From assembly GCA_020627885.1 (NCBI GenBank), contig JAHDGB010000001.1, positions 1 to 54,909 of the forward strand: a stretch of 54,909 bases of DNA, in the 5' to 3' direction. The notes beneath the pieces are model-generated. The model did no database searches. It was given only the letters and a program-made list of their open reading frames with translations, and was not told the DNA's origin. The translations under genes and the position numbers were made by a program. Numbering within the stretch: the first letter of the stretch is position 1; each line of letters opens with the position of its first letter. Below are positions 1-54,909 of this stretch, one piece after another. The stretch comes from Flavobacteriaceae bacterium. GTDB taxonomy: Bacteria > Bacteroidota > Bacteroidia > Flavobacteriales > Flavobacteriaceae.

Positions 1-3000
1 GCACAACTACGTACTCCCATTCAGTTTCTCCATTATTTGCTGTCCATGATATATCAGCACTTGTATCTGTTATGTTAGTAGCTGTAATTCCACTTGGTGG
101 TGCACAAGTTTCAGCTGCTGAACATGATCTGACATTAATTTGGTCTATTGCTATGTCTCCAGTAATATTAGTACCATCGCCACCATAAGCAAACTCTATA
201 TATATAGCTTCACCTAAATACGCATCTAAATTTACTCCCACTGCAGCCCACTCATCTGCATCTACACCTTGCAATTGTCCTTCCCACGAAAACACGTTTG
301 TAAACGGTCCTGTTGCAGAAGTAGACACACCAATATTTAAAGTTCCTGTTGCTGCACCATATGCATGCAAATAAAAAGATAATTCTGCACTATCTATATT
401 TTCAGAGAAATCGATAACTGGTGTAATAGCAGATGCTATATTTGTTTGGTTATTAGATGCCTCATATTCTAAATGCACTCCTGGGTTTCCATCCCATGAG
501 TTTAATGGCCCTGTATTTGGTGAGTTATCATTTGGATTTGTAATTCTCCAATTCCCTGTTGTAATATGACCGTTAAATCCAGTACCTGTCCAACCGGTTG
601 GATCTGTGTTTTCAGTAGTTCCAAAAGTTTCTATAAATACAACTGCTTCTGTTCCGTTAGAACCACAATTAACGCCAACTGGCTCTGCCGGAGGCAGTTT
701 TAAAGTTGTAAAAGATATTGGCCCTACCCAATTACTAAATCCGCCATTTAAACAATTAGCTCTTACATAGACTTCATATTCTGTTGAAGGATTCAATCCT
801 GTTACACTTGTATTAGTTGCTGTAACTGCTGTACCAGAACTTGTCGGTATCCCAGTCCCTATTGGTTGAACAACATATTCCCAATTCGATTCACTGCCAC
901 CTGCATTCCATGAAACATCAGCACTTACGGCAATAATATTAGATGCAGATAAGTTTGTAGGGGCTAAACAAAAATCGCCACAAGATTCGATCTTAATAGC
1001 ATCGATAGCAATATCTCCTGTACTAGCTGTCCCGTTTCCACTATAAGAAAATTCAATAAAAATTGTTTGCCCTATGTAACTGTCTAAATTTACTCCAACA
1101 GATACCCAATCTTCTTCTTCACTAGTCTGTAAATTTCCTGTCCATGAATAAGCTGTTGTAAATGGTCCACTAGCAGAAGTAGAAACACCTATATTTAATG
1201 TCCCAATAGCTGGGCCAAAAGCATGCATATAGAATGACAACTCAGCGCCATCTGCTGCGTTAGATAAATTTATTGCTGGCGTTATGGCAGACGCAACATT
1301 AGTTGAGCTTCCAGATGATTCATATTCTAAATGCACACCTTCATTACCATCCCATGTATTTAATGGTCCTGTTCCTGTTGTGTTTGCTCCTGGTTTTGTA
1401 ATTTGCCAATTTCCATTAGCTGCATTACCATTAAATCCTGTCCCTGTCCAACCTGAAGGCGCTACGTTTTGAGTAATCCCAAAACCTTCTTCAAAAGCTA
1501 TTGATGCGCTTCCAGTAGAACAAGTAACTCCTACTGGAACTGGTGGAGGGCCTAAAGTTGTAAACGTTATTGGTCCCGCCCATTCACTAAATCCATCAGT
1601 CAAACAATTCGCTCTTACATAGACTTCATATTCCGTTGTAGCGTTTAAACCAGTGGTATTCACATTATCTGCAGTTGTAGCTGTTCCTGAACTTGTTGGT
1701 ATCCCTGTTCCTACTGGTTGTATTACATACTCCCAATTAGACTCCCCTGCATTTGAAGTCCACGATACATTTGCGCTATTAATTGTTATATTACTCGCTA
1801 TTATGTTACTTGGAGCAGTACAAGAAACAATACACGATTCTATTTTTATTTGATCTATAGCTATATCTGCTTCAGCATTTGTACCTGTCCCACTATATGA
1901 AAACTCAATATATATTGTTTCCCCAATCTTATTATCTATATTAATTCCTACTGGAACCCATGCCTCTGCGTCTGTTAGTTGTAATTCTCCTGTCCATGCG
2001 TATATTGTATCAAAAGGCCCAGTTTGTGATGAAGACACACCGACATTAAGTGTTCCTATTGAATCCCCAAAAGCATGCATATAAAAAGATAATTCTGCAC
2101 TTCCAGAAGAAGATGTTAAATCAATAGCCGGAGTAATTGCTGAGGCCACATTTGTAGAATTTCCAGATCCTTCATATTCTAAATGCGCTCCAGGGTTAGA
2201 ATCCCACGAATCAGATGGGCCTGTATTTGCGGTATTAGCATTTGAAAGAGTAATTCTCCAATCTCCATTTATTAAATTTCCTTTGAATTCTGTTCCTGTC
2301 CATCCAGCTGGCACTGTATTCTCTGAAAGACCAAATTCTTCAGTAAATATATCTGTTAAAACTCCTGAAGAACAACTAACTCCTACTGGAGCTGGGGGTG
2401 GCATTTTTGCTGTTTTAAAATTCACAGGGCCATGCCACAAACTAAACCCATTAGATTCACAATTTGATCTAACATACACCTCGTAATCTGTATCTGCAGT
2501 TAAAACCGATAAGGTTGCATTTGTTACTGTTGTTGAAGTCCCATTCCCTGTAGGGCTTCCTATTCCTTGTGGCTGAACAATATATTCCCAACTCGTTTCA
2601 GAGCCATTAGACGTCCAGGAAATATCTGCCGTTATGGCTGTTATGTTATTAACTACAATATCGCTAGGGGCTATGCATACATTTCCACAAGCCTCCACTT
2701 TTATATTATCTAAAGCAATATCACCAGTATCTGCTGTACCAGTGGCATTATAAGAAAACTCTATATAAATTGTCTGCCCCATATAGGCATCCAAATCGAT
2801 ACCAACTGGCACCCATGCTTCTGCATCTGATCGTTGTAGTTCTCCATTCCATGTAAATACATTAGTAAAAGTCCCAGTAGACGAAGTAGATACACCAACA
2901 TTTAATGTCCCTATAGCTGTTCCATAGGCATGCATAAAAAATGATAATTCTGCACCATCTACTGCTGATCTCATATCAATAGCTGGTGTAATTGCTTTCG

Positions 3001-3538
3001 CTACAGTTGTTGCATTCCCTGAAGCATCATATTCTAAATGGATTCCATTTGCTGTTCCATCGCTTGAAGTTAATGGTCCTGTATTTGGTGTATTTACACC
3101 TGCTTGAGTAATTGCCCAATTTCCACCATTATTTGTTGTGCCATCAAAACCTGTTCCTGTCCATCCAAAAGGAGCAACCTTTTCTTCATTTCCAAAATTC
3201 TCATCGAATATCACTGTAGATAATCCTGTGGTACAAGTTACCCCAACAGGAGGGTTTGGTGGTGTTCTTGAAGTCGTAAAATTTATTGGCCCAACCCAAT
3301 TACTGTAACCACCAATTAAACAATTAGCTCTTACGTATACTTCGTATGTTGTTTCTGCGGTTAACCCCGTTGAATTATATGACGTTACTGTAGTTTCATT
3401 CCCTGTAGTAGTTGGTATTCCAGTTCCTGCTGTTTGAACAACGGTTTCCCAAACTGGCTCTGTACCCCCTGCTTCCCAATTAATATCTGCTGAATTATGG
3501 GTTATATTCGAAATTGTAATATTTGTAATGTCTGGACA
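1..3538 (-). repeat. Tandem in-frame coding repeat with a period of 852-864 nt (about 285 aa, one FN3 plus one MAM module). Units start on the minus strand at 3538, 2677, 1822, 970 and 106, and the last is truncated.
   Basis: The Cys codon that opens each FN3 module is in frame at those five coordinates. An identical 20-mer, ataaaaagataattctgcac, occurs at 371-390 and 2081-2100, with near copies near 1230 and 2935. The string tcatattctaaatgc recurs near 462, 1320 and 2172. Confidence 0.8.
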
Positions 3539-4135
3539 TGTTGGAGGGCCTTGAGATGTAGATGATAAAGTTGGTGAGCTCATACAAAAACCTGCAGCCC
3601 ATTGGTCACCATCATAATAGACAATACGGTATTTAAACCCTGTTAATTGTGAAACACTAAAGTTTTCAATGTTTAAAAAATCAGATTCAAAAGACACGAA
3701 AGATCCATTACAAAAATTAGAACTTGGGGCTCCTGGTGTTGAAGCCTCTATTGCATTACCCCAATTGATCCAAGTATTAGTATCTGCATTCCAATACTGC
3801 AACGCTATACTATCATTTACAGACTCCCATTTAAAAACGTATGTCGATTTAATTATTAAATAATTCTCTCCTGCTGTACGAGCTGAAGATATATCGATAA
3901 CTGGAGACTCTGCTGCTATTTTATCTTTTTCGTCTTGACCAGCTTCATTATCATCATAACCAAAATTAGAACCTGTTGTTGGATTGCCAATAAGAATCGC
4001 CGAGTTTGTACTAAATTCTCCTGCAACTGTTAAAGCCCAAGATGTATTTGGCCAATTTGCTGGCTCATTTACTGCCTGTGAAAAAATGTGTTGGTATACG
4101 GAAAATAGAAGTAGGGATAAAACTATCTTTTTCAT
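1..4135 (-). CDS. Large secreted surface protein with its 3' end cut by the window edge. It has a signal peptide, a unique N-terminal domain of about 200 aa, then at least 4.3 tandem [fibronectin type III + MAM] modules.
   Basis: Absent from the supplied ORF track because there is no stop inside the window. Hand translation of the minus strand from ATG 4135..4133 (MKKIVLSLLLFSVYQHIFSQAVNEP...) stays open to position 2, with frame confirmed at 3538, 2677, 1822, 1228, 970, 367, 106 and 4. An FN3-like pattern (C-x-P-x-I..SADISW...EYEVYVRANC..G.S.W.GP..FTT) alternates with a MAM-like pattern (GWTGTGF..W.I....NTGP...DG..G.HLEYE.SG....A.AITPAI....AELSFYMHAFG..IGTLNVGVS....GDIAIDxIKIEsC). Confidence 0.85.
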   Translation of the reverse strand, partial: MKKIVLSLLLFSVYQHIFSQAVNEPANWPNTSWALTVAGEFSTNSAILIGNPTTGSNFGYDDNEAGQDEKDKIAAESPVIDISSARTAGENYLIIKSTYVFKWESVNDSIALQYWNADTNTWINWGNAIEASTPGAPSSNFCNGSFVSFESDFLNIENFSVSQLTGFKYRIVYYDGDQWAAGFCMSSPTLSSTSQGPPTCPDITNITISNITHNSADINWEAGGTEPVWETVVQTAGTGIPTTTGNETTVTSYNSTGLTAETTYEVYVRANCLIGGYSNWVGPINFTTSRTPPNPPVGVTCTTGLSTVIFDENFGNEEKVAPFGWTGTGFDGTTNNGGNWAITQAGVNTPNTGPLTSSDGTANGIHLEYDASGNATTVAKAITPAIDMRSAVDGAELSFFMHAYGTAIGTLNVGVSTSSTGTFTNVFTWNGELQRSDAEAWVPVGIDLDAYMGQTIYIEFSYNATGTADTGDIALDNIKVEACGNVCIAPSDIVVNNITAITADISWTSNGSETSWEYIVQPQGIGSPTGNGTSTTVTNATLSVLTADTDYEVYVRSNCESNGFSLWHGPVNFKTAKMPPPAPVGVSCSSGVLTDIFTEEFGLSENTVPAGWTGTEFKGNLINGDWRITLSNANTANTGPSDSWDSNPGAHLEYEGSGNSTNVASAITPAIDLTSSSGSAELSFYMHAFGDSIGTLNVGVSSSQTGPFDTIYAWTGELQLTDAEAWVPVGINIDNKIGETIYIEFSYSGTGTNAEADIAIDQIKIESCIVSCTAPSNIIASNITINSANVSWTSNAGESNWEYVIQPVGTGIPTSSGTATTADNVNTTGLNATTEYEVYVRANCLTDGFSEWAGPITFTTLGPPPVPVGVTCSTGSASIAFEEGFGITQNVAPSGWTGTGFNGNAANGNWQITKPGANTTGTGPLNTWDGNEGVHLEYESSGSSTNVASAITPAINLSNAADGAELSFYMHAFGPAIGTLNIGVSTSASGPFTTAYSWTGNLQTSEEEDWVSVGVNLDSYIGQTIFIEFSYSGNGTASTGDIAIDAIKIESCGDFCLAPTNLSASNIIAVSADVSWNAGGSESNWEYVVQPIGTGIPTSSGTAVTATNTSVTGLNPSTEYEVYVRANCLNGGFSNWVGPISFTTLKLPPAEPVGVNCGSNGTEAVVFIETFGTTENTDPTGWTGTGFNGHITTGNWRITNPNDNSPNTGPLNSWDGNPGVHLEYEASNNQTNIASAITPVIDFSENIDSAELSFYLHAYGAATGTLNIGVSTSATGPFTNVFSWEGQLQGVDADEWAAVGVNLDAYLGEAIYIEFAYGGDGTNITGDIAIDQINVRSCSAAETCAPPSGITATNITDTSADISWTANNGETEWEYVVV

Positions 4136-4297
4136 TTTTTTTTGGGTTGTTAATCAATTAGGCGACTAAGCTAAATAAAATAATCATTGATAGCCCACTA
4201 ATACCAGTATAATAGACTAAATCATATAAATTCCCGATTAAAAGATTAAAAAAACAAAGAATTGTTCATTACTTGTTGAAAAAAATATTTTTTTTAC

Positions 4298-4340
4298 AAA
4301 AAACTCAGTAAATAATGAGTTTTTGCTAAAAAAATAGCAA
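4298..4340 (-). terminator. Two adjacent AT-rich hairpins downstream of the aldo-keto reductase gene, a putative intrinsic terminator
   Basis: The pairs are aaaaactca/tgagttttt (4298-4324) and ttgcta/tagcaa (4323-4340), flanked by A/T runs. The stems are weak (few GC pairs). Confidence 0.35.
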
Positions 4341-4350
4341 AAAAACACAA

Positions 4351-5388
4351 TTAAACAGAAGGATTCGGAATCTCTTCATGTATTTTATCTATTTTTTTAA
4401 GAATATCTTTATCAAGTTTTAAATATATGCTATTGATGTTCTCTTTTAATTGTGTTATTGATGTCGCTCCTATAATATTACTAGTAACAAATTCTTTATT
4501 ACTAACAAATGCCAATGCCATTTGAGCTAAAGATATATTATTATCTTCTGCTAATTTTAAATATTTTTTTGTAGCAATGGTTGAAGACTCACTGCTATAT
4601 CTTGAAAATCTCGGAAATAGTTTTAATCTAGAATTTTCTAACGCAGTATTTTTAATATATTTTCCAGACAAAACACCAAAAGCCATTGGAGAATATGCCA
4701 ATAATCCTATATTTTCTCTAATAGACACTTCTGCCATATCCCCTTCAAAAGCTCTATTGATTAAAGAATATGCATTTTGAACAGTTATTGGTCTAGATAA
4801 ATTATTTTTTTTAGACTCATATATGTAGCGCATTGTCCCCCAGGCTTTTTCATTCGAAATTCCTACATTTCGAATTCGACCTTTCTTCACTTCATTATCT
4901 AAATTTTCTAAAACAGTTTTAAAATTATCTTCCCATCTATCTTTCTCATTATGCTTATAATCTCTAATTCCAAATGTATTAGTTCCTCGTTCTGGCCAAT
5001 GTAATTGATATAAGTCTATATAATCGGTTTGTAATCTTTTTAATTCTAAATCTATAGCCTCTTCAATACTATTTCCTTTGAACCCAGATGTTCTTATATG
5101 TGCAGTGTAATCGCCCGGTCCAGCAATTTTAGAAGCCAAAATAATTTTATTTCTATGTCCCGTTTTTTTTAACCAATTCCCTATAATTTTACTCGTTCTT
5201 CCTTGTGTTTCTGCAGTTGCTGGCACAGGATATAACTCGGCAGTATCTACAAAATTAACACCGTTTTCGAAAGCATAATCTAATTGTTCATGACCTTCTT
5301 CTTCTGTATTTTGGTTGCCCCATGTCATAGATCCTAAACATATTTTACTTACTTTAATATCTGTATTGGGTAGTATATTATATTCCAT
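4351..5388 (-). CDS. NADP(H)-dependent aldo-keto reductase, Tas-like
   Basis: 345-aa ORF. The N-terminus MEYNILPNTDIKVSKICLGSMTWGNQNTEEEGHEQLDYAFENGVNFVDTAELYPVP parallels Tas-type AKRs, and AKR active-site contexts DTAELY, ASK and QLHWP are present. Confidence 0.85.
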   Translation of the reverse strand: MEYNILPNTDIKVSKICLGSMTWGNQNTEEEGHEQLDYAFENGVNFVDTAELYPVPATAETQGRTSKIIGNWLKKTGHRNKIILASKIAGPGDYTAHIRTSGFKGNSIEEAIDLELKRLQTDYIDLYQLHWPERGTNTFGIRDYKHNEKDRWEDNFKTVLENLDNEVKKGRIRNVGISNEKAWGTMRYIYESKKNNLSRPITVQNAYSLINRAFEGDMAEVSIRENIGLLAYSPMAFGVLSGKYIKNTALENSRLKLFPRFSRYSSESSTIATKKYLKLAEDNNISLAQMALAFVSNKEFVTSNIIGATSITQLKENINSIYLKLDKDILKKIDKIHEEIPNPSV

Positions 5389-5435
5389 CTTAATCTATGC
5401 TAATAAGTGTTATATTTCAAATTTTGTTTAAATAT

Positions 5436-5471
5436 AAAAAGACCTTCCATGTTTTATAACATGAAAGGTCT
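5436..5471 (-). terminator. Rho-independent terminator after the OMP gene
   Basis: Hairpin agaccttccatgtt (5440-5453) / aacatgaaaggtct (5458-5471) pairs 13 of 14 bp with a 4-nt loop. On the minus strand it is followed by a T-run (plus-strand aaaaa at 5436-5440). Confidence 0.55.
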
Positions 5472-5498
5472 AAATATTTTATTTGAATTAAATTTATT

Positions 5499-6446
5499 TT
5501 AGAATGAGTAACTCAATCCTAATAACCAATAAGTTTGTAATTTATTATCTATATTTTCAAACGAAGGAACATCAGCAGCTGGTATAGCTGTTAAATCGGC
5601 TATTTGACTTTGTGCATAATTAACAGTTTCTTGTTTATTATCTCTTAAACCAACATCAAAGCCAATTCCAATTTTTTTCCATAGCATATATGAAAATGAG
5701 TTTATCCACGTCCAGTTAGATAAGTTTGAGCTTTTATAACTCTGAAACATTGACAGGTTAGACTTAAAACTTATTGCTCCTATTTGTCTTGTATAATCTG
5801 CTACAATTTTTGCCCCCAATGAAGATTCAAATACAGTATCTCCTTTACTAAACACAAAATTGTAATTTAATGGGTGTATTACTACCACCAAGTTTTGAAT
5901 AGGCGTCCAAGTGGCTCCCACACCAAAATCTAAGTATCCAGGATCGTTAAAGTTATCAATTATTGTTGTTCTATACTCTGCTAAAGCAGATATCGCCCAT
6001 TTTTCGCTTAATTTTCTACCATACAATGATGAAATATTAAACACATCTGTAGTTTGTTCAAAATCTTTACTATCTATAGGATTATCTTTATTATCTAATT
6101 TAACCCATCCTAAATTAATGTTAGCTGAATTTCTCCAGAAAAACTTTTCTTGATTTAAGTTTGCAAAACCATTTACTGTGAAACCTATATTTCCAGAAGA
6201 ATTGTTTGCTGCTGCCTGAGAATACCAGTTATTAAATTCAGATATACTACCTCCAATTGTACCAAAAGCGCCTTTTGTCCACCCTGGAAGGGCATCTATT
6301 TTTGCTTGAATAGCATTTGCCTCAGCTTGTAATGCATCTGCTTCTGCTTGCTTTTCGGCTTTTTGAGTTTTAAGTTCTTCTTTAGTCTGAGCATTAATCG
6401 TTGTCAAACCTAAACAGAAAGCAACAGATAATATTATTTTTTTCAT
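5499..6446 (-). CDS. Putative outer-membrane beta-barrel protein (DUF3078-like) with an N-terminal A/Q/E-rich coiled coil
   Basis: 315 aa. Signal peptide MKKIILSVAFCLGLTTINAQ, then coiled coil AEKQAEADALQAEANAIQAKIDAL. The body has alternating beta-strand-like sequence and ends in the OMP-type signal LGLSYSF. Confidence 0.5.
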   Translation of the reverse strand: MKKIILSVAFCLGLTTINAQTKEELKTQKAEKQAEADALQAEANAIQAKIDALPGWTKGAFGTIGGSISEFNNWYSQAAANNSSGNIGFTVNGFANLNQEKFFWRNSANINLGWVKLDNKDNPIDSKDFEQTTDVFNISSLYGRKLSEKWAISALAEYRTTIIDNFNDPGYLDFGVGATWTPIQNLVVVIHPLNYNFVFSKGDTVFESSLGAKIVADYTRQIGAISFKSNLSMFQSYKSSNLSNWTWINSFSYMLWKKIGIGFDVGLRDNKQETVNYAQSQIADLTAIPAADVPSFENIDNKLQTYWLLGLSYSF

Positions 6447-6470
6447 ATTGTTTGTTTATTTTTATTGAAG

Positions 6471-6478
6471 CAAAAATA
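6471..6478 (-). promoter_or_regulatory. Bacteroidota-type -7 promoter box (TATTTTTG on the minus strand)
   Basis: Perfect TAnnTTTG match 25 nt upstream of ATG 6446. Confidence 0.4.
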
Positions 6479-6557
6479 TGTTAAAATCCTATCTTGAAAC
6501 TGAAAATCACAAAAATTTAAACAAAATAATAGATAAAACGATCATTTTTGTCGACGA

Positions 6558-7061
6558 TTAACGTTTATATAATGGAACCGAAGAACAGGCCTCTCCAAAC
6601 ATAATTGACTTAACGATTGGTTTTATTTTATTAGAAATCATAATATAAGCTGCCTCAGGAATCTGCTTTTTTGTGCACCCTTTTATTATTACTGGTCTAT
6701 CTTTATATGGCGAAATATCAAATTCATTAATACTGTTCTGGTACAATGCAATTTCAAGATCTCTCAGACTTCCCAAAACGGTATATTTAGCATAGGGCTG
6801 AAGTTCTAATGCAACTAACATGTATGCCCAAGCTGGAATAATCGCATCAGATGAACATATAACAGCTATATATTTATTCTCATACTGTGACCAATCATGA
6901 GATTTAACATAGGCTCTAAATTCTTTTTCACGTAGCACTAAACCTTCATATAACCATTCTTTAACATCGAGGAGCACACGACTCCCTTCTAGGTATAAAT
7001 CTTCAAGATCTATAACCTTTAATTTACTATTTGCTACTCGATTTAGTATTTCGTCTGCCAC
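6558..7061 (-). CDS. DUF2480-like protein, the last gene of the suf cluster
   Basis: 167-aa ORF co-directional with and directly downstream of the suf genes. The sequence (MADEILNRVANSKLKVIDLEDLYLEG...) resembles the flavobacterial DUF2480 family as I recall it. Confidence 0.5.
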   Translation of the reverse strand: MADEILNRVANSKLKVIDLEDLYLEGSRVLLDVKEWLYEGLVLREKEFRAYVKSHDWSQYENKYIAVICSSDAIIPAWAYMLVALELQPYAKYTVLGSLRDLEIALYQNSINEFDISPYKDRPVIIKGCTKKQIPEAAYIMISNKIKPIVKSIMFGEACSSVPLYKR

Positions 7062-7101
7062 ACTATTACTCTTTTTTATATTTTTTTAGTAAAGATCAAA
7101 A

Positions 7102-7428
7102 TTAAAGCATTCCTAATTCTAATTTTGCCTCTTCACTCATTAACTCTTGAGTCCATGGCGGATCGAATGTAATCTCTACCTCTGCGTCTTTAACTTCTTT
7201 TAATGATTTAACTTTTTCTTCAACCTCTAAAGGAAGTGTTTCTGCTACGGGGCAATTAGGGGTTGTTAATGTCATTAAAACCTTAACTTCACGATCTTCA
7301 TTTACAAAAACATCGTAAATTAATCCTAATTCATAGATATCTACCGGAATCTCAGGATCGAATATTGTTTTTAACACTCTAACTATTTTCTCTCCTAATT
7401 CGTTTGCGTTTATTTCTATATCACTCAT
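7102..7428 (-). CDS. DUF59/SufT-like Fe-S cluster assembly protein
   Basis: 108 aa with the conserved DUF59 motif LTTPNCPVAE. Its start overlaps the sufE stop by 8 nt. Confidence 0.75.
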   Translation of the reverse strand: MSDIEINANELGEKIVRVLKTIFDPEIPVDIYELGLIYDVFVNEDREVKVLMTLTTPNCPVAETLPLEVEEKVKSLKEVKDAEVEITFDPPWTQELMSEEAKLELGML

Positions 7429-7852
7429 TTTTTAATTGTGTTTGGTAGGCAATAGCATACATTTTTAATTGCTTAATCATACTCACTAATCCATTAGCTC
7501 GAGTTAATGATAAATGCTCTTTAAGTCCAATTTTATCAATAAAATCTGTATTAGCTTCAATGATTGCTTTTGGACTTTGATTTGAAAAAACGCGAACTAA
7601 AATTGCTATAATTCCTTTGGTAATAATTGCATCACTATCTGCAGTAAAAACCACTTTTCCATTATTCATTTCAGCATGAACCCATACCTTACTTTGACAA
7701 CCTTTTATTATATTATCGTCATTTTTATATTGTTCTTCTATAATTGGTAATGACTTACCTAAGTCAATCATATACTGATAACGTTCTTCCCAATCGTCAA
7801 ACATAGAAAACTCATCTATTACTTCCTCTTGGGCAGATATAATGGTTTGCAT
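7421..7852 (-). CDS. sufE: Cysteine desulfuration protein SufE
   Basis: 143 aa with the SufE family active-site context IIKGCQSKVWV. Operon context follows sufS. Confidence 0.8.
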   Translation of the reverse strand: MQTIISAQEEVIDEFSMFDDWEERYQYMIDLGKSLPIIEEQYKNDDNIIKGCQSKVWVHAEMNNGKVVFTADSDAIITKGIIAILVRVFSNQSPKAIIEANTDFIDKIGLKEHLSLTRANGLVSMIKQLKMYAIAYQTQLKNE

Positions 7853-7854
7853 TT

Positions 7855-8334
7855 TTAATTTTTCTTAGTTATTGCTGTTAAAATATGATCTATTATACTT
7901 GCCAATTTAATATGTGGGTTACCAGCATCAAAAGTAACTGTAGAGTAGGTTTTATCTTGTTTCGTTATTTTTAATCTAGCCATTGGCTTAGCATCATATG
8001 TATGTGTTTTACTAGGTGCTTCTAATTCTGGTATTTCATTTAAGTTAATAGCTTCAATTTCTTTCATTAAATTAGCCCATAATGCTTTATCGCAAGGTTT
8101 TGTTTCAAACTCGCCGTCATGCTTAAACTTACCATAAACGGTTTCTGAAGTAATTTTTATTAGCTTGTGGTAACCCCTACTATTTTCTTTATATTCAATC
8201 ACCATATCATTTTGAATATTTTCAACGTCTTTATTTATAGACACTTCTTCTTTAACGGTATTAGTTACTGATTTTTTAGCCCCTCCACAAGCATTTATAA
8301 ATGTTACTACTGTTAATATCATTAAAAATTTCAT
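7855..8334 (-). CDS. Lipoprotein of unknown function embedded between sufS and sufE
   Basis: 159 aa with lipobox MKFLMILTVVTFINACGG. There is a 2-nt gap to the sufE start and a 57-nt gap from the sufS stop. Confidence 0.6.
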   Translation of the reverse strand: MKFLMILTVVTFINACGGAKKSVTNTVKEEVSINKDVENIQNDMVIEYKENSRGYHKLIKITSETVYGKFKHDGEFETKPCDKALWANLMKEIEAINLNEIPELEAPSKTHTYDAKPMARLKITKQDKTYSTVTFDAGNPHIKLASIIDHILTAITKKN

Positions 8335-8391
8335 ATCAATATTTTATTATGTGTTAATCGTTTATAATATTACAAAAAAGATACCAAAACA

Positions 8392-9666
8392 TTATGATAA
8401 CATTAATTTTGCTTTTTTTACTCCGCTTACTAAAGCATCTATTTCTTCTTTAGTGTTATAAAATGAAAAAGAGGCTCTTATTGTTCCTGGTATTTTGTAA
8501 TAGTCCATAATGGGTTGCGCACAATGATGACCAGTCCTAACTGCTATTCCCATTTTATCTAATAAAGTTCCCACATCATAGGGATGAATACCTTTTAAAT
8601 TAAACGATATAACCGATGTTTTATTTTTTGCCTCACCATATATAGTCAAACCTTCTATTTCTAAAAGCTCTTTTGTTGCATACTGTAAAAGCTCAATTTC
8701 ATAATTTTCTATAGTTTTAAACCCTATATTATTAATATAGTCAATTGCTGCTCCAAAAGCAATACCTCCGCATATATTTGGTGTTCCGGCTTCAAACTTA
8801 TGAGGTAAAGTAGCGTAAGTCGTTTTTTCAAAAGAAACTGTAGCAATCATTTCACCTCCTCCTTGATAAGGCGGTAACATATTTAACCATTTTTCTTTTC
8901 CATATAATACACCTACACCTGTTGGTCCATAAATTTTATGAGCGGAAGCTACATAAAAATCAACCCCCAATTCTTGAACATCTGGTTTTATATGTGGGCA
9001 AGCTTGAGCTCCATCTACCAAAACAGCCGCACCCACATGGTGAGCTTTATCTATGATTGTTTTTATAGGGTTTATAGTTCCTAATGCATTAGAAACATGG
9101 TTAACAAATACCAATTTTGTTTTTTCTGAAAGTAATTTATCATATTGGTCTACAACCAATTCTCCTTCCTGATTCATTGGTATTACTTTTAAAATTGCCC
9201 CAGTTTTTTCACAAAGCATTTGCCAAGGCACAATGTTGCTATGATGCTCTAAGGCAGAAACAATAACTTCATCTTTTTCTTTTAAGATCTGAGAAAAACC
9301 ACTAGAAATAATATTTATACCATGAGTAGTTCCTGATGTAAATATAATCTCATGCTTTTTCTTGGCATTAAAATGATTCTGAATTTTAGTTCTAGCCTCT
9401 TCATATTTATCTGTCGCTTCTTGACTTAAGGCATGTACTCCTCTATGAATGTTTGAGTTATAACTCGTGTAATAATCTACAATAACATCTATTACTTGTT
9501 TTGGAGTTTGGGAGGTTGCTGCATTATCTAAATAAACTAATTGTTTACCATTTACCTCTCTTTCAAGTATCGGAAAGTCTTTTCTTATGTTTTTTATCTG
9601 AAACATCCTCTTAATATCTTCTTTAATAATCATGCCTTTTAAGGGATTTTTACAGATCAAAGCCAA
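8392..9666 (-). CDS. sufS: Cysteine desulfurase SufS (class V aminotransferase). The true start is probably M21 at 9606.
   Basis: PLP-lysine context SAHKIYGPTG and catalytic Cys context RTGHHCAQP. The longest ORF overlaps the sufD stop (9650), whereas MFQIKNIRKDFPILE is a typical SufS N-terminus. Confidence 0.9.
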   Translation of the reverse strand: MALICKNPLKGMIIKEDIKRMFQIKNIRKDFPILEREVNGKQLVYLDNAATSQTPKQVIDVIVDYYTSYNSNIHRGVHALSQEATDKYEEARTKIQNHFNAKKKHEIIFTSGTTHGINIISSGFSQILKEKDEVIVSALEHHSNIVPWQMLCEKTGAILKVIPMNQEGELVVDQYDKLLSEKTKLVFVNHVSNALGTINPIKTIIDKAHHVGAAVLVDGAQACPHIKPDVQELGVDFYVASAHKIYGPTGVGVLYGKEKWLNMLPPYQGGGEMIATVSFEKTTYATLPHKFEAGTPNICGGIAFGAAIDYINNIGFKTIENYEIELLQYATKELLEIEGLTIYGEAKNKTSVISFNLKGIHPYDVGTLLDKMGIAVRTGHHCAQPIMDYYKIPGTIRASFSFYNTKEEIDALVSGVKKAKLMLS

Positions 9667-10963
9667 TATTAACGCCCAATTTATTTGCTATTAATTTAGT
9701 AATCCTTTGCTTCATCTGTGGGATCTTTACAGAACTTAATACATTATTACTAAATGCAAACATAAGTAATGCTTTAGCTTCCTTTTTAGGAATTCCGCGA
9801 GAACGCATATAAAACATTGCACTGTCATCTAATTGGCCTATAGTACAACCATGAGAGCATTTAACATCATCTGCAAAGATCTCTAGCTGTGGTTTTGTAT
9901 TTATAGTTGCTTTATCGCTCAATAATATATTATTATTAGCCTGAAATGCATTGGTTTTTTGAGCTTCTTTTTCGACAAGAACTTTCCCATTAAAAACCCC
10001 TGTAGATTTATCGCCAAAAATACCTTTATAATCTTGATGACTTTCACAATTAGGTTCTATATGATGCACCAACGTGTTATGATCGACATGTTGCTTATCT
10101 CCAATAATAGTAATTCCTTTCATTGTGGAATCCACTCGCTCTCCTTTTTGAAAAAAATTAAGGTTATTTCTTATAAGTTTTCCTCCAAAAGAAAAAGTAT
10201 GTACACTACAAAAACTTTCGCTTTTTTGTTCTACATATGTATTATCAACTAATGAGGCCTCTTGGTTATCATTTTGCAATTTATAATAATCAACTATTGC
10301 TCTCTTACTTGCAAAAATTTCTGTAACACTGTTAGTTAAAACGGGATTATCTGTTAAACTTTGATGCCTTTCAATAATTTGAACATGAGAATTTTCTTCT
10401 ACTACAATTAAATTTCTAGGTTGAAGCATTAAAGCAGCTTCATTTCCTGTTGAAAAATGTAGTATTTGAATTGGCTTATCTACCAATTGATTTTTTGGAA
10501 TATGAATATACGCACCTTCTCTAGAAAATGCTGTGTTTAATTGAGTCAAACTATCTTTCGCAACAATTTTATTGAAATAATTTTCAATGATAGGCTTGTA
10601 TTTTGATTTTTCTAATGCAGACGACATTAAACACACGTCTATCTTGTCATGTGTTGTTTCAGATAAGTGTGAAGAAAATTTCCCATCAACAAATACTATT
10701 TTATAAGTATCCATATCATGAATAAAATACCTTTTAACATCTTTATATTCAAGCGCTTTTTCTTGCTTAGGAAATACACTATAATCGTGCTTCAAAACTC
10801 CTTTTAGCGAAGTGTACTTCCAATCCTCATCTCTTTTAGATGGAAACCCTAAATTTTCAAAGGTTTTTATGGCTTCATTTCTTATATCATGAATTTTCGA
10901 ATCTACATTTACATGGTTTTCGAAAACTAAGAAAGATGATACTAATTTGTCTTTTAATTCCAT
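9650..10963 (-). CDS. sufD: Fe-S cluster assembly protein SufD
   Basis: 437 aa located between sufC and sufS. The C-terminal SufB/D signature region is ...FADDVKCSHGCTIGQLD...FYMRSRGI. Confidence 0.85.
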   Translation of the reverse strand: MELKDKLVSSFLVFENHVNVDSKIHDIRNEAIKTFENLGFPSKRDEDWKYTSLKGVLKHDYSVFPKQEKALEYKDVKRYFIHDMDTYKIVFVDGKFSSHLSETTHDKIDVCLMSSALEKSKYKPIIENYFNKIVAKDSLTQLNTAFSREGAYIHIPKNQLVDKPIQILHFSTGNEAALMLQPRNLIVVEENSHVQIIERHQSLTDNPVLTNSVTEIFASKRAIVDYYKLQNDNQEASLVDNTYVEQKSESFCSVHTFSFGGKLIRNNLNFFQKGERVDSTMKGITIIGDKQHVDHNTLVHHIEPNCESHQDYKGIFGDKSTGVFNGKVLVEKEAQKTNAFQANNNILLSDKATINTKPQLEIFADDVKCSHGCTIGQLDDSAMFYMRSRGIPKKEAKALLMFAFSNNVLSSVKIPQMKQRITKLIANKLGVNIGFDL

Positions 10964-11091
10964 TTTTTAGTTGTTAGGATTTAACTATTAGTTTTTAATG
11001 TTCACTGTAGATATTTACTTTTTTTATTAAGCCTCATTCTACAATAATCATTCCGAGTACAATTTATTAACTACTCAAAACTAATTACTAA

Positions 11092-11844
11092 TTATGCATT
11101 CACCTCTTCTTTAATCCAATCGTATCCTTTTTCTTCCAACTCGAAAGCTAGTTCCTTAGTCCCAGATTTTACAATTTTACCGTTGTATAATACATGGACA
11201 TAATCAGGAACTATATGGTCTAACAATCGTTGATAATGTGTTATTACAATTACTGCATTATCTTTAGATTTTAATTTATTAACACCATTAGCAACTATTC
11301 TAAGTGCATCAATATCTAGGCCTGAATCCGTTTCGTCTAATATTGCTAATTGAGGCTCTAACATTGCCATTTGAAAAATTTCATTACGTTTTTTCTCTCC
11401 TCCAGAAAACCCTTCATTTAATGGTCTAGACAAAAATTTACGATCAATTTCTAAGAGTTCAGCTTTTTCTCTAATTTTTTTAAGCATATCCTTTGCAGGC
11501 ATATCCTCTAACCCTTGTCCTTTTCGAGTTTCGTTAATTGCTGTTTTTATAAAATTTGTAACAGAAACTCCAGGAATTTCTACAGGGTATTGAAAGGATA
11601 AGAAAACACCTTTATGCGCTCGTTCTTCAGCTGACAATTCCTGTATATCTTCTCCATGTAAAATAATTTCTCCTTTTTCAACCTCATAATCTTCTTTTCC
11701 AGAAATTACAGATGCTAAAGTACTTTTACCAGATCCATTTGGTCCCATTATAGCATGTACTTCCCCAGCTTTAACCTCTAAATTAATCCCTTTTAAAATT
11801 GATTTATCTTCTACACTTGCATGCAGGTTTTTTATCTTTAACAT
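11092..11844 (-). CDS. sufC: Fe-S cluster assembly ATPase SufC
   Basis: 250 aa with Walker [13 protein letters not shown] signature FSGGEKKR and Walker [13 protein letters not shown]. Confidence 0.95.
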
Positions 11845-11849
11845 AGTTT

Positions 11850-12272
11850 TTAACTTCCTATTTTAACAACTTCGTTTGCTTTTTTTCCTAGTGCCTCAAC
11901 ACTAATAATTTCTTTAACTCGAATACTAAATGGCCAACCCTCTTCTCCTGTTGGCAATGGAATAATCTCTCCTCTAACTACCACTTTAATTCCATCTGTT
12001 TTTTCTTTTCTATATTGGGCGCCCATTTTGTATAACTCGTGCATTTTATCATCTATTTTAACACCATATACTTCATGACCTGTTTGTAATACCGCAGCAT
12101 CCTCATAAAAAATAAATTCTCCACTTAAAAGTGTTAACCCGTCTTTTGTTTTTTCGGTTTGTTCCGATTTACTTGTTTCATCTATAGATTCTTCTTTAAC
12201 AGTTTTTGCGTCTTGCTTACAGCTTATAAAAGCTGAAATACTTAATAAAAAAATAAAAATGTGTTTTACCAT
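11850..12272 (-). CDS. Lipoprotein of unknown function embedded between sufB and sufC
   Basis: 140 aa with lipobox [21 protein letters not shown]. There is a 5-nt gap to the sufC start and a 51-nt gap from the sufB stop. Confidence 0.6.
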
Positions 12273-12323
12273 ATTAATTAATTTTATGCATTTAGAATTT
12301 TGGTTGATTTCGAATTTAATATA

Positions 12324-13772
12324 TTATCCTACGCTACCCTCTAAACTTATTTCTAATAACTTTTGAGCTTCTACTGCAAACTCCATTGGTAGTTTATTTA
12401 AAACTTCTTTACTAAAGCCATTAACAATTAATGCTATTGCCTTCTCTGTATCTATACCTCTTTGGTTACAATAGAAAATCTGATCTTCACCTATTTTACT
12501 TGTTGTTGCTTCATGTTCTATTTGTGCCGTTTTATTCTTTGCTTCTATGTACGGAAATGTATGGGCTCCACACTCGTTACCCATTAATAAACTATCACAT
12601 TGCGAAAAATTACGAGCATTGTCTGCCCTTGAGCTTATTTGAACCAAGCCTCTGTAACTGTTCTGAGACTTCCCAGCTGATATCCCTTTAGATATAATTG
12701 TAGATTTTGTATTTTTTCCTAAATGAATCATTTTTGTTCCTGTATCTGCTTGCTGATAATTATTGGTTACAGCTATTGAATAAAATTCCCCTACAGAATT
12801 ATCTCCTTTTAGCACACAACTAGGGTACTTCCATGTTACTGCACTACCTGTTTCAACTTGTGTCCAAGAAATTTTAGCATTTGTCTCACATAGCCCTCGT
12901 TTAGTAACAAAATTATAGACCCCACCTTTCCCTTCGGCATTTCCAGGATACCAATTTTGCACTGTCGAGTATTTTATTTCTGCATTATCAAGCGCTATTA
13001 ATTCAACTACTGCAGCGTGCAATTGGTTTTCATCTCTACTTGGCGCCGTACACCCTTCTAAATAACTAACATAACTGTCCTCATCTGCAATAACCAAAGT
13101 CCGTTCAAACTGACCTGTTCCTGCTTGATTAATTCTAAAATAGGTCGATAATTCCATTGGACATCGCACGCCTTTAGGAATGTAACAAAATGAACCATCA
13201 CTAAATACCGCAGAATTTAATGCGGCATAAAAATTATCTTTTTGAGGTACTACACTTCCTATATATTTCTTCACAAGTTCTGGATGCTCTTTTATAGCCT
13301 CAGAAATACTCATAAAAATAATTCCTTTTTCTCCTAGTGTTTTTTTGAAAGTCGTTGCCACTGAAACAGAATCTACCACAATATCCATTGCAATATTATT
13401 CATCTTCTTTTGTTCATCTACAGATATCCCTAATTTTTTATACATGGCTAGTAGATCTGGGTCGACATCGTCTAAAGTTTTATTAGGATCTATAGATGCT
13501 GGTGCGGAATAATATGCAATTGACTGAAAATCTGGTTTTACATAATTTACATTTGCCCATTCTGGTTCTTCCATTTCTTTCCAAACTTTGAATGCATCTA
13601 AACGCCAATCTGTCATCCATTCTGGCTCTTCTTTCTTTTTCGAAATAGCACGAATAACATCTTCATTTAAACCAATAGGGAATGTTTCAGATTCTATATC
13701 TGTATAAAAACCATATTCATACTTTTTGGTTTTTAGTTCTTCTCTTAAATCGTCTTCTGTATACTTACTCAT
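12324..13772 (-). CDS. sufB: Fe-S cluster assembly scaffold SufB
   Basis: 482 aa with highly conserved SufB blocks ([37 protein letters not shown]). Confidence 0.95.
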
Positions 13773-13792
13773 CTTTTTAACCTAGCTTCTAA

Positions 13793-14122
13793 TTATAATG
13801 AAAATGATTCTCCACATCCACAAGTACGATTCGCATTAGGATTATTAAACACGAAACCTGTACCGTTAAGACCTCCTGAATACTCTAGTGTTGTACCTAC
13901 TAAATACAAAAAGCTTTTTTTATCGACAATAATCTTTATACCATTATCTTCAAAAATTTTATCATTGTCTTCTGGAGTTTTATCAAATTTCAAATCGTAC
14001 GACAACCCAGAACACCCTCCACTTTTAACACCAACTCGAACATAGTCTTGAGTTGGGTTAAAACCGCCTTCACTCATCAGTTCTATAACTTTATTTTTTG
14101 CTACTTCTGAAACTTTAATCAT
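13793..14122 (-). CDS. A-type Fe-S carrier (IscA/SufA/ErpA, HesB family)
   Basis: Conserved Cys in GGCSG and a C-terminal CGCGESF motif. I place the start at MIKVSE (ATG 14122) rather than the track's 14158, because a perfect -7 promoter box lies inside the 5' extension. Confidence 0.85.
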   Translation of the reverse strand: MIKVSEVAKNKVIELMSEGGFNPTQDYVRVGVKSGGCSGLSYDLKFDKTPEDNDKIFEDNGIKIIVDKKSFLYLVGTTLEYSGGLNGTGFVFNNPNANRTCGCGESFSL

Positions 14123-14155
14123 TACTTTACCAATTAGAATTAATCTAAATAATTG

Positions 14156-14163
14156 CAAATATA
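14156..14163 (-). promoter_or_regulatory. Bacteroidota-type -7 promoter box (TATATTTG on the minus strand) for the suf operon
   Basis: Perfect TAnnTTTG match 34 nt upstream of ATG 14122. Confidence 0.45.
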
Positions 14164-14231
14164 CAATTTCAGTCCCTTTTTTCCTCAGAACCTAACATTA
14201 TATTTACATATAGAGCTATAGTAAAAAACTA

Positions 14232-15314
14232 TTAATTTATAAAGTCCGGATTGGTCAGAAAAGAAGGATCTGACAACGATAGAAGAAATGCTTTTAAATC
14301 TGATTTATCTTGATCTGAAAGCCCTACACCTCCTTGGTCTATTTTTTTCATAAGTGGGTCTATAGTTTCAGAACGCTTTAACCCTTCACTATAGTGATTT
14401 ATAACTTCTTCTAGGGTATTAAAACGACCATCGTGCATATATGGTGCAGTGTAAGCAAGGTTACGAATTGATGGAGATTTAAATTTACCATAATCATTGG
14501 TATCTCCACTTACTGCTCCCAAACCTAAATCTGTAAATGTTTCGTCTAATCCGTTATTATGAAAAACATTATCTGTCCACAAAGGATTATTATTATCGCC
14601 ATGACAATGGAAACAATCACCTCGTTCTTCATCCATAAAAACATTAAAACCATTTAGTTCTTCGGCTGTTAAAGTAATTTCTCCTAACAGGTACTTATCA
14701 AACCTAGAATTACCAGAAATTAGAGTACGCTCAAATTGAGCCAAAGCTCTACTTACAAGTTCTTTTGTTATAACAGTATTATCCCCGAAAGCTTTATTAA
14801 ATAATTCTGGGTAATCAGAATTGCTCTTTAACTTTACAACAACATCATCCCAATTAGCATGCATTTCTATAGGGTTTTGCACAGGCTCCAAAGCTTGGCG
14901 TTCAAGACTTAATTCCTTCCCATCCCAAGCAAAGCGTTCATCAAAATTCCAAGCTAAATTAAATAACGGCATAGAATTTCGAGTCCCTTGATTACCGTCT
15001 ATACCTGTGCTAAATTGAGAGTTATCTGTAAATGCTTTTTCTGGCGCATGGCAATTAGCACAAGCCATAGTATTATCGCCAGACAAAATAGTATCGTAAA
15101 ATAATTTTTTACCTAAAGCTACACCCTCAAGAGTTTGTGGATTCCCGGTAGGTATTACAGGAGCAATTAATTTCTGCTCAAATAAGTTTGGTATTTTTAA
15201 TGCTAATGGTGTAGGCACATATTTTTCTACTACAGGATTAGTAGTGTCATCTTTTGAACAACTAATGCTAAAAAAACAAATTATTAAAACAGTATGTACC
15301 CAATATTTTCTCAC
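14232..15314 (-). CDS. Di-haem cytochrome c peroxidase family lipoprotein (CCP/MauG/MbnH-like)
   Basis: 360 aa with lipobox FFSISCSKDD and two CxxCH haem motifs (CANCH and CFHCH) at spacing typical of bacterial di-haem CCPs. Confidence 0.85.
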   Translation of the reverse strand: MRKYWVHTVLIICFFSISCSKDDTTNPVVEKYVPTPLALKIPNLFEQKLIAPVIPTGNPQTLEGVALGKKLFYDTILSGDNTMACANCHAPEKAFTDNSQFSTGIDGNQGTRNSMPLFNLAWNFDERFAWDGKELSLERQALEPVQNPIEMHANWDDVVVKLKSNSDYPELFNKAFGDNTVITKELVSRALAQFERTLISGNSRFDKYLLGEITLTAEELNGFNVFMDEERGDCFHCHGDNNNPLWTDNVFHNNGLDETFTDLGLGAVSGDTNDYGKFKSPSIRNLAYTAPYMHDGRFNTLEEVINHYSEGLKRSETIDPLMKKIDQGGVGLSDQDKSDLKAFLLSLSDPSFLTNPDFIN

Positions 15315-15323
15315 CTTAAACTT

Positions 15324-16109
15324 TTATTGTGTCACTGCTCCTAAAGAAAATACATTTTGCCCATTTTCATTCATCAATTTCTGAGCAGCAGAATTTCCCA
15401 TAAGCATTTGGTTATGAACACTCAAATCCCATACATTAGGACCTTTAAACCACTGAGCCACATTCATTTTTACTTCTATAGCAGTATTTGCATTTATTGA
15501 AACTATTCCTAGTTCTACATTTATAAAAGTTGGCTGATCTGGAAACGTTGGCGGACCATCTGGCATATTAGGATCAACCGCTCTAATATTGTGATAGTTA
15601 AACCCTGCTGATGGGCTACCATTAACTCTATACTTGCCATCGAGTTGCATATAATGATATCCCCCTCCCATAGATGGAGGAACACCAAAAGAAGCCGAAT
15701 TTAAATCTGCATAAGCTCCGTCTGTATTGTCTTCGGTTTTTAACCCATAAGTAAAAGACACTTTATATTCCCCAGCAGGCAGCTGAATTTCTGGAGTATA
15801 GCTTAAGTTTATACCATCGGCCACATTAATAAGGTTATGGCCATCGAACATTATTGCTTCTCCAGTAGAATTAGTAAATGTAACATCAGATATTAAATAT
15901 CTAAACCTAGGTCCTATATTTACATCGTCTCCATTTTCAGTAACATAATCTGTACTTTCCATATCTTCAGCTGTTACAGGCGTTCCATCCCAATCATGAA
16001 CAAAGTTAAGTGTTGCTTGAACTTTAACTATTACTTTATCATCTTCATCTTCACTACATGATATAAGTGTTATTATAAATAACAATAAAAGCGCTGTTGT
16101 CTTTCTCAT
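15324..16109 (-). CDS. MbnP-like lipoprotein, the putative partner/substrate of the adjacent di-haem peroxidase
   Basis: 261 aa with lipobox IITLISCSEDEDD. The blocks LNFVHDWDG...RFRYLISDVTF.N..G...GEYKVSFTYGL...GGGYHYMQLDGKY resemble the MbnP family as I recall it, and the gene sits 9 nt upstream of the peroxidase. Confidence 0.5.
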   Translation of the reverse strand: MRKTTALLLLFIITLISCSEDEDDKVIVKVQATLNFVHDWDGTPVTAEDMESTDYVTENGDDVNIGPRFRYLISDVTFTNSTGEAIMFDGHNLINVADGINLSYTPEIQLPAGEYKVSFTYGLKTEDNTDGAYADLNSASFGVPPSMGGGYHYMQLDGKYRVNGSPSAGFNYHNIRAVDPNMPDGPPTFPDQPTFINVELGIVSINANTAIEVKMNVAQWFKGPNVWDLSVHNQMLMGNSAAQKLMNENGQNVFSLGAVTQ

Positions 16110-16127
16110 TTTCTTTTTTTTAAATTT

Positions 16128-17498
16128 CTATTCTTTTTTAATTTTAATTAATAATATGTCACTAGAGCCTTTATTGTCTGCAATTACTCCATCACTACTA
16201 TAGGTTTCACCAACAGCAACTATACTACCATCATTTAATTCGGCAATATCGTATAAAAAATCTATATTAGATCCACCTATACTTACCTGCCCTTTTAAAT
16301 TACCATTAGAATCGATTTTAACAATCCAACCATCATTTTGCCCTCGATTAAGAGTTGCATCTCCATCCTCACTCCTTGATGCAGCTGCTATTAGATAGCC
16401 CCCATCACTAGAATTAACTATTTTTTCTGCTGTATCAAATTGACTACCACCTATTGATTTATTGGAAATCAAATCTCCTGTTGGAGATATTTTAATTAAC
16501 CATATATCTCCTAAGCCTTTATTTTCTGTTACATCCAAATCATTACTTCTAACGGATCCAATAATTAAATAATTTCCATCGTTAGTTTTTACAATACTAG
16601 AGCCTCTATCTATTTCTGAGCCACCATATGATTTCTCCCATTCTAAAATTCCTTCATTAGAGATTTTTGTAACCCAAAAATCATAAGAACCTTTATAACC
16701 TGTTATATCTACATCCGCACTATCAGAATCCCCTACAATAATATAACCTCCATCATCGGTCTGAATCACATCTTTTGGCTCTTCTGTAAGACTTCCTCCA
16801 AAATATTTACTCCATTCTAAATCACCGTTCTCAGCTATCTTAATTGCCCAATAATCGCCTCCTGCATGCACATCAGATAATGCTGTTAACGTATTCCCTT
16901 CTCCTTCAGAACTTGTAACATCTAATGATCCTGTTAATAAATAACCGCCTTCACTTGATTTAATTATTGATGTTCCGAAATCTGACCCTAAATAGCCATA
17001 TGATTTTTGCCATATAATACTTCCAGAAGAAGACAATTTAAGTACCCAATAATCTTTTGCACCAGCATTAGCCGTAACGTCTCCATCATTACTTGTACTG
17101 TAGCCTATTACAGCAAAGCTACCATCTGTGTTTTCTAAAATATCAAAACCTCGATCATTACCTGTTCCTCCATATGTTTTACTCCATTGTAAAACACTTG
17201 AAGCACTAAATTTTAACAAATACAAATCATAGTCCTCATTATCTTTATCTGTTATATCCCCATCTACACTTTGCGTGTATCCAAAAACAACATATCCCCC
17301 GTCTTGAGTTGCCACAATAGATCTAGCACTATCATTTTTACTACCCCCAAACGTTTTAACAACATCTACCACCCCTAAATTAGTAGTAACATTGTCGGAA
17401 ACTATAATGGCATTTTTATTAGCTGGCACATCAACAGAACACCCAACAAATATTAAAATGCTAAAAAAAACAATAATTACAATATTTTCTTTTTTCAT
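16128..17498 (-). CDS. Lipoprotein built from seven tandem repeats of about 58 aa, a predicted 7-bladed beta-propeller
   Basis: 456 aa with lipobox ILIFVGCSVD. The repeat consensus is (S/T)(Y/F)GGS..D.....I..T.DGGY...G...S.DGD.T...G..D.W..K....G...W.K. Confidence 0.7.
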   Translation of the reverse strand: MKKENIVIIVFFSILIFVGCSVDVPANKNAIIVSDNVTTNLGVVDVVKTFGGSKNDSARSIVATQDGGYVVFGYTQSVDGDITDKDNEDYDLYLLKFSASSVLQWSKTYGGTGNDRGFDILENTDGSFAVIGYSTSNDGDVTANAGAKDYWVLKLSSSGSIIWQKSYGYLGSDFGTSIIKSSEGGYLLTGSLDVTSSEGEGNTLTALSDVHAGGDYWAIKIAENGDLEWSKYFGGSLTEEPKDVIQTDDGGYIIVGDSDSADVDITGYKGSYDFWVTKISNEGILEWEKSYGGSEIDRGSSIVKTNDGNYLIIGSVRSNDLDVTENKGLGDIWLIKISPTGDLISNKSIGGSQFDTAEKIVNSSDGGYLIAAASRSEDGDATLNRGQNDGWIVKIDSNGNLKGQVSIGGSNIDFLYDIAELNDGSIVAVGETYSSDGVIADNKGSSDILLIKIKKE

Positions 17499-17531
17499 GG
17501 TTTTACTTTTTAGAGCATCATATTTTTAGTT

Positions 17532-19016
17532 TTAATCACTCTTTCTTACAACAAATAATCCTCTATCAATATCGCTAATAATAATATTTCCACTAGGAAA
17601 ATAAGGATATACGCTCCATACTCCATTAAAATCTGGAGCATCATCTTCAGGGTAGGTATCAAAATATCCTACTTCAGTTATCGGATTAACTTCCGATGCT
17701 ACATTTGATACGTCTAACACACGTAATCCGGCTCTATAATTTGCCAAATAATATTTATTCCCTTTTATATAGCCATTATGATCTATCGCAGAAGTTGTCC
17801 CTATATATGTGCTTAACAGTAATGGGTTATCCAAATCACTAAAATCAAAAACTAAAGTTTTGGTATTAAAACCAAAATCCAACTCATCTACTTCATCCCC
17901 AAGAATAAAATAACGCTGATCTTCTGTAAACCATCCTTGATGAGGATATGCAGCTTGAGAGTAACCTAATTTACCTAACGGGATAACATTTGCTTTATCA
18001 GTAACATCTAAAATTACTATTTCGTCTGTATTACCATTACTTCCAATATATATTTGCTTCCCTTCATGTTCTACATCAGGTCCAGAATATGTTATAACCT
18101 GAGCATCATGACTATAACCTGCATCAGAATATCCCCCTAGTGACAAAGGTGCTAATGGATTAGAAATATCTACAAACGTTGGTCCTCCTCCATATGTATT
18201 GCATCCAACTAGATAGGCAACAGCTTCCGTTTCGTTAATAACAATATTATGGCAACTTCCTACTTCATTATAAACCGTATCTGGATTAAAAATTTCAGGA
18301 ATTGTTACTATATTTCTCAACCTTGTTAAATCAAAAACTTGCATGCCATGAGCTCCTACATTATCTGCAACAATAAAGGCATAATCATTATATATTTTAA
18401 CATCACGCCATACGCTATCACTAGTAGCTGTATTTATACGCCCTAAATACACTGGTTCGGTTGGGTTAGATATATCTACAAAAGCTGTACTATTAGATGT
18501 TCCTATTATAGCATACTCTTTTAAGGTAGTAGAGTCAGTCCATCCCCAAATATCACTCCCCCTGGGGGTTCCTACATTTGAAGCTAAAACTGATATAGGA
18601 ATATGTGCTAATAAATCATAGCCTTTACATGGGTATTCTCCAGCTCTTCCATTTTCACAATAAAAAAGAGGGGTAACACTTTCACAAGCATCACCCACTC
18701 CATTATTATCTTTATCCTGTTGATCTGTATTAGCTATGTTAATGCAATTATCTACATTATTAGCAATACCATCCCCATCATTATCATTAGGGTTACTCCC
18801 ATCACAAACATCTCCAACACCATCACCATCTTGATCTTCTTGATTTGGGTTTGCTATAGAAATACAATTATCGATCGTATTTAAAATACCATCATTATCG
18901 TCATCTACAACTGTAGGGCTACCACCTGAATGATCGTCATTTTTTTTGCAACTAATTGTTATTAAACATAAAGTAAGGACAAAAACATTAAAATATTTAA
19001 AACAGTAGTACTTCAT
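17532..19016 (-). CDS. Choice-of-anchor-B / LVIVD-repeat propeller protein. This is the lipoprotein form, with two N-terminal thrombospondin type-3 Ca-binding repeats.
   Basis: 494 aa with lipobox LITISCKKND. TSP3 motifs are DDDNDGILNTIDNCISIANPNQEDQDGDGVGDVCD and NDNDGDGIANNVDNCINIANTDQQDKDNNGVGDAC. The core is CENGRAGEYPCKGYDLLAHIP...DIWGWTD...EYAIIG...TAFVDISNP...WRDVKIY..YAFIVADN.GAHGMQVFDL. There is no C-terminal sorting domain. Confidence 0.65.
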   Translation of the reverse strand: MKYYCFKYFNVFVLTLCLITISCKKNDDHSGGSPTVVDDDNDGILNTIDNCISIANPNQEDQDGDGVGDVCDGSNPNDNDGDGIANNVDNCINIANTDQQDKDNNGVGDACESVTPLFYCENGRAGEYPCKGYDLLAHIPISVLASNVGTPRGSDIWGWTDSTTLKEYAIIGTSNSTAFVDISNPTEPVYLGRINTATSDSVWRDVKIYNDYAFIVADNVGAHGMQVFDLTRLRNIVTIPEIFNPDTVYNEVGSCHNIVINETEAVAYLVGCNTYGGGPTFVDISNPLAPLSLGGYSDAGYSHDAQVITYSGPDVEHEGKQIYIGSNGNTDEIVILDVTDKANVIPLGKLGYSQAAYPHQGWFTEDQRYFILGDEVDELDFGFNTKTLVFDFSDLDNPLLLSTYIGTTSAIDHNGYIKGNKYYLANYRAGLRVLDVSNVASEVNPITEVGYFDTYPEDDAPDFNGVWSVYPYFPSGNIIISDIDRGLFVVRKSD

Positions 19017-19043
19017 TCATTCCATTCCCTTTTATCTGTATTC

Positions 19044-20534
19044 TTATCTTAAAACCAACTTTTTTGTTACTCTATCATTTATTTTCACCAAGTATATCCC
19101 TTTAGAACGGTTATTCATTGGTAAAATGTAAATACTTTTATTTATATTATCTTTTTTGAAAACACTCTGTCCTAAAACATTATACACTTCAACAGATTCA
19201 ACTTGACTGCTATTTCCTGAAACTTTTATTATAGCGTTAGAAGAGGTAGGATTAGGAGATAATGTAAATTTTTGATCAAAATTAAAGTCATCCGTACTTA
19301 ATGTATTACTCTTTCTAACGACGAAAAGACCTCTTTCCGTATCACTTAATATGATATTACCACTCTTAAAGTATGGGTAATTACTCCAAAGACCGCCATT
19401 AGGACTATTATTATTTGCTGGATATGTATCGAAAAAACCTATTTCCGTCATTTGATCTGAATTCGCTGCTATGTTTGTTATATCTATAACACGTAAACCT
19501 GCTCTATAATTTGACAAATAGAACGTATTCCCTTTAACATAACCGTTGTGATCTGATGCCGTTGTTGGGCCATCATATATGAATGCTACTTTTGGGCTAT
19601 CTAAATCTTCAAGATCAAAAACGATTGTTCTTGTATTTCCCCCAGAAGTGGGTCCATTAAATTCGTCAGTCTCATCACCAAGTATAAAGAAACGTTGGTC
19701 TTCCGTAAACCAACCTTGGTGTGTATAACTTACGTTTGCATAATCTAGTGCGCTAATTTTAGTTACATTATTCTTATCCGTAACATCGGCAACAACTATT
19801 TCATCTTCATTACTTCCAATATATATTTCTTTACCTTTATAGTTTCCATCTGGTCCGTTATATGTAACCACCTGAGCATCATGAGAATACCCTCCTTCAG
19901 AAAATCCTCCAATTCTTGATGGGTTTAAAGGATCTGAAATATCTACAAAAACGGGACCGCCATCAAAATTTTCAGGAGACCTTCCGCAACCAACCAAGTA
20001 TGCTACAGCCTCACTTTCATTAATGACTATATTATGACAGCTTCCTAAACCGTCTTTTAATGTTGCATCCGCAGTGAACACAGTATATGTCGTAACACCT
20101 CTTAATCGCTTTAAATCAAAAACTTGCATCCCATGATCTCCTACATTATCAGCAACAATAAAAGCATGATTATTATACGTTTTTACGTCTCTCCATACTT
20201 GAGAACCAGCAGCGGTATCTAACCGACCTAACTTTATAGGGTTTACTGGGTCTGTAACATCTACAAAAGCTGTAGCATTATTTAAACCTACTATAGCGTA
20301 TTCTTTATTTGTATCCGGGTCTGTCCATCCCCAGATATCATTAACGAAATTAGTAGAACTGTTTCCTAATTCACCTCTAGGAATTCTAGACATTAAGTCG
20401 TAATCATTACATGGGTAGTCCCCTGCCATACCATTATCACATGGTACAATTTGAGCATTTATATTAGCCTGGAAAAACAAGCAAAAAGCAATTAAAGAAA
20501 TGTAATTTTTCATCATATCATTATTTTTTAGCAC
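19044..20534 (-). CDS. Choice-of-anchor-B / LVIVD-repeat propeller protein. This is the T9SS-secreted form, with a C-terminal Por sorting domain.
   Basis: 496 aa and a paralog of the downstream gene (CDNGMAGDYPCNDYDLMSRIP...DIWGWTD...HGMQVFDL...). The C-terminus, LSPNPTSSNAIIKVS...VEVYNVLGQSVFKK...GIYLVKINDRVTKKLVLR, looks like a T9SS type-A CTD. The true start is probably MMKNY/MKNY a few codons in. Confidence 0.7.
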   Translation of the reverse strand: MLKNNDMMKNYISLIAFCLFFQANINAQIVPCDNGMAGDYPCNDYDLMSRIPRGELGNSSTNFVNDIWGWTDPDTNKEYAIVGLNNATAFVDVTDPVNPIKLGRLDTAAGSQVWRDVKTYNNHAFIVADNVGDHGMQVFDLKRLRGVTTYTVFTADATLKDGLGSCHNIVINESEAVAYLVGCGRSPENFDGGPVFVDISDPLNPSRIGGFSEGGYSHDAQVVTYNGPDGNYKGKEIYIGSNEDEIVVADVTDKNNVTKISALDYANVSYTHQGWFTEDQRFFILGDETDEFNGPTSGGNTRTIVFDLEDLDSPKVAFIYDGPTTASDHNGYVKGNTFYLSNYRAGLRVIDITNIAANSDQMTEIGFFDTYPANNNSPNGGLWSNYPYFKSGNIILSDTERGLFVVRKSNTLSTDDFNFDQKFTLSPNPTSSNAIIKVSGNSSQVESVEVYNVLGQSVFKKDNINKSIYILPMNNRSKGIYLVKINDRVTKKLVLR

Positions 20535-20890
20535 ATGGTTATAATTACGAAATTAGAAGAAAAATCAACATAAATGTGTAATTTTTGTTAAAAATCATTT
20601 TTTTTCTATGAAATAACGCAATATCAAGACAAAATACTCATAAAAAAAACATTTTTCTCATTTCCAAAACCAAATCACTCTTAATATCCTAATATATAGA
20701 CAGAATATTTAGTTAAAAATTTTATTAATCAACAACTTACTGTTTTTTTAATAAACAATCCTATTAAACAATTATAACTACAACATAATATATGCAAGTG
20801 TCATCAAGTTTAAACTCTACTCAACCATAAAAATTACTAATAAATAATTTAATTCATGCATATTAACTCAAGTTTTCGTTGAAAGGTTAT

Positions 20891-20898
20891 TATTTTTG
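20891..20898 (+). promoter_or_regulatory. Perfect TAnnTTTG box (TATTTTTG) only 5 nt before the thiL ATG, which suggests a possible leaderless transcript
   Basis: Sequence match only. The spacing would put the transcription start at or next to ATG 20903. Confidence 0.25.
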
Positions 20899-20902
20899 CA
20901 AT

Positions 20903-21955
20903 ATGATAGAAGATAAAAACCAAAATCGCACCTCTTTAAATGAAATAGGGGAATTTAAACTAATTGAACTCCTTACTCGGAATTTTAAAATAAAGCATAA
21001 ATCTACAATAAAAGGCATTGGGGACGATGCTGCTGTTATAGACCCAGATCAAAAACAAATTGTTATTACCACAGATCTCTTAGTGGAAGGCGTACATTTT
21101 GATTTAAGCTACGTTCCATTGAAACACCTTGGTTATAAATCTGTAATTGTGAACCTATCTGATGTTTATGCTATGAATGCAGAAGCGACTCAAATTACAA
21201 TATCTATTGCTGTTTCTAACCGATTTCCATTAGAAGCTTTAGAAGAATTGTATGCTGGGGTAGAAACTGCCGCTAAAATATATAATGTTGATGTTGTTGG
21301 TGGAGACACGACTTCATCAAATTCTGGTTTATTAATTTCTATTACTGCTATTGGAGTTATAAATAAAGGAGAGGAAATCTATCGAAATGGAGCAAAACCT
21401 AACGATCTATTAGTTGTAACTGGTGACTTAGGAGGTGCATATATGGGGCTTCAAATATTAGAACGTGAAAAAGAAGTGTTTAAAGTAAACCCTAATAACC
21501 AACCTGATTTAGATGGCTATACCTACATAATAGAACGACAATTAAAACCAGAGGCAAGAAAAGATATTATAAAACTACTTAAAGATTTAGGGGTCAAACC
21601 AACTGCAATGATTGACATAAGTGATGGGTTATCTTCAGAGATACTACACCTTTGTATGCATAGTAAGGTAGGGTGTGATATATATGAAAATAAAATCCCA
21701 CTAGATCCTCAAGTTATATCTACTTGCGAAGAGTTTAAAATTGATAGTACAACAATAGCTCTTAACGGTGGGGAAGATTATGAATTATTAATGACAATCT
21801 CTCAAGAAGATTTTCCAAAAATAAAAGCAAATCCTAATTTAACAATTATTGGTCACATAACAGAAGAAAATGCAGGAGCAAACTTAATTACAAGAGCTGA
21901 AACTAAAATACCACTACAAGCACAAGGTTGGAAAAATTTCAATAACTCTAATTAA
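20903..21955 (+). CDS. thiL: Thiamine-monophosphate kinase ThiL
   Basis: AIR-synthase-like fold motifs IGDDAAVI and GGDTT, with a typical N-terminus LNEIGEFKLIE. I use ATG 20903 (MIEDK...) because the track's 20879 start is a TTG extension. Confidence 0.85.
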   Translation: MIEDKNQNRTSLNEIGEFKLIELLTRNFKIKHKSTIKGIGDDAAVIDPDQKQIVITTDLLVEGVHFDLSYVPLKHLGYKSVIVNLSDVYAMNAEATQITISIAVSNRFPLEALEELYAGVETAAKIYNVDVVGGDTTSSNSGLLISITAIGVINKGEEIYRNGAKPNDLLVVTGDLGGAYMGLQILEREKEVFKVNPNNQPDLDGYTYIIERQLKPEARKDIIKLLKDLGVKPTAMIDISDGLSSEILHLCMHSKVGCDIYENKIPLDPQVISTCEEFKIDSTTIALNGGEDYELLMTISQEDFPKIKANPNLTIIGHITEENAGANLITRAETKIPLQAQGWKNFNNSN

Positions 21956-22230
21956 GAAGTCATTCTATATACTGTAGGAGAAATGACTTCTCTACTTAAC
22001 CTTGTTATTTTCTTTTTATGAATACTTAATAAAATTTCATTTATCTCTCTATATTTAGGAGACAATTCTATTAAGCTACCGTTACCATTAGTAGTTAACT
22101 CATGATTACAATTTGAACAAGCGTATTCTTTTACATGATGAGTAATTTTCTTTGATACCAAATAATTATGGCCAAACATTACACAATAAAGTTTAGAAAG
22201 TAAGGTAGGTTTTTGATTAACAGTTTTCAT
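21952..22230 (-). CDS. Small hypothetical protein with a C-x4-H...C-x2-C zinc-ribbon-like pattern
   Basis: 92 aa containing KLYCVMFGHNY...YACSNCNHE. Its stop overlaps the thiL stop in the tetranucleotide TTAA (21952-21955). Confidence 0.4.
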   Translation of the reverse strand: MKTVNQKPTLLSKLYCVMFGHNYLVSKKITHHVKEYACSNCNHELTTNGNGSLIELSPKYREINEILLSIHKKKITRLSREVISPTVYRMTS

Positions 22231-22299
22231 ACATTAAGTAGGTTTTAGGAGTTTACACACCGTAAATCTAATTAAAAATATCTTATTATCGATTAAAAG

Positions 22300-23079
22300 T
22301 TATATTTTTTCGACGAAATGCATTATGTTTTTTAATATTTCCTCTTTATTCTCAATATGACTCATATGTCCATCGGGTAAAATTACTAATTCGACATTAG
22401 TTTCTTTAACTTCACTTAACATATCATTATAACTTAAAACAGGATCGTTTTTTCCTACTATTATCATTTTTTTATATGGCGAAAAATGCAATAACACCTC
22501 TCTGTCTTCTCTCATTTTCATTCCCTCTTGTGCAGCAATATATCCTTGTAAAGGCGTTTTCAATGCTTCTTCTATAGCCTGATTAATCTCTTCTTTATAC
22601 AATATTCTATTTTTTGGTCTAAACAAATTACTTATAGAAAGCCTCACTACATTAGCATAATTAATCTTTACTGCATTAATTGCCCTATTTCTTATAAGGA
22701 TTCTATTAGCTGTATCTGCTCTAGTCGTAGAATTCATTAGGCATAACCCTTTCAATGCGTCTGGCTGTTTTTCGGCAAAAGCTAAAGCAACATACCCTCC
22801 TAAAGAATGCCCTACAAATATTGACCGTTTTACCCTCAAGTGCTTTAACACCATTCCCACAGCATTAGCCATCTCTTCCATAGTATGAACATAACCTGTA
22901 CAGCCCGTATTACCATGTCCTAATAAATCTATGCAAATAACCCTATTTTTTTTGGCGAGTTTTGGGGATATTTTTTTCCACATTGAACTATTTTCAAGAA
23001 AACCGTGCAACAATACTATTGAACGACCTTTTCCTATATCTGAATAAAAAACTGAAATGCCTTTGTAATTTAAAATCAT
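22300..23079 (-). CDS. Alpha/beta-fold hydrolase
   Basis: 259 aa with oxyanion context VLLHGF and nucleophile elbow GHSLGG. A His lies in the C-terminal DGHMSH. Confidence 0.8.
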   Translation of the reverse strand: MILNYKGISVFYSDIGKGRSIVLLHGFLENSSMWKKISPKLAKKNRVICIDLLGHGNTGCTGYVHTMEEMANAVGMVLKHLRVKRSIFVGHSLGGYVALAFAEKQPDALKGLCLMNSTTRADTANRILIRNRAINAVKINYANVVRLSISNLFRPKNRILYKEEINQAIEEALKTPLQGYIAAQEGMKMREDREVLLHFSPYKKMIIVGKNDPVLSYNDMLSEVKETNVELVILPDGHMSHIENKEEILKNIMHFVEKI

Positions 23080-23098
23080 TTTTTAAACTATATTTAGG

Positions 23099-23106
23099 CA
23101 AATATA
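23099..23106 (-). promoter_or_regulatory. Bacteroidota-type -7 promoter box (TATATTTG on the minus strand)
   Basis: Perfect TAnnTTTG match 20 nt upstream of ATG 23079. Confidence 0.4.
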
Positions 23107-23161
23107 AAAAGAGTTACATCTGGTATTTAAACTTAGTTTCTATTTTTATAAAAATCGAAAA

Positions 23162-24445
23162 ATGAATAAAACCAAAGACGCCTTTATTATAGGCTTTGCA
23201 TTATTTTCCTTATTTTTTGGAGCAGGGAATTTGATTTTACCTCCTTTTATTGGATCTCAAGCTGGATCAGATTGGCTTTATACGGCCATTGGTTTTGCTA
23301 TTACTGCAGTAATTATACCTATATTAGGAATTTTTGCTCACGCAAATATACAAGGGACAATGTTTGATTTTGGAAAAAAAGTATCCCCTGCTTTTAGTTT
23401 GGTTTATTGTTTTATAGTTTATTCTATCTCAGTTACCTTACCAGCGCCAAGAACCGCTTCAGTGACACATGAAATGGCTATAGCTCCTTTTTTTGAATCT
23501 ACCCCCTTATTATCTAGTACCATTTATTTTCTGTTGGTTTTTTTATTTGTTATTAATCGTGCAAAAGTCATAAATTTAATAGGTAAACTTTTTACTCCAT
23601 TAATAGTAATCATACTTTTAAGTATCATAGGCATAGGTATTTTCTCATCACCAGATGTTATTAACCCTTCTACATTTAAAACCCCTTTAATCAGCGGCTT
23701 ACTAGAGGGCTACCAAACCTTTGACGCTATAGGGGCCATAGTAGTAGGAGGGGTAGTTATAATTTCAATTAAAATAAAAGGAGAAAACTCTTTTGATGAA
23801 AGCCGAAAACTTATAATAAAATCAGGGATTATTGCGGGAAGTTTTCTACTAATTATTTATGCTGGACTAATTTTAACAAGCGCTTTAAACAATTCAACTT
23901 TCGGTCCCGATGCAACTAGGACTGAAATATTAACTGCATTAAGCACTAAAACTTTAGGTGAAATAGGCACTACCTTTTTAAGTTTACTAGTATCACTTGC
24001 CTGTTTTACTACTGCAATTGGGATAATAACTGGGACTTCGGATTATATAAAGGGATTGTTTAATAATTCTCAATTAGCTTATACAATTGCTGCTATTATT
24101 AGCTGTATTATAGGTATAGCTGTTGGTCAATTTGATGTGCACTATATCATCTATATTGCCTTGCCTGTATTAATGTTTATATATCCGATAACCATTGTCC
24201 TAATATTACTTAATATATTACCACACAAATTAGCTTCAGACAAGGTTTTTAAAAGCGTTGTTTTTATTACATTCCTTTTTAGTATTCCAGATTTTATAAA
24301 ATTTATTATCCCATCTAAAAACATTGAAAGTATTATTAATTACATTCCCTTTGCAGAGCAAAATTTAGGGTGGTTACTTCCTGCTATTTTTGTATTTATC
24401 TTATTTAACATTAAAACATTTACAATCAATAAATCAGCATCTTAA
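23162..24445 (+). CDS. brnQ: Branched-chain amino acid transport system II carrier (LIVCS family)
   Basis: 427 aa and polytopic, with about 12 hydrophobic segments. The N-terminal signature is FIIGFALFSLFFGAGNLILPPFIG. Confidence 0.85.
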   Translation: MNKTKDAFIIGFALFSLFFGAGNLILPPFIGSQAGSDWLYTAIGFAITAVIIPILGIFAHANIQGTMFDFGKKVSPAFSLVYCFIVYSISVTLPAPRTASVTHEMAIAPFFESTPLLSSTIYFLLVFLFVINRAKVINLIGKLFTPLIVIILLSIIGIGIFSSPDVINPSTFKTPLISGLLEGYQTFDAIGAIVVGGVVIISIKIKGENSFDESRKLIIKSGIIAGSFLLIIYAGLILTSALNNSTFGPDATRTEILTALSTKTLGEIGTTFLSLLVSLACFTTAIGIITGTSDYIKGLFNNSQLAYTIAAIISCIIGIAVGQFDVHYIIYIALPVLMFIYPITIVLILLNILPHKLASDKVFKSVVFITFLFSIPDFIKFIIPSKNIESIINYIPFAEQNLGWLLPAIFVFILFNIKTFTINKSAS

Positions 24446-24564
24446 GCCTCTTATCACAAAAAAATAGATTACTCCCTAAAAAAACGTAACGCTAAATACT
24501 ATAATATAAAATTCAACAAATTATTATATCTTTAAATTTAAGATTTTAAACTCAACTTCATATT

Positions 24565-25020
24565 ATGAAAATTGAAGCCAATTCTCCTGAACAATATATA
24601 AGTAAGCTCCCGGAAGATAGAAAATTGCCAATCTCTAAATTAAGAAACACTATATTAAAACACATGCCTAAAGGATTAGAAGAAGGGATGAGTTATAATA
24701 TGCTAGGTTATTATGTCCCGCATAGTATATATCCAAATGGGTATCATTGCGATACAAAACTACCACTCCCTTTTATAAATTTGGCTTCGCAAAAAAACTT
24801 TATTGCGTTATACCATTCAGGAATTTATGCAAAAAAAGAACTTTATGATTGGTTTGTTAAAGAATATCCTAAATACTGTAAGTATAAAATAGATATGGGT
24901 AAAAGCTGCATTCGGTTTAAAAAAACTGATGATATTCCCTATAAATTAATTGCACAACTTTTAAGTAAAATGACCGTTGATGAATGGATAAACATCTATG
25001 AAAATTCGATAATAAAATAA
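24565..25020 (+). CDS. DUF1801 (YdhG-like) domain protein
   Basis: 151 aa. The pattern ...YISKLPEDRK..ISKLRNTILKHMP.......YNMLGY... is typical of the family as I recall it. Confidence 0.5.
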   Translation: MKIEANSPEQYISKLPEDRKLPISKLRNTILKHMPKGLEEGMSYNMLGYYVPHSIYPNGYHCDTKLPLPFINLASQKNFIALYHSGIYAKKELYDWFVKEYPKYCKYKIDMGKSCIRFKKTDDIPYKLIAQLLSKMTVDEWINIYENSIIK

Positions 25021-25201
25021 GGGCTTTAAACAATGTTTCTTTTTAGTGATCCCATAGCACCCAGGATTTACTTTATGTTTCATTTGTTTACAACCAATAC
25101 AAATAACTAAAATCAAATTAGTAATGCACAGGCTCACACCCTTTTATATCGTATTAAATCATAATTATTTAATAACACAAAAGCAATTAAGGCGCAAATA
25201 T

Positions 25202-25588
25202 ATGAAAAAAAGAGTAACAGGCATTGGTGGACTGTTTTTTAAAACAAAAAACCCTGAAAAAATTAAAAATTGGTATAATAAACACTTAGGACTAAATGTT
25301 GATAGCTACGGAAGTACTTTTTGGTGGAAAGATCATCAAGGCACAGACTGTTCTACGCAATGGTCTCCCTTTAAAGAAGACACGAACTATTTTGAACCAA
25401 GTCAAAAACAGTTCATGATTAATTATAGAGTTGAAAACTTATCTGAATTATTAAAAATTTTAAAAGAAGAAGGTGTAACTATAGTAGGAGAAATTGAAGA
25501 GTACAGTTACGGTAAGTTTGGATGGGTTATAGACCCCGAAGGGAATAAAATTGAATTATGGGAACCTATTGATAAAGCTTTCTTATAA
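25202..25588 (+). CDS. VOC (glyoxalase/bleomycin-resistance fold) family protein
   Basis: The sequence is MKKRVTGIGGLFFKTKNPEKIKNWY...GKFGWVIDPEGNKIELWEP. The start is taken at M27 of the track ORF (25124). Confidence 0.7.
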   Translation: MKKRVTGIGGLFFKTKNPEKIKNWYNKHLGLNVDSYGSTFWWKDHQGTDCSTQWSPFKEDTNYFEPSQKQFMINYRVENLSELLKILKEEGVTIVGEIEEYSYGKFGWVIDPEGNKIELWEPIDKAFL

Positions 25589-25642
25589 TTCAATTTATTT
25601 TTTCATTAACTTGTAAAACAATAATCTATTAAACTATTAGTA

Positions 25643-26128
25643 ATGTCTGACAAAAAAAACTTAAACGACGATCTTAACGACATGTTAGGGGATGCAAAAG
25701 ATGGCGCAAAAAAAGCTGCTGACAAAGCTGGCGAACTTGCCGATGAAGCCAAAGAAAAGGTTAGTGAGTTTGCAAATGAAGCCAAAGAAACTGCAGCTGA
25801 CTTAGCAAATGACGCTAAAGAAGCTGCCTCAGATTTTGCAGACAATGCAAAAGAGGCCTTTGGAAATGTAACCGGAGACAATAAAAAGGTATTAGCAGGA
25901 ATTCTTGCCATTATCCTTGGTCCATTAGGTGTTCATAAATTTATTTTAGGATATAACAAAGAAGGTATAATAATGCTAGTTGCTACTTTAATTCTTAGTT
26001 TTGTTACATGCGGAATTGGAGTGGGGATAACTGGTATCATTGGTTTAGTTGAAGGCATTATTTACCTAACAAAATCTGACGAAGAGTTTTACAACACTTA
26101 TCAAGCTGGTCAAAAAACCTGGTTTTAA
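25643..26128 (+). CDS. TM2-domain membrane protein with an N-terminal LEA-like 11-mer repeat region
   Basis: 161 aa. The C-terminal half GILAIILGPLGVHKFILGYNKEG...two TM helices matches the TM2 domain pattern. The N-terminal half is K/E/A/D-rich. Confidence 0.7.
   Translation: MSDKKNLNDDLNDMLGDAKDGAKKAADKAGELADEAKEKVSEFANEAKETAADLANDAKEAASDFADNAKEAFGNVTGDNKKVLAGILAIILGPLGVHKFILGYNKEGIIMLVATLILSFVTCGIGVGITGIIGLVEGIIYLTKSDEEFYNTYQAGQKTWF
25733..25864 (+). repeat. Four in-phase 33-bp (11-aa) tandem repeats inside the TM2 gene
   Basis: The repeats are ELADEAKEKVS / EFANEAKETAA / DLANDAKEAAS / DFADNAKEAFG, encoded by gaacttgccgatgaagccaaagaaaaggttagt and so on. Confidence 0.8.
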
Positions 26129-26165
26129 GGAAAAGATAAATAATTTGATTATTTATTTTAGAGTA

Positions 26166-26199
26166 AAAACTAAAATGAAAAATTCATTTTAGTTTTTTT
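26166..26199 (+). terminator. Rho-independent terminator after the TM2 gene
   Basis: Perfect 14-bp stem aaaactaaaatgaa (26166-26179) / ttcattttagtttt (26183-26196) with a 3-nt loop and a T-run to 26199. The stem is AT-rich. Confidence 0.45.
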
Positions 26200-26211
26200 A
26201 TTACTTATAAA

Positions 26212-26235
26212 AACGTGATATTGCAATATCACGTT
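26212..26235. promoter_or_regulatory. Perfect 12+12 inverted repeat, a putative ArsR operator
   Basis: AACGTGATATTG|CAATATCACGTT ends 13 nt before the arsR ATG (26249). It abuts a near-consensus -7 box, TAAATTTA, at 26235-26242. Confidence 0.5.
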
Positions 26236-26248
26236 AAATTTAATAATT

Positions 26249-26575
26249 ATGGGATTTACTAAAAAACATATTTTTAGCGATAATCAAAATCTTGTTGCAA
26301 GCTATAGTAAAGTATTAGGCCACCCAGCAAGGATTTCTATTATTCAACAAATAAGCGATAAAAAGCATTGCAATTGCAACCAATTAGTTAAATCAATTGG
26401 ATTGGCGCAACCTACTATTTCACAACATTTAGCAGAAATACGTAAAATTGGTCTTTTAAAACAAACTGTTAAGGGCAAAAATCTCTTTTATTCAATAAAT
26501 ACAGAAAAATTAAATGATTGTCGGCGAATTGTAAATGATTTTTTTGTTAAAACCCAAGTAAGTTGCAACAAATAA
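26249..26575 (+). CDS. arsR: ArsR/SmtB family metalloregulator
   Basis: 108 aa with HTH AQPTISQHLAEIRKIGLL. It is preceded by HCNCNQL, a CxC motif at the position of the ELCVCDL As(III) site of classical ArsR. Confidence 0.8.
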   Translation: MGFTKKHIFSDNQNLVASYSKVLGHPARISIIQQISDKKHCNCNQLVKSIGLAQPTISQHLAEIRKIGLLKQTVKGKNLFYSINTEKLNDCRRIVNDFFVKTQVSCNK

Positions 26576-26591
26576 AGAAACTTACGTAATT

Positions 26592-27083
26592 ATGCATACT
26601 ATTAAAACAAGATCTTTATTAAAAACCGATTGGGCTAGAGTTACTCAAATATATACTGAAGGTATTGAAACTCAAATTGCAACATTTGAAACAAATATAC
26701 CCACCTGGGAAAAATGGAATAATAAAAATGATCCAACATGTAGGTTAGTTGCTGAAATTAATAAACATATAGTAGGTTTCATTGCTATTTCAAAAATTTC
26801 AAACCGAAATGTATATAGTGGTGTTGCTGAAGTAAGTTTATATGTTTCTAAAGCTAATAGAGGTCAAAAGGTTGGTGAAACGTTATTGAATGAGTTAATC
26901 AGAGTTAGTGAAAAAAAAGGTTTTTGGACGCTACAAGCAAATATTTTTTCTCAAAATAAAGCAAGTATTAAATTGTTTGAAAAATGTGGGTTTCGAATTG
27001 TTGGTTTTCGTGAAAAAATTGGAAAACTAAACCAAAATTGGCATAATAATAACCTACTAGAAAGGAGAAGTAAATTAATATAA
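26592..27083 (+). CDS. GNAT N-acetyltransferase of the phosphinothricin-acetyltransferase (PAT/ArsN1-like) type
   Basis: 163 aa with PAT-family blocks IYTEGIETQIATFET...VAE......GFIAIS......VYSGVAEVSLYV....RGQKVGETLL..LI......GFWTLQANIFSQNKASIKLFEKCGFRIVG. It lies between arsR and arsC. Confidence 0.65.
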   Translation: MHTIKTRSLLKTDWARVTQIYTEGIETQIATFETNIPTWEKWNNKNDPTCRLVAEINKHIVGFIAISKISNRNVYSGVAEVSLYVSKANRGQKVGETLLNELIRVSEKKGFWTLQANIFSQNKASIKLFEKCGFRIVGFREKIGKLNQNWHNNNLLERRSKLI

Positions 27084-27155
27084 CCTTTTAATAATAGTCT
27101 TTAGTTTATTTTCTATTCTAAATATATCATTTTTGCATCATTAAAATAATTAGTT

Positions 27156-27578
27156 ATGAAAAACATATTAGTACTATGTACTGGAAACTCATGTAGAAGC
27201 CAAATGGCACATGCTTATCTAAATAAATTTTCAAATAAAGAATATAATATCTTTAGTGCTGGAATTGAAACCCATGGATTAAACCCTAATGCTGTTTCTA
27301 TATTAAAAGAAGACGGTATAGATATTTCTAATTACACTTCAAATCATGTCGATGAGTATAAATCTATAGACTTTAATTATATAATTACAGTTTGCGATCA
27401 TGCTAATGAGAACTGTCCGTTTATTCCTAGTAAAAATGCCCTGAGAATACATCACAACTTTTTTGACCCTTCAAAGATTAATGGTAATGCTAAAGAAATT
27501 CATTCAGCTTTCTTAAAAACTAGAGAAGAGATAAAACACTATTGCAAAGCTTTTGTAGAAAAAAATAATTTAAGTTAA
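27156..27578 (+). CDS. arsC: Arsenate reductase, LMW-PTP (thioredoxin-coupled) type
   Basis: 140 aa with P-loop VLCTGNSCRSQMA and the downstream Cys pair in ITVCDHANENCPF. Confidence 0.85.
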   Translation: MKNILVLCTGNSCRSQMAHAYLNKFSNKEYNIFSAGIETHGLNPNAVSILKEDGIDISNYTSNHVDEYKSIDFNYIITVCDHANENCPFIPSKNALRIHHNFFDPSKINGNAKEIHSAFLKTREEIKHYCKAFVEKNNLS

Positions 27579-27585
27579 ATCTACT

Positions 27586-29400
27586 TTACTTATCCCCATT
27601 TATACCAGAAAACTTTCGTTCTAACTCAGCTTGAAATTCTTCCATTACAGGCCTTACAGTACTTTCGGGTAAATCTGCAATTCTAATATACATTAAACCG
27701 TCTACTGCATTATTAAATAAGGGATCAACATTAAAGGCAACAAGTTTAGCATTTTGTTTTATATATTTTTTGAGCAAAACAGGGAGCCTTAATGCTCCTG
27801 GTTCTATTTCATCAATAATTTTGTCAAACTTATTTAAATCTGCTTCAGTAGCATCAAAAACAAAATCTTTATCTGCATCATTTAATTTTACTTTAAAGGC
27901 CTTCTTTGGATACACGTATTGAGCCACATAAGGATCATAATAATGGGATTTCATAAACTCAATCATTAATGATTTTGAGAAATTTGAAAACTGATTGCTT
28001 ATACTCACTCCTCCAATTAAATATTTATGTTCTGGAAAACGAAGCGTAGTATGTACAATCCCTTTCCATAGTAAAAATAATGGCATTGGTTTTTGCTGAT
28101 ATTTTTTTACAATAAATGCTCGCCCCATTTCTATTGATTGGCTCATCATTTTGTATAACTCTGGTTCAAAACGAAATAAATCCTGAAGGTAAAACCCGTC
28201 AATACCATATGCTTCATATATTTTAGATCCGAGTCCCATACGATATGCTCCAGCAATAACTTTAGCGTTATCGTCCCATAAAAACATATGATGATAATAC
28301 GAATCAAAAGCATCCAAATCTATAGCTTCATTAGTTCCTTCTCCTACTTCTCTAAAAGTTATTTCTCTTAAACGCCCTATTTCTCTCAAGATATTAGGTA
28401 TTTTTTTAGCAGGACATAAATACACTTCATATTTTTTACTCGTCAATAGTCTATAATCTGATTGACGAATAATTTCTAATTCCTTTATTATAGACTCTGT
28501 ACTAACTGGGGTAACTATCTTTTTTGGAGGCTTCGGTGTTTTCAATGTTGAAGATAGTGAAGAAATAATTTTTTCTTTAGGATCAAAAGCATTAGAAAGC
28601 ATGTATGTCTTTTTCCTTAAAAACTCTGTAAAATCAGTAAGAGAACTATGTTCTTTTTGTTTTTTAACTGATATTGGCTTCCCAATTCGCACTTTTATAA
28701 TACGCCTTTTTTGCGTTAATAATTCTGAGGGCAGCTTAGCTGTTCTAAAAGTATCACTAATCCTAGATAATTTATAAAACAGTTTACTGTTTTTAGCATG
28801 AAAATAAATAGGAACTATAGGAACTTCTGCTTTTTTAACAAGTTTCATTGCTGCCTCTTCCCAAGGTTTATCAACAACAAGTTTCCCATCTTTATATGTA
28901 GAAACTTCCCCAGCAGGAAAAACGCCTAATGGGTGCCCATCTCTTAAATGCTGAATTGCATGTTTAAAACCTGCTATACTAGATTTTGCATCTTTACGAT
29001 CTTCAAATGGGTTTACAGGCATTATGTATGGCTTCATCGGCTCTATACGATGTAGTAAAAAATTAGCCATAATTTTAAAATCTTTTCTTTGTTCAACCAT
29101 CAGTTTTAACAACAAAATGCCATCTATTCCTCCAAGCGGATGGTTCGAAATAGTAACATAAGAGCCCTCTTTAGGTAAACGCTTAAGGTCTTCTTCTGGT
29201 ATTTCAAACTTAATTTGAAACTCATCTAAAATACTATCTAAAAACCCAACCCCTTTTAAGTGTTTATTTCGATTATATATACGGTTAAGTGTGGATATTT
29301 TTAGGGTTTTCATTAATATCCAACCTATAAAAGTTCCTACAAATCCATATTTATCAAGATGTAGTGCTTGAGAAACTTCTTTTGCTGTTACTAACCCCAT
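27586..29400 (-). CDS. Bifunctional aminolipid acyltransferase, OlsF-like. It has an N-terminal PlsC-type O-acyltransferase and a C-terminal GNAT-like N-acyltransferase.
   Basis: 604 aa. The N-terminal HxxxxD acyltransferase motif is SNHPLGGIDG, with the downstream VFPAGEVS block. The C-terminal ~300 aa resembles OlsB/hemolysin-like N-acyltransferases (REITFREVGEGT...). Confidence 0.6.
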   Translation of the reverse strand: MGLVTAKEVSQALHLDKYGFVGTFIGWILMKTLKISTLNRIYNRNKHLKGVGFLDSILDEFQIKFEIPEEDLKRLPKEGSYVTISNHPLGGIDGILLLKLMVEQRKDFKIMANFLLHRIEPMKPYIMPVNPFEDRKDAKSSIAGFKHAIQHLRDGHPLGVFPAGEVSTYKDGKLVVDKPWEEAAMKLVKKAEVPIVPIYFHAKNSKLFYKLSRISDTFRTAKLPSELLTQKRRIIKVRIGKPISVKKQKEHSSLTDFTEFLRKKTYMLSNAFDPKEKIISSLSSTLKTPKPPKKIVTPVSTESIIKELEIIRQSDYRLLTSKKYEVYLCPAKKIPNILREIGRLREITFREVGEGTNEAIDLDAFDSYYHHMFLWDDNAKVIAGAYRMGLGSKIYEAYGIDGFYLQDLFRFEPELYKMMSQSIEMGRAFIVKKYQQKPMPLFLLWKGIVHTTLRFPEHKYLIGGVSISNQFSNFSKSLMIEFMKSHYYDPYVAQYVYPKKAFKVKLNDADKDFVFDATEADLNKFDKIIDEIEPGALRLPVLLKKYIKQNAKLVAFNVDPLFNNAVDGLMYIRIADLPESTVRPVMEEFQAELERKFSGINGDK

Positions 29401-29421
29401 TTATTAATACTTATTAGCGTA

Positions 29422-29429
29422 CAAACGTA
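29422..29429 (-). promoter_or_regulatory. Bacteroidota-type -7 promoter box (TACGTTTG on the minus strand)
   Basis: Perfect TAnnTTTG match 22 nt upstream of ATG 29400. Confidence 0.4.
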
Positions 29430-29497
29430 CATAAAATTCTAATTTTAACTAATACTAAATAACAAAAAACATTGCTTCATTATAGACAACGTTTTAA

Positions 29498-30748
29498 TCA
29501 AAATGTTACAATTTGTACTGTTTCTTGAAATAATTGCTTTAATACAACCTTCTTACTCATTTCTATTTTTTTTACAGATTGTTCATCATAATACCTAATT
29601 GTATATAAAGATACATCATTATGGCAGGTAACTTTAAATTTTGCTTTTAAATGCAGCAATAATTTTTCTAAATTATTATAAGTGTTATCAAAACATACAG
29701 AAAAACTAATGGCCGAGTTCTGAATAACATGTACTTTCATCTTGTACTTATGTAGTAAATTAAAAATATCACTAATATTTTCTTCTACTACATAAGAAAA
29801 ATCTAAAGTAGATAATGACAATAATACCTGTTTTTTCTTAAGAATAAAGCACGGCATTTTTGGCATAACACCTTCTCCTTTACTTACTGTAGTACCTGTG
29901 TTCATAGGGTCTACAAAAGACTTTACATATAATGGAATTTCTTTTCCTTGTAATGGCTGTAATGTTTTGGGGTGTATTACAGAAGCGCCATAAAATGCTA
30001 ATTCTATTGCTTCTCTATATGAAATATGCTCTAGCAAATGTGTGTCTTCAAAATAACGAGGGTCTGCATTTAAAACCCCAGGAACGTCTTTCCATATCGT
30101 TACATTTTGAGCATTTAAACAATATGCAAAAATAGCTGCAGTATAATCACTTCCTTCTCTCCCCAAAGTTGTTGTAAAATTATTGTCATCACTTGCTAAA
30201 AACCCCTGAGTAATATTTAAAACAGATTTATTTACCTTATTTACTATAATCTCTTGAGTTTTTTCCCAATTTACATTTGCCTGCCTGTAATAATTATCTG
30301 TTTTAATATAGTCTCTTACATCTAACCAATTATTTTTAAATCCTTTTTCATTTAAATAATAACTAATAATAGTTGTTGAAATTAGTTCTCCGTAGCCAAT
30401 AACTTGGTCGTAAATAAAACTATAATTCGGAGACTTGTTATTATTAAAAATTGTTTTTAGTTCTAAAAATAAAACATTAACACTACTAAAAACTTTATGC
30501 TCCTTATCTGCAAACAAGTTATTCAATATTGTTTTATGAAAACTAATTACATGTTGTAATTCTTTTTCAAAATTATTTTTATTTTCTATATAGGCATCTA
30601 TTACTTTCTCTAATGCGTTTGTTGTTTTCCCCATTGCAGAAACTACAATTAAGGTATTCTTATAACCAACCTGCTCTAAAACCGAAATTAAATTATTTAC
30701 TCCTTTAGCATCTTTTACAGAAGCACCTCCAAACTTAAATACTCTCAT
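29498..30748 (-). CDS. lysC: Aspartate kinase (monofunctional)
   Basis: 416 aa. The N-terminal kinase signature is MRVFKFGGASVKD, followed by VVSAMGKTTN and a C-terminal ACT-like region. Confidence 0.85.
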   Translation of the reverse strand: MRVFKFGGASVKDAKGVNNLISVLEQVGYKNTLIVVSAMGKTTNALEKVIDAYIENKNNFEKELQHVISFHKTILNNLFADKEHKVFSSVNVLFLELKTIFNNNKSPNYSFIYDQVIGYGELISTTIISYYLNEKGFKNNWLDVRDYIKTDNYYRQANVNWEKTQEIIVNKVNKSVLNITQGFLASDDNNFTTTLGREGSDYTAAIFAYCLNAQNVTIWKDVPGVLNADPRYFEDTHLLEHISYREAIELAFYGASVIHPKTLQPLQGKEIPLYVKSFVDPMNTGTTVSKGEGVMPKMPCFILKKKQVLLSLSTLDFSYVVEENISDIFNLLHKYKMKVHVIQNSAISFSVCFDNTYNNLEKLLLHLKAKFKVTCHNDVSLYTIRYYDEQSVKKIEMSKKVVLKQLFQETVQIVTF

Positions 30749-31232
30749 TTTGTTTTTTATTTTCTAAATACGTTTTAATGGCCTGATCGTTTAATTGCAC
30801 AACGCTCCAATCTTTCATTATATTTGCTCCTTTTTTTTCATAAAAAGCAATCGCATTATTATTCCAATTTAAAACTTCCCAACTTATACGTTTGACGCCT
30901 AAATCATATCCATATTTAACAACTTTATCTAAAAGCGCAGTCCCTAAACCAGCACCTCTCATTGATTTACTTACTATTAAATCTTCCAAATGCAACACCT
31001 CTCCTTTCCATGTAGAATAACGCATATAAACCAGTGCTATACCAACAATTTTATTCGATTTTTCAGCAACAAAACAAGTAAACTTTGAAAAAGAGCCAAA
31101 ACCATCTTTAATCAAATCATCTATAGTTATTTCTACAGCATTTGGCTCTTTTTCAAAAAGCGCTAATTCTTTAATTAAATTTAATACCCCAGTCATGTCC
31201 TTTTTTGTGGCTATACGCACTAAACAACTCAT
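30735..31232 (-). CDS. GNAT family N-acetyltransferase
   Basis: 165 aa with acetyl-CoA-binding motif MRGAGLGTALLDKV. It overlaps the lysC start by 14 nt. Confidence 0.75.
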   Translation of the reverse strand: MSCLVRIATKKDMTGVLNLIKELALFEKEPNAVEITIDDLIKDGFGSFSKFTCFVAEKSNKIVGIALVYMRYSTWKGEVLHLEDLIVSKSMRGAGLGTALLDKVVKYGYDLGVKRISWEVLNWNNNAIAFYEKKGANIMKDWSVVQLNDQAIKTYLENKKQNESI

Positions 31233-31392
31233 ATTTTACTATTTAAAAAACAAAGTAAATATAGTTTAAAAGTTAATTCATTGTACTAAAATAAATTTTT
31301 AAAACTACTGATTGATTAACGCAATTATATTCGTTTATCCTTTATAATTCTTAAAAAAATACGATCTTTGCACGAAGAAAATATAACCATTT

Positions 31393-32400
31393 ATGTCTCG
31401 AAAAAACAAAACTCTAGGAGAGTACATCATTGAAAATCAAGCTTCTTTTAAATACACTTCTGGAGAGCTGTCTAGACTTATTAATTCTATAAGACTAGCT
31501 GCTAAAGTCGTTAATCATGAAGTAAATAAAGCTGGATTAGTTGACATAATTGGTACTGCTGGCGATACAAATATACAGGGCGAAGACCAGCAAAAACTCG
31601 ATGTATATGCTAACGACAAATTTATTCAGACATTAACCAATAGGAATATTGTTTGTGGTATAGCTAGTGAAGAAGAAGATGATTTTATAAGCATTAATAG
31701 CCAAGATGAAAACAATCAAAATAAATACGTCGTTTTGATTGATCCTTTAGATGGGTCTTCTAATATTGATGTTAATGTTTCTGTAGGTACTATTTTCTCT
31801 ATCTACAGGCGTATTACCCCAGTTGGTACGCCTGTAAAAATTGAAGACTTTCTTCAAAAAGGAAGCGAGCAAGTTGCAGCTGGGTACATTGTATATGGCA
31901 CATCAACTATGCTAGTTTATACTACTGGCCATGGTGTTAATGGTTTTACACTAAACCCTGCAATCGGAACGTTTTATTTGTCTCATCCGAATATGGAATT
32001 TCCTAAAAACGGACGTATCTATTCTGTAAATGAAGGAAACTACACCCACTTTCCGCAAGGCGTAAAAAATTACATTAAATATTGTCAAATGGAAGAAGAA
32101 GATCGTCCTTATACTTCCAGATACATAGGGTCATTAGTTTCTGATTTTCATAGAAATATGATAAAAGGAGGAGTATACATATATCCAAAAAGCTCGAAAA
32201 ATTCTACTGGAAAATTAAGGTTATTATATGAATGTAATCCAATGGCGTTTTTAGCAGAGCAAGCTCAAGGAAAAGCTAGTGATGGTTTTACTCGTATTTT
32301 AGATATAAAACCTAATGAACTACACCAAAGAGTCCCTTTTTTCTGTGGCAGTAAAAATATGGTAGAAAAAGCTGAAGAATTTATGCGAAAAAATCCTTAA
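31393..32400 (+). CDS. fbp: Fructose-1,6-bisphosphatase class 1
   Basis: 335 aa with conserved FBPase-I blocks [30 protein letters not shown]. Confidence 0.9.
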
Positions 32401-32465
32401 ATTGTTTGCTAACGTATTAATTTTTAACTTACATCAATAAAAGTACATTTAAAACCCTCTAACTA

Positions 32466-32825
32466 ATGTCTAAAGGAAAAAACAATTCTGATAACGAAAA
32501 TACTATAACAGCTAATAATGCCTCTACAAAGATTGATGCGATAAAGCAACTTATTTTTGGGGAAAATATGCAAGCTTATGATTCTGAGTTCGAATTTGTA
32601 AAAAAAGATTTATTAAATAAAAAGAAAGAACTTGAAGCTTTAATTGAAGAAGTTCGAAGTGAACTCACTCAATCTATAGATAATCTAAGTACAGATATAA
32701 ATATTAGAATTACTGAGCTTGAAGACCATTTTAATGATAAGATCGATACTATAGATAACAAAAAAGCAGATCGTAAATTATTAGGAGAACTCTTTACTAA
32801 ACTAGGAGAGAAGATTAGCCAATAA
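32466..32825 (+). CDS. Small coiled-coil protein, first gene of the GTPase operon
   Basis: 119 aa with heptad-rich sequence (KKELEALIEEVRSELTQSIDNLSTDINIRITELEDHF). The N-terminal motif KIDAIKQLIFGENMQAY is shared with the next gene. Confidence 0.55.
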   Translation: MSKGKNNSDNENTITANNASTKIDAIKQLIFGENMQAYDSEFEFVKKDLLNKKKELEALIEEVRSELTQSIDNLSTDINIRITELEDHFNDKIDTIDNKKADRKLLGELFTKLGEKISQ

Positions 32826-32839
32826 TATATGGTTGTCTT

Positions 32840-33658
32840 ATGAATCAACAAGAAAAATTAGATATTCTCAAAAACATCTTACTTACAGATGAGCGACAAT
32901 ATGCAGAAGAAATATCTAAAAAAATAAAGATTCTAGAAGAAACTATTAATAAACAAAACCAGCTTTCTCAAAAAGTAGATCCTATTATTGATGACAAACT
33001 AGAAGAATTTATAAAAGAAATACCGCAAACTCTAGGCCCTACTATTACTGAAGCCCTTAAGACCGAAATTAAAAACTCTAAAGACGAAGTAGTTGAAGCT
33101 CTATTCCCTATAATAGGGAAAATGATAAAACGCTATGTACAACATGAAGTACAATTACTCTCAGAAAAAATAAATGCTCAACTAAACAATACTTTTTCAT
33201 TTAAATCATTAAAACGGAAAATAAAATCTAAAAAAACAGGAATTAGCGAAGGCGAATTAATTATTCAAGAACTAACAAAACCTTCTATTGAACAATTAAT
33301 GGTCATTAATAAAGGATCTGGTATAATAATTTCTGAATATTCCAAAACAAAAAATATTGATGAAGATATGATTTCTGGCATGTTAACGGCCATTAAAAGT
33401 TTTGCTGAAGATGCTTTTGAAAAAGAAAACATAGAACTTCAATATATAGAATACGAATCTTATCATGTACACCTTCAAAATTTTTCTTCATATTATATTG
33501 CAGTTATTATATCTGGAGCGTATAATGTTCTTTTTAAAGGACAATTAGAAGACAAATTACTTAACTTTGCGCAAAATGTAATTAACAAGAACGATATAAA
33601 AGATCCTTCTAAGTTAAATGAAAAATTAAAATTGTATTTCGAGAATGAAAATATCTAA
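32840..33658 (+). CDS. Coiled-coil protein with a C-terminal Roadblock/LC7- or longin-like domain, the putative partner of the adjacent GTPase
   Basis: 272 aa. Residues ~150-255 (IEQLMVINKGSGIIISEYSK..DEDMISGMLTAIKSFAEDAF...LQYIEYESYHVHLQNFSSYYIAVIISGAYN...) show the beta-beta-alpha-beta-beta-alpha pattern of MglB/Roadblock proteins. Its stop overlaps the GTPase start by 14 nt. Confidence 0.5.
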   Translation: MNQQEKLDILKNILLTDERQYAEEISKKIKILEETINKQNQLSQKVDPIIDDKLEEFIKEIPQTLGPTITEALKTEIKNSKDEVVEALFPIIGKMIKRYVQHEVQLLSEKINAQLNNTFSFKSLKRKIKSKKTGISEGELIIQELTKPSIEQLMVINKGSGIIISEYSKTKNIDEDMISGMLTAIKSFAEDAFEKENIELQYIEYESYHVHLQNFSSYYIAVIISGAYNVLFKGQLEDKLLNFAQNVINKNDIKDPSKLNEKLKLYFENENI

Positions 33659-34142
33659 AAAAGTTGTTTTGATTGGTCATTTTGGTGTTGGGAAATCGTC
33701 CCTTATAAGGCGTTTTGTAGAAAACACTTTCTCAGATGACTATAAAGTTACAATTGGAGTACACATTTTTAAAAAAAGTGTTCCCATTCCTGAAGAAGGA
33801 AAAGATGTTTCTTTAGTAATATGGGATTTAGAAGGTAATGATGATATTAGAGAAACACGATTATCATATTTACTAGGGACTAATGCTTATATCTATGTTT
33901 TCGATGTATCTAGACCAACAACCTATAAAGACATTGACTCGGATATTCTTTATCTTAAAGAAAAATGTCCTACTGCCCCAATAAAAATAGTAGGAAACAA
34001 AGAAGACTTACTAACTAAAAAACAAATAGGCGATTTGAACGAAAAAATCGAATCTTTTATCGATTTTTTTACAAGTGCCAAAACTGGCAATAAAGTTGAC
34101 GAACTTTTCTCTAAATTAGCGCTAGAGCTAATAAATAAGTAG
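33645..34142 (+). CDS. Rab/Ras-like small GTPase
   Basis: 165 aa with G1 GHFGVGKS, switch I/G2 KVTIGVHIF, G3 WDLEGN, G4 GNKEDL and G5 TSAKTG, all in canonical order and spacing. Confidence 0.85.
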   Translation: MKISKKVVLIGHFGVGKSSLIRRFVENTFSDDYKVTIGVHIFKKSVPIPEEGKDVSLVIWDLEGNDDIRETRLSYLLGTNAYIYVFDVSRPTTYKDIDSDILYLKEKCPTAPIKIVGNKEDLLTKKQIGDLNEKIESFIDFFTSAKTGNKVDELFSKLALELINK

Positions 34143-34148
34143 AAAAGA

Positions 34149-35666
34149 ATGCTTGAAACCTATAAAAAACAACATGCAAAAACAATAATTCAATATTTGG
34201 TTGTTGATTTTAATGGACAAATACTAGAAACCGACAATGTTCTATTTGATATTAAAAATGAACAAAACATTACTAATATTAATCCCTTTTTTGAAACACT
34301 TATTCCTTTATTAAAATCTGAAAATGAAGACTATTTTTTTAATTGTATACATCTTCATTTAAATGAAAAATTAATTACAGCAGATATTTCTCTAAAAACG
34401 TTTAACAAAGAAACTTATCCTTTAATAACAATTGTAGATTTAACTTCTCATTATAAACATTATCAAACTACAGCCCAAGTAAGAAATGAGTCTGTAATTA
34501 ACTCTGAAGTACTCGAATTAAAGAATAGTTACTTAAAAGAAAAGGAGGAATTCAAAAATAGGTTTATCGCCAATTTTAGTCATGAATTACGCGATCCAAT
34601 TACTGGGATTATTACTTTTTCAGACATCTTAAAAAATACACAGTTAAATGATGAGCAACTAAATTATCTGCAGATTTTAAAGTCTTCTTCTAATTTTTTA
34701 AAAAAAATGGTCGATGATATTCTTGATATTTCAAGAATAGAAGTAGGAAAATTAGAATTAACGATAAAACCTTTTGATATTAGATCGCTTATACAAGATA
34801 TTAATGCAAATTATTCAATCCGTGCCAAAGAAAAAGGCCTAGAATACTTCTCCAGTATAGATGAAAAATTACCCGCTATTGTAGGAGGTGATGCACTTAG
34901 ATTAAGACAAGTGTTAACAAATTTGTTAGACAACGCAATTAAATTTACAGAAAAAGGAAATATAACATTTAATGTTTCTTTAAATCAAATCCGTGCTCAA
35001 AAAGCAAATGTTCATTTTGAAATTACTGATACTGGTATTGGCATAGCTCCTGATAAACTAGAATCTATTTTCGAAAACTTTACACAAATAAATAATCCAT
35101 TATCATTTAAAGGTGCTGGGCTAGGTTTAGCGATTGTTAAATATTTAGTAGAATTAACTCGCAGTAAAATCTCAGTGAAATCTTCACTAGGAAAGGGTTC
35201 TATATTCTCTACCAATATAAATTTTAAAATAGAGACAAGTAAAAAACCCCATAAAAAAGACAAAACATTAATAAAAGAAATACGATCAGATAAAAAGTTT
35301 AATATTTTACTTGTTGAGGATTCGGAGATTACTCAACTTTCTATTTTGAAAATTTTAGCTAAAAAAGGTCAGTTTTTTTTAGACATCGTCTCTAATGCAA
35401 ATGATGTTATTCCCCGTATAGAAAGCTCGGAATTTGATCTTGTTTTAATGGATATTAAACTACAAGATCAATGGGGAGATGAAATAGCCAAAAAAATAAG
35501 AAAATTACCCGAACGAGAACACAAAAAAGTCCCTATAATAGCTTTAACTGCTAAAGTATTTAGTGAAGACTTAAAAAAATATAAAAAAGCTGGGATTAAT
35601 GATGTTATTAAGAAACCATTTGATGAAATTTCTTTATTAAATACTATAGGTAAATATTTAAAATAA
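34149..35666 (+). CDS. Soluble hybrid sensor histidine kinase (PAS-like N-domain + HisKA + HATPase_c + canonical receiver)
   Basis: 505 aa with no TM segment. It has H-box FSHELRDPITGI, N-box LTNLLDNAIKFT, G boxes DTGIGI and GAGLGLAIVK. The receiver carries LLVEDSE, LVLMDIKL, ALTA and KKP. It starts 6 nt after the GTPase stop. Confidence 0.85.
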   Translation: MLETYKKQHAKTIIQYLVVDFNGQILETDNVLFDIKNEQNITNINPFFETLIPLLKSENEDYFFNCIHLHLNEKLITADISLKTFNKETYPLITIVDLTSHYKHYQTTAQVRNESVINSEVLELKNSYLKEKEEFKNRFIANFSHELRDPITGIITFSDILKNTQLNDEQLNYLQILKSSSNFLKKMVDDILDISRIEVGKLELTIKPFDIRSLIQDINANYSIRAKEKGLEYFSSIDEKLPAIVGGDALRLRQVLTNLLDNAIKFTEKGNITFNVSLNQIRAQKANVHFEITDTGIGIAPDKLESIFENFTQINNPLSFKGAGLGLAIVKYLVELTRSKISVKSSLGKGSIFSTNINFKIETSKKPHKKDKTLIKEIRSDKKFNILLVEDSEITQLSILKILAKKGQFFLDIVSNANDVIPRIESSEFDLVLMDIKLQDQWGDEIAKKIRKLPEREHKKVPIIALTAKVFSEDLKKYKKAGINDVIKKPFDEISLLNTIGKYLK

Positions 35667-35736
35667 AATTTATTTGTTTTTTACGATAAGTGCACAAAAT
35701 TTTTAATGTATATTTCTTGTTCATTTTATCCCTTTT

Positions 35737-37245
35737 ATGCTAGAACATTACAAAAAATCGCAGTTAAACGTTTTTAATCAATTTATTATTATTGATAAAG
35801 AAAAAATTGTAATACAAAATGAATCTTTATTATTCAAAGATGCCATCGGAAAACAGATAAATGCCGTACATCCTTTTTTTGAAACTGTAAATTTCCTTTC
35901 TATAAAAAAAAATGAAGAATTCTATTTTAAATGTGTTAACATCAATTTAAAAAACCAACACCATATTATAGATATTACAATAAAAACTTTTGAAAAAGAT
36001 ACAAACTCACTTATAATAATAGATGATTTAACACAACATTATAATAACCTACAAAAGACAACTCAAATAAGAAATGAAAACTTAATAAATTCGCAACTAT
36101 TAAAATATAAAAATCAAATTCTAAAAGAAAAAGAGCTCTTTAAAAATCAATTTATTAGAAATTTTAGTCATGAAATTAAAATTCCTGTTAATTCAATTAA
36201 CAGAATGTGTTTACTTCTCGAAAATTCAAATTTATCTCAAAATCAATTATACACTTTAAATGTTATTACCAATATTAATAATCAATTAAAGCATATTTTA
36301 AATGATATACTCGACATTTCAAAAATAGAAACTGGTTATTTTAAAATCAGAACCAGTACGTTCAATATTTGTAACATTATAGGTCATATTGAAAGCATGG
36401 CTAAGCAGAAATGTCTTGATAAGCAACTAAAATTTGTATCAAAAATAGATAAAAACTGTCCAAATTTTATAGAAGGAGATCAATTTCGTCTTACACAAAT
36501 ACTAACTAATCTAATAGAGAATGCTATAAAGTTTACTGATTCGGGCACCGTCAAATTAGAAGTTATTGTAAAAAGCAAAACAGAGAATATGGTTATATTA
36601 AACTTTAAAATAAGCGATACAGGAATTGGGATAGAAAAAAAGGAACTTGATGCTATTTTTAATGGTTTTTATCAACTTAAAAACAACAGTATTAAATACC
36701 CTGGAATTGGCTTAGGACTTGCTATTGTTAAATATCTACTAGTAGCCTTAAAAGGAAATATTACTGTAGAAAGCAAATTAAAAGAAGGATCCTTATTTAC
36801 TATTGCTTTACCTTATAAGATATCAAAAAATCAAATTCCTGACAAAAAATTAATTAGAGAGAAAAAACAATCTATAAATGCTCGTAAAATTTTAATAGCA
36901 GATCCATTCTCAAAAGCTAAAACAGAAATTGAAACTATACTTAATAAAAAAGAATACATTTTAAATTTTGTTGAATCTGGAGATGAAGTAATAGAGAGTT
37001 TATATCGCTCTAATTATGATGCGTTAATTATGAACACAAAACTTCCAAAAATGGATGGGATAGAAACTATTCGTTATATAAGACTATCAGAAGAAACCAG
37101 TTTTAAAGACATACCCGTAATTATGGTTTCAGAAAATGCAATTGACGAGAAAGAAGTATGCATAAAAAACAAAGCTAACACTTTCATAAAAAAGCCTTAT
37201 TCTAAAGATTTACTTATTGAAAAAATAAAATCAATAATTACTTAA
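35737..37245 (+). CDS. Paralogous soluble hybrid histidine kinase whose receiver lacks the phospho-acceptor Asp (a pseudo-receiver)
   Basis: 502 aa with the same architecture. The N-terminal domain is alignable with the previous gene (MLExYKK...PFFET...). It has H-box FSHEIKIPVNSI, N-box LTNLIENAIKFT and G boxes DTGIGI, GIGLGLAIVK. The receiver reads DALIMNTKLPKMDG, with Asn433 (AAC 37033-37035) where Asp is expected. Confidence 0.8.
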   Translation: MLEHYKKSQLNVFNQFIIIDKEKIVIQNESLLFKDAIGKQINAVHPFFETVNFLSIKKNEEFYFKCVNINLKNQHHIIDITIKTFEKDTNSLIIIDDLTQHYNNLQKTTQIRNENLINSQLLKYKNQILKEKELFKNQFIRNFSHEIKIPVNSINRMCLLLENSNLSQNQLYTLNVITNINNQLKHILNDILDISKIETGYFKIRTSTFNICNIIGHIESMAKQKCLDKQLKFVSKIDKNCPNFIEGDQFRLTQILTNLIENAIKFTDSGTVKLEVIVKSKTENMVILNFKISDTGIGIEKKELDAIFNGFYQLKNNSIKYPGIGLGLAIVKYLLVALKGNITVESKLKEGSLFTIALPYKISKNQIPDKKLIREKKQSINARKILIADPFSKAKTEIETILNKKEYILNFVESGDEVIESLYRSNYDALIMNTKLPKMDGIETIRYIRLSEETSFKDIPVIMVSENAIDEKEVCIKNKANTFIKKPYSKDLLIEKIKSIIT

Positions 37246-37262
37246 ATGGCTTCTAAAACCTT

Positions 37263-37694
37263 TTATTTATTCATATTTTTTATCTCATCAACAAAAGTAT
37301 CTCCATCAACACCATTATGAACCAAATCTAAAGCCTTATCTGTAACATATCTTGCATTCTTAGGGTTAAATCCAAGACCGACACATAAACGTTCTAATAT
37401 ACTTACTTGTTTCTCACCCTCAACTTGATCTACCCATACCATTCTAGCTAAATCATACAAACGCTCTAATCTTCTTTCATAAGAGGATGGTGGATTAATT
37501 GGATGTGATTTATAATTCTTTACTATTTCAGCATAATCTTTCTCACTTATATCTAAGTTTCTAGATAACCGGTCCAAAAATTCACGCTCTTCAGTATTAA
37601 TTACACCATCACTCATAGCCACTCTAACTATAGCTGCAAAATGATCTTTATTGCGTTGTTTAAATCCGCTATCAAATAAATCTGAAAATGACAT
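37263..37694 (-). CDS. TerB-family (tellurite-resistance-like) protein
   Basis: 143 aa. AAIVRVAMSDGVINTEEREFLDRLSRNLDISEKDY is typical of the TerB fold. Confidence 0.6.
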   Translation of the reverse strand: MSFSDLFDSGFKQRNKDHFAAIVRVAMSDGVINTEEREFLDRLSRNLDISEKDYAEIVKNYKSHPINPPSSYERRLERLYDLARMVWVDQVEGEKQVSILERLCVGLGFNPKNARYVTDKALDLVHNGVDGDTFVDEIKNMNK

Positions 37695-37716
37695 CTGTTT
37701 TTCTTTAAATTTACCG

Positions 37717-37724
37717 CAAATATA
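37717..37724 (-). promoter_or_regulatory. Bacteroidota-type -7 promoter box (TATATTTG on the minus strand) for the TerB-like gene
   Basis: Perfect TAnnTTTG match 23 nt upstream of ATG 37694. Confidence 0.4.
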
Positions 37725-37846
37725 GGTAAAGAAACACCTTTTTTAAAATTAAACTTTTCTTTTTTTATCAACTCTTACTCAAGCTATATAGTATTAAGCA
37801 TAACTGTAAATTAAACCTCAACCTCAAAATTAACCGCTTAATGGTT

Positions 37847-37854
37847 TATATTTG
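37847..37854 (+). promoter_or_regulatory. Bacteroidota-type -7 promoter box (TATATTTG) for mfd
   Basis: Perfect TAnnTTTG match 17 nt upstream of the GTG start at 37872. Confidence 0.4.
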
Positions 37855-37871
37855 CTGCAAATTATTTATAA

Positions 37872-40800
37872 GTGAGTATACATAACCTCTCGCAAACCTA
37901 TGCACAGTCTTTACAATTACAAAAACTGCAGGAGAGTATTGCCATTTCCGAAAATAAAATAATAGCAAAAGGTCTTTTAGGTTCCGCTTTTTCATATACT
38001 ATCGAAACAGCCTTTAAAAATACAAACAAACCTTTTCTACTACTCTTTAATGACAAAGAAGAAGCTGCATTTTATTTAAACGACTTAGAATTTCTAATAA
38101 ACGATAAAGATGTATTATTCTATCCAGGAAGTTATAGGCGTCCATACCAAATAGATGAAACTGATAATGCAAATGTTCTTTTACGTGCCGAGGTTTTAAA
38201 CCGAATTAATTCTCAAAAAAAACCAGCAATAATTGTTTCGTATCCAGATGCTTTATTTGAAAAGGTAGTTACAAGAAAAGAATTAGAACGTAACACATTA
38301 AAAATAACTATTAACGATAATTTATCTATCGATTTTGTAAACGAAGTACTATTTGAATACCAATTTAAACGAGTTGACTTTGTTACTGAACCTGGAGAGT
38401 TTTCTTTAAGGGGAGGCATTGTTGATGTGTTTTCATTTTCTCATGATGAACCTTATCGGATTGAATTCTTTGGAGACGAAGTAGATAGCATAAGAACTTT
38501 TGATGTAGAAACTCAACTTTCTAAAAATCAGACAAAAAAAATAAACATTATCCCAAACATTGCTAATAAATTCTTAGATGAAAAAAGAGAAAGTTTTTTA
38601 AAATACCTTGCTTCTAAAACTGTCGTTTTTATTAAAAATGCAGATTTATTACTCTCCAGAATAGACTCCTTTTATCAAAAAGCTGAAGAAGCATTTAAAA
38701 CGCTTTCTGTAGATATAAAACATGCTGCTCCTAGTGAATTATTCTGCAATTCAACTTTATTAAAAAAACAACTTATAGATTATACTGTTGTAGAATTTGG
38801 TTCCTCTCCTATATTTGGCAGTGAAACTATAAACTTTAATACTTCGCCTCAACCTTCATTTAATAAACAATTCGATTTATTAATTAAAAATCTAAACGAA
38901 AACCACAATAAAGGGTATAGCAATTATATAGCCTGTGTTAGTGAACAACAAGCTAAACGCTTTCATGATATTTTTGAAGATGTTGGTCAAAAAGTAAATT
39001 ACAAAACCATAACAGCCTCTTTACATCAAGGGTTTATAGATCATACTCACAAAATTGTTTGCTATACAGATCATCAAATTTTTGAACGGTATCATAAATT
39101 TAATCTTAAAAATGGCTATGCAAAAAAACAAGCCATAACATTAAAAGAACTAACAAAATTAGATATTGGCGATTATGTTACCCATATTGATCATGGCATA
39201 GGAAAATTTGGAGGACTAAAAAAAATAGATGTTGAAGGGAATAAACAAGAAGCAATTAAACTTGTTTATGGTGAACGAGATGTCCTTTATTTAAGCATAC
39301 ATTCCTTACATAAAATTACTAAGTTTAATGGAAAAGACGGAAAACCTCCTAAAATATATAAATTAGGAAGTAAGGCATGGAAAACACTTAAACAAAAAAC
39401 TAAAGCTCGCGTAAAACATGTTGCTTTTAATTTAATAAAATTATACGCAAAACGTAAATTAGAAAAAGGCTACCAATATAAGCCAGACAGCTATTTACAA
39501 CACGAATTAGAAGCCTCTTTTATATACGAAGACACCCCAGATCAAATTACAGCAACAGCAGACATAAAAACCGATATGGAAAGTGAGCGTCCTATGGATC
39601 GTTTAATATGCGGAGATGTTGGTTTTGGAAAAACTGAAGTAGCGGTTCGAGCTGCTTTTAAAGCAGTAGACAACGGTAAACAAGTTGCCATTTTAGTCCC
39701 TACTACCATTTTAGCATTTCAGCATAATAAAACATTTAACGAACGTTTAAAAGAATTCCCTGTTACTGTAGATTATGTAAACAGATTCAGAACAGCAAAA
39801 CAAAAACGAGAAACTCTTGAAAAACTAGAAAAAGGTCATGTCGATATTATTATTGGCACACACCAACTGGTAAATAAAAAAGTGAAATTTAAAGATCTTG
39901 GCTTATTAATTGTCGATGAAGAGCAAAAATTTGGAGTAAGTGTAAAAGAAAAATTAAAAACACTAAAAGATAATGTCGATGTATTAACACTTACTGCAAC
40001 TCCAATTCCTAGAACATTACAATTTAGCTTAATGGCAGCAAGAGACCTCTCTGTTATTACAACACCACCTCCTAATCGATACCCAATAGAAAGTAATGTT
40101 ATTCGCTTTAATGAAGAATCTATAAGAGACGCTGTTAATTACGAAATACAACGTGGTGGTCAAATATTCTTTATTCATAACCGTATAGAAAATATTAAAG
40201 AGGTTGCAGGAATGATTCAACGCTTAGTCCCAGATGCAAAAATAGGGGTTGGCCATGGGCAATTAGATGGTAAAAAACTTGAAGAACTTATGCTTTCATT
40301 TATGAATGGCACTTTTGATGTTTTAGTTAGCACAACAATTATTGAAAGTGGTTTAGATGTACCTAATGCAAATACTATATTTATTAATAATGCTAATAAT
40401 TTTGGATTGAGTGACCTTCATCAAATGAGAGGAAGAGTAGGAAGAAGTAATAAAAAAGCCTTTTGTTATTTTATTACTCCCGAATATTCTGCAATGACTA
40501 ATGATGCAAGAAAACGAATTCAAGCTCTAGAACAGTTTACAGAATTAGGAAGTGGTTTCAATATCGCGATGAAAGATTTAGAAATTAGAGGAGCTGGGGA
40601 TTTATTAGGAGGAGAACAAAGCGGTTTTATAAATGAAATTGGATTTGATACCTACCAGAAAATTTTGAATGAAGCTATTGAAGAGCTTAAAGAAAATGAA
40701 TTTGCTGATTTATATGAAGAGGAAAAAGACAAGGTTTTTGTTAAAGACATTACAATTGATAGTGATTTTGAACTATTATTTCCAGATGATTACATTAACA

Positions 40801-41204
40801 ATATTACAGAACGCCTTAATTTATATACACAATTAAACGCTATAAAAACTGAAGACGAATTGGTCATTTTTGAAAAACAACTTATTGATCGTTTTGGAGA
40901 ACTTCCTATTCCTGTAATCGATTTATTAAACAGTGTTCGTTTAAAATGGGCAGCAACAAAATTAGGATTTGAAAAAGTTATTATGAAGCACGGTAAGCTC
41001 ATAGGTTACTTTATTAACGACCAACAAAGTCGCTTTTATCAAAGTGCCAATTTTACTCACCTTTTAAAATATGTACAAGCCCATTCTCAAAATTGCAAAA
41101 TGAAAGAAAAGCAAACTCGAAACGGTTTGCGTTTATTGCTTACCTTTGAGGAAATTAAAACAGTTAAACAAGCCCTAAATGCTTTAGAGCCTATTTTGGC
41201 TTAA
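37872..41204 (+). CDS. mfd: Transcription-repair coupling factor Mfd
   Basis: 1110 aa with SF2 helicase motifs GDVGFGKTEVA, DEEQKFG, LTATPIPRT, QMRGRVGR. An UvrB-homology N-terminus and a TRG region are present. Confidence 0.95.
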   Translation: MSIHNLSQTYAQSLQLQKLQESIAISENKIIAKGLLGSAFSYTIETAFKNTNKPFLLLFNDKEEAAFYLNDLEFLINDKDVLFYPGSYRRPYQIDETDNANVLLRAEVLNRINSQKKPAIIVSYPDALFEKVVTRKELERNTLKITINDNLSIDFVNEVLFEYQFKRVDFVTEPGEFSLRGGIVDVFSFSHDEPYRIEFFGDEVDSIRTFDVETQLSKNQTKKINIIPNIANKFLDEKRESFLKYLASKTVVFIKNADLLLSRIDSFYQKAEEAFKTLSVDIKHAAPSELFCNSTLLKKQLIDYTVVEFGSSPIFGSETINFNTSPQPSFNKQFDLLIKNLNENHNKGYSNYIACVSEQQAKRFHDIFEDVGQKVNYKTITASLHQGFIDHTHKIVCYTDHQIFERYHKFNLKNGYAKKQAITLKELTKLDIGDYVTHIDHGIGKFGGLKKIDVEGNKQEAIKLVYGERDVLYLSIHSLHKITKFNGKDGKPPKIYKLGSKAWKTLKQKTKARVKHVAFNLIKLYAKRKLEKGYQYKPDSYLQHELEASFIYEDTPDQITATADIKTDMESERPMDRLICGDVGFGKTEVAVRAAFKAVDNGKQVAILVPTTILAFQHNKTFNERLKEFPVTVDYVNRFRTAKQKRETLEKLEKGHVDIIIGTHQLVNKKVKFKDLGLLIVDEEQKFGVSVKEKLKTLKDNVDVLTLTATPIPRTLQFSLMAARDLSVITTPPPNRYPIESNVIRFNEESIRDAVNYEIQRGGQIFFIHNRIENIKEVAGMIQRLVPDAKIGVGHGQLDGKKLEELMLSFMNGTFDVLVSTTIIESGLDVPNANTIFINNANNFGLSDLHQMRGRVGRSNKKAFCYFITPEYSAMTNDARKRIQALEQFTELGSGFNIAMKDLEIRGAGDLLGGEQSGFINEIGFDTYQKILNEAIEELKENEFADLYEEEKDKVFVKDITIDSDFELLFPDDYINNITERLNLYTQLNAIKTEDELVIFEKQLIDRFGELPIPVIDLLNSVRLKWAATKLGFEKVIMKHGKLIGYFINDQQSRFYQSANFTHLLKYVQAHSQNCKMKEKQTRNGLRLLLTFEEIKTVKQALNALEPILA

Positions 41205-41237
41205 TTTTTGTTTTTCCATAATATAAATTACAAAAAA

Positions 41238-42683
41238 ATGAAAAAATTACTTTTACTAATCGCTGTAATACCTAGTCTGTTAACCGCGCAGCATGTCATA
41301 AAAGGTAAATTTTCCCCTCCCGAAGCATTTAAATTTGCTTTCCTATATAAAGTAACCCCTAAAACTTCAATATTTATTGATAATGCTGACTTAAAAGAAG
41401 ACGGTAGTTTTAAATTTGAATTAGACTCTAGTAAAGTTGCTGGTACATACCGCATAGTATATGCACAACCTCAAGAACAATATAACTTTGATTTACTATA
41501 CAATGCTAAAGAAGATATTGAATTAACTTTCGACATGGAAAAAGGAGTTGAGTTTATTGTTTCTGAAGAAAATAGACTTCTCAGATCATATAATAAAAGT
41601 ATGAACCTTATCTCAAGCAGTGTTAGTAAATACTATAGTACTAGCCCTAATGATAAAAAGGGATTCGATAAAATATTTAAAGTTCTTGAGGACACACAAA
41701 GCATATTCGAAAAAGAAGCGAGTAACACAATTCTTGCTAAAGAATTTATTAAAGCAAGTAAACCCTATAGCCCTCAAGAATACGAAGACGCTAAAACATT
41801 TTCTAAAAATGTAAAAGAACATTTTTTCAGTGCTATAAATTTTAATAACAAAACACTACAAAATTCTAATTTCTTAATTGAAAACACTTTGAATTATGTC
41901 TATAGCTTTATTGAAAGTCAAGAAGATAATGATGCTTTTAAATCTAACATAGATGATGTAGTAAAAGCCATGAGTAATACCGATAGAGCATTACAAAAAA
42001 TAATTTTACAAATTTTATGGTTACAATTTGCTGAAGAAGAAAATGAATCAGTTGCTAATCATATAGGTAGTAATTATTTACTCGAATTAGCACAAGAAGA
42101 AAAAGACAAAAAATTAACAAATGCCATAATAGCTTTTGAAAACTCTTCGATTGGCAAAATTGCCCCAGATTTTGAATTGGAAGTAATAAATAAAGAAGGC
42201 AAAATAAATATTAAAAAACTAAGCGAATTAGAAAACCATGAAAACTACCTCATTATTTTTTGGAGTACTACATGCTCACATTGTTTAGAAGAAATGCCTC
42301 TATTAAAAAATTTAACTTTAAAAACCCCAAAAGAAAAACTACAAATTATAGCTGTGGCCTTAGACAATGACATATACCGTTGGAAAGACCATACTTACAA
42401 TTATCCTAAATTTCATCATGTTTTTGGAGAAGGTAAATGGGATAATAAAATTGGAAACGATTATAATGTTTCAGCAACACCAGCATATTTTGTCTTAGAT
42501 GCTGATAAAAAAATAATAAAAAAACCCTACGACTTTAATGGTTTTAAAGAATGGTTTGGCGATGCATCCAAGATAAAGACAAAATCTTTAACAATAGGAG
42601 AAAACTCCTCAAAGCAAGAAAAGCTCAATGATAAAACCGATCATAATAAAGAAGACAAACCTGAAGAAAAAAAGATAAATTAA
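41238..42683 (+). CDS. Secreted thioredoxin-fold (TlpA/redoxin-like) protein with a long N-terminal extension and a K/E-rich tail
   Basis: Signal peptide MKKLLLLIAVIPSLLTAQ, taken from ATG 41238 (the track start 41208 is a TTG extension). The CxxC active site is WSTTCSHCLEEMP, and the C-terminal tail is NKEDKPEEKKIN. Confidence 0.7.
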   Translation: MKKLLLLIAVIPSLLTAQHVIKGKFSPPEAFKFAFLYKVTPKTSIFIDNADLKEDGSFKFELDSSKVAGTYRIVYAQPQEQYNFDLLYNAKEDIELTFDMEKGVEFIVSEENRLLRSYNKSMNLISSSVSKYYSTSPNDKKGFDKIFKVLEDTQSIFEKEASNTILAKEFIKASKPYSPQEYEDAKTFSKNVKEHFFSAINFNNKTLQNSNFLIENTLNYVYSFIESQEDNDAFKSNIDDVVKAMSNTDRALQKIILQILWLQFAEEENESVANHIGSNYLLELAQEEKDKKLTNAIIAFENSSIGKIAPDFELEVINKEGKINIKKLSELENHENYLIIFWSTTCSHCLEEMPLLKNLTLKTPKEKLQIIAVALDNDIYRWKDHTYNYPKFHHVFGEGKWDNKIGNDYNVSATPAYFVLDADKKIIKKPYDFNGFKEWFGDASKIKTKSLTIGENSSKQEKLNDKTDHNKEDKPEEKKIN

Positions 42684-42686
42684 ATT

Positions 42687-44330
42687 TTATCTTTTAGTTT
42701 TATAATACTCTAAAAGCCCTTGTGTAGAGCCATCGCGATTTGTAATGAACTCAGTATTAAATTCAGATAAAATATTAATAGCCATATCTTTACCTAACTC
42801 AACACCAAATTGGTCGTAACTAAATATATTCCAAATTACCCCTTGTACAAAAATTTTGTGTTCGTACATTGCAATTAATTTTCCTAAATTTTCTGGTGTT
42901 AATTTTTTAATAAAGATTGAGTTCGTAGGCTTATTTCCTGTAAATATTTTAAACGGAAGCAGTTTTTCAATAGTTTCATCAGACATGTTTTGCAACTGTA
43001 ATTCTTTTACAATTTCTTCAGCCGTTTTCCCGTTTAATAATGCCTCAGTCTGTGCTATATAATTAGATATTAATTTGTCTTGATGCTCCTTATTACCGTA
43101 TAAGGATTCAGTAAAACCAATAAAATCGGCAGGGATTAATTTTGTTCCTTGATGTATTAATTGAAAAAACGCATGTTGAGAATTTGTTCCAGGTTGCCCC
43201 CAAATTAAAGTTCCAGTTTGGTATTCTATTGGTGAGCCATTTCTATTAACACTTTTTCCATTACTCTCCATCATACCCTGTTGTAAATAGGTTACAAATT
43301 GATTTAAGTATTGAGAATATGCAATGACTGCTTCACTTTCAGCTTTAAAAAAGTTGTTATACCAAATACTCAATAAGGCTAAAAGAACAGGGATGTTTTT
43401 ATCGAAATCTACGATTTTAAAATGAGTATCCATTTTATGAGCTCCATTTAAAAGGTTTTCAAAATGAGAATATCCTACAGCTAAACTTATGGTTAAACCC
43501 ACAGCACCCCATAAAGAAAAACGTCCTCCAACCCAATCCCACATAGGAAAAATATTATTTTGAGCTATCCCATAAGCTTTCACTTTTTCTAAGTTAGTAG
43601 ATACAGCTACAAAATGCTTAGTAATATCCTCTTCGGTTCCATGTTTTAAAAACCAGGTTCTAATTGTATTAGCATTAGATAATGTTTCCTGAGTTGTAAA
43701 TGTTTTAGAAACTATAACAAATAAAGTTGTTTCTGGGTTAATTTTTTTTAAAACTTCATTTACATGGTCGCCATCTACATTACTTACAAAATGTGTAGTT
43801 AAATGGTTTTTATAAAATTGCAGTGATTCCACTACCATTGCTGGCCCAATATCACTTCCTCCAATCCCAATGTTTACAATATCAGTGAATGCTTTTCCAG
43901 AATAACCTCTTCGTTCCCCTCCAACAATTTCTTTAGTGATTTTTTTAATCTTTTCTTTTACTTCAAAAACCTTAGGAATAACATTCTCCCCATTAACTAA
44001 AACCTTATGAGTTTTTGGCGCTCTTAAAGCTGTATGTAATACTGCTCTATCTTCCGTTTCATTTATTTTTTTTCCTGAGTAATAACTATTAATAGCTTCT
44101 TCTAATTGCATTTCATCAGCAAGAGCTAATAGAAGTTTAATAGTTTTTTCATTTATTCTATTCTTAGAAAAATCGACATAAAAATCATCCCACATAATCG
44201 TAAATTTATCAGCTCTACTCTCGTCTTGAGCAAACAAATCTTTCATTTTCACATCCTTTATCTCATTAAAATGTTTTTCTAATGCTTTCCATGCTTTAGT
44301 CGTTAAAGGATTTATTCTTGGTAATATCAT
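42687..44330 (-). CDS. pgi: Glucose-6-phosphate isomerase
   Basis: 547 aa with PGI signatures IGIGGSDIGP and the GTNSQHAFFQLIHQG region. Confidence 0.95.
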   Translation of the reverse strand: MILPRINPLTTKAWKALEKHFNEIKDVKMKDLFAQDESRADKFTIMWDDFYVDFSKNRINEKTIKLLLALADEMQLEEAINSYYSGKKINETEDRAVLHTALRAPKTHKVLVNGENVIPKVFEVKEKIKKITKEIVGGERRGYSGKAFTDIVNIGIGGSDIGPAMVVESLQFYKNHLTTHFVSNVDGDHVNEVLKKINPETTLFVIVSKTFTTQETLSNANTIRTWFLKHGTEEDITKHFVAVSTNLEKVKAYGIAQNNIFPMWDWVGGRFSLWGAVGLTISLAVGYSHFENLLNGAHKMDTHFKIVDFDKNIPVLLALLSIWYNNFFKAESEAVIAYSQYLNQFVTYLQQGMMESNGKSVNRNGSPIEYQTGTLIWGQPGTNSQHAFFQLIHQGTKLIPADFIGFTESLYGNKEHQDKLISNYIAQTEALLNGKTAEEIVKELQLQNMSDETIEKLLPFKIFTGNKPTNSIFIKKLTPENLGKLIAMYEHKIFVQGVIWNIFSYDQFGVELGKDMAINILSEFNTEFITNRDGSTQGLLEYYKTKR

Positions 44331-44332
44331 AA

Positions 44333-45736
44333 TTATTTTTTAATAACTGATGTTCCTTGTTTTATCTCTGGAAGTACTTGATCTGGGTGTATAGGGATAG
44401 GAATTGAATCTGGTTTTATAGGGTTTACTTCAAAGCTAATAGCGTCCAACTGTAGTTTTAAAGGCTTTATATATTCTAAGTATTCCTTCTTCAAACTGTC
44501 AGAAATAGGTTTAGCTTCAGGTAATTTTTGCTTAAACGGATCTACTTGTCTCCCATTTTTCCAAAAGCGATAACAGACATGCGGACCTGAAGTGTTTCCT
44601 GTCATACCTACTGTACCAATAATATCCCCTTGTTTTACAAACTCTCCAACTTTTACTTTTCGACGGTCCATATGCAAATATTGGGTTGAATAGGTTGGAT
44701 TATGCCTAATCTTAACATAATTTCCATTACCCCCTCGTTTAGCAGACTCTACAACAGTTCCATTTGCTGTAGCCATAATTGGAGTCCCTCTTGCGGCGGT
44801 AAAATCAGTTCCTTTATGTGGCCTCACACGATTACCATAAAGTGCTATACGGCGCCTTAAATTATATCTAGAAGAGATTCGTTTAAATTTTACTGGTGCT
44901 TTTAAAAAGGCGCGTCGAAGGTTTTTCGCTTCTTCACTAAAATAATCGGTATAACCAGTAACCGAATCGGTTTCAAACTCGAAAGCATAAAATGGCTTGT
45001 TATTATGCACAAAATATGCTGATTTGATATTTTCTATACCTGAATATATAGTATCATCGATATATTTTTCAGTATAAATCAATTTAAACTTATCATTAGG
45101 TTGCAATCTAAAAAAATCGATAGTCCAAGCATAAATATCAGACATTTTGTAGGCTAAAATAACGCTTTTACCTTTTGCTTCTAAAGCTTCAGAAATATTT
45201 GTTGTAATGATTCCTGATAATTCCTTTTCAACAAATTTTATTGGTTTAGTACGAGTATAAGCTTTAATAGAATCATGAAAATCTACAACAACATAATCTT
45301 CTTTATTGGGCTGGTAGATGAAACATTTGGGTAATTTGAGAGAATCTTTACTACATAACAAAGTATACGGTTTTCCTACTTGAAGTGTTCTAATATCAAA
45401 ACTATCTTTAGTTTTTTCTGCAATATGAAAAATCTTAGGGTAAGTAATTTGATTTCGTTCTAATATTTGGCCAAAACTATCTCCCTTCCTTATGGTATCT
45501 CTTTTAACAAAATAATCGTTTAAATTAAAGCCAAATTCATAAACATTCTTTGGTTTTAACTCTACTGTTTCTTGTACTATTATTGCAGGTTTTTCTTCTT
45601 TTTTACAGCTAAAAAAACTAACCACTATCATTGATAAAACTAATCCTAGGTTTTTTAGTTGTCGAATTGGTTTCTTATTAATATAATTCAAAAAAAAAGC
45701 ATTTTCTAATTCTTTGAATGCATTCATTTTATTCAT
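44333..45736 (-). CDS. M23 (LytM-type) metallopeptidase with an N-terminal membrane anchor
   Basis: 467 aa with hydrophobic anchor LGLVLSMIVVSFFSC. M23 motifs are RPHKGTDF, GNYVKIRH...YLH and GMTGNTSGPHVCY. The gap to the pgi start is 2 nt. Confidence 0.85.
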   Translation of the reverse strand: MNKMNAFKELENAFFLNYINKKPIRQLKNLGLVLSMIVVSFFSCKKEEKPAIIVQETVELKPKNVYEFGFNLNDYFVKRDTIRKGDSFGQILERNQITYPKIFHIAEKTKDSFDIRTLQVGKPYTLLCSKDSLKLPKCFIYQPNKEDYVVVDFHDSIKAYTRTKPIKFVEKELSGIITTNISEALEAKGKSVILAYKMSDIYAWTIDFFRLQPNDKFKLIYTEKYIDDTIYSGIENIKSAYFVHNNKPFYAFEFETDSVTGYTDYFSEEAKNLRRAFLKAPVKFKRISSRYNLRRRIALYGNRVRPHKGTDFTAARGTPIMATANGTVVESAKRGGNGNYVKIRHNPTYSTQYLHMDRRKVKVGEFVKQGDIIGTVGMTGNTSGPHVCYRFWKNGRQVDPFKQKLPEAKPISDSLKKEYLEYIKPLKLQLDAISFEVNPIKPDSIPIPIHPDQVLPEIKQGTSVIKK

Positions 45737-45997
45737 TAACCCTTTTATATTGTTATATTATCCTTCAATTTATTAATAAAACTAATGTTATAAAACTATT
45801 TATAATCAGTATTACTCACTACATACACATTAATTTAATTTTTCTTATATCGTTTCTAAAATCTAACTCAAAATATAACTTAATAAACTTTATATGCTAT
45901 AAAACTGTAAATCTATGAAATTAGTCTTTGTATTTAAAGGTCAAAAATTATTAATATGTAACTATTTTTTAACCACCGATGATATAGCTACTTTATA

Positions 45998-46789
45998 TTA
46001 GTTATTTACCATAATTCTAAACGAATGTTTAAGTCCTTTATAAGCATCTAAATCTGCTCTTAAAGAACCTACAGCCAAATCAGCTTTTATTCTTAAAGGA
46101 AGCTTGTTTTTATCATTACTTACCCATAACGTTAAGCTTTCTTCTTCTTTAAATACACGACCTGCCATAACATATGGTCTAAATTTAAGAGATTCGACAT
46201 CTCCAAATTCAGTATCAATAGTTTCCTTACCTAAATACTTCAATTTAAACCCATAATTTTCCTCATCAAAAAACATATCTAAATTAACCTCATCACCAAC
46301 TTTAAGAGTAGAAGTATCTAGTTTATTACGCAAGTAATAAAATGTAGAAACCATATCTTGAATATTAGGTTTAGTATCTATATATTTTTTTGTGTTTTTC
46401 TTTTTATTAAAAACGTGAGCTCTGTTGTTTCCCTGATCAAAATCTATAACAATATCTTTTTTATGCCCACCTTCGTTAATATTTCTAATAAACTTATACG
46501 GTAACATCGTTTTTTGATAGATATAACTTTCATATCTATCGGTAACTTTAAAAAACCACTTAATGGCTCCAGTTGTCCACCCTTTTCCTACAACATGGAA
46601 AACTGGTTTATTATTATGCATTGTTTCCTTAACAGAGAGGGTTGCATTTCCTGCTTTAAAAAACCCACTGTAGCTCATTTTAAAACGAAACCATTCCCCA
46701 TCTCCAAATGCCGATTCTTGCATAGCCTTTTGAGACCACCCTATATTAATTGAAAATATAGCAAATAGTATAAGTAGTTCTTTTTTCAT
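45998..46789 (-). CDS. DUF3108-like secreted protein
   Basis: 263 aa with a signal peptide. The pattern FGDGEWFRFKMSYSGFFKAGNATLSV... is typical of DUF3108 as I recall it. Confidence 0.5.
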   Translation of the reverse strand: MKKELLILFAIFSINIGWSQKAMQESAFGDGEWFRFKMSYSGFFKAGNATLSVKETMHNNKPVFHVVGKGWTTGAIKWFFKVTDRYESYIYQKTMLPYKFIRNINEGGHKKDIVIDFDQGNNRAHVFNKKKNTKKYIDTKPNIQDMVSTFYYLRNKLDTSTLKVGDEVNLDMFFDEENYGFKLKYLGKETIDTEFGDVESLKFRPYVMAGRVFKEEESLTLWVSNDKNKLPLRIKADLAVGSLRADLDAYKGLKHSFRIMVNN

Positions 46790-47219
46790 AATTTAATTTC
46801 GTTAGTTAAACAACTATTATGTTGTTTATTTTATTGTTCTTCTTAACAAGAAATACAATTATTATTCCAAAAATATAAAAACTAAAAAACTCTATACATA
46901 TAGTTTTTAGGGTTTTTATTGTAGTCATTTAATTCACAACAAAATACGTGACGAACAGTAAGGCAAAAAAATAGATTTATTTAAATGTCTTTCATAACTT
47001 TCTAATCTCTCATTTAAATGAGAGCTTCTCCTTAAGAAACTGCATACTTAATTTATTAGGTATCTAGTTAGAATTAATCTCTTTAAGATAATAATATATC
47101 TTTTAGTTTTTCATAGAGTTCATATAATAGCAACAAAAGATAACAATGAAGGAATTAAAACATTAATTATCTACATATTATTTATTTTAATTATATAAAA
47201 AAACTAAACCTGAATACCT

Positions 47220-49166
47220 ATGAAAAAAACAAAACTACCTTTTATAATAATAATAATACTGTGTTTAATAAACTACAGTCATTCTTATGAGACTCCTATA
47301 TACAGTTCATCTCAAACGACTAAATGTAATAATGTAACTGTTAATCAAACTTATTCAGAGCCAGAAACAAACAGCTATTCATGCGCAACTACGACAATTT
47401 GGACTATTGATGATGGATGGGATAATGGCGCACCCGATATAACAAAAAGAGCTATACTAGCTGATGATTACACTACTGAATATGGTAATTTTACTGCCTG
47501 CTCGCTTATTATTGGTATTGATGTTAGGTTAACAATTAAAAGTGGTGACTTTATAGAAATAAATGATGATATTATAAATGAAGGCGATATAAGAATACAG
47601 CACAAAGGATCCTTAGTTCAAAAAAATAACACTGCTAATTTTATTAATGACAGTGACGCCATTGCCCCTGTTGCTGTTTATAAAAAAACAGCGCCAATCC
47701 AAGAATGGTATGAGTATACCTATTGGAGCTCTCCTATTGAAAATGTGGCTATTGGAGATTTGCTATCTTTTACATCTCCATATAGATTGTTTAGATATAA
47801 TGGTGAAAATTTTAGTGACACCGTAAAGGAAGATTTAAATAATAACACTTTAGTTAGTGGAAGGGATGATATAGATGATGATGGCAATGACTGGGAGTTA
47901 ATTACCGCCTCAACAATTATGGAACCAGGAAGAGGCTATTCTGGGACATTATCGGAAAGAGATTTGAGATATAAGCCACCAGGGTCAGAAATTAGAAAAA
48001 AGTTTGTGGGAACAACATTAAATTGTGGAATCATAAATATTACAGCAAACAGAAATGATGATGACCCAACAAATATGGACAACAATTGGAATTTGCTAGG
48101 AAACCCCTTTGCATCTGCAATTGATGCTACATTATTTTTTAATCAAAATATATACGATGCAACAACGAACCCTAGTGGGGTTTTAGAAGGTGCCATCTAT
48201 TTTTGGTCTCATGTAACCCCCCCTTCTGAAACGACAAATGGGAATGAACCTTTAAATTTTGATGTTAATGATTATGCCATATTAAACTTAACAGGAAGTA
48301 CAGCAGGTGAGCGTTATGCTCCAGACGATTATATCCCATCTGGGCAAGGTTTTTTTGCCTCTTTTAGTAATGATTACCCTAGTAATACTGGAAATGTTGT
48401 TTTTACAAATGAAATGCGAGTTACTGGGCATAATGATAAATTTTTTAAAGAAGGGAAAAAGGAAAATAAACTTTGGCTAAATTTAACTTCAGATAATGGT
48501 GTATACAGCCAAGTACTAATTGGCTATCTTCCAGGGGCTAGCCATGAAAACGATGGTTCTTTATATGATGCTAAACGCTTTTTCTCTGGCGATTCTGCTA
48601 TGTTATATTCTACTATTGAAAATGATGAAAACGAATATGCTATACAGGCTAAGGGACCAAAAAAATTAAACAAAAAAGAGGTTATTAAGTTAGGATTAAC
48701 AACAGCAATTAACATACCCACAATATACACATTGAGTATAGATCATTTTGAGGGGCAGTTTTTAAATAGTGAAAAAATATACTTAAAAGACCATTTAACA
48801 GGAACAACACACAGTTTAAAAGATAGTGATTATACATTTACCTCTGAAGTTGGAATTTTTAAAGAACGATTTGAAATAATATTTAAAACTGAAACTGAAG
48901 AAACTGAAACTGATTATTATAATTCAGATCATTTATTATCAATAATTGAACTTCAAAATAATGAAGTTAAATTTTCTGTAAAAGGAACAAACAAAATCAA
49001 AAAAATAGTAATATCTGACACCTATGGACGTGGTATTATTAGAGCTCACCAAATTAATAAAAAGAACTACATTGCAAATCTAGCGAGTCTTAATAATGCG
49101 GTATATATAGCAAAAATTAAGCTGTCGGATGGCTCATATGTAAGCAAACAATTTATTAAAAAGTAA
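47220..49166 (+). CDS. Secreted protein of unknown function with a probable T9SS C-terminal sorting domain
   Basis: 648 aa with signal peptide MKKTKLPFIIIIILCLINYSHS. The last ~80 aa (...VKFSVKGTNKIKKIVISDTYGRGII...NNAVYIAKIKLSDGSYVSKQFIKK) resemble a T9SS type-A CTD. Confidence 0.6.
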   Translation: MKKTKLPFIIIIILCLINYSHSYETPIYSSSQTTKCNNVTVNQTYSEPETNSYSCATTTIWTIDDGWDNGAPDITKRAILADDYTTEYGNFTACSLIIGIDVRLTIKSGDFIEINDDIINEGDIRIQHKGSLVQKNNTANFINDSDAIAPVAVYKKTAPIQEWYEYTYWSSPIENVAIGDLLSFTSPYRLFRYNGENFSDTVKEDLNNNTLVSGRDDIDDDGNDWELITASTIMEPGRGYSGTLSERDLRYKPPGSEIRKKFVGTTLNCGIINITANRNDDDPTNMDNNWNLLGNPFASAIDATLFFNQNIYDATTNPSGVLEGAIYFWSHVTPPSETTNGNEPLNFDVNDYAILNLTGSTAGERYAPDDYIPSGQGFFASFSNDYPSNTGNVVFTNEMRVTGHNDKFFKEGKKENKLWLNLTSDNGVYSQVLIGYLPGASHENDGSLYDAKRFFSGDSAMLYSTIENDENEYAIQAKGPKKLNKKEVIKLGLTTAINIPTIYTLSIDHFEGQFLNSEKIYLKDHLTGTTHSLKDSDYTFTSEVGIFKERFEIIFKTETEETETDYYNSDHLLSIIELQNNEVKFSVKGTNKIKKIVISDTYGRGIIRAHQINKKNYIANLASLNNAVYIAKIKLSDGSYVSKQFIKK

Positions 49167-49184
49167 CAACTTCATATTTTATAT

Positions 49185-49223
49185 AAAGGTCGTTTTAAAA
49201 ACAATTATAAAACGACCTTTTTT
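49185..49223. terminator. Bidirectional rho-independent terminator between convergent genes
   Basis: Perfect 13-bp stem aaaggtcgtttta (49185-49197) / taaaacgaccttt (49208-49220) with a 10-nt loop. A T-run follows on the plus strand and an A-rich run precedes it. Confidence 0.6.
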
Positions 49224-51651
49224 AAAAGTTATACTTTAAAGATAGTATCAAGTTTCTTCCTGGTGCAGTAATCCCGGAAGAGTATGTTCTATAACGTTGA
49301 TCTGTAACATTCTCCAAACTAGAACTTAATAGTAACTCTTTATTTAACTGGTATTGTACTCTAAAATTTAGAGTATGCCATGAAGGTGAATATGGCTTGC
49401 CATTATCATCTAAAGCATATAAATAGGCTTTTCCTAGTTCTGAAGGTGCTAATTGATTTGAAGATAAAGTGCCATTGAAATTAATAAAAGCATCAGCTTG
49501 AAACTTATCTTTTTTCCATATTACATGAGCATTTCCAAAACTTGGTGAAACATGTCGAACTGGGGCTTCTATTGCATCTGCTTCTTGAGTACCACCTATC
49601 ACATTATACTGAGAAGTGACCCTTAAAGCATTATTCAACTGTATTTTAATACCAATTTCAAAACCATAAATCCATGCTTTAGAGGCGTTTTGAATGGATT
49701 GTATATTGCTCAATTCCCCATCATAAACAATCTGTGTTTCGCCATTTAAATTACCGTTTTTTCTCACCAAGGCTCTATTTAAATAGGTGTAATAAGTCCC
49801 TGCATCTATAATAAAAAAATCATGAAAATTAAGACGCAACCCTAACTCTCCACTATAAGCATATTCAGGTTTAAGATCTTCGTTTGGTACAACTACCGTT
49901 CCTGGTTCAGAATCAAACACTTTTCCAATATCATCGATATTAGGAGCTCTAAATGCAGAACCAAAATTTAATTTCCACTGCATTTTATTATCTGGCAACC
50001 AGGTTATACCTGCAGTACCTGTAAGTGCATCAGAATTATTTTTGGCTTCATTAAACGGTAAGTTTAAATAAACATTATTGGCTTCAAAATTTGCCTTAGA
50101 GTTAATAGCATTATATCTTAATCCTGTTTGTAATACAAACTTTGTATTGGGCTTATATTTCATATTAGTATAGATCGCTGCAGATTGCCATGATGATCCA
50201 TTCGGATATCTTGTTACTGCATTTTCTAGATTACCCGTTTGAATGTTCCTGTTTTGAGCATTAGAATTTACATTATTATAAACATATTCTATTCCATAAA
50301 ATATTTTAGTCGTTTTTATTAGTGTTTTTTCAAAATCTAAATTAAACGATATTGCATCAACTTTTTCTTCGCGTTCTCTCCTGTTTTGAGATTGAAAATT
50401 ACGATCTACCCTGCTCTCATTAAATTTTTGATAGGCTGCGGTAACATTTATTTTATCATATAAATTTGAACGACTACTCCTTTTAGTAACATTCAAGTTT
50501 GTCATAAACCAACGCTGTGGCCCATAAAACCATTCAGCAGATCTTAATTGTTCATTTCGGTATCTAATTAATCGATCATAACGAGGTATATCTGTGCTTG
50601 CCGTATAAAAGACACCCAAATCAAAAGTTAAATTTTCTTTTGGCCTGTATAGTACTTTCTGCATAATATTATATTGATCATAACCAGAAAAGCGCTGCAA
50701 CAAAGGATTGTTATTTAAAACAGTAGTATCAATATTATTATTTGTTATAACAAATTCTGGCCTCAAATAATCATCAGGTCCATTTTTCCCCATTCTTAAA
50801 TCATTAAAAGAAGTATAACTTATGTTTGTTAACCCCCCCCATTTTCTATAACCTAAATTAATATCTATGTGCCCTGTTTTTTCTTCGCTAGCTGTTGCAT
50901 ATCTTATAGCAACATTAGTCTTTGTATACAAAGAATCTGTAGAAGATAGTTTTGGTTTTTTAGTATAAAACCCCATTACTCCGCCAATTGCATCACTTCC
51001 ATATATAACCGATGCTGCACCTAAGATAACTTCGGTGTTTTCAATTGAAAAAGGGTCTACAGATATTACATTTTGCAAATTACCTCCTCTAAAAATAGCA
51101 TTGTTCATTCTTACACCATCTACAGTTATTAATAATCTGTTGGTAGAAAAACCTCTAATCATTGGGCTACCTCCTCCTAATTGGCTTTTTTGCACATAGA
51201 CTTGCCCAGTAGACTTTAATAAATCTGCACTGGTTTGCGGGTTAGTAAAGGCTATCGTTTTTGCATTTACACTCGCTATTTTTTTCGGTATATCCCTTTT
51301 GGTTTGTTCAAACTTTGAGGCAGAAATAACAATCTCATCTAAATCTTGCATATTTAATTTTAACCGAACGATACCGTTAAGAATCATAGCCTTTTTAAGT
51401 GCTTTATTTTGAAATCCTAAATGTTGGAAATAAATAATCTCATCGTTTTTAAATTTATCTAAATTAACTTCTCCATCTAAATTGGTAATATGACTTTGTG
51501 TTTTGTCTTCATTGTATATCGCTACTCCAGGAATTGCTGTTTTAGTCTTACTATTAATCACTTTAATATCTTGTGAGTTAGAAATTAAAACACTTAAAAG
51601 AAAAATGATAACACTAAAAAAAGATGATTTATTTTTAATTAAAAACGTCAT
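49222..51651 (-). CDS. TonB-dependent receptor with an N-terminal carboxypeptidase-regulatory-like domain
   Basis: 809 aa with a signal peptide. The CarbopepD_reg-like segment is IKVINSKTKTAIPGVAIYNE...DGEV, and the plug region reads ...SPMIRGFSTNRLLITVDGVRMNN.... The beta-barrel ends in LSLKYNF. Confidence 0.85.
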   Translation of the reverse strand: MTFLIKNKSSFFSVIIFLLSVLISNSQDIKVINSKTKTAIPGVAIYNEDKTQSHITNLDGEVNLDKFKNDEIIYFQHLGFQNKALKKAMILNGIVRLKLNMQDLDEIVISASKFEQTKRDIPKKIASVNAKTIAFTNPQTSADLLKSTGQVYVQKSQLGGGSPMIRGFSTNRLLITVDGVRMNNAIFRGGNLQNVISVDPFSIENTEVILGAASVIYGSDAIGGVMGFYTKKPKLSSTDSLYTKTNVAIRYATASEEKTGHIDINLGYRKWGGLTNISYTSFNDLRMGKNGPDDYLRPEFVITNNNIDTTVLNNNPLLQRFSGYDQYNIMQKVLYRPKENLTFDLGVFYTASTDIPRYDRLIRYRNEQLRSAEWFYGPQRWFMTNLNVTKRSSRSNLYDKINVTAAYQKFNESRVDRNFQSQNRREREEKVDAISFNLDFEKTLIKTTKIFYGIEYVYNNVNSNAQNRNIQTGNLENAVTRYPNGSSWQSAAIYTNMKYKPNTKFVLQTGLRYNAINSKANFEANNVYLNLPFNEAKNNSDALTGTAGITWLPDNKMQWKLNFGSAFRAPNIDDIGKVFDSEPGTVVVPNEDLKPEYAYSGELGLRLNFHDFFIIDAGTYYTYLNRALVRKNGNLNGETQIVYDGELSNIQSIQNASKAWIYGFEIGIKIQLNNALRVTSQYNVIGGTQEADAIEAPVRHVSPSFGNAHVIWKKDKFQADAFINFNGTLSSNQLAPSELGKAYLYALDDNGKPYSPSWHTLNFRVQYQLNKELLLSSSLENVTDQRYRTYSSGITAPGRNLILSLKYNF

Positions 51652-52357
51652 TAAATATTTTTAAAGATTTTGGCTTTTTAAAACTACCCAAATGTAGCTC
51701 AAAATAGGCTAAAATAAATGATAAAAAAGCCTGTCTTTGTTTACCATTTATCTCAATGGTATTAAGCGCATCAAATGTTGTGCCTAACAACATTTTCAAA
51801 AGGGTTAAATTCTCATTAAAAACAGAATATTTCCCTTTAAATTCATATTGAAATTCGCCTTCTAAAATGTTAAAATACGGCGCATCGATTTTTGTGTCAT
51901 CAGGAAAAAAACCTAAGTATTTTGTTAAGTTTAGCAAAAAAAGTAAATGAAAATTAGAATAGACTTCATTATTAGTATCAAACCATATCAATGATGTTTC
52001 AATATAATTATAAAGTAATTCATTTTTTTCCTCTTCTTTTAAAGCATACGATAATACTTCTGCTATAAACATAGCAACAGTACTTTTCATTATATTAGTA
52101 TGAAGACTTGTATATATATAATTCGGTTTTATTTCTTTCACAAACTGCAAAGAACGATTCGTCTTATAATCTGTTTCTAATTGTAATTGTGATAATAACT
52201 GAAAGTAAGCTATTTTAGAGTTTTTCTTTTTTGATTTAAGAATACTTTTTAATAAGTAACTAACTATTCCATTTTGTTGTGTATAACACTTAATTATTAA
52301 ATCATGATCGTTATATCTAATCTTCGATAAAACGATGGCTTTTGTGCTAGTAAGCAT
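51635..52357 (-). CDS. recO: DNA repair protein RecO
   Basis: 240 aa with N-terminal OB-fold signature TKAIVLSKIRYNDHDLIIKCYTQQNGIVSY. Confidence 0.8.
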   Translation of the reverse strand: MLTSTKAIVLSKIRYNDHDLIIKCYTQQNGIVSYLLKSILKSKKKNSKIAYFQLLSQLQLETDYKTNRSLQFVKEIKPNYIYTSLHTNIMKSTVAMFIAEVLSYALKEEEKNELLYNYIETSLIWFDTNNEVYSNFHLLFLLNLTKYLGFFPDDTKIDAPYFNILEGEFQYEFKGKYSVFNENLTLLKMLLGTTFDALNTIEINGKQRQAFLSFILAYFELHLGSFKKPKSLKIFNDVFN

Positions 52358-54732
52358 TACCTAACAATCATTAATTTTAATACTTTTGTTTCTAAAGAAT
52401 CTAAATTAGTAAGCATCACTAAGTAAACCCCAGAAGCTACAATTTGATTCCCGAAGTTTTTTCCATTCCAAAGTGCTGTACCTCCATCTATTTCTAAATT
52501 GTAACCTTTAAATCTAGAGTTAGTGTTTGATTCTGCTTCAGCTACTAAATTGCCTTCAATATCAGTGATTTTAATGTTTACATTATCCGTAATGTCTCTA
52601 ATTTTAATTTTTTGATCAACTACATTGTAATTTGGACGTATTGGATTTGGAAATATATAAGCTTCATCAAAACTTTCTTTTGGTTTTGAAGATTGGGAGT
52701 TATATGAAAGTAAACCTTTTTCAGTAGCTATATATACTAAACCACTATTATCGTCTATTGAAATATCTAATATACTATTACTTGGTAATGGGGAATTATC
52801 TTTAGTAAAATGTAAAAAAGTATCTTGCCCATCTGAAGAAAGATAAAATACGCCTGAATCTAATGTTCCTATCCATTTATTATTAGAACCATCTACTTCT
52901 ATATCAGAAATATATTGTTGAAATAATAGTTCACTTGCTTCGCCATTATCTAGAACAATAATTTCTGAAGGATTATAATTGGGGCTTGCAAAGAAATTAT
53001 CAGTATTATATATTACTCTTAAGCCATTAACGGTTCCAATCCATACCTGATTTCTTTTATCAACCTCGACTGCTATTACTCTAGTAGATGGTAAGTTTTC
53101 AGAAAGGCCGCTTATATTTTGTAATATTGGGCTCCCATTATTTTCTTTAAAACCTATTAAACCATAATTATGGGTCCCAATATACAGATTCCCATTATCG
53201 TCTGTAGAAATATCTGACACCCCTAAATTCGAAAAAGGATCAGATATGATCTGTCCTAAACTAAAAGATTCCCATTCGTTATCTTTAAATCTATTCAATA
53301 TACGGTCATTTCTACTAGTTGCAACCCATAATGTACCTTCCTTACTATAGTGCGAGGCAAATGTAAATTGATACTCTGTTCCAATAATTGGTTCTAAAGA
53401 ACTATTATCTTGATTATATAATTGTACAGGTTCATTATTTTGAATTTCTATCAATCCTGAAATACCTGAACTTATATAAGCTAAGTTTTTGTTAAACGGA
53501 TTAACTGCTATATAGGATAATGACCAAGGATCTTGTATAGTATTCTCAAGGGTAGAGTATTGAATATTATTCCAGGTATTATTTATTAAATGGCTAATTC
53601 CAGATCTTCTAATGCCTATAAAAGGGTTATATTCATCGTTATGACCTCCATGTGTACCCCATACATCTCCTGCTTGGGTTTTTACTTGAAAAAACTTATT
53701 AAATAACGGTCCATCTGGATGTATCTCATCAAATAATGTGGAGTCATTAATTTGTATTTTTAAAATTCCTAAACCAGATTTCCCTACATCTATAACCCCC
53801 TCAGTGCCAGTGTAAATATAATTATTATCATTAGAGATTGACCCAACAACAAATTGTGTCTCATTATAGTTGTTAGAATTAATACTAATTAACGTCGAAA
53901 AATTCTCAGAATATACAAAAATTTCATTTTGAGTAGTAAGTACCAGTTTACCATTTTCATTTCTTAAATCTAATGGAGAGTTTTGATAAGTATTAAGAAG
54001 AATAGGGGTTGTAATATTATCAAATTCATAAATGCCATTATCTGCTATTTGTGTAGCATATATCTTATTATCAAAAGCTTCAATAGCATTCCAATTATTA
54101 GCAACAACTAATTCCCATTCTTGATAATCAATTAAATTTGGGTTATTAATATCTGCTCTTTGGATTCCCGAAGATGAAGCCGAGTAAATAAAATTATTAA
54201 AAATAGTGGTTTGGTTAATTTTAGATTGCGTTCCACCCATTCCTATAAAATAAGTATCTCCAAACTCAAAAGACTCGACATTATATAATGAAATACCATA
54301 ATCAGTTGAGATATAAGCTATCTCATTAAAAATCTTAAAATGATTTATACTTTTTATATTTGGAGGAATAGTCGCTTTATCTAATATATCTACTACCGAA
54401 AATACTTCTTGATTAGATTCTGTGTATACCTGAATTAATCCATTTTCAAAACCAATAAGTAATATGCCTTTATCTTCTACATATTGAATACTTGAAATAA
54501 TTTCGCCAGATAAACCGTTAATTGTAGATAGTTTTTCGACCTCTTTAGTTTGGGTATCATATATAAAAATAGCATTTTCTGCTGCTCCAAAAACCTTATC
54601 ATCCCCTTGGGAAATATCTTTAATGTCTAAGTAAGAGTAATACGATTGCCAATTATCATAAACCACCTGACTATACAATAGATTTGCTAAACAAATAAAT
54701 AGTAAGATGATTATTTTTTTATAAAATTGCAT
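52357..54732 (-). CDS. Double beta-propeller (two-component-regulator propeller repeats) protein with a T9SS C-terminal domain, PorZ-like
   Basis: 791 aa with a signal peptide and many Reg_prop-like repeats (..W.GT..GL....). The CTD reads AYIFPNPIRPNY...IKITDIEGNLVAE...GGTALWNGKNFGNQIVASGVYLVML...KLMIVR. Size and architecture match PorZ as I recall it. Confidence 0.5.
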   Translation of the reverse strand: MQFYKKIIILLFICLANLLYSQVVYDNWQSYYSYLDIKDISQGDDKVFGAAENAIFIYDTQTKEVEKLSTINGLSGEIISSIQYVEDKGILLIGFENGLIQVYTESNQEVFSVVDILDKATIPPNIKSINHFKIFNEIAYISTDYGISLYNVESFEFGDTYFIGMGGTQSKINQTTIFNNFIYSASSSGIQRADINNPNLIDYQEWELVVANNWNAIEAFDNKIYATQIADNGIYEFDNITTPILLNTYQNSPLDLRNENGKLVLTTQNEIFVYSENFSTLISINSNNYNETQFVVGSISNDNNYIYTGTEGVIDVGKSGLGILKIQINDSTLFDEIHPDGPLFNKFFQVKTQAGDVWGTHGGHNDEYNPFIGIRRSGISHLINNTWNNIQYSTLENTIQDPWSLSYIAVNPFNKNLAYISSGISGLIEIQNNEPVQLYNQDNSSLEPIIGTEYQFTFASHYSKEGTLWVATSRNDRILNRFKDNEWESFSLGQIISDPFSNLGVSDISTDDNGNLYIGTHNYGLIGFKENNGSPILQNISGLSENLPSTRVIAVEVDKRNQVWIGTVNGLRVIYNTDNFFASPNYNPSEIIVLDNGEASELLFQQYISDIEVDGSNNKWIGTLDSGVFYLSSDGQDTFLHFTKDNSPLPSNSILDISIDDNSGLVYIATEKGLLSYNSQSSKPKESFDEAYIFPNPIRPNYNVVDQKIKIRDITDNVNIKITDIEGNLVAEAESNTNSRFKGYNLEIDGGTALWNGKNFGNQIVASGVYLVMLTNLDSLETKVLKLMIVR

Positions 54733-54765
54733 TTATGAAACGTATTTATTGAGAATAATTATAAT

Positions 54766-54773
54766 CAAAAATA
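54766..54773 (-). promoter_or_regulatory. Bacteroidota-type -7 promoter box (TATTTTTG on the minus strand)
   Basis: Perfect TAnnTTTG match 34 nt upstream of ATG 54732. Confidence 0.35.
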
Positions 54774-54835
54774 CTATAATTTATTGTAATTAGATTTAGT
54801 GATATAATATAAATAAGCAATACATCCAAAATAGG

Positions 54836-54868
54836 AAAGAAAAAAGCAGCTTTAAATAAAGCTGCTTT
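54836..54868 (-). terminator. Rho-independent terminator of a minus-strand gene lying beyond the right window edge
   Basis: Perfect 11-bp stem aaagcagcttt (54843-54853) / aaagctgcttt (54858-54868) with a 4-nt loop. On the minus strand it is followed by TTTTTTCTTTCC. Confidence 0.55.
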
Positions 54869-54909
54869 TAATCTATTATTTTATGCTGTATAAAAACTAA
54901 TCTGCTAAG

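Follow-up and report, generated by a model that had tools for sequence, protein, structure and literature searches.

Organization of the five-gene cluster

Within the window, the whole stretch of 54,909 nucleotides of Flavobacteriaceae DNA analysed here, positions 14232-20534 contain five ORFs, all on the minus strand and separated by intergenic gaps of 27, 33, 18 and 9 nt, exactly the co-directional run described in an earlier interpretation made from the letters alone (the sequence-only reading). The features considered are as follows.

Gene 1, 19044..20534, minus strand: secreted seven-bladed propeller of the choice-of-anchor-B family (LVIVD type), with a C-terminal T9SS sorting domain of type A
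Gene 2, 17532..19016, minus strand: lipoprotein whose choice-of-anchor-B propeller is preceded at the N-terminus by thrombospondin type 3 (Ca-binding) repeats
Gene 3 (prop3), 16128..17498, minus strand: seven-bladed beta-propeller lipoprotein
Gene 4, 15324..16109, minus strand: divergent MbnP-family lipoprotein
Gene 5, 14232..15314, minus strand: MauG/MbnH-like di-haem enzyme, lipoprotein
Divergent intergenic region between gene 1 and thiL, 20535..20878, no strand: presumed promoter site of the five-gene unit
Boundary between cluster and suf, 14123..14231, minus strand: holds the suf -7 box and palindrome
suf promoter -7 box TATATTTG, 14163-14156, minus strand: conserved box
suf palindromic operator TTTAGAttaatTCTAA, 14149-14134, minus strand: conserved palindrome
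iscA/sufA, 14122-13793, minus strand: first suf gene after the boundary

Gene 1 probably starts at ATG 20516 or 20513 rather than at GTG 20534. A scan placed terminator-like sites only within coding sequence and in none of the four short intergenic gaps, and the five genes are probably co-transcribed. The region 20535..20878 lacks a perfect minus-strand TAnnTTTG box and any copy of the suf operator. No regulator, transporter or known copper gene occurs within the cluster; the lack of a TonB-dependent transporter, already remarked in the sequence-only reading, was confirmed, the nearest TonB-dependent receptor being 30 kb away. Each of the five proteins begins with an apparent signal peptide and four carry a lipobox, as had been claimed: the lipobox Cys lies in ITISC (gene 2), FVGC (gene 3), LISC (gene 4) and SISC (gene 5), while the gene 1 protein combines a signal-peptidase-I type end (ANINA/Q) with its T9SS tail.

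Conservation of gene order was surveyed in a set of 81 Flavobacteriaceae loci, 79 of them extending far enough upstream and 80 far enough downstream. At least one choice-of-anchor-B gene, followed by prop3 and then the MbnP-like gene, was present in 79/79 of the former, and the MbnH-like gene adjoined the MbnP-like gene in 80/80 of the latter. The number of choice-of-anchor-B copies per locus varied from one to four. An identical layout was encountered outside this main set in three more distant genera (a Lutibacter-like genome, Urechidicola and Aequorivita), and the core order was not found around 80 more distant MbnP-subfamily genes. Among the five proteins conservation is highest in the MbnH-like one (median identity 66%, compared with 50% for the MbnP-like protein). 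Synteny of the propeller genes with the peroxidase pair, on which the sequence-only reading depended, is thus strict in Flavobacteriaceae, and the five-gene cluster is a real, vertically inherited operon distributed throughout marine Flavobacteriaceae. Of the findings that the sequence-only reading had named as fatal to it, none was encountered.

Propeller proteins with interchangeable anchors

The description of genes 1 and 2 as choice-of-anchor-B propellers is upheld by scores of 514.8 and 530.5 bits, respectively, with TIGR04312, far over its cut-off of 100. The C-terminus of gene 1 matches TIGR04183 (41.9 bits, cut-off 23) and PF18962 (37.9, cut-off 27) and resembles the solved T9SS sorting domains 8glk/8glj; gene 2 additionally matches PF02412 (TSP_3, 54 bits) and PF08309 (LVIVD, 36 bits), and represents the type of choice-of-anchor-B copy found in nearly all related loci. 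The two copies in the window therefore carry alternative anchors, one a T9SS tail and the other a lipobox with TSP3 repeats. Among genomes the anchor likewise alternates between lipoprotein and T9SS tail, the single copy of Aequorivita bearing the latter.

Gene 1 comprises seven repeats that open with W68, W114, H167, H218, H272, H329 and W383. This set of four His and three Trp at matching blade positions is invariant in 23 choice-of-anchor-B sequences, one of them only 29% identical, which suggests a metal site; the four invariant His are predicted from sequence to lie at the propeller hub, lining the central channel. By sequence, the only PDB relative of these propellers is the phosphotriesterase propeller of Sphingobium, which has seven blades and a binuclear metal centre, and that similarity (E 5e-4) concerns the repeat motif only, with H167 aligned to chain His389 of 5ioj. 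The title under which this enzyme is cited in PMC11656708 names both the seven blades and the binuclear centre.

Gene 3 had been called a seven-bladed propeller lipoprotein, in agreement with its seven repeats of approximately 58 amino acids and with an AlphaFold2 model (pLDDT 81.4) that forms a propeller. Nothing in Pfam or NCBIfam matched prop3 above threshold, placing it outside every curated family. Its best Foldseek match was the CylK propeller domain (TM 0.77, E 5e-21). The BtuG-type vitamin B12-binding proteins of Bacteroidota (TM about 0.45) are likewise propeller surface lipoproteins, although prop3, unlike them, has no adjacent TonB-dependent transporter; in both comparisons the similarity is at the level of fold, and ligand-binding or catalytic residues are not transferable.

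A divergent MbnP-fold lipoprotein and its di-haem partner

Gene 4 matched the Pfam family PF20243 (MbnP) significantly, at 75.5 bits with a gathering threshold of 27, and so did all 50 diverse relatives tested. Its AlphaFold2 model (pLDDT 81.6) retrieved MbnP (7L6G) as the best Foldseek match with a probability of 1.0 and TM 0.55; the six best PDB matches were all chains of 7L6G (TM 0.51-0.58, 11-13% identity), and hhalign aligned gene 4 with canonical MbnP at 97.3%. These results, with the 37% identity of gene 5 to an MbnH encoded in a methanobactin operon, substantiate the proposed pairing of an MbnP-family protein with an MbnH-like one. Identity as a canonical WxW MbnP was rejected. In the hhalign alignment F141 occupies the canonical Met position, V143 that of the first Trp and M147 that of the second; the NCBIfam model TIGR04052 'MbnP_like_WxW' (cut-off 140 bits), with which canonical MbnP scored 287.5 bits, gave no match even at E 10; and the protein lacks the four-Cys motif, its sole Cys being the lipobox Cys18 ('four-Cys motif protein' is the PDB molecule name of canonical MbnP). 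With the same model, P0349 and P0263, two members of the subfamily that do bear the Trp, score only 21-22 bits.

In canonical MbnP a Trp is oxidised to kynurenine, creating a copper site. This chemistry, which the sequence-only reading had set out for the known pair, is not transferable as stated, given V143 and M147 at the WxW positions and F141 at that of Met. Position 143 is V or I in all 120 closest relatives of gene 4, and W143V changes together with G175I and N194T, as though the Ile at 175 filled the space beside the conserved His and compensated for the lost Trp. The canonical copper site may accordingly have been lost rather than moved in the clade of the window protein. H173, which aligns with the His of PVHLG/MVHVG and is present in 352/365 family members, is a putative copper ligand; across the same 365 members H152 is conserved in 97%, M154 in 95% and H173 in 96%. 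Trp occurs at position 40, position 143 or both in 358/365, and Trp40 (in His38-x-Trp40) is invariant in the window clade, with no direct coupling detected between the two positions (rank 3755 of 28680).

Gene 5, which begins 9 nt downstream of gene 4, matches PF03150 (CCP_MauG) at 200 bits and contains the two anticipated CxxCH motifs, CANCH at residue 85 and CFHCH at residue 234. Its best NCBIfam family is MbnH, as the sequence-only reading had supposed, although the score with TIGR04039 (267.2 bits) is below the cut-off of 362.85 and that of canonical MbnH (467). The best PDB match is BthA (6e1c; 3.6e-53, 184 bits). Tyr308 aligns with MauG Tyr294, which we take to be the axial ligand of the second haem in place of Met, and with the Tyr of the BthA motif IDIYSEG; alignments to classical peroxidases end just before this residue. 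Trp130, in an FAWDG motif, corresponds to the inter-haem Trp position of the family.

Predicted surface location

The N-termini following the lipobox Cys carry probable export signals: CSKDD of the MbnH-like protein fits C-X-K-(D/E)2-X, and CSEDEDD of the MbnP-like protein fits the SDDDD/SDDFE type. At least two acidic residues occur at +2 to +6 in 67/68 MbnP-like, 37/50 prop3 and 36/67 MbnH-like N-termini. The lipoprotein export signals and the T9SS tail make it likely, as far as sequence can indicate, that the module resides at the cell surface; of the cell-surface redox or metal machine envisaged in the sequence-only reading, the location is thus plausible and the Trp-to-kynurenine copper chemistry is not sustained. 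Haem attachment takes place in the periplasm, which counts against a surface location of the haem enzyme; its display as a folded c-type cytochrome lipoprotein is predicted from a motif. Elsewhere, the window also encodes a PorZ-like T9SS component.

Relation to known systems

The cluster is a variant of the known MbnP/MbnH copper-protein maturation pair, joined to surface-anchored propellers. As in the methanobactin operons (Methylosinus trichosporium OB3b; 7L6G), an MbnP gene is followed directly by an MbnH gene, and the two systems share the MbnP fold, the retained conserved His (H173) and a di-haem enzyme with the identity noted above. At about 12% identity to 7L6G, however, the window protein differs by its failure to match TIGR04052, the missing four-Cys motif and the replacement of the canonical Met-x-Trp-x-Trp by Phe-x-Val...Met, and has conserved residues that canonical MbnP does not: His38-x-Trp40 in the window clade and GGGY-His152-Tyr-Met154 throughout the subfamily. 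The window pair, unlike the methanobactin pair, consists of lipoproteins with surface-export signals, and its neighbours are propellers instead of a TonB-dependent transporter or methanobactin genes. A methanobactin operon as such was ruled out: neither MbnA, MbnB/MbnC nor MbnT is encoded next to the pair, which is flanked by thiL and iscA-sufBCDS.

MauG has the axial Tyr in common with the window enzyme (Tyr294 and Tyr308). It acts by long-range oxidation on a protein substrate, pre-methylamine dehydrogenase, and a subunit that is a seven-bladed propeller forms part of its substrate complex. The propellers of the window are unrelated in family to that subunit; the enzyme scores 193 bits with the MauG family TIGR03791 (cut-off 444), and mau genes are absent. 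BthA of Burkholderia thailandensis, the best solved relative, aligns almost end to end, including the Tyr motif ...EEVI-x-x-YSEG, yet is a proteobacterial periplasmic protein. For action of a MauG-like enzyme at the cell surface, the best precedent is offered by MopE/SACCP of Methylococcus capsulatus, where the gene for a surface di-haem cytochrome c peroxidase adjoins that for a surface copper protein with a kynurenine site (PMC3621798), and by CorA/CorB of Methylomicrobium album, a peroxidase/kynurenine copper protein pair of the same kind (PMC11951088). In both systems the fold of the partner differs from that of the MbnP-like protein, and neither propellers nor T9SS are involved.

A proposed metal-handling module and its alternatives

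Our preferred reading, held tentatively and at slightly less than even probability, is that of a cell-surface module that handles metal and has at its core a di-haem enzyme of the MauG/MbnH type together with a divergent lipoprotein of MbnP fold. Gene 1 would be exported through the T9SS and genes 2-5 as lipoproteins, at least the MbnP-like and MbnH-like proteins bearing Bacteroidetes surface-export signals. The haem enzyme, with a His/Tyr-ligated second haem and peroxide as oxidant, would oxidise, at long range, an aromatic residue of a partner protein from its own operon. Since V143 occupies the site in the window clade, the canonical MbnP Trp cannot be the target, with Trp40 in the MbnP-like protein, or else the propellers, as the best candidates. 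The product would be an assembly that handles metal, copper being the most likely, in which His173, His152 and Met154 of the MbnP-like protein and the four propeller His would bind or pass on the metal at the surface; as regards the oxidised residue, the identity of the metal and the role of the propellers, these are the assignments that we infer. Counting against this reading are the loss of the canonical Trp and of the Met before it, the lack of direct coupling between positions 40 and 143, the missing TIGR04052 match and the TIGR04039 score under its cut-off, and a cluster devoid of any transporter, regulator or known copper gene.

The emphasis could also be reversed, with the choice-of-anchor-B propellers as the core, being surface metalloenzymes (hydrolases, for example) with a His-ligated axial metal, and the pair as a dedicated metallochaperone or maturation system acting before or after export. 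The persistence of the four-His/three-Trp set at 29% identity, the weak repeat-level likeness to the Sphingobium phosphotriesterase propeller, the variable copy number and interchangeable anchor, as expected of a 'payload', and the loss of the canonical MbnP site in the window clade all point in this direction. We consider it rather unlikely nonetheless, since the PDB similarity is confined to the repeat motif, the sequences offer no catalytic residues that can be named, and in 79/80 of the more distant loci the pair occurs without such propellers, which argues that it has a function of its own. In a related and quite unlikely proposal the true targets of the haem enzyme are the propellers, whose cofactor (a metal centre, or an aromatic residue that has been oxidised or cross-linked) would be installed by a surface MauG-like enzyme, with the Trp-less MbnP-fold protein repurposed as adaptor or metallochaperone; if true, this would constitute a new extracellular system of protein-derived cofactors, exported via the T9SS and the Bacteroidota lipoprotein route. 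It is distinctly improbable that the haem protein is a plain envelope peroxidase removing H2O2, and the lipoproteins and propellers adhesins or binders that share only its promoter. PF03150 does cover ordinary bacterial cytochrome c peroxidases, which are the next-best PDB matches, and the propellers belong to no recognisable catalytic family; yet Tyr308 takes the place of MauG Tyr294, a site at which the ligand in ordinary peroxidases is Met, the closest matches are BthA and MbnH rather than classical enzymes, and the MbnP-fold partner is strictly adjacent in every informative locus.

It is very improbable, finally, that the cluster supplies iron for Fe-S assembly and is tied functionally or transcriptionally to the suf operon downstream. 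The two are co-directional neighbours in 77/79 informative loci and also in the three more distant genera, a lipoprotein gene is located within the suf operon, and read-through into suf is possible across a gap in which the scan found no terminator-like site. The co-directional adjacency reported in the sequence-only reading therefore stands; its distance of 73 nt does not, having been counted to a mechanical TTG at 14158 inside the conserved promoter box. The most likely start of iscA/sufA is ATG 14122 (MIKVSEV..., 109 aa as in relatives), which gives a true gap of 109 nt. The -7 box and palindrome precede the iscA ATG by approximately 40 nt in 72/77 loci regardless of gap length, and the palindrome has a single perfect copy in the entire window, with none upstream of the five-gene cluster; suf has its own promoter and operator. 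The gap itself varies from 77 nt to 5.1 kb, and in one locus (L001) holds a gene on the opposite strand; two others (L038 and L079) have an intact cluster followed by unrelated genes in place of suf, and the distant MbnP-like/MbnH-like pairs never adjoin suf. The adjacency taken earlier as a hint of metal homeostasis is only positional, and conserved gene order alone suffices to explain it, given that on the other flank the divergent neighbour thiL (AIRS family in relatives) is equally syntenic, in 73 loci.

Composition of the Gene Cluster

The five co-directional minus-strand ORFs at 14232-20534, separated by gaps of 27, 33, 18 and 9 nt, were borne out by their coordinates, as were the signal peptides on all five N-termini, the lipobox cysteine on four of these, and the two CxxCH motifs of the last gene (CANCH at residue 85 and CFHCH at 234). 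Profile searches gave the following content.

Genes of the cluster in 5' to 3' order
19044-20534, minus strand: gene 1, choice-of-anchor-B propeller with a T9SS type-A sorting domain (TIGR04312, 515 bits; TIGR04183, 41.9 bits)
17532-19016, minus strand: gene 2, choice-of-anchor-B propeller behind thrombospondin type 3 (TSP3) repeats (TIGR04312, 530 bits)
16128-17498, minus strand: gene 3 (prop3), propeller lipoprotein of 456 aa, family-less (no model above threshold)
15324-16109, minus strand: gene 4, Pfam MbnP protein (PF20243, 75.5 bits; cut-off 27)
14232-15314, minus strand: gene 5, CCP_MauG di-haem protein (PF03150, 200 bits)

The start of gene 1 is probably ATG 20516 or 20513 rather than 20534. 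In about 25-35 of the thiL-side intergenic regions from the close Flavobacteriaceae loci described below, the first choice-of-anchor-B gene is immediately preceded by a conserved element, TGTAAATTGCTAAAAAAA; its copy in the window, TGCTAAAAAA, overlaps the mechanically called GTG start at 20534, and the element may be a promoter, a leader or a ribosome-binding region. Upstream of the cluster neither a convincing operator nor a perfect -7 box was found; a sigma-70 promoter scan is uninformative in Bacteroidota, and an Rfam search of the window returned no matches.

Conservation of the Operon in Flavobacteriaceae

A scan at one genome per species gave 280 relatives, and the best 80 were examined; all are Flavobacteriaceae, among them Winogradskyella, Algibacter, Lacinutrix, Bizionia, Aestuariivivens, Seonamhaeicola, Hyunsoonleella, Formosa and other genera, and with Lacinutrix sp. 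Hel_I_90 they make up 81 close loci. The gene order recognized in the window is conserved: a divergent thiL, one to four choice-of-anchor-B genes, prop3 and the MbnP-like gene occur in 79 of the 79 loci with enough upstream sequence, and the MbnH-like gene comes next in all 80 with enough downstream sequence. Among operon members, median identity to the window is highest for the MbnH-like protein (66%), with about 56% for choice-of-anchor B, 53% for prop3 and 50% for the MbnP-like protein; the flanking genes are more conserved (SufB 91%, SufC 88%, ThiL 78%).

A distant set comprised 80 metagenome loci of remoter members of the MbnP subfamily. Of the 49 whose downstream sequence was long enough, 28 have an MbnH-like gene next to the MbnP-like gene; profile searches around the 80 loci gave no matches to prop3 and a choice-of-anchor-B homologue at just one locus (L151), on the opposite strand and about 3 kb off. 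The neighbours are otherwise heterogeneous, with a TonB-dependent receptor at one locus. Since propellers next to the pair (genes 4 and 5) are constant in the close loci and nearly missing in the distant ones, their association is a Flavobacteriaceae-specific extension of the pair, too consistent for chance.

At L151 (6680-10634) an FG-GAP T9SS protein comes after the pair, and the opposite strand encodes an LVIVD/choice-of-anchor-B-like T9SS protein; here such propellers may have become associated with the pair independently. At 21 of the 49 distant loci (within L084-L163) no MbnH-like gene adjoins, so that some Trp-bearing MbnP-like proteins lack a haem partner of their own in the adjacent position. 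Elsewhere, a prop3-like protein ending in a T9SS tail occurs without the pair.

A Divergent MbnP and Its Haem Enzyme

The MbnP-like lipoprotein proposed at 15324-16109 passes the Pfam threshold for PF20243. Its AlphaFold2 model (pLDDT 81.6) has a sole high-confidence structural match, MbnP 7L6G (probability 1.0, TM about 0.55, 12% identity), and a profile of 50 diverse relatives aligned by hhalign to canonical MbnP, the reference sequence of which was taken from the supplementary GenBank file of PMC3621798, with 97.3% alignment probability. Both the fold search and hhalign were needed for this link, because sequence profiles of the MbnP-like family (A1, A3) did not reach 7L6G in the PDB. Membership of the broad MbnP family is sound. 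The protein is not a canonical MbnP: TIGR04052 (MbnP_like_WxW), which scores the canonical protein at 287 bits, gives no match, and the four-Cys motif is missing.

In MbnP, a His, a Met, a water and kynurenine 174 make up the copper site; the kynurenine arises from a Trp of the conserved WxW, and exchange of Trp for Tyr strongly cuts copper binding (PMC11951088). In the profile alignment His173 of the window protein corresponds to the conserved His of the family. The kynurenine-forming Trp that the sequence-only reading had proposed to look for is absent, Val143 standing in place of the first Trp, Phe141 in place of the preceding Met and Met147 in place of the second Trp.

A residue survey covered 365 members of the Bacteroidota MbnP-like subfamily. 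Distant members retain Met-x-Trp-Pro and an intermediate clade has Trp-x-Trp-Pro, while all 120 closest relatives of the window carry Val or Ile at 143. This is the strongest co-varying position in the subfamily: Trp143 pairs with Gly175 and Asn194 (W/G in 210 sequences), and Val143 with Ile175 and Thr194 (V/I in 139). Such a swap of large/small for small/large, two residues from His173, suggests that the Trp packs beside this His and that its space has been filled in the window clade; the exchange at 143 and 175 may be a single evolutionary event, so the pattern counts as a hint and not as proof in the statistical sense. His152, Met154 and His173 are retained in 95-97% of the members, His38-x-Trp40 is invariant in the window clade, and 358 of the 365 have Trp at 40, at 143 or at both. 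A relocation of the Trp from 143 to 40 was considered and rejected, as mutual information gave no direct coupling of 40 with 143, which couples with 175 and 194; Trp40 was kept as a candidate.

Operons with the canonical Trp occur in a Lutibacter-like genome, Urechidicola croceus and Aequorivita nionensis, the last having a lone choice-of-anchor-B gene with a T9SS tail and no TSP3 repeats; those without it occur in Winogradskyella, Algibacter, Lacinutrix and the window. As the Trp-bearing intermediate clade has the same layout, the operon predates the loss of the Trp, and the notion that propeller association coincides with this loss was discarded.

For gene 5 the MbnH/MauG-like assignment was supported. 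The best NCBIfam model is MbnH (TIGR04039); its 267 bits fall short of the curated threshold (363), whereas a canonical MbnH control reaches 467 bits. The closest solved relative is BthA (6e1c, 3.6e-53), ahead of MauG and classical peroxidases, and identity to MbnH of the Cupriavidus basilensis methanobactin operon is 37%. Tyr308 aligns with both MauG Tyr294 and its BthA counterpart; Tyr294 serves as the axial ligand by which MauG-type protein-oxidising enzymes differ from His/Met peroxidases. We conclude that gene 5 encodes a MauG/MbnH-like enzyme, not a plain peroxidase.

Structure of the Propellers

Prop3 is built from seven repeats, each about 58 residues long, and is modelled by AlphaFold2 as a propeller (pLDDT 81), whose top structural match is the CylK propeller domain (TM 0.77, E 5e-21); BtuG-type surface lipoproteins are a more distant match. 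The choice-of-anchor-B domain also has seven repeats, each starting with an invariant aromatic residue or His (W68, W114, H167, H218, H272, H329 and W383 in gene 1), and these opening residues are retained in 23 sequences, one of them just 29% identical. Their equivalent position in every blade suggests that they line the central channel as a ring of four His and three Trp, and the four His, being invariant, point to a possible metal site. The sole solved protein with sequence similarity is a Sphingobium haloalkylphosphorus hydrolase (E 5e-4, at repeat level), whose chain His389, presumably a metal ligand, aligns with H167. This hydrolase is a propeller of seven blades that contains a binuclear metal centre (title cited in PMC11656708). 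Searches of the accessible literature yielded nothing naming "choice-of-anchor B", and nothing linking LVIVD to MbnP/MbnH or peroxidases.

Predicted Location at the Cell Surface

By its sorting domain gene 1 is T9SS cargo. Experimentally defined lipoprotein export signals of Bacteroidota are C-X-K-(D/E)2-X, SDDDD and SDDFE (PMC5080379); the mature N-termini here begin with CSKDDT (MbnH-like) and CSEDEDD (MbnP-like), and two or more acidic residues between +2 and +6 were present in 67 of 68 MbnP-like, 37 of 50 prop3 and 36 of 67 MbnH-like N-termini. SACCP/MopE is a precedent for a di-haem peroxidase that is surface-associated and neighbours a copper protein with kynurenine (PMC3621798). Together the T9SS tail, the export signals and this precedent make it reasonable, though unproven, to predict that the whole module is surface-exposed.

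Some 30 kb from the cluster lie a TonB-dependent receptor (49222-51651, minus strand), the nearest transporter to the cluster, and a PorZ-like T9SS component (52357-54732, minus strand), secretion machinery relevant to gene 1.

Relation to the suf Operon

The gap to the Fe-S assembly operon, read earlier as 73 nt, is probably 109 nt, with iscA/sufA starting at ATG 14122, and two signals lie within it.

Signals upstream of iscA/sufA in the window
14163-14156, minus strand: suf -7 box, TATATTTG
14149-14134, minus strand: perfect palindrome, TTTAGAttaatTCTAA, just 3' of the -7 box

The cluster is followed by iscA-sufB in 77 loci, the distance varying between 77 nt and 5.1 kb; 72 of these have a Bacteroidota-type -7 box (TATATTTG or TATCTTTG) about 40 nt upstream of the iscA ATG, with the palindrome TTAGA-N5-TCTAA after it. 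We regard the palindrome as a candidate suf operator. Its perfect form occurs once in the window, and no copy with up to two mismatches was found in the thiL-gene 1 intergenic region; shared regulation through this operator, missing upstream of the cluster, was thereby ruled out. In one locus (L001) an opposite-strand gene of 1379 aa separates cluster and suf, in two others (L038 and L079) the intact cluster is followed by unrelated genes instead, and no suf genes adjoin the pairs of the 80 metagenome loci. No terminator-like hairpin was seen in the cluster-suf gap, so some read-through is possible. Overall, suf is an independent unit under regulation of its own. Inheritance of gene order best accounts for its position next to the cluster; thiL, the other flank, is equally conserved.

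Within the suf operon, between sufB and sufC, lies a predicted lipoprotein of 140 aa (11850-12272, minus strand; lipobox FISC) without a family in Pfam or NCBIfam; 76 of the 81 close loci carry a syntenic counterpart (26-74% identity), and the Lutibacter-like and Urechidicola loci have none.

Proposed Function and Alternatives

That the genes form one functional unit built on the MbnP-fold/MbnH-like pair is, as the narrower claim, highly probable. The fuller model, of a conserved surface module in which a MauG/MbnH-type enzyme would oxidise an aromatic residue of a partner from the same operon, in an assembly handling metal, most likely copper, is put forward tentatively, at somewhat less than an even chance. 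With the canonical Trp lost and the haem enzyme kept as the best-conserved operon member, the target in the window clade would be something else, and Trp40 of the MbnP-like protein or the propellers are candidates.

Should the propellers themselves be metalloenzymes, matured or metallated by the pair, the four-His set and the likeness to the Sphingobium hydrolase would fit, that likeness being at repeat level; we hold this unlikely. A plain peroxidase beside unrelated surface proteins would accord with the breadth of PF03150, which also takes in ordinary cytochrome c peroxidases, but Tyr308, the best matches to BthA and MbnH and the constant adjacency to an MbnP-fold partner speak against it, and it is decidedly improbable. 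Lowest of all we place an iron or Fe-S connection, for which the adjacency of suf had spoken; against it stand the separate suf box and putative operator, the variable gap and the two genomes with no suf after the cluster.

The families of all the parts, and the pair as a kind of system, are already known. What is new is that two propeller families are in fixed association with the pair and that a surface location is predicted; that the defining Trp has been lost in nature while another residue changed in compensation; and that a propeller family not studied before carries a set rich in His. MbnP/MbnH pairs are widespread. A pair tied to a fixed partner set across the whole family offers concrete candidates for substrates or co-workers, operons with and without the Trp are a natural experiment on whether MbnH needs it, and the choice-of-anchor-B (LVIVD) propellers gain a first functional context. 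The host group comprises abundant marine Flavobacteriaceae, so that a conserved metal or redox module on their surface touches on how trace metals and peroxide are dealt with where algae are colonised, of relevance to specialists in protein-derived cofactors or Bacteroidota surface biology.

Two further observations concern neighbouring sequence. In a Winogradskyella locus (L007) the MbnH-like gene and iscA are about 450 nt apart, and between them lies a Cys-rich ORF of 109 aa (11861-12190, plus strand) resembling a small ORF beside thiL in the window (21952-22230, minus strand); the ORF at that thiL-side position is DUF1660 (PF07874) in L001 and L166. The left end of the window (1-4150, minus strand), a region of 39% G+C compared with about 30% elsewhere, encodes a secreted protein longer than 1384 aa; it bears fibronectin-type-3-like repeats, begins near 4150 and exits the sequence.

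What the first reader, a model, noticed from the sequence alone, without database searches (positions are those of the whole stretch)
32466..37245. Operon coupling a Rab/Ras-like small GTPase, a Roadblock/longin-like protein, coiled-coil proteins and two soluble hybrid histidine kinases: a candidate undescribed G-protein/two-component signalling system
Seen directly:
- Five co-directional genes are very tightly spaced. The gaps are 14 nt between genes 1 and 2, a 14-nt overlap between 2 and 3, 6 nt between 3 and 4, and 70 nt between 4 and 5.
- Gene 3 has all five G-motifs of a eukaryote-like small GTPase, including a Rab-like TIGV switch I.
- Gene 2 ends in a ~105-aa segment whose predicted strand/helix order matches MglB/Roadblock-LC7 or longin domains.
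- Genes 4 and 5 are paralogous kinases without any TM segment. They share a private ~100-aa N-terminal domain (MLExYKK...PFFET...).

Established: Roadblock/MglB proteins are the classical prokaryotic regulators of Ras-like GTPases (MglA/MglB). Streptomyces conservons (cvnA-D) combine a sensor kinase, a Roadblock protein, a DUF742 protein and a small GTPase.

Inference: this is a bacteroidetal analogue in which the nucleotide state of the GTPase gates a cytoplasmic phosphorelay, or the reverse. The coiled-coil proteins could act as scaffolds. The composition differs from both MglAB and conservons, with no DUF742, no membrane kinase and two hybrid kinases. I know of no characterised system with this composition.
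Basis: partly seen in the sequence, partly recalled or inferred. Interest (0 to 1): 0.85.

Follow-up and report, generated by a model that had tools for sequence, protein, structure and literature searches.

The report
Flavobacterial Group 1 Rup GTPase module
This five-gene operon links a Rab-like small GTPase, a longin/roadblock-fold partner and two sensor kinases; it is real and strongly conserved, but the "Group 1 Rup" system was already described by comparative genomics in 2014 and has not been tested experimentally in any paper I could find.

Summary
Five co-directional genes sit at exactly the stated coordinates and spacings. They encode a helical 119-aa protein, a 272-aa protein, a Ras/Rab-like GTPase, and two soluble paralogous HisKA-HATPase-REC kinases.

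Wuichet & Søgaard-Andersen (2014, PMC4316618) defined this cassette as the "Group 1 Rup" system: DUFY, DUFX, Rup, and an output protein with a conserved N-terminal domain. They also proposed the conservon analogy. Their table lists Lacinutrix 5H-3-7-4, whose locus has the same five-gene layout.

What I add:
- The order DUFY-DUFX-Rup-kinase is kept in 77 of 80 Flavobacteriaceae loci. The 14-nt DUFX/Rup overlap is kept in 66 of those 77.
- The DUFX C-terminus is predicted to have a longin/roadblock fold (Foldseek E 2e-5).
- The kinases' "private" N-domain is a divergent PAS-like fold. It occurs in 311 protein clusters, on kinases and on PP2C phosphatases, and lay directly after a Rup gene in the four distant loci I examined.
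- The GTPase lacks the catalytic Gln.
- The second kinase is a recent duplicate whose receiver lacks the phospho-accepting Asp.

The mechanism remains inferred. My best reading is that DUFX/DUFY regulate Rup, and Rup acts on the kinases through the PAS-like domain.

The parts
32466..32825 (+). Gene 1, DUFY: a 119-aa charged helical protein and the first gene of the cassette.
   Evidence: ORF. Only sub-threshold matches to helical or coiled-coil families. Orthologue present directly upstream of DUFX in all 80 loci and in the distant locus L086 (hmmsearch E 1.7e-22). Its position corresponds to DUFY in Table S2 of PMC4316618. Periodicity of 3.6 residues is significant; the heptad is not.
32840..33247 (+). 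Gene 2, DUFX, N-terminal half (residues 1-136): conserved helical region of unknown role, possibly the docking site for DUFY.
   Evidence: AlphaFold2 predicts long helices at low confidence (pLDDT below 50). Many columns are invariant across 66 homologues: P48, P62, G66, P90, I91, G93, K97. Only sub-threshold Pfam noise such as DUF6120.
33248..33658 (+). Gene 2, DUFX, C-terminal domain (residues 137-272): predicted longin/roadblock-fold GTPase platform.
   Evidence: Model order a-b-b-a-b-b-b-a-a with block pLDDT about 56-86. Foldseek hits: AP sigma subunits (E 2.4e-5), Mon1-Ccz1, Ykt6, Sec22b, p14/MP1, LAMTOR, Ego3, dynein LC7. The central helix MLTAIKSFAEDAF is almost invariant. The 3' end overlaps gene 3 by 14 nt.
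33645..34142 (+). Gene 3, Rup: a 165-aa Rab/Ras-like small GTPase lacking the catalytic Gln.
   Evidence: Pfam Ras 9e-31; Rab1B 3.6e-20. G1-G5 read from the sequence. The G3 motif is WDLEGN. The Q61-equivalent position varies across 78 orthologues (H 31, N 25, Q 15, others 7) and the Ras-G12-equivalent is Phe. The 14-nt overlap with DUFX is kept in 66 of 77 loci.
34149..34541 (+). Gene 4, N-terminal domain plus linker helix (residues 1-131): divergent PAS-like domain specific to Rup-linked output proteins.
   Evidence: AlphaFold2 pLDDT 88.5. All top Foldseek hits are PAS or LOV domains (E 3.5e-4; TM-score normalised to query length up to 0.65). No Pfam hit. Q15, C66, D79, Y102, Q110 and N113 are invariant in 85 kinases. 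Found in 311 representative clusters, N-terminal in all 150 listed.
34149..35666 (+). Gene 4: soluble hybrid histidine kinase (PAS-like, HisKA, HATPase_c, REC) with His145 and receiver Asp435 intact.
   Evidence: Pfam domains. Catalytic residues. No TM segment. An orthologue follows Rup with a median 4-nt gap in 77 loci.
35737..37245 (+). Gene 5: paralogous kinase from a recent tandem duplication. The His box and ATP-binding boxes are intact, but the receiver is degenerate (Asn433 replaces the phospho-Asp; DP replaces the ED pocket).
   Evidence: 36% identity to gene 4. In the scan, a second kinase was seen only in the seven loci closest to the window (L001-L006, L008); L081 and L082 also carry one. 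All 8 gene-5-type sequences have Asn at the phospho-acceptor position. Residue coordinates.

Best explanation
**What it is.** The locus is a flavobacterial copy of the Group 1 Rup signalling module.

**Shown.**
- DUFY (gene 1), DUFX (gene 2), the Rup GTPase (gene 3) and a kinase with a PAS-like N-domain (gene 4) form a tightly packed, vertically inherited operon.
- DUFX and Rup overlap by 14 nt, the arrangement expected for translational coupling.
- Gene 5 is a lineage-specific duplicate of gene 4 with a non-phosphorylatable receiver.

**Inferred mechanism.**
- Rup binds GTP through intact G1-G5 motifs.
- It probably hydrolyses GTP poorly on its own, because it has Asn at the catalytic Gln position and Phe at the Ras-Gly12 position.
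- Its nucleotide state would therefore be set by partners.
- The longin/roadblock domain of DUFX is the GTPase-binding platform. It could act as a GAP, like MglB, or as a GEF, like Mon1-Ccz1 or Ragulator.
- DUFX's helical N-half probably pairs with DUFY.
- Rup in one nucleotide state binds the PAS-like N-domain of the kinases. Through the conserved DLT-Y-Q-x-x-N-E linker helix it changes autophosphorylation at His145.
- Gene 4 then passes phosphate to its own receiver and on to an unidentified Hpt or response regulator.
- Gene 5 signals without an internal acceptor, or modulates gene 4.

Information flow is therefore DUFX/DUFY, then Rup, then a variable output.
For: **Identity of the system.**
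- PMC4316618 text and Table S2 describe the cassette.
- The gene-2 homologue P0005 (72% identical) comes from Lacinutrix 5H-3-7-4.
- Its locus is FBPase > 117 aa > 272 aa > Rup 163 aa > HK 507 > HK 509 < TerB > Mfd. The 163-aa Rup length matches the Table S2 entry.

**Linkage of the genes.**
- All four genes are in order in 77 of 80 loci.
- The DUFX/Rup overlap is exactly -14 nt in 66 of the 77.
- The Rup-kinase gap has a median of 4 nt.

**Fold of DUFX.** AlphaFold2 plus Foldseek give longin and roadblock hits only.

**N-domain as the Rup-specific input.**
- It has a PAS-like fold.
- It sits at the N-terminus in all 150 listed hits, on at least five output architectures: hybrid HK, HK-REC-Hpt, plain HK, HWE kinase and SpoIIE/PP2C phosphatase.
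- In all four distant loci examined it lies directly downstream of a 160-173 aa Ras-family gene. One of these loci (L083) has no DUFX or DUFY nearby.

**Poor intrinsic catalysis.** The Q61-equivalent position is N, H, Q or another residue, and the G12-equivalent is Phe.

**Direction of flow.** A variable output behind a constant Rup and N-domain pair, and LytTR response regulators downstream in L084 and L086, both suggest the kinase is the output.
Against: - No interaction was tested.
- The DUFX model has only moderate confidence (mean pLDDT 60; block pLDDT about 56-86 in the C-domain). No sequence profile links it to Robl_LC7.
- Whether DUFX is a GAP, a GEF or a scaffold is open.
- The receiver phospho-Asp is replaced in 27 of 85 kinases, so a classical phosphorelay is not a universal feature of the module.
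- No Hpt or response regulator appeared among the 25 Pfam families listed for the window's 28 other ORFs of 150 aa or more. Only 25 of 46 families were shown, so this is not exhaustive.
- L043 and L044 keep DUFY and DUFX without an adjacent Rup or kinase, so DUFX and DUFY may have a role independent of Rup.
Confidence: 0.62

Rival explanations
1. Reverse flow. The kinases act upstream. Their PAS-like domain senses a cytoplasmic cue and serves as the GAP for Rup by supplying a Gln in trans. Rup, not the kinase, is the output, as proposed for the conservon GTPase.
For: PMC4316618 raises the trans-Gln idea. Q15 and Q110 are invariant in 85 kinases, and the equivalent residues are kept in distant homologues. 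His45 (81/85) and invariant Cys66 could bind a cofactor or ligand. Rup lacks its own catalytic Gln. No response regulator is encoded in the operon.
Against: The domain fused to the N-domain varies (kinase types, PP2C phosphatase), while Rup stays constant. That pattern is typical of a shared input feeding different outputs. Distant cassettes continue into LytTR response regulators. GAP activity and effector function are not mutually exclusive.
Confidence: 0.22
2. A genuinely undescribed G-protein/two-component system.
For: No Pfam or NCBIfam family covers genes 1 and 2 or the kinase N-domain. Public annotation is misleading ('cell envelope biogenesis protein OmpA'). I found no experimental paper.
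Against: The cassette, its four components, the missing G3 Gln, the N-terminal output domain and the conservon analogy are all in PMC4316618. Flavobacterial members are tabulated there, and orthology to one of them was confirmed.
Confidence: 0.04
3. An MglA/MglB-type polarity or motility switch. The GTPase and its roadblock-like partner would mainly position gliding or secretion machinery, with the kinases as accessories.
For: The partner has a roadblock/longin-fold domain. The host is a Flavobacteriaceae with type IX secretion genes (a PorZ match in the window).
Against: [quoted passage not shown] The GTPase's best relatives are Rabs, not MglA. There is no Robl_LC7 sequence match. The tightest and most widespread linkage is to the signalling output protein, not to motility genes.
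Confidence: 0.08
4. The adjacency is incidental: unrelated genes share an operon without working together.
For: None beyond the lack of direct interaction data.
Against: Order and spacings are kept in 77 of 80 loci across many genera. The -14-nt overlap is kept in 66 of 77. The Rup plus N-domain pairing recurs in unrelated genomic contexts with different outputs.
Confidence: 0.02

Closest known systems
Group 1 Rup system (Wuichet & Søgaard-Andersen 2014, Genome Biol Evol 7:57, PMC4316618)
   Same: It has the same four components in the same order: DUFY helical protein, DUFX, a Rup GTPase with eukaryote-like G motifs but no conserved G3 Gln, and an output protein whose N-terminal region carries invariant Gln. 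The window's cassette is orthologous to the listed Lacinutrix 5H-3-7-4 locus. As in the other listed Bacteroidetes, DUFX has no TM or OmpA extension.
   Different: Nothing essential differs.

Details not in that paper:
- a predicted longin/roadblock fold for DUFX (there called a domain of unknown function);
- a PAS-like fold for the output N-domain;
- the tandem kinase duplicate with a degenerate receiver;
- PP2C, HWE and Hpt-containing outputs.
Actinobacterial conservon (CvnA-D; e.g. Komatsu 2006; PMC13343842)
   Same: It is an operon joining a histidine kinase, a roadblock-type protein, a further accessory protein and a small Ras-superfamily GTPase. It is proposed to work like a G-protein-coupled system.
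   Different: The conservon GTPase is MglA-type (Group 2 MglA), not Rup. CvnA is a membrane HAMP kinase with a C-terminal LPxR motif. CvnC is DUF742. Here the kinases are soluble hybrid kinases with a PAS-like domain, there is no DUF742, and the partner does not match Robl_LC7 by sequence.
MglA/MglB polarity module (Myxococcus, Thermus)
   Same: It is a small GTPase with a roadblock-fold partner that regulates its nucleotide state. The two genes are often adjacent.
   Different: From my own knowledge, MglA has an atypical G3 and an intrinsic Arg finger. MglB matches Pfam Robl_LC7, and there is no linked kinase carrying the Rup-type N-domain. The window's GTPase is Rab-like, with the G3 motif WDLEG.
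Eukaryotic Rab GTPases with longin-domain GEFs (Mon1-Ccz1, TRAPP, DENN) and Rag-Ragulator
   Same: The GTPase's nearest solved relatives are Rab1, Rab7 and Sec4. The partner's best structural matches include Mon1-Ccz1 longin domains, Ragulator roadblock domains and AP sigma subunits.
   Different: There is no C-terminal prenylation Cys (the protein ends ...LALELINK), no catalytic Gln and no membrane-traffic context. The similarity of the partner is at fold level only (8-20% identity).

Membership tests
Group 1 Rup system | Single-domain Ras-superfamily GTPase with eukaryote-like G1-G5 motifs, including the G3 Asp | tested here: met
   Pfam Ras 9e-31. Motifs GHFGVGKS, T36, WDLEG, NKED and SAK read. 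Best PDB hits are Rabs.
Group 1 Rup system | No conserved catalytic Gln after DxxG in G3 | tested here: met
   The window has Asn. Across 78 orthologues the position is H 31, N 25, Q 15 and others 7.
Group 1 Rup system | Adjacent DUFX gene (conserved domain of unknown function, often with TM and OmpA) | tested here: met
   Gene 2 is 72% identical to the Lacinutrix 5H-3-7-4 protein next to the listed Rup. Homologues are often named 'cell envelope biogenesis protein OmpA'. There is no TM or OmpA here, as in the other Bacteroidetes entries.
Group 1 Rup system | Adjacent DUFY gene predicted to be a cytoplasmic coiled-coil protein | tested here: met
   Gene 1 is present upstream of DUFX in all 80 loci and in L086. 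The coiled-coil character itself is only weakly supported.
Group 1 Rup system | Linked signal-output protein (kinase or cyclase/phosphodiesterase) whose N-terminal region has an invariant Gln | tested here: met
   Q15 and Q110 are invariant in 85 kinases. The same domain lies next to Rup in distant loci. I could not see the paper's logo, so I cannot say which Gln it refers to. GGDEF/EAL outputs were not seen in the two length classes of hits (38 proteins) that I scanned.
MglA/MglB module | MglA-type GTPase (G3 without the conserved Asp) | tested here: not met
   The G3 motif is WDLEG and retains the Asp. PMC4316618 states that this Asp is conserved in all GTPases except MglA.
MglA/MglB module | Partner is a Robl_LC7 (PF03259) family member | tested here: not met
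   No Robl_LC7 appeared among the Pfam families listed for gene 2 and its homologues, even at E up to 10. The resemblance is at fold level only.
Actinobacterial conservon | Membrane-bound HAMP histidine kinase (CvnA) and a DUF742 protein (CvnC) | tested here: not met
   No TM segments. No HAMP or DUF742 hit in any of the five proteins.
Longin/Roadblock fold (profilin-like a/b platform) | Five-stranded antiparallel sheet flanked by helices, with structural matches to solved longin or roadblock domains | tested here: met
   The model shows a-b-b-a-b-b-b-a-a. Foldseek probability is 1.0 with E down to 2.4e-5, and TM-score normalised to target length is 0.45-0.68, against longin and roadblock domains only. 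This rests on a prediction of moderate confidence.
PAS domain | PAS fold preceding a coiled-coil linker into the kinase DHp domain; match to a Pfam PAS model | tested here: inconclusive
   The fold matches PAS and LOV domains (E 3.5e-4; TM-score normalised to query length 0.5-0.65), and a D-L-T motif precedes the linker helix. No PAS Pfam model appeared among the families listed for the 69 members. Only one helix lies between strands 2 and 3.
Hybrid histidine kinase | HisKA with phospho-His, HATPase_c, and a receiver with phospho-Asp | tested here: met
   Gene 4 has all of these. Gene 5 has the His box and ATP boxes, but its receiver has Asn433 in place of the Asp and a degenerate acidic pocket. 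Gene 5 is therefore a hybrid kinase in architecture only.

The most novel reading that the evidence does not exclude
DUFX may be a true longin/roadblock GTPase platform. It would bind and regulate the prokaryotic GTPases that are closest to eukaryotic Rab, Ras, Ran and Rho.

The 2014 survey did not recognise DUFX as an MglB- or roadblock-type protein. If this reading is right, the Group 1 Rup GTPases would, like MglA and like eukaryotic Rabs and Rags, work with a longin/roadblock-fold partner.

The pairing of a Rab/Ras-type GTPase with a longin/roadblock regulator would then exist in bacteria as an operon whose two genes overlap by 14 nt. That bears on whether eukaryotes acquired the GTPase and its regulator logic together.

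A second part of this reading concerns the small PAS-like domain. It would be a dedicated Ras-effector domain, reused on kinases and on PP2C phosphatases.
Probability: 0.35. Interest if true: 0.7.

Novelty: already known. Interest (0 to 1): 0.35.

Why it matters
Group 1 Rup GTPases are the bacterial proteins most similar to eukaryotic Rab, Ras, Ran and Rho (PMC4316618). No paper I could find tests any member experimentally.

The module is widespread. The scan found 562 relatives of DUFX among the stretches it checked in species-representative genomes, and the output N-domain occurs in 311 representative protein clusters.

Knowing how a Rab-like switch controls kinases and phosphatases in bacteria would fill a real gap in bacterial signalling. 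It would also inform ideas on the origin of eukaryotic small-GTPase regulation.

The fold assignments made here give concrete, testable interaction hypotheses: longin/roadblock for DUFX and PAS-like for the effector domain. As a discovery, though, the locus itself is not new.

Tried and rejected
- **N-domain homologue search.** Searching the 132-aa kinase N-domain alone with the search for homologous proteins returned a single hit. I recovered homologues through the full-length kinase instead.
- **PDB profile searches.** The DUFX profile gave only noise (dethiobiotin synthetase, E 0.2). The N-domain profile gave nothing.
- **Relaxed Pfam scans.** For DUFX these gave only sub-threshold hits such as DUF6120 on residues 85-128. 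I rejected these as uninformative. A single weak Robl_LC7 hit to one kinase N-domain (E 0.012) was treated as noise, because the fold search returned only PAS domains.
- **Promoter and terminator scan.** It was uninformative: 43 promoter-like sites against 38.9 expected, and no terminators. From my own knowledge, Bacteroidota promoters do not follow the sigma-70 consensus.
- **Coiled-coil test.** The heptad periodicity test was not significant.
- **Defence-system reading.** Rejected. There were no PADLOC matches beyond a weak P-loop hit, and the flanking FBPase, TerB-like and Mfd genes recur at most loci across several genera.
- **Literature searches.** Searches for later work on Rup, for Ras-like GTPases in Flavobacteria, and for locus tags of listed members found nothing relevant.

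Full report
**1. Observation**

- Gene 1: 32466-32825, 119 aa.
- Gene 2: 32840-33658, 272 aa.
- Gene 3: 33645-34142, 165 aa.
- Gene 4: 34149-35666, 505 aa.
- Gene 5: 35737-37245, 502 aa.

All five are on the + strand. The spacings are 14 nt, a 14-nt overlap, 6 nt and 70 nt. An FBPase gene lies upstream on the + strand. A TerB-like gene follows on the - strand, and then mfd on the + strand.

Pfam results:
- Gene 3 matches Ras at E 9e-31.
- Genes 4 and 5 each carry HisKA, HATPase_c and Response_reg.
- Gene 2 has no hit, and gene 1 has only sub-threshold hits to helical families.

NCBIfam agrees. None of the five proteins has a transmembrane-like stretch. Genes 4 and 5 are 36% identical over 494 residues.

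**2. It is a published system**

A literature search led to Wuichet & Søgaard-Andersen 2014 (PMC4316618). That paper splits prokaryotic Ras-superfamily GTPases into the MglA and Rup families. It describes "Group 1 Rup" neighbourhoods made of four conserved genes:
- a predicted coiled-coil protein (DUFY);
- the Rup GTPase, which lacks the conserved G3 glutamine;
- a signal-output protein (a histidine kinase, or a GGDEF/EAL protein) whose N-terminal region has an invariant glutamine.

The authors explicitly hypothesise a signalling complex analogous to the actinobacterial conservon.

Their Table S2 lists six Flavobacteriia with the order DUFY > DUFX > Rup. One is Lacinutrix 5H-3-7-4 (Lacal_0783; Rup of 163 aa).
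- Gene 2's homologue P0005 comes from that genome and is 72% identical.
- Its locus reads FBPase > 117 aa > 272 aa > 163-aa Ras-family protein > 507-aa kinase > 509-aa kinase < TerB-like > Mfd.
- This is the same five-gene layout and the same flanks as the window.

The frequent public name "cell envelope biogenesis protein OmpA" for proteins that have no OmpA domain probably reflects annotation transfer from OmpA-fused DUFX proteins in other phyla.

**3. Membership features tested here**

- The window's Rup has GHFGVGKS, T36, WDLEGN, NKED and SAK.
- Asn65 aligns with the catalytic Gln67 of Rab1B.
- Across 78 orthologues this position is H, N, Q or another residue.
- Phe occupies the Ras-Gly12 position.
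- In 85 kinase sequences the N-domain has invariant Q15, C66, D79, Y102, Q110 and N113, plus a nearly invariant HPFF motif.

All defining features of a Group 1 Rup module are therefore met.

By contrast, the defining features of the other two candidate families are not met.
- MglA/MglB: the G3 motif would lack the Asp, and the partner would match Robl_LC7. Neither holds.
- Conservon: there would be a membrane HAMP kinase and a DUF742 protein. Neither is present.

**4. Conservation**

A scan of species-representative genomes with the gene-2 profile found 562 relatives among the stretches it checked. I examined the best 80 loci, all Flavobacteriaceae: Lacinutrix, Bizionia, Olleya, Algibacter, Tamlana, Aquimarina and others.
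- tblastn plus ORF calling shows DUFY-DUFX-Rup-kinase in order in 77 of 80 loci.
- The DUFX/Rup overlap is exactly 14 nt in 66 of the 77.
- The Rup-kinase gap has a median of 4 nt.
- In this scan the second kinase appeared only in the seven loci closest to the window (L001-L006 and L008), so it is a recent tandem duplication. The Lacinutrix 5H-3-7-4 locus also has it.
- FBPase, the TerB-like gene and Mfd are syntenic within the family but absent from distant loci. They are neighbours, not parts of the system.

**5. New structural inferences**

*DUFX.* An AlphaFold2 model built from 66 homologues has low-confidence long helices for residues 1-135. Residues 137-268 form a better-defined domain (block pLDDT about 56-86) with the order a-b-b-a-b-b-b-a-a. 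Foldseek against the PDB returns only longin and roadblock domains:
- AP-1 and AP-2 sigma subunits (E 2.4e-5);
- Mon1-Ccz1, Ykt6, Sec22b and COPI zeta;
- p14/MP1, LAMTOR, Ego3 and axonemal LC7.

No sequence profile supports it.

*Kinase N-domain.* A model of residues 1-132 has pLDDT 88.5. It matches only PAS and LOV domains, with E from 3.5e-4 and TM-score normalised to query length up to 0.65. A D-L-T motif is followed by a long helix leading into the HisKA domain. This is a reduced PAS-like sensor or adaptor domain that Pfam models do not detect.

**6. The N-domain travels with Rup**

A profile search of 1.84 billion representative proteins found 311 hits. In all 150 listed hits the domain is at the N-terminus. 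The fused outputs are:
- HisKA-HATPase-REC;
- the same plus Hpt;
- plain HisKA kinases;
- an HWE/HisKA_2 kinase;
- SpoIIE/PP2C phosphatases.

In all four distant contexts examined, the gene directly upstream is a 160-173 aa Ras-family GTPase.
- L084 and L086 also have clear DUFX homologues (E 1e-88), and L086 has DUFY. Both continue into LytTR response regulators.
- L083 pairs Rup with an N-domain-PP2C protein and has no DUFX or DUFY nearby.

A constant Rup and N-domain pair with varied outputs is the strongest evidence here that Rup acts through this domain. It also favours the direction Rup to output.

**7. Details of the two kinases**

- Gene 4 keeps His145, the N, G1 and G2 boxes, and receiver Asp435.
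- Gene 5 keeps the His box and ATP boxes, but has Asn433 in place of the receiver Asp and DP in place of the ED pocket.
- All eight gene-5-type sequences share the Asn, and two of them have also lost the His.
- Nineteen single-copy kinases, from loci titled Algibacter, Tamlana, Hyunsoonleella and others, have S, A, T or K at the phospho-Asp position.
- A classical intramolecular phosphorelay is therefore not a conserved property of the module.
- No response regulator or Hpt gene appeared among the 25 Pfam families listed for the window's 28 other ORFs of 150 aa or more. Only 25 of 46 families were shown, so this is not exhaustive.

**8. Mechanism (inferred)**

- Rup binds GTP but probably hydrolyses it poorly by itself.
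- DUFX, perhaps paired with DUFY through its helical half, is the longin/roadblock platform that sets Rup's nucleotide state.
- Rup in one state engages the PAS-like domain and, through the conserved linker helix, modulates kinase activity.
- Gene 5 is a diverged second output or a modulator.
- The main rival is the reverse flow. There the N-domain would supply a Gln in trans as a GAP, which is the 2014 authors' speculation, and Rup would be the output.

I could not run complex prediction or any experiment, so these steps remain hypotheses.

**9. Verdict**

The system is already described and named, though I found no experimental characterisation of it. The increments from this work are:
- fold assignments for DUFX and for the output N-domain;
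- a wider repertoire of outputs;
- the degenerate receiver of the duplicated kinase.

Interest is moderate to low as a discovery. It would be higher if the longin/roadblock-Rup partnership were verified.

Noticed in passing
window 37033-37035 (gene 5 residue 433); also L001-L006, L008: The receiver domain of the duplicated kinase has Asn instead of the phospho-accepting Asp, and a degenerate acidic pocket, in all eight gene-5-type sequences. In L005 and L006 the His-box His is also replaced (by S and N). The duplicate seems to be drifting towards a pseudo-receiver or pseudokinase.
   Followed up: partly
L014, L020, L022-L036, L041, L067 (kinase receiver domains): Nineteen single-copy Rup-linked kinases, from loci titled Algibacter, Tamlana, Hyunsoonleella and others, carry S, A, T or K at the receiver phospho-Asp position while keeping the His box. 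Overall only 58 of 85 kinases keep the Asp.
   Followed up: partly
L043 8001-8801 and L044 7956-8783: Two Flavobacteriaceae MAG contigs keep intact DUFY and DUFX genes but have no Rup or kinase after them. In L044 the TerB-like gene follows DUFX directly. Either the GTPase and kinase were deleted, or they lie elsewhere in those genomes.
   Followed up: partly
L067 8911-9706 and 9910-11924: This locus has a fragmentary extra Rup (109-aa ORF) and N-domain fragments (103- and 65-aa ORFs), followed by an intact Rup-kinase pair. It looks like a decayed tandem duplication of the Rup-kinase unit.
   Followed up: no
L083 5470-7248: A 173-aa Ras-family GTPase is followed after 9 nt by a protein joining the same PAS-like N-domain to a SpoIIE/PP2C phosphatase. 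No DUFX or DUFY lies nearby. This is a two-gene Rup-phosphatase variant that is not among the output types (cyclase/phosphodiesterase or kinase) named in the text I read of the 2014 paper.
   Followed up: partly
L084 6928-7629 and L086 6170-8904: In two distant Rup cassettes the kinase is followed by REC-LytTR response regulators. In L086 there are also a stand-alone REC protein and a REC-PAS protein. This suggests a transcriptional output that the window's operon lacks.
   Followed up: no
window 37263-37694 (- strand): A 143-aa TerB-like protein (Pfam TerB, E 2e-5) converges on gene 5 with a 17-nt gap. It holds this position at most of the Flavobacteriaceae loci examined but is absent from distant Rup loci. 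Its function is unknown.
   Followed up: partly
window 2-4153 (- strand): An open frame of at least 1384 aa runs off the window start. It carries four MAM and four fibronectin type III matches. Its GC content is about 0.39, against about 0.30 for the rest of the window. It is probably a large surface or secreted protein.
   Followed up: partly
window 32840-33658 and homologues P0004, P0015-P0017 and others: Many database entries name the flavobacterial DUFX orthologues 'cell envelope biogenesis protein OmpA', although they have no OmpA domain and no TM segment. One entry calls its orthologue 'roadblock/LC7 domain-containing protein'. The public annotation is inconsistent.
   Followed up: yes
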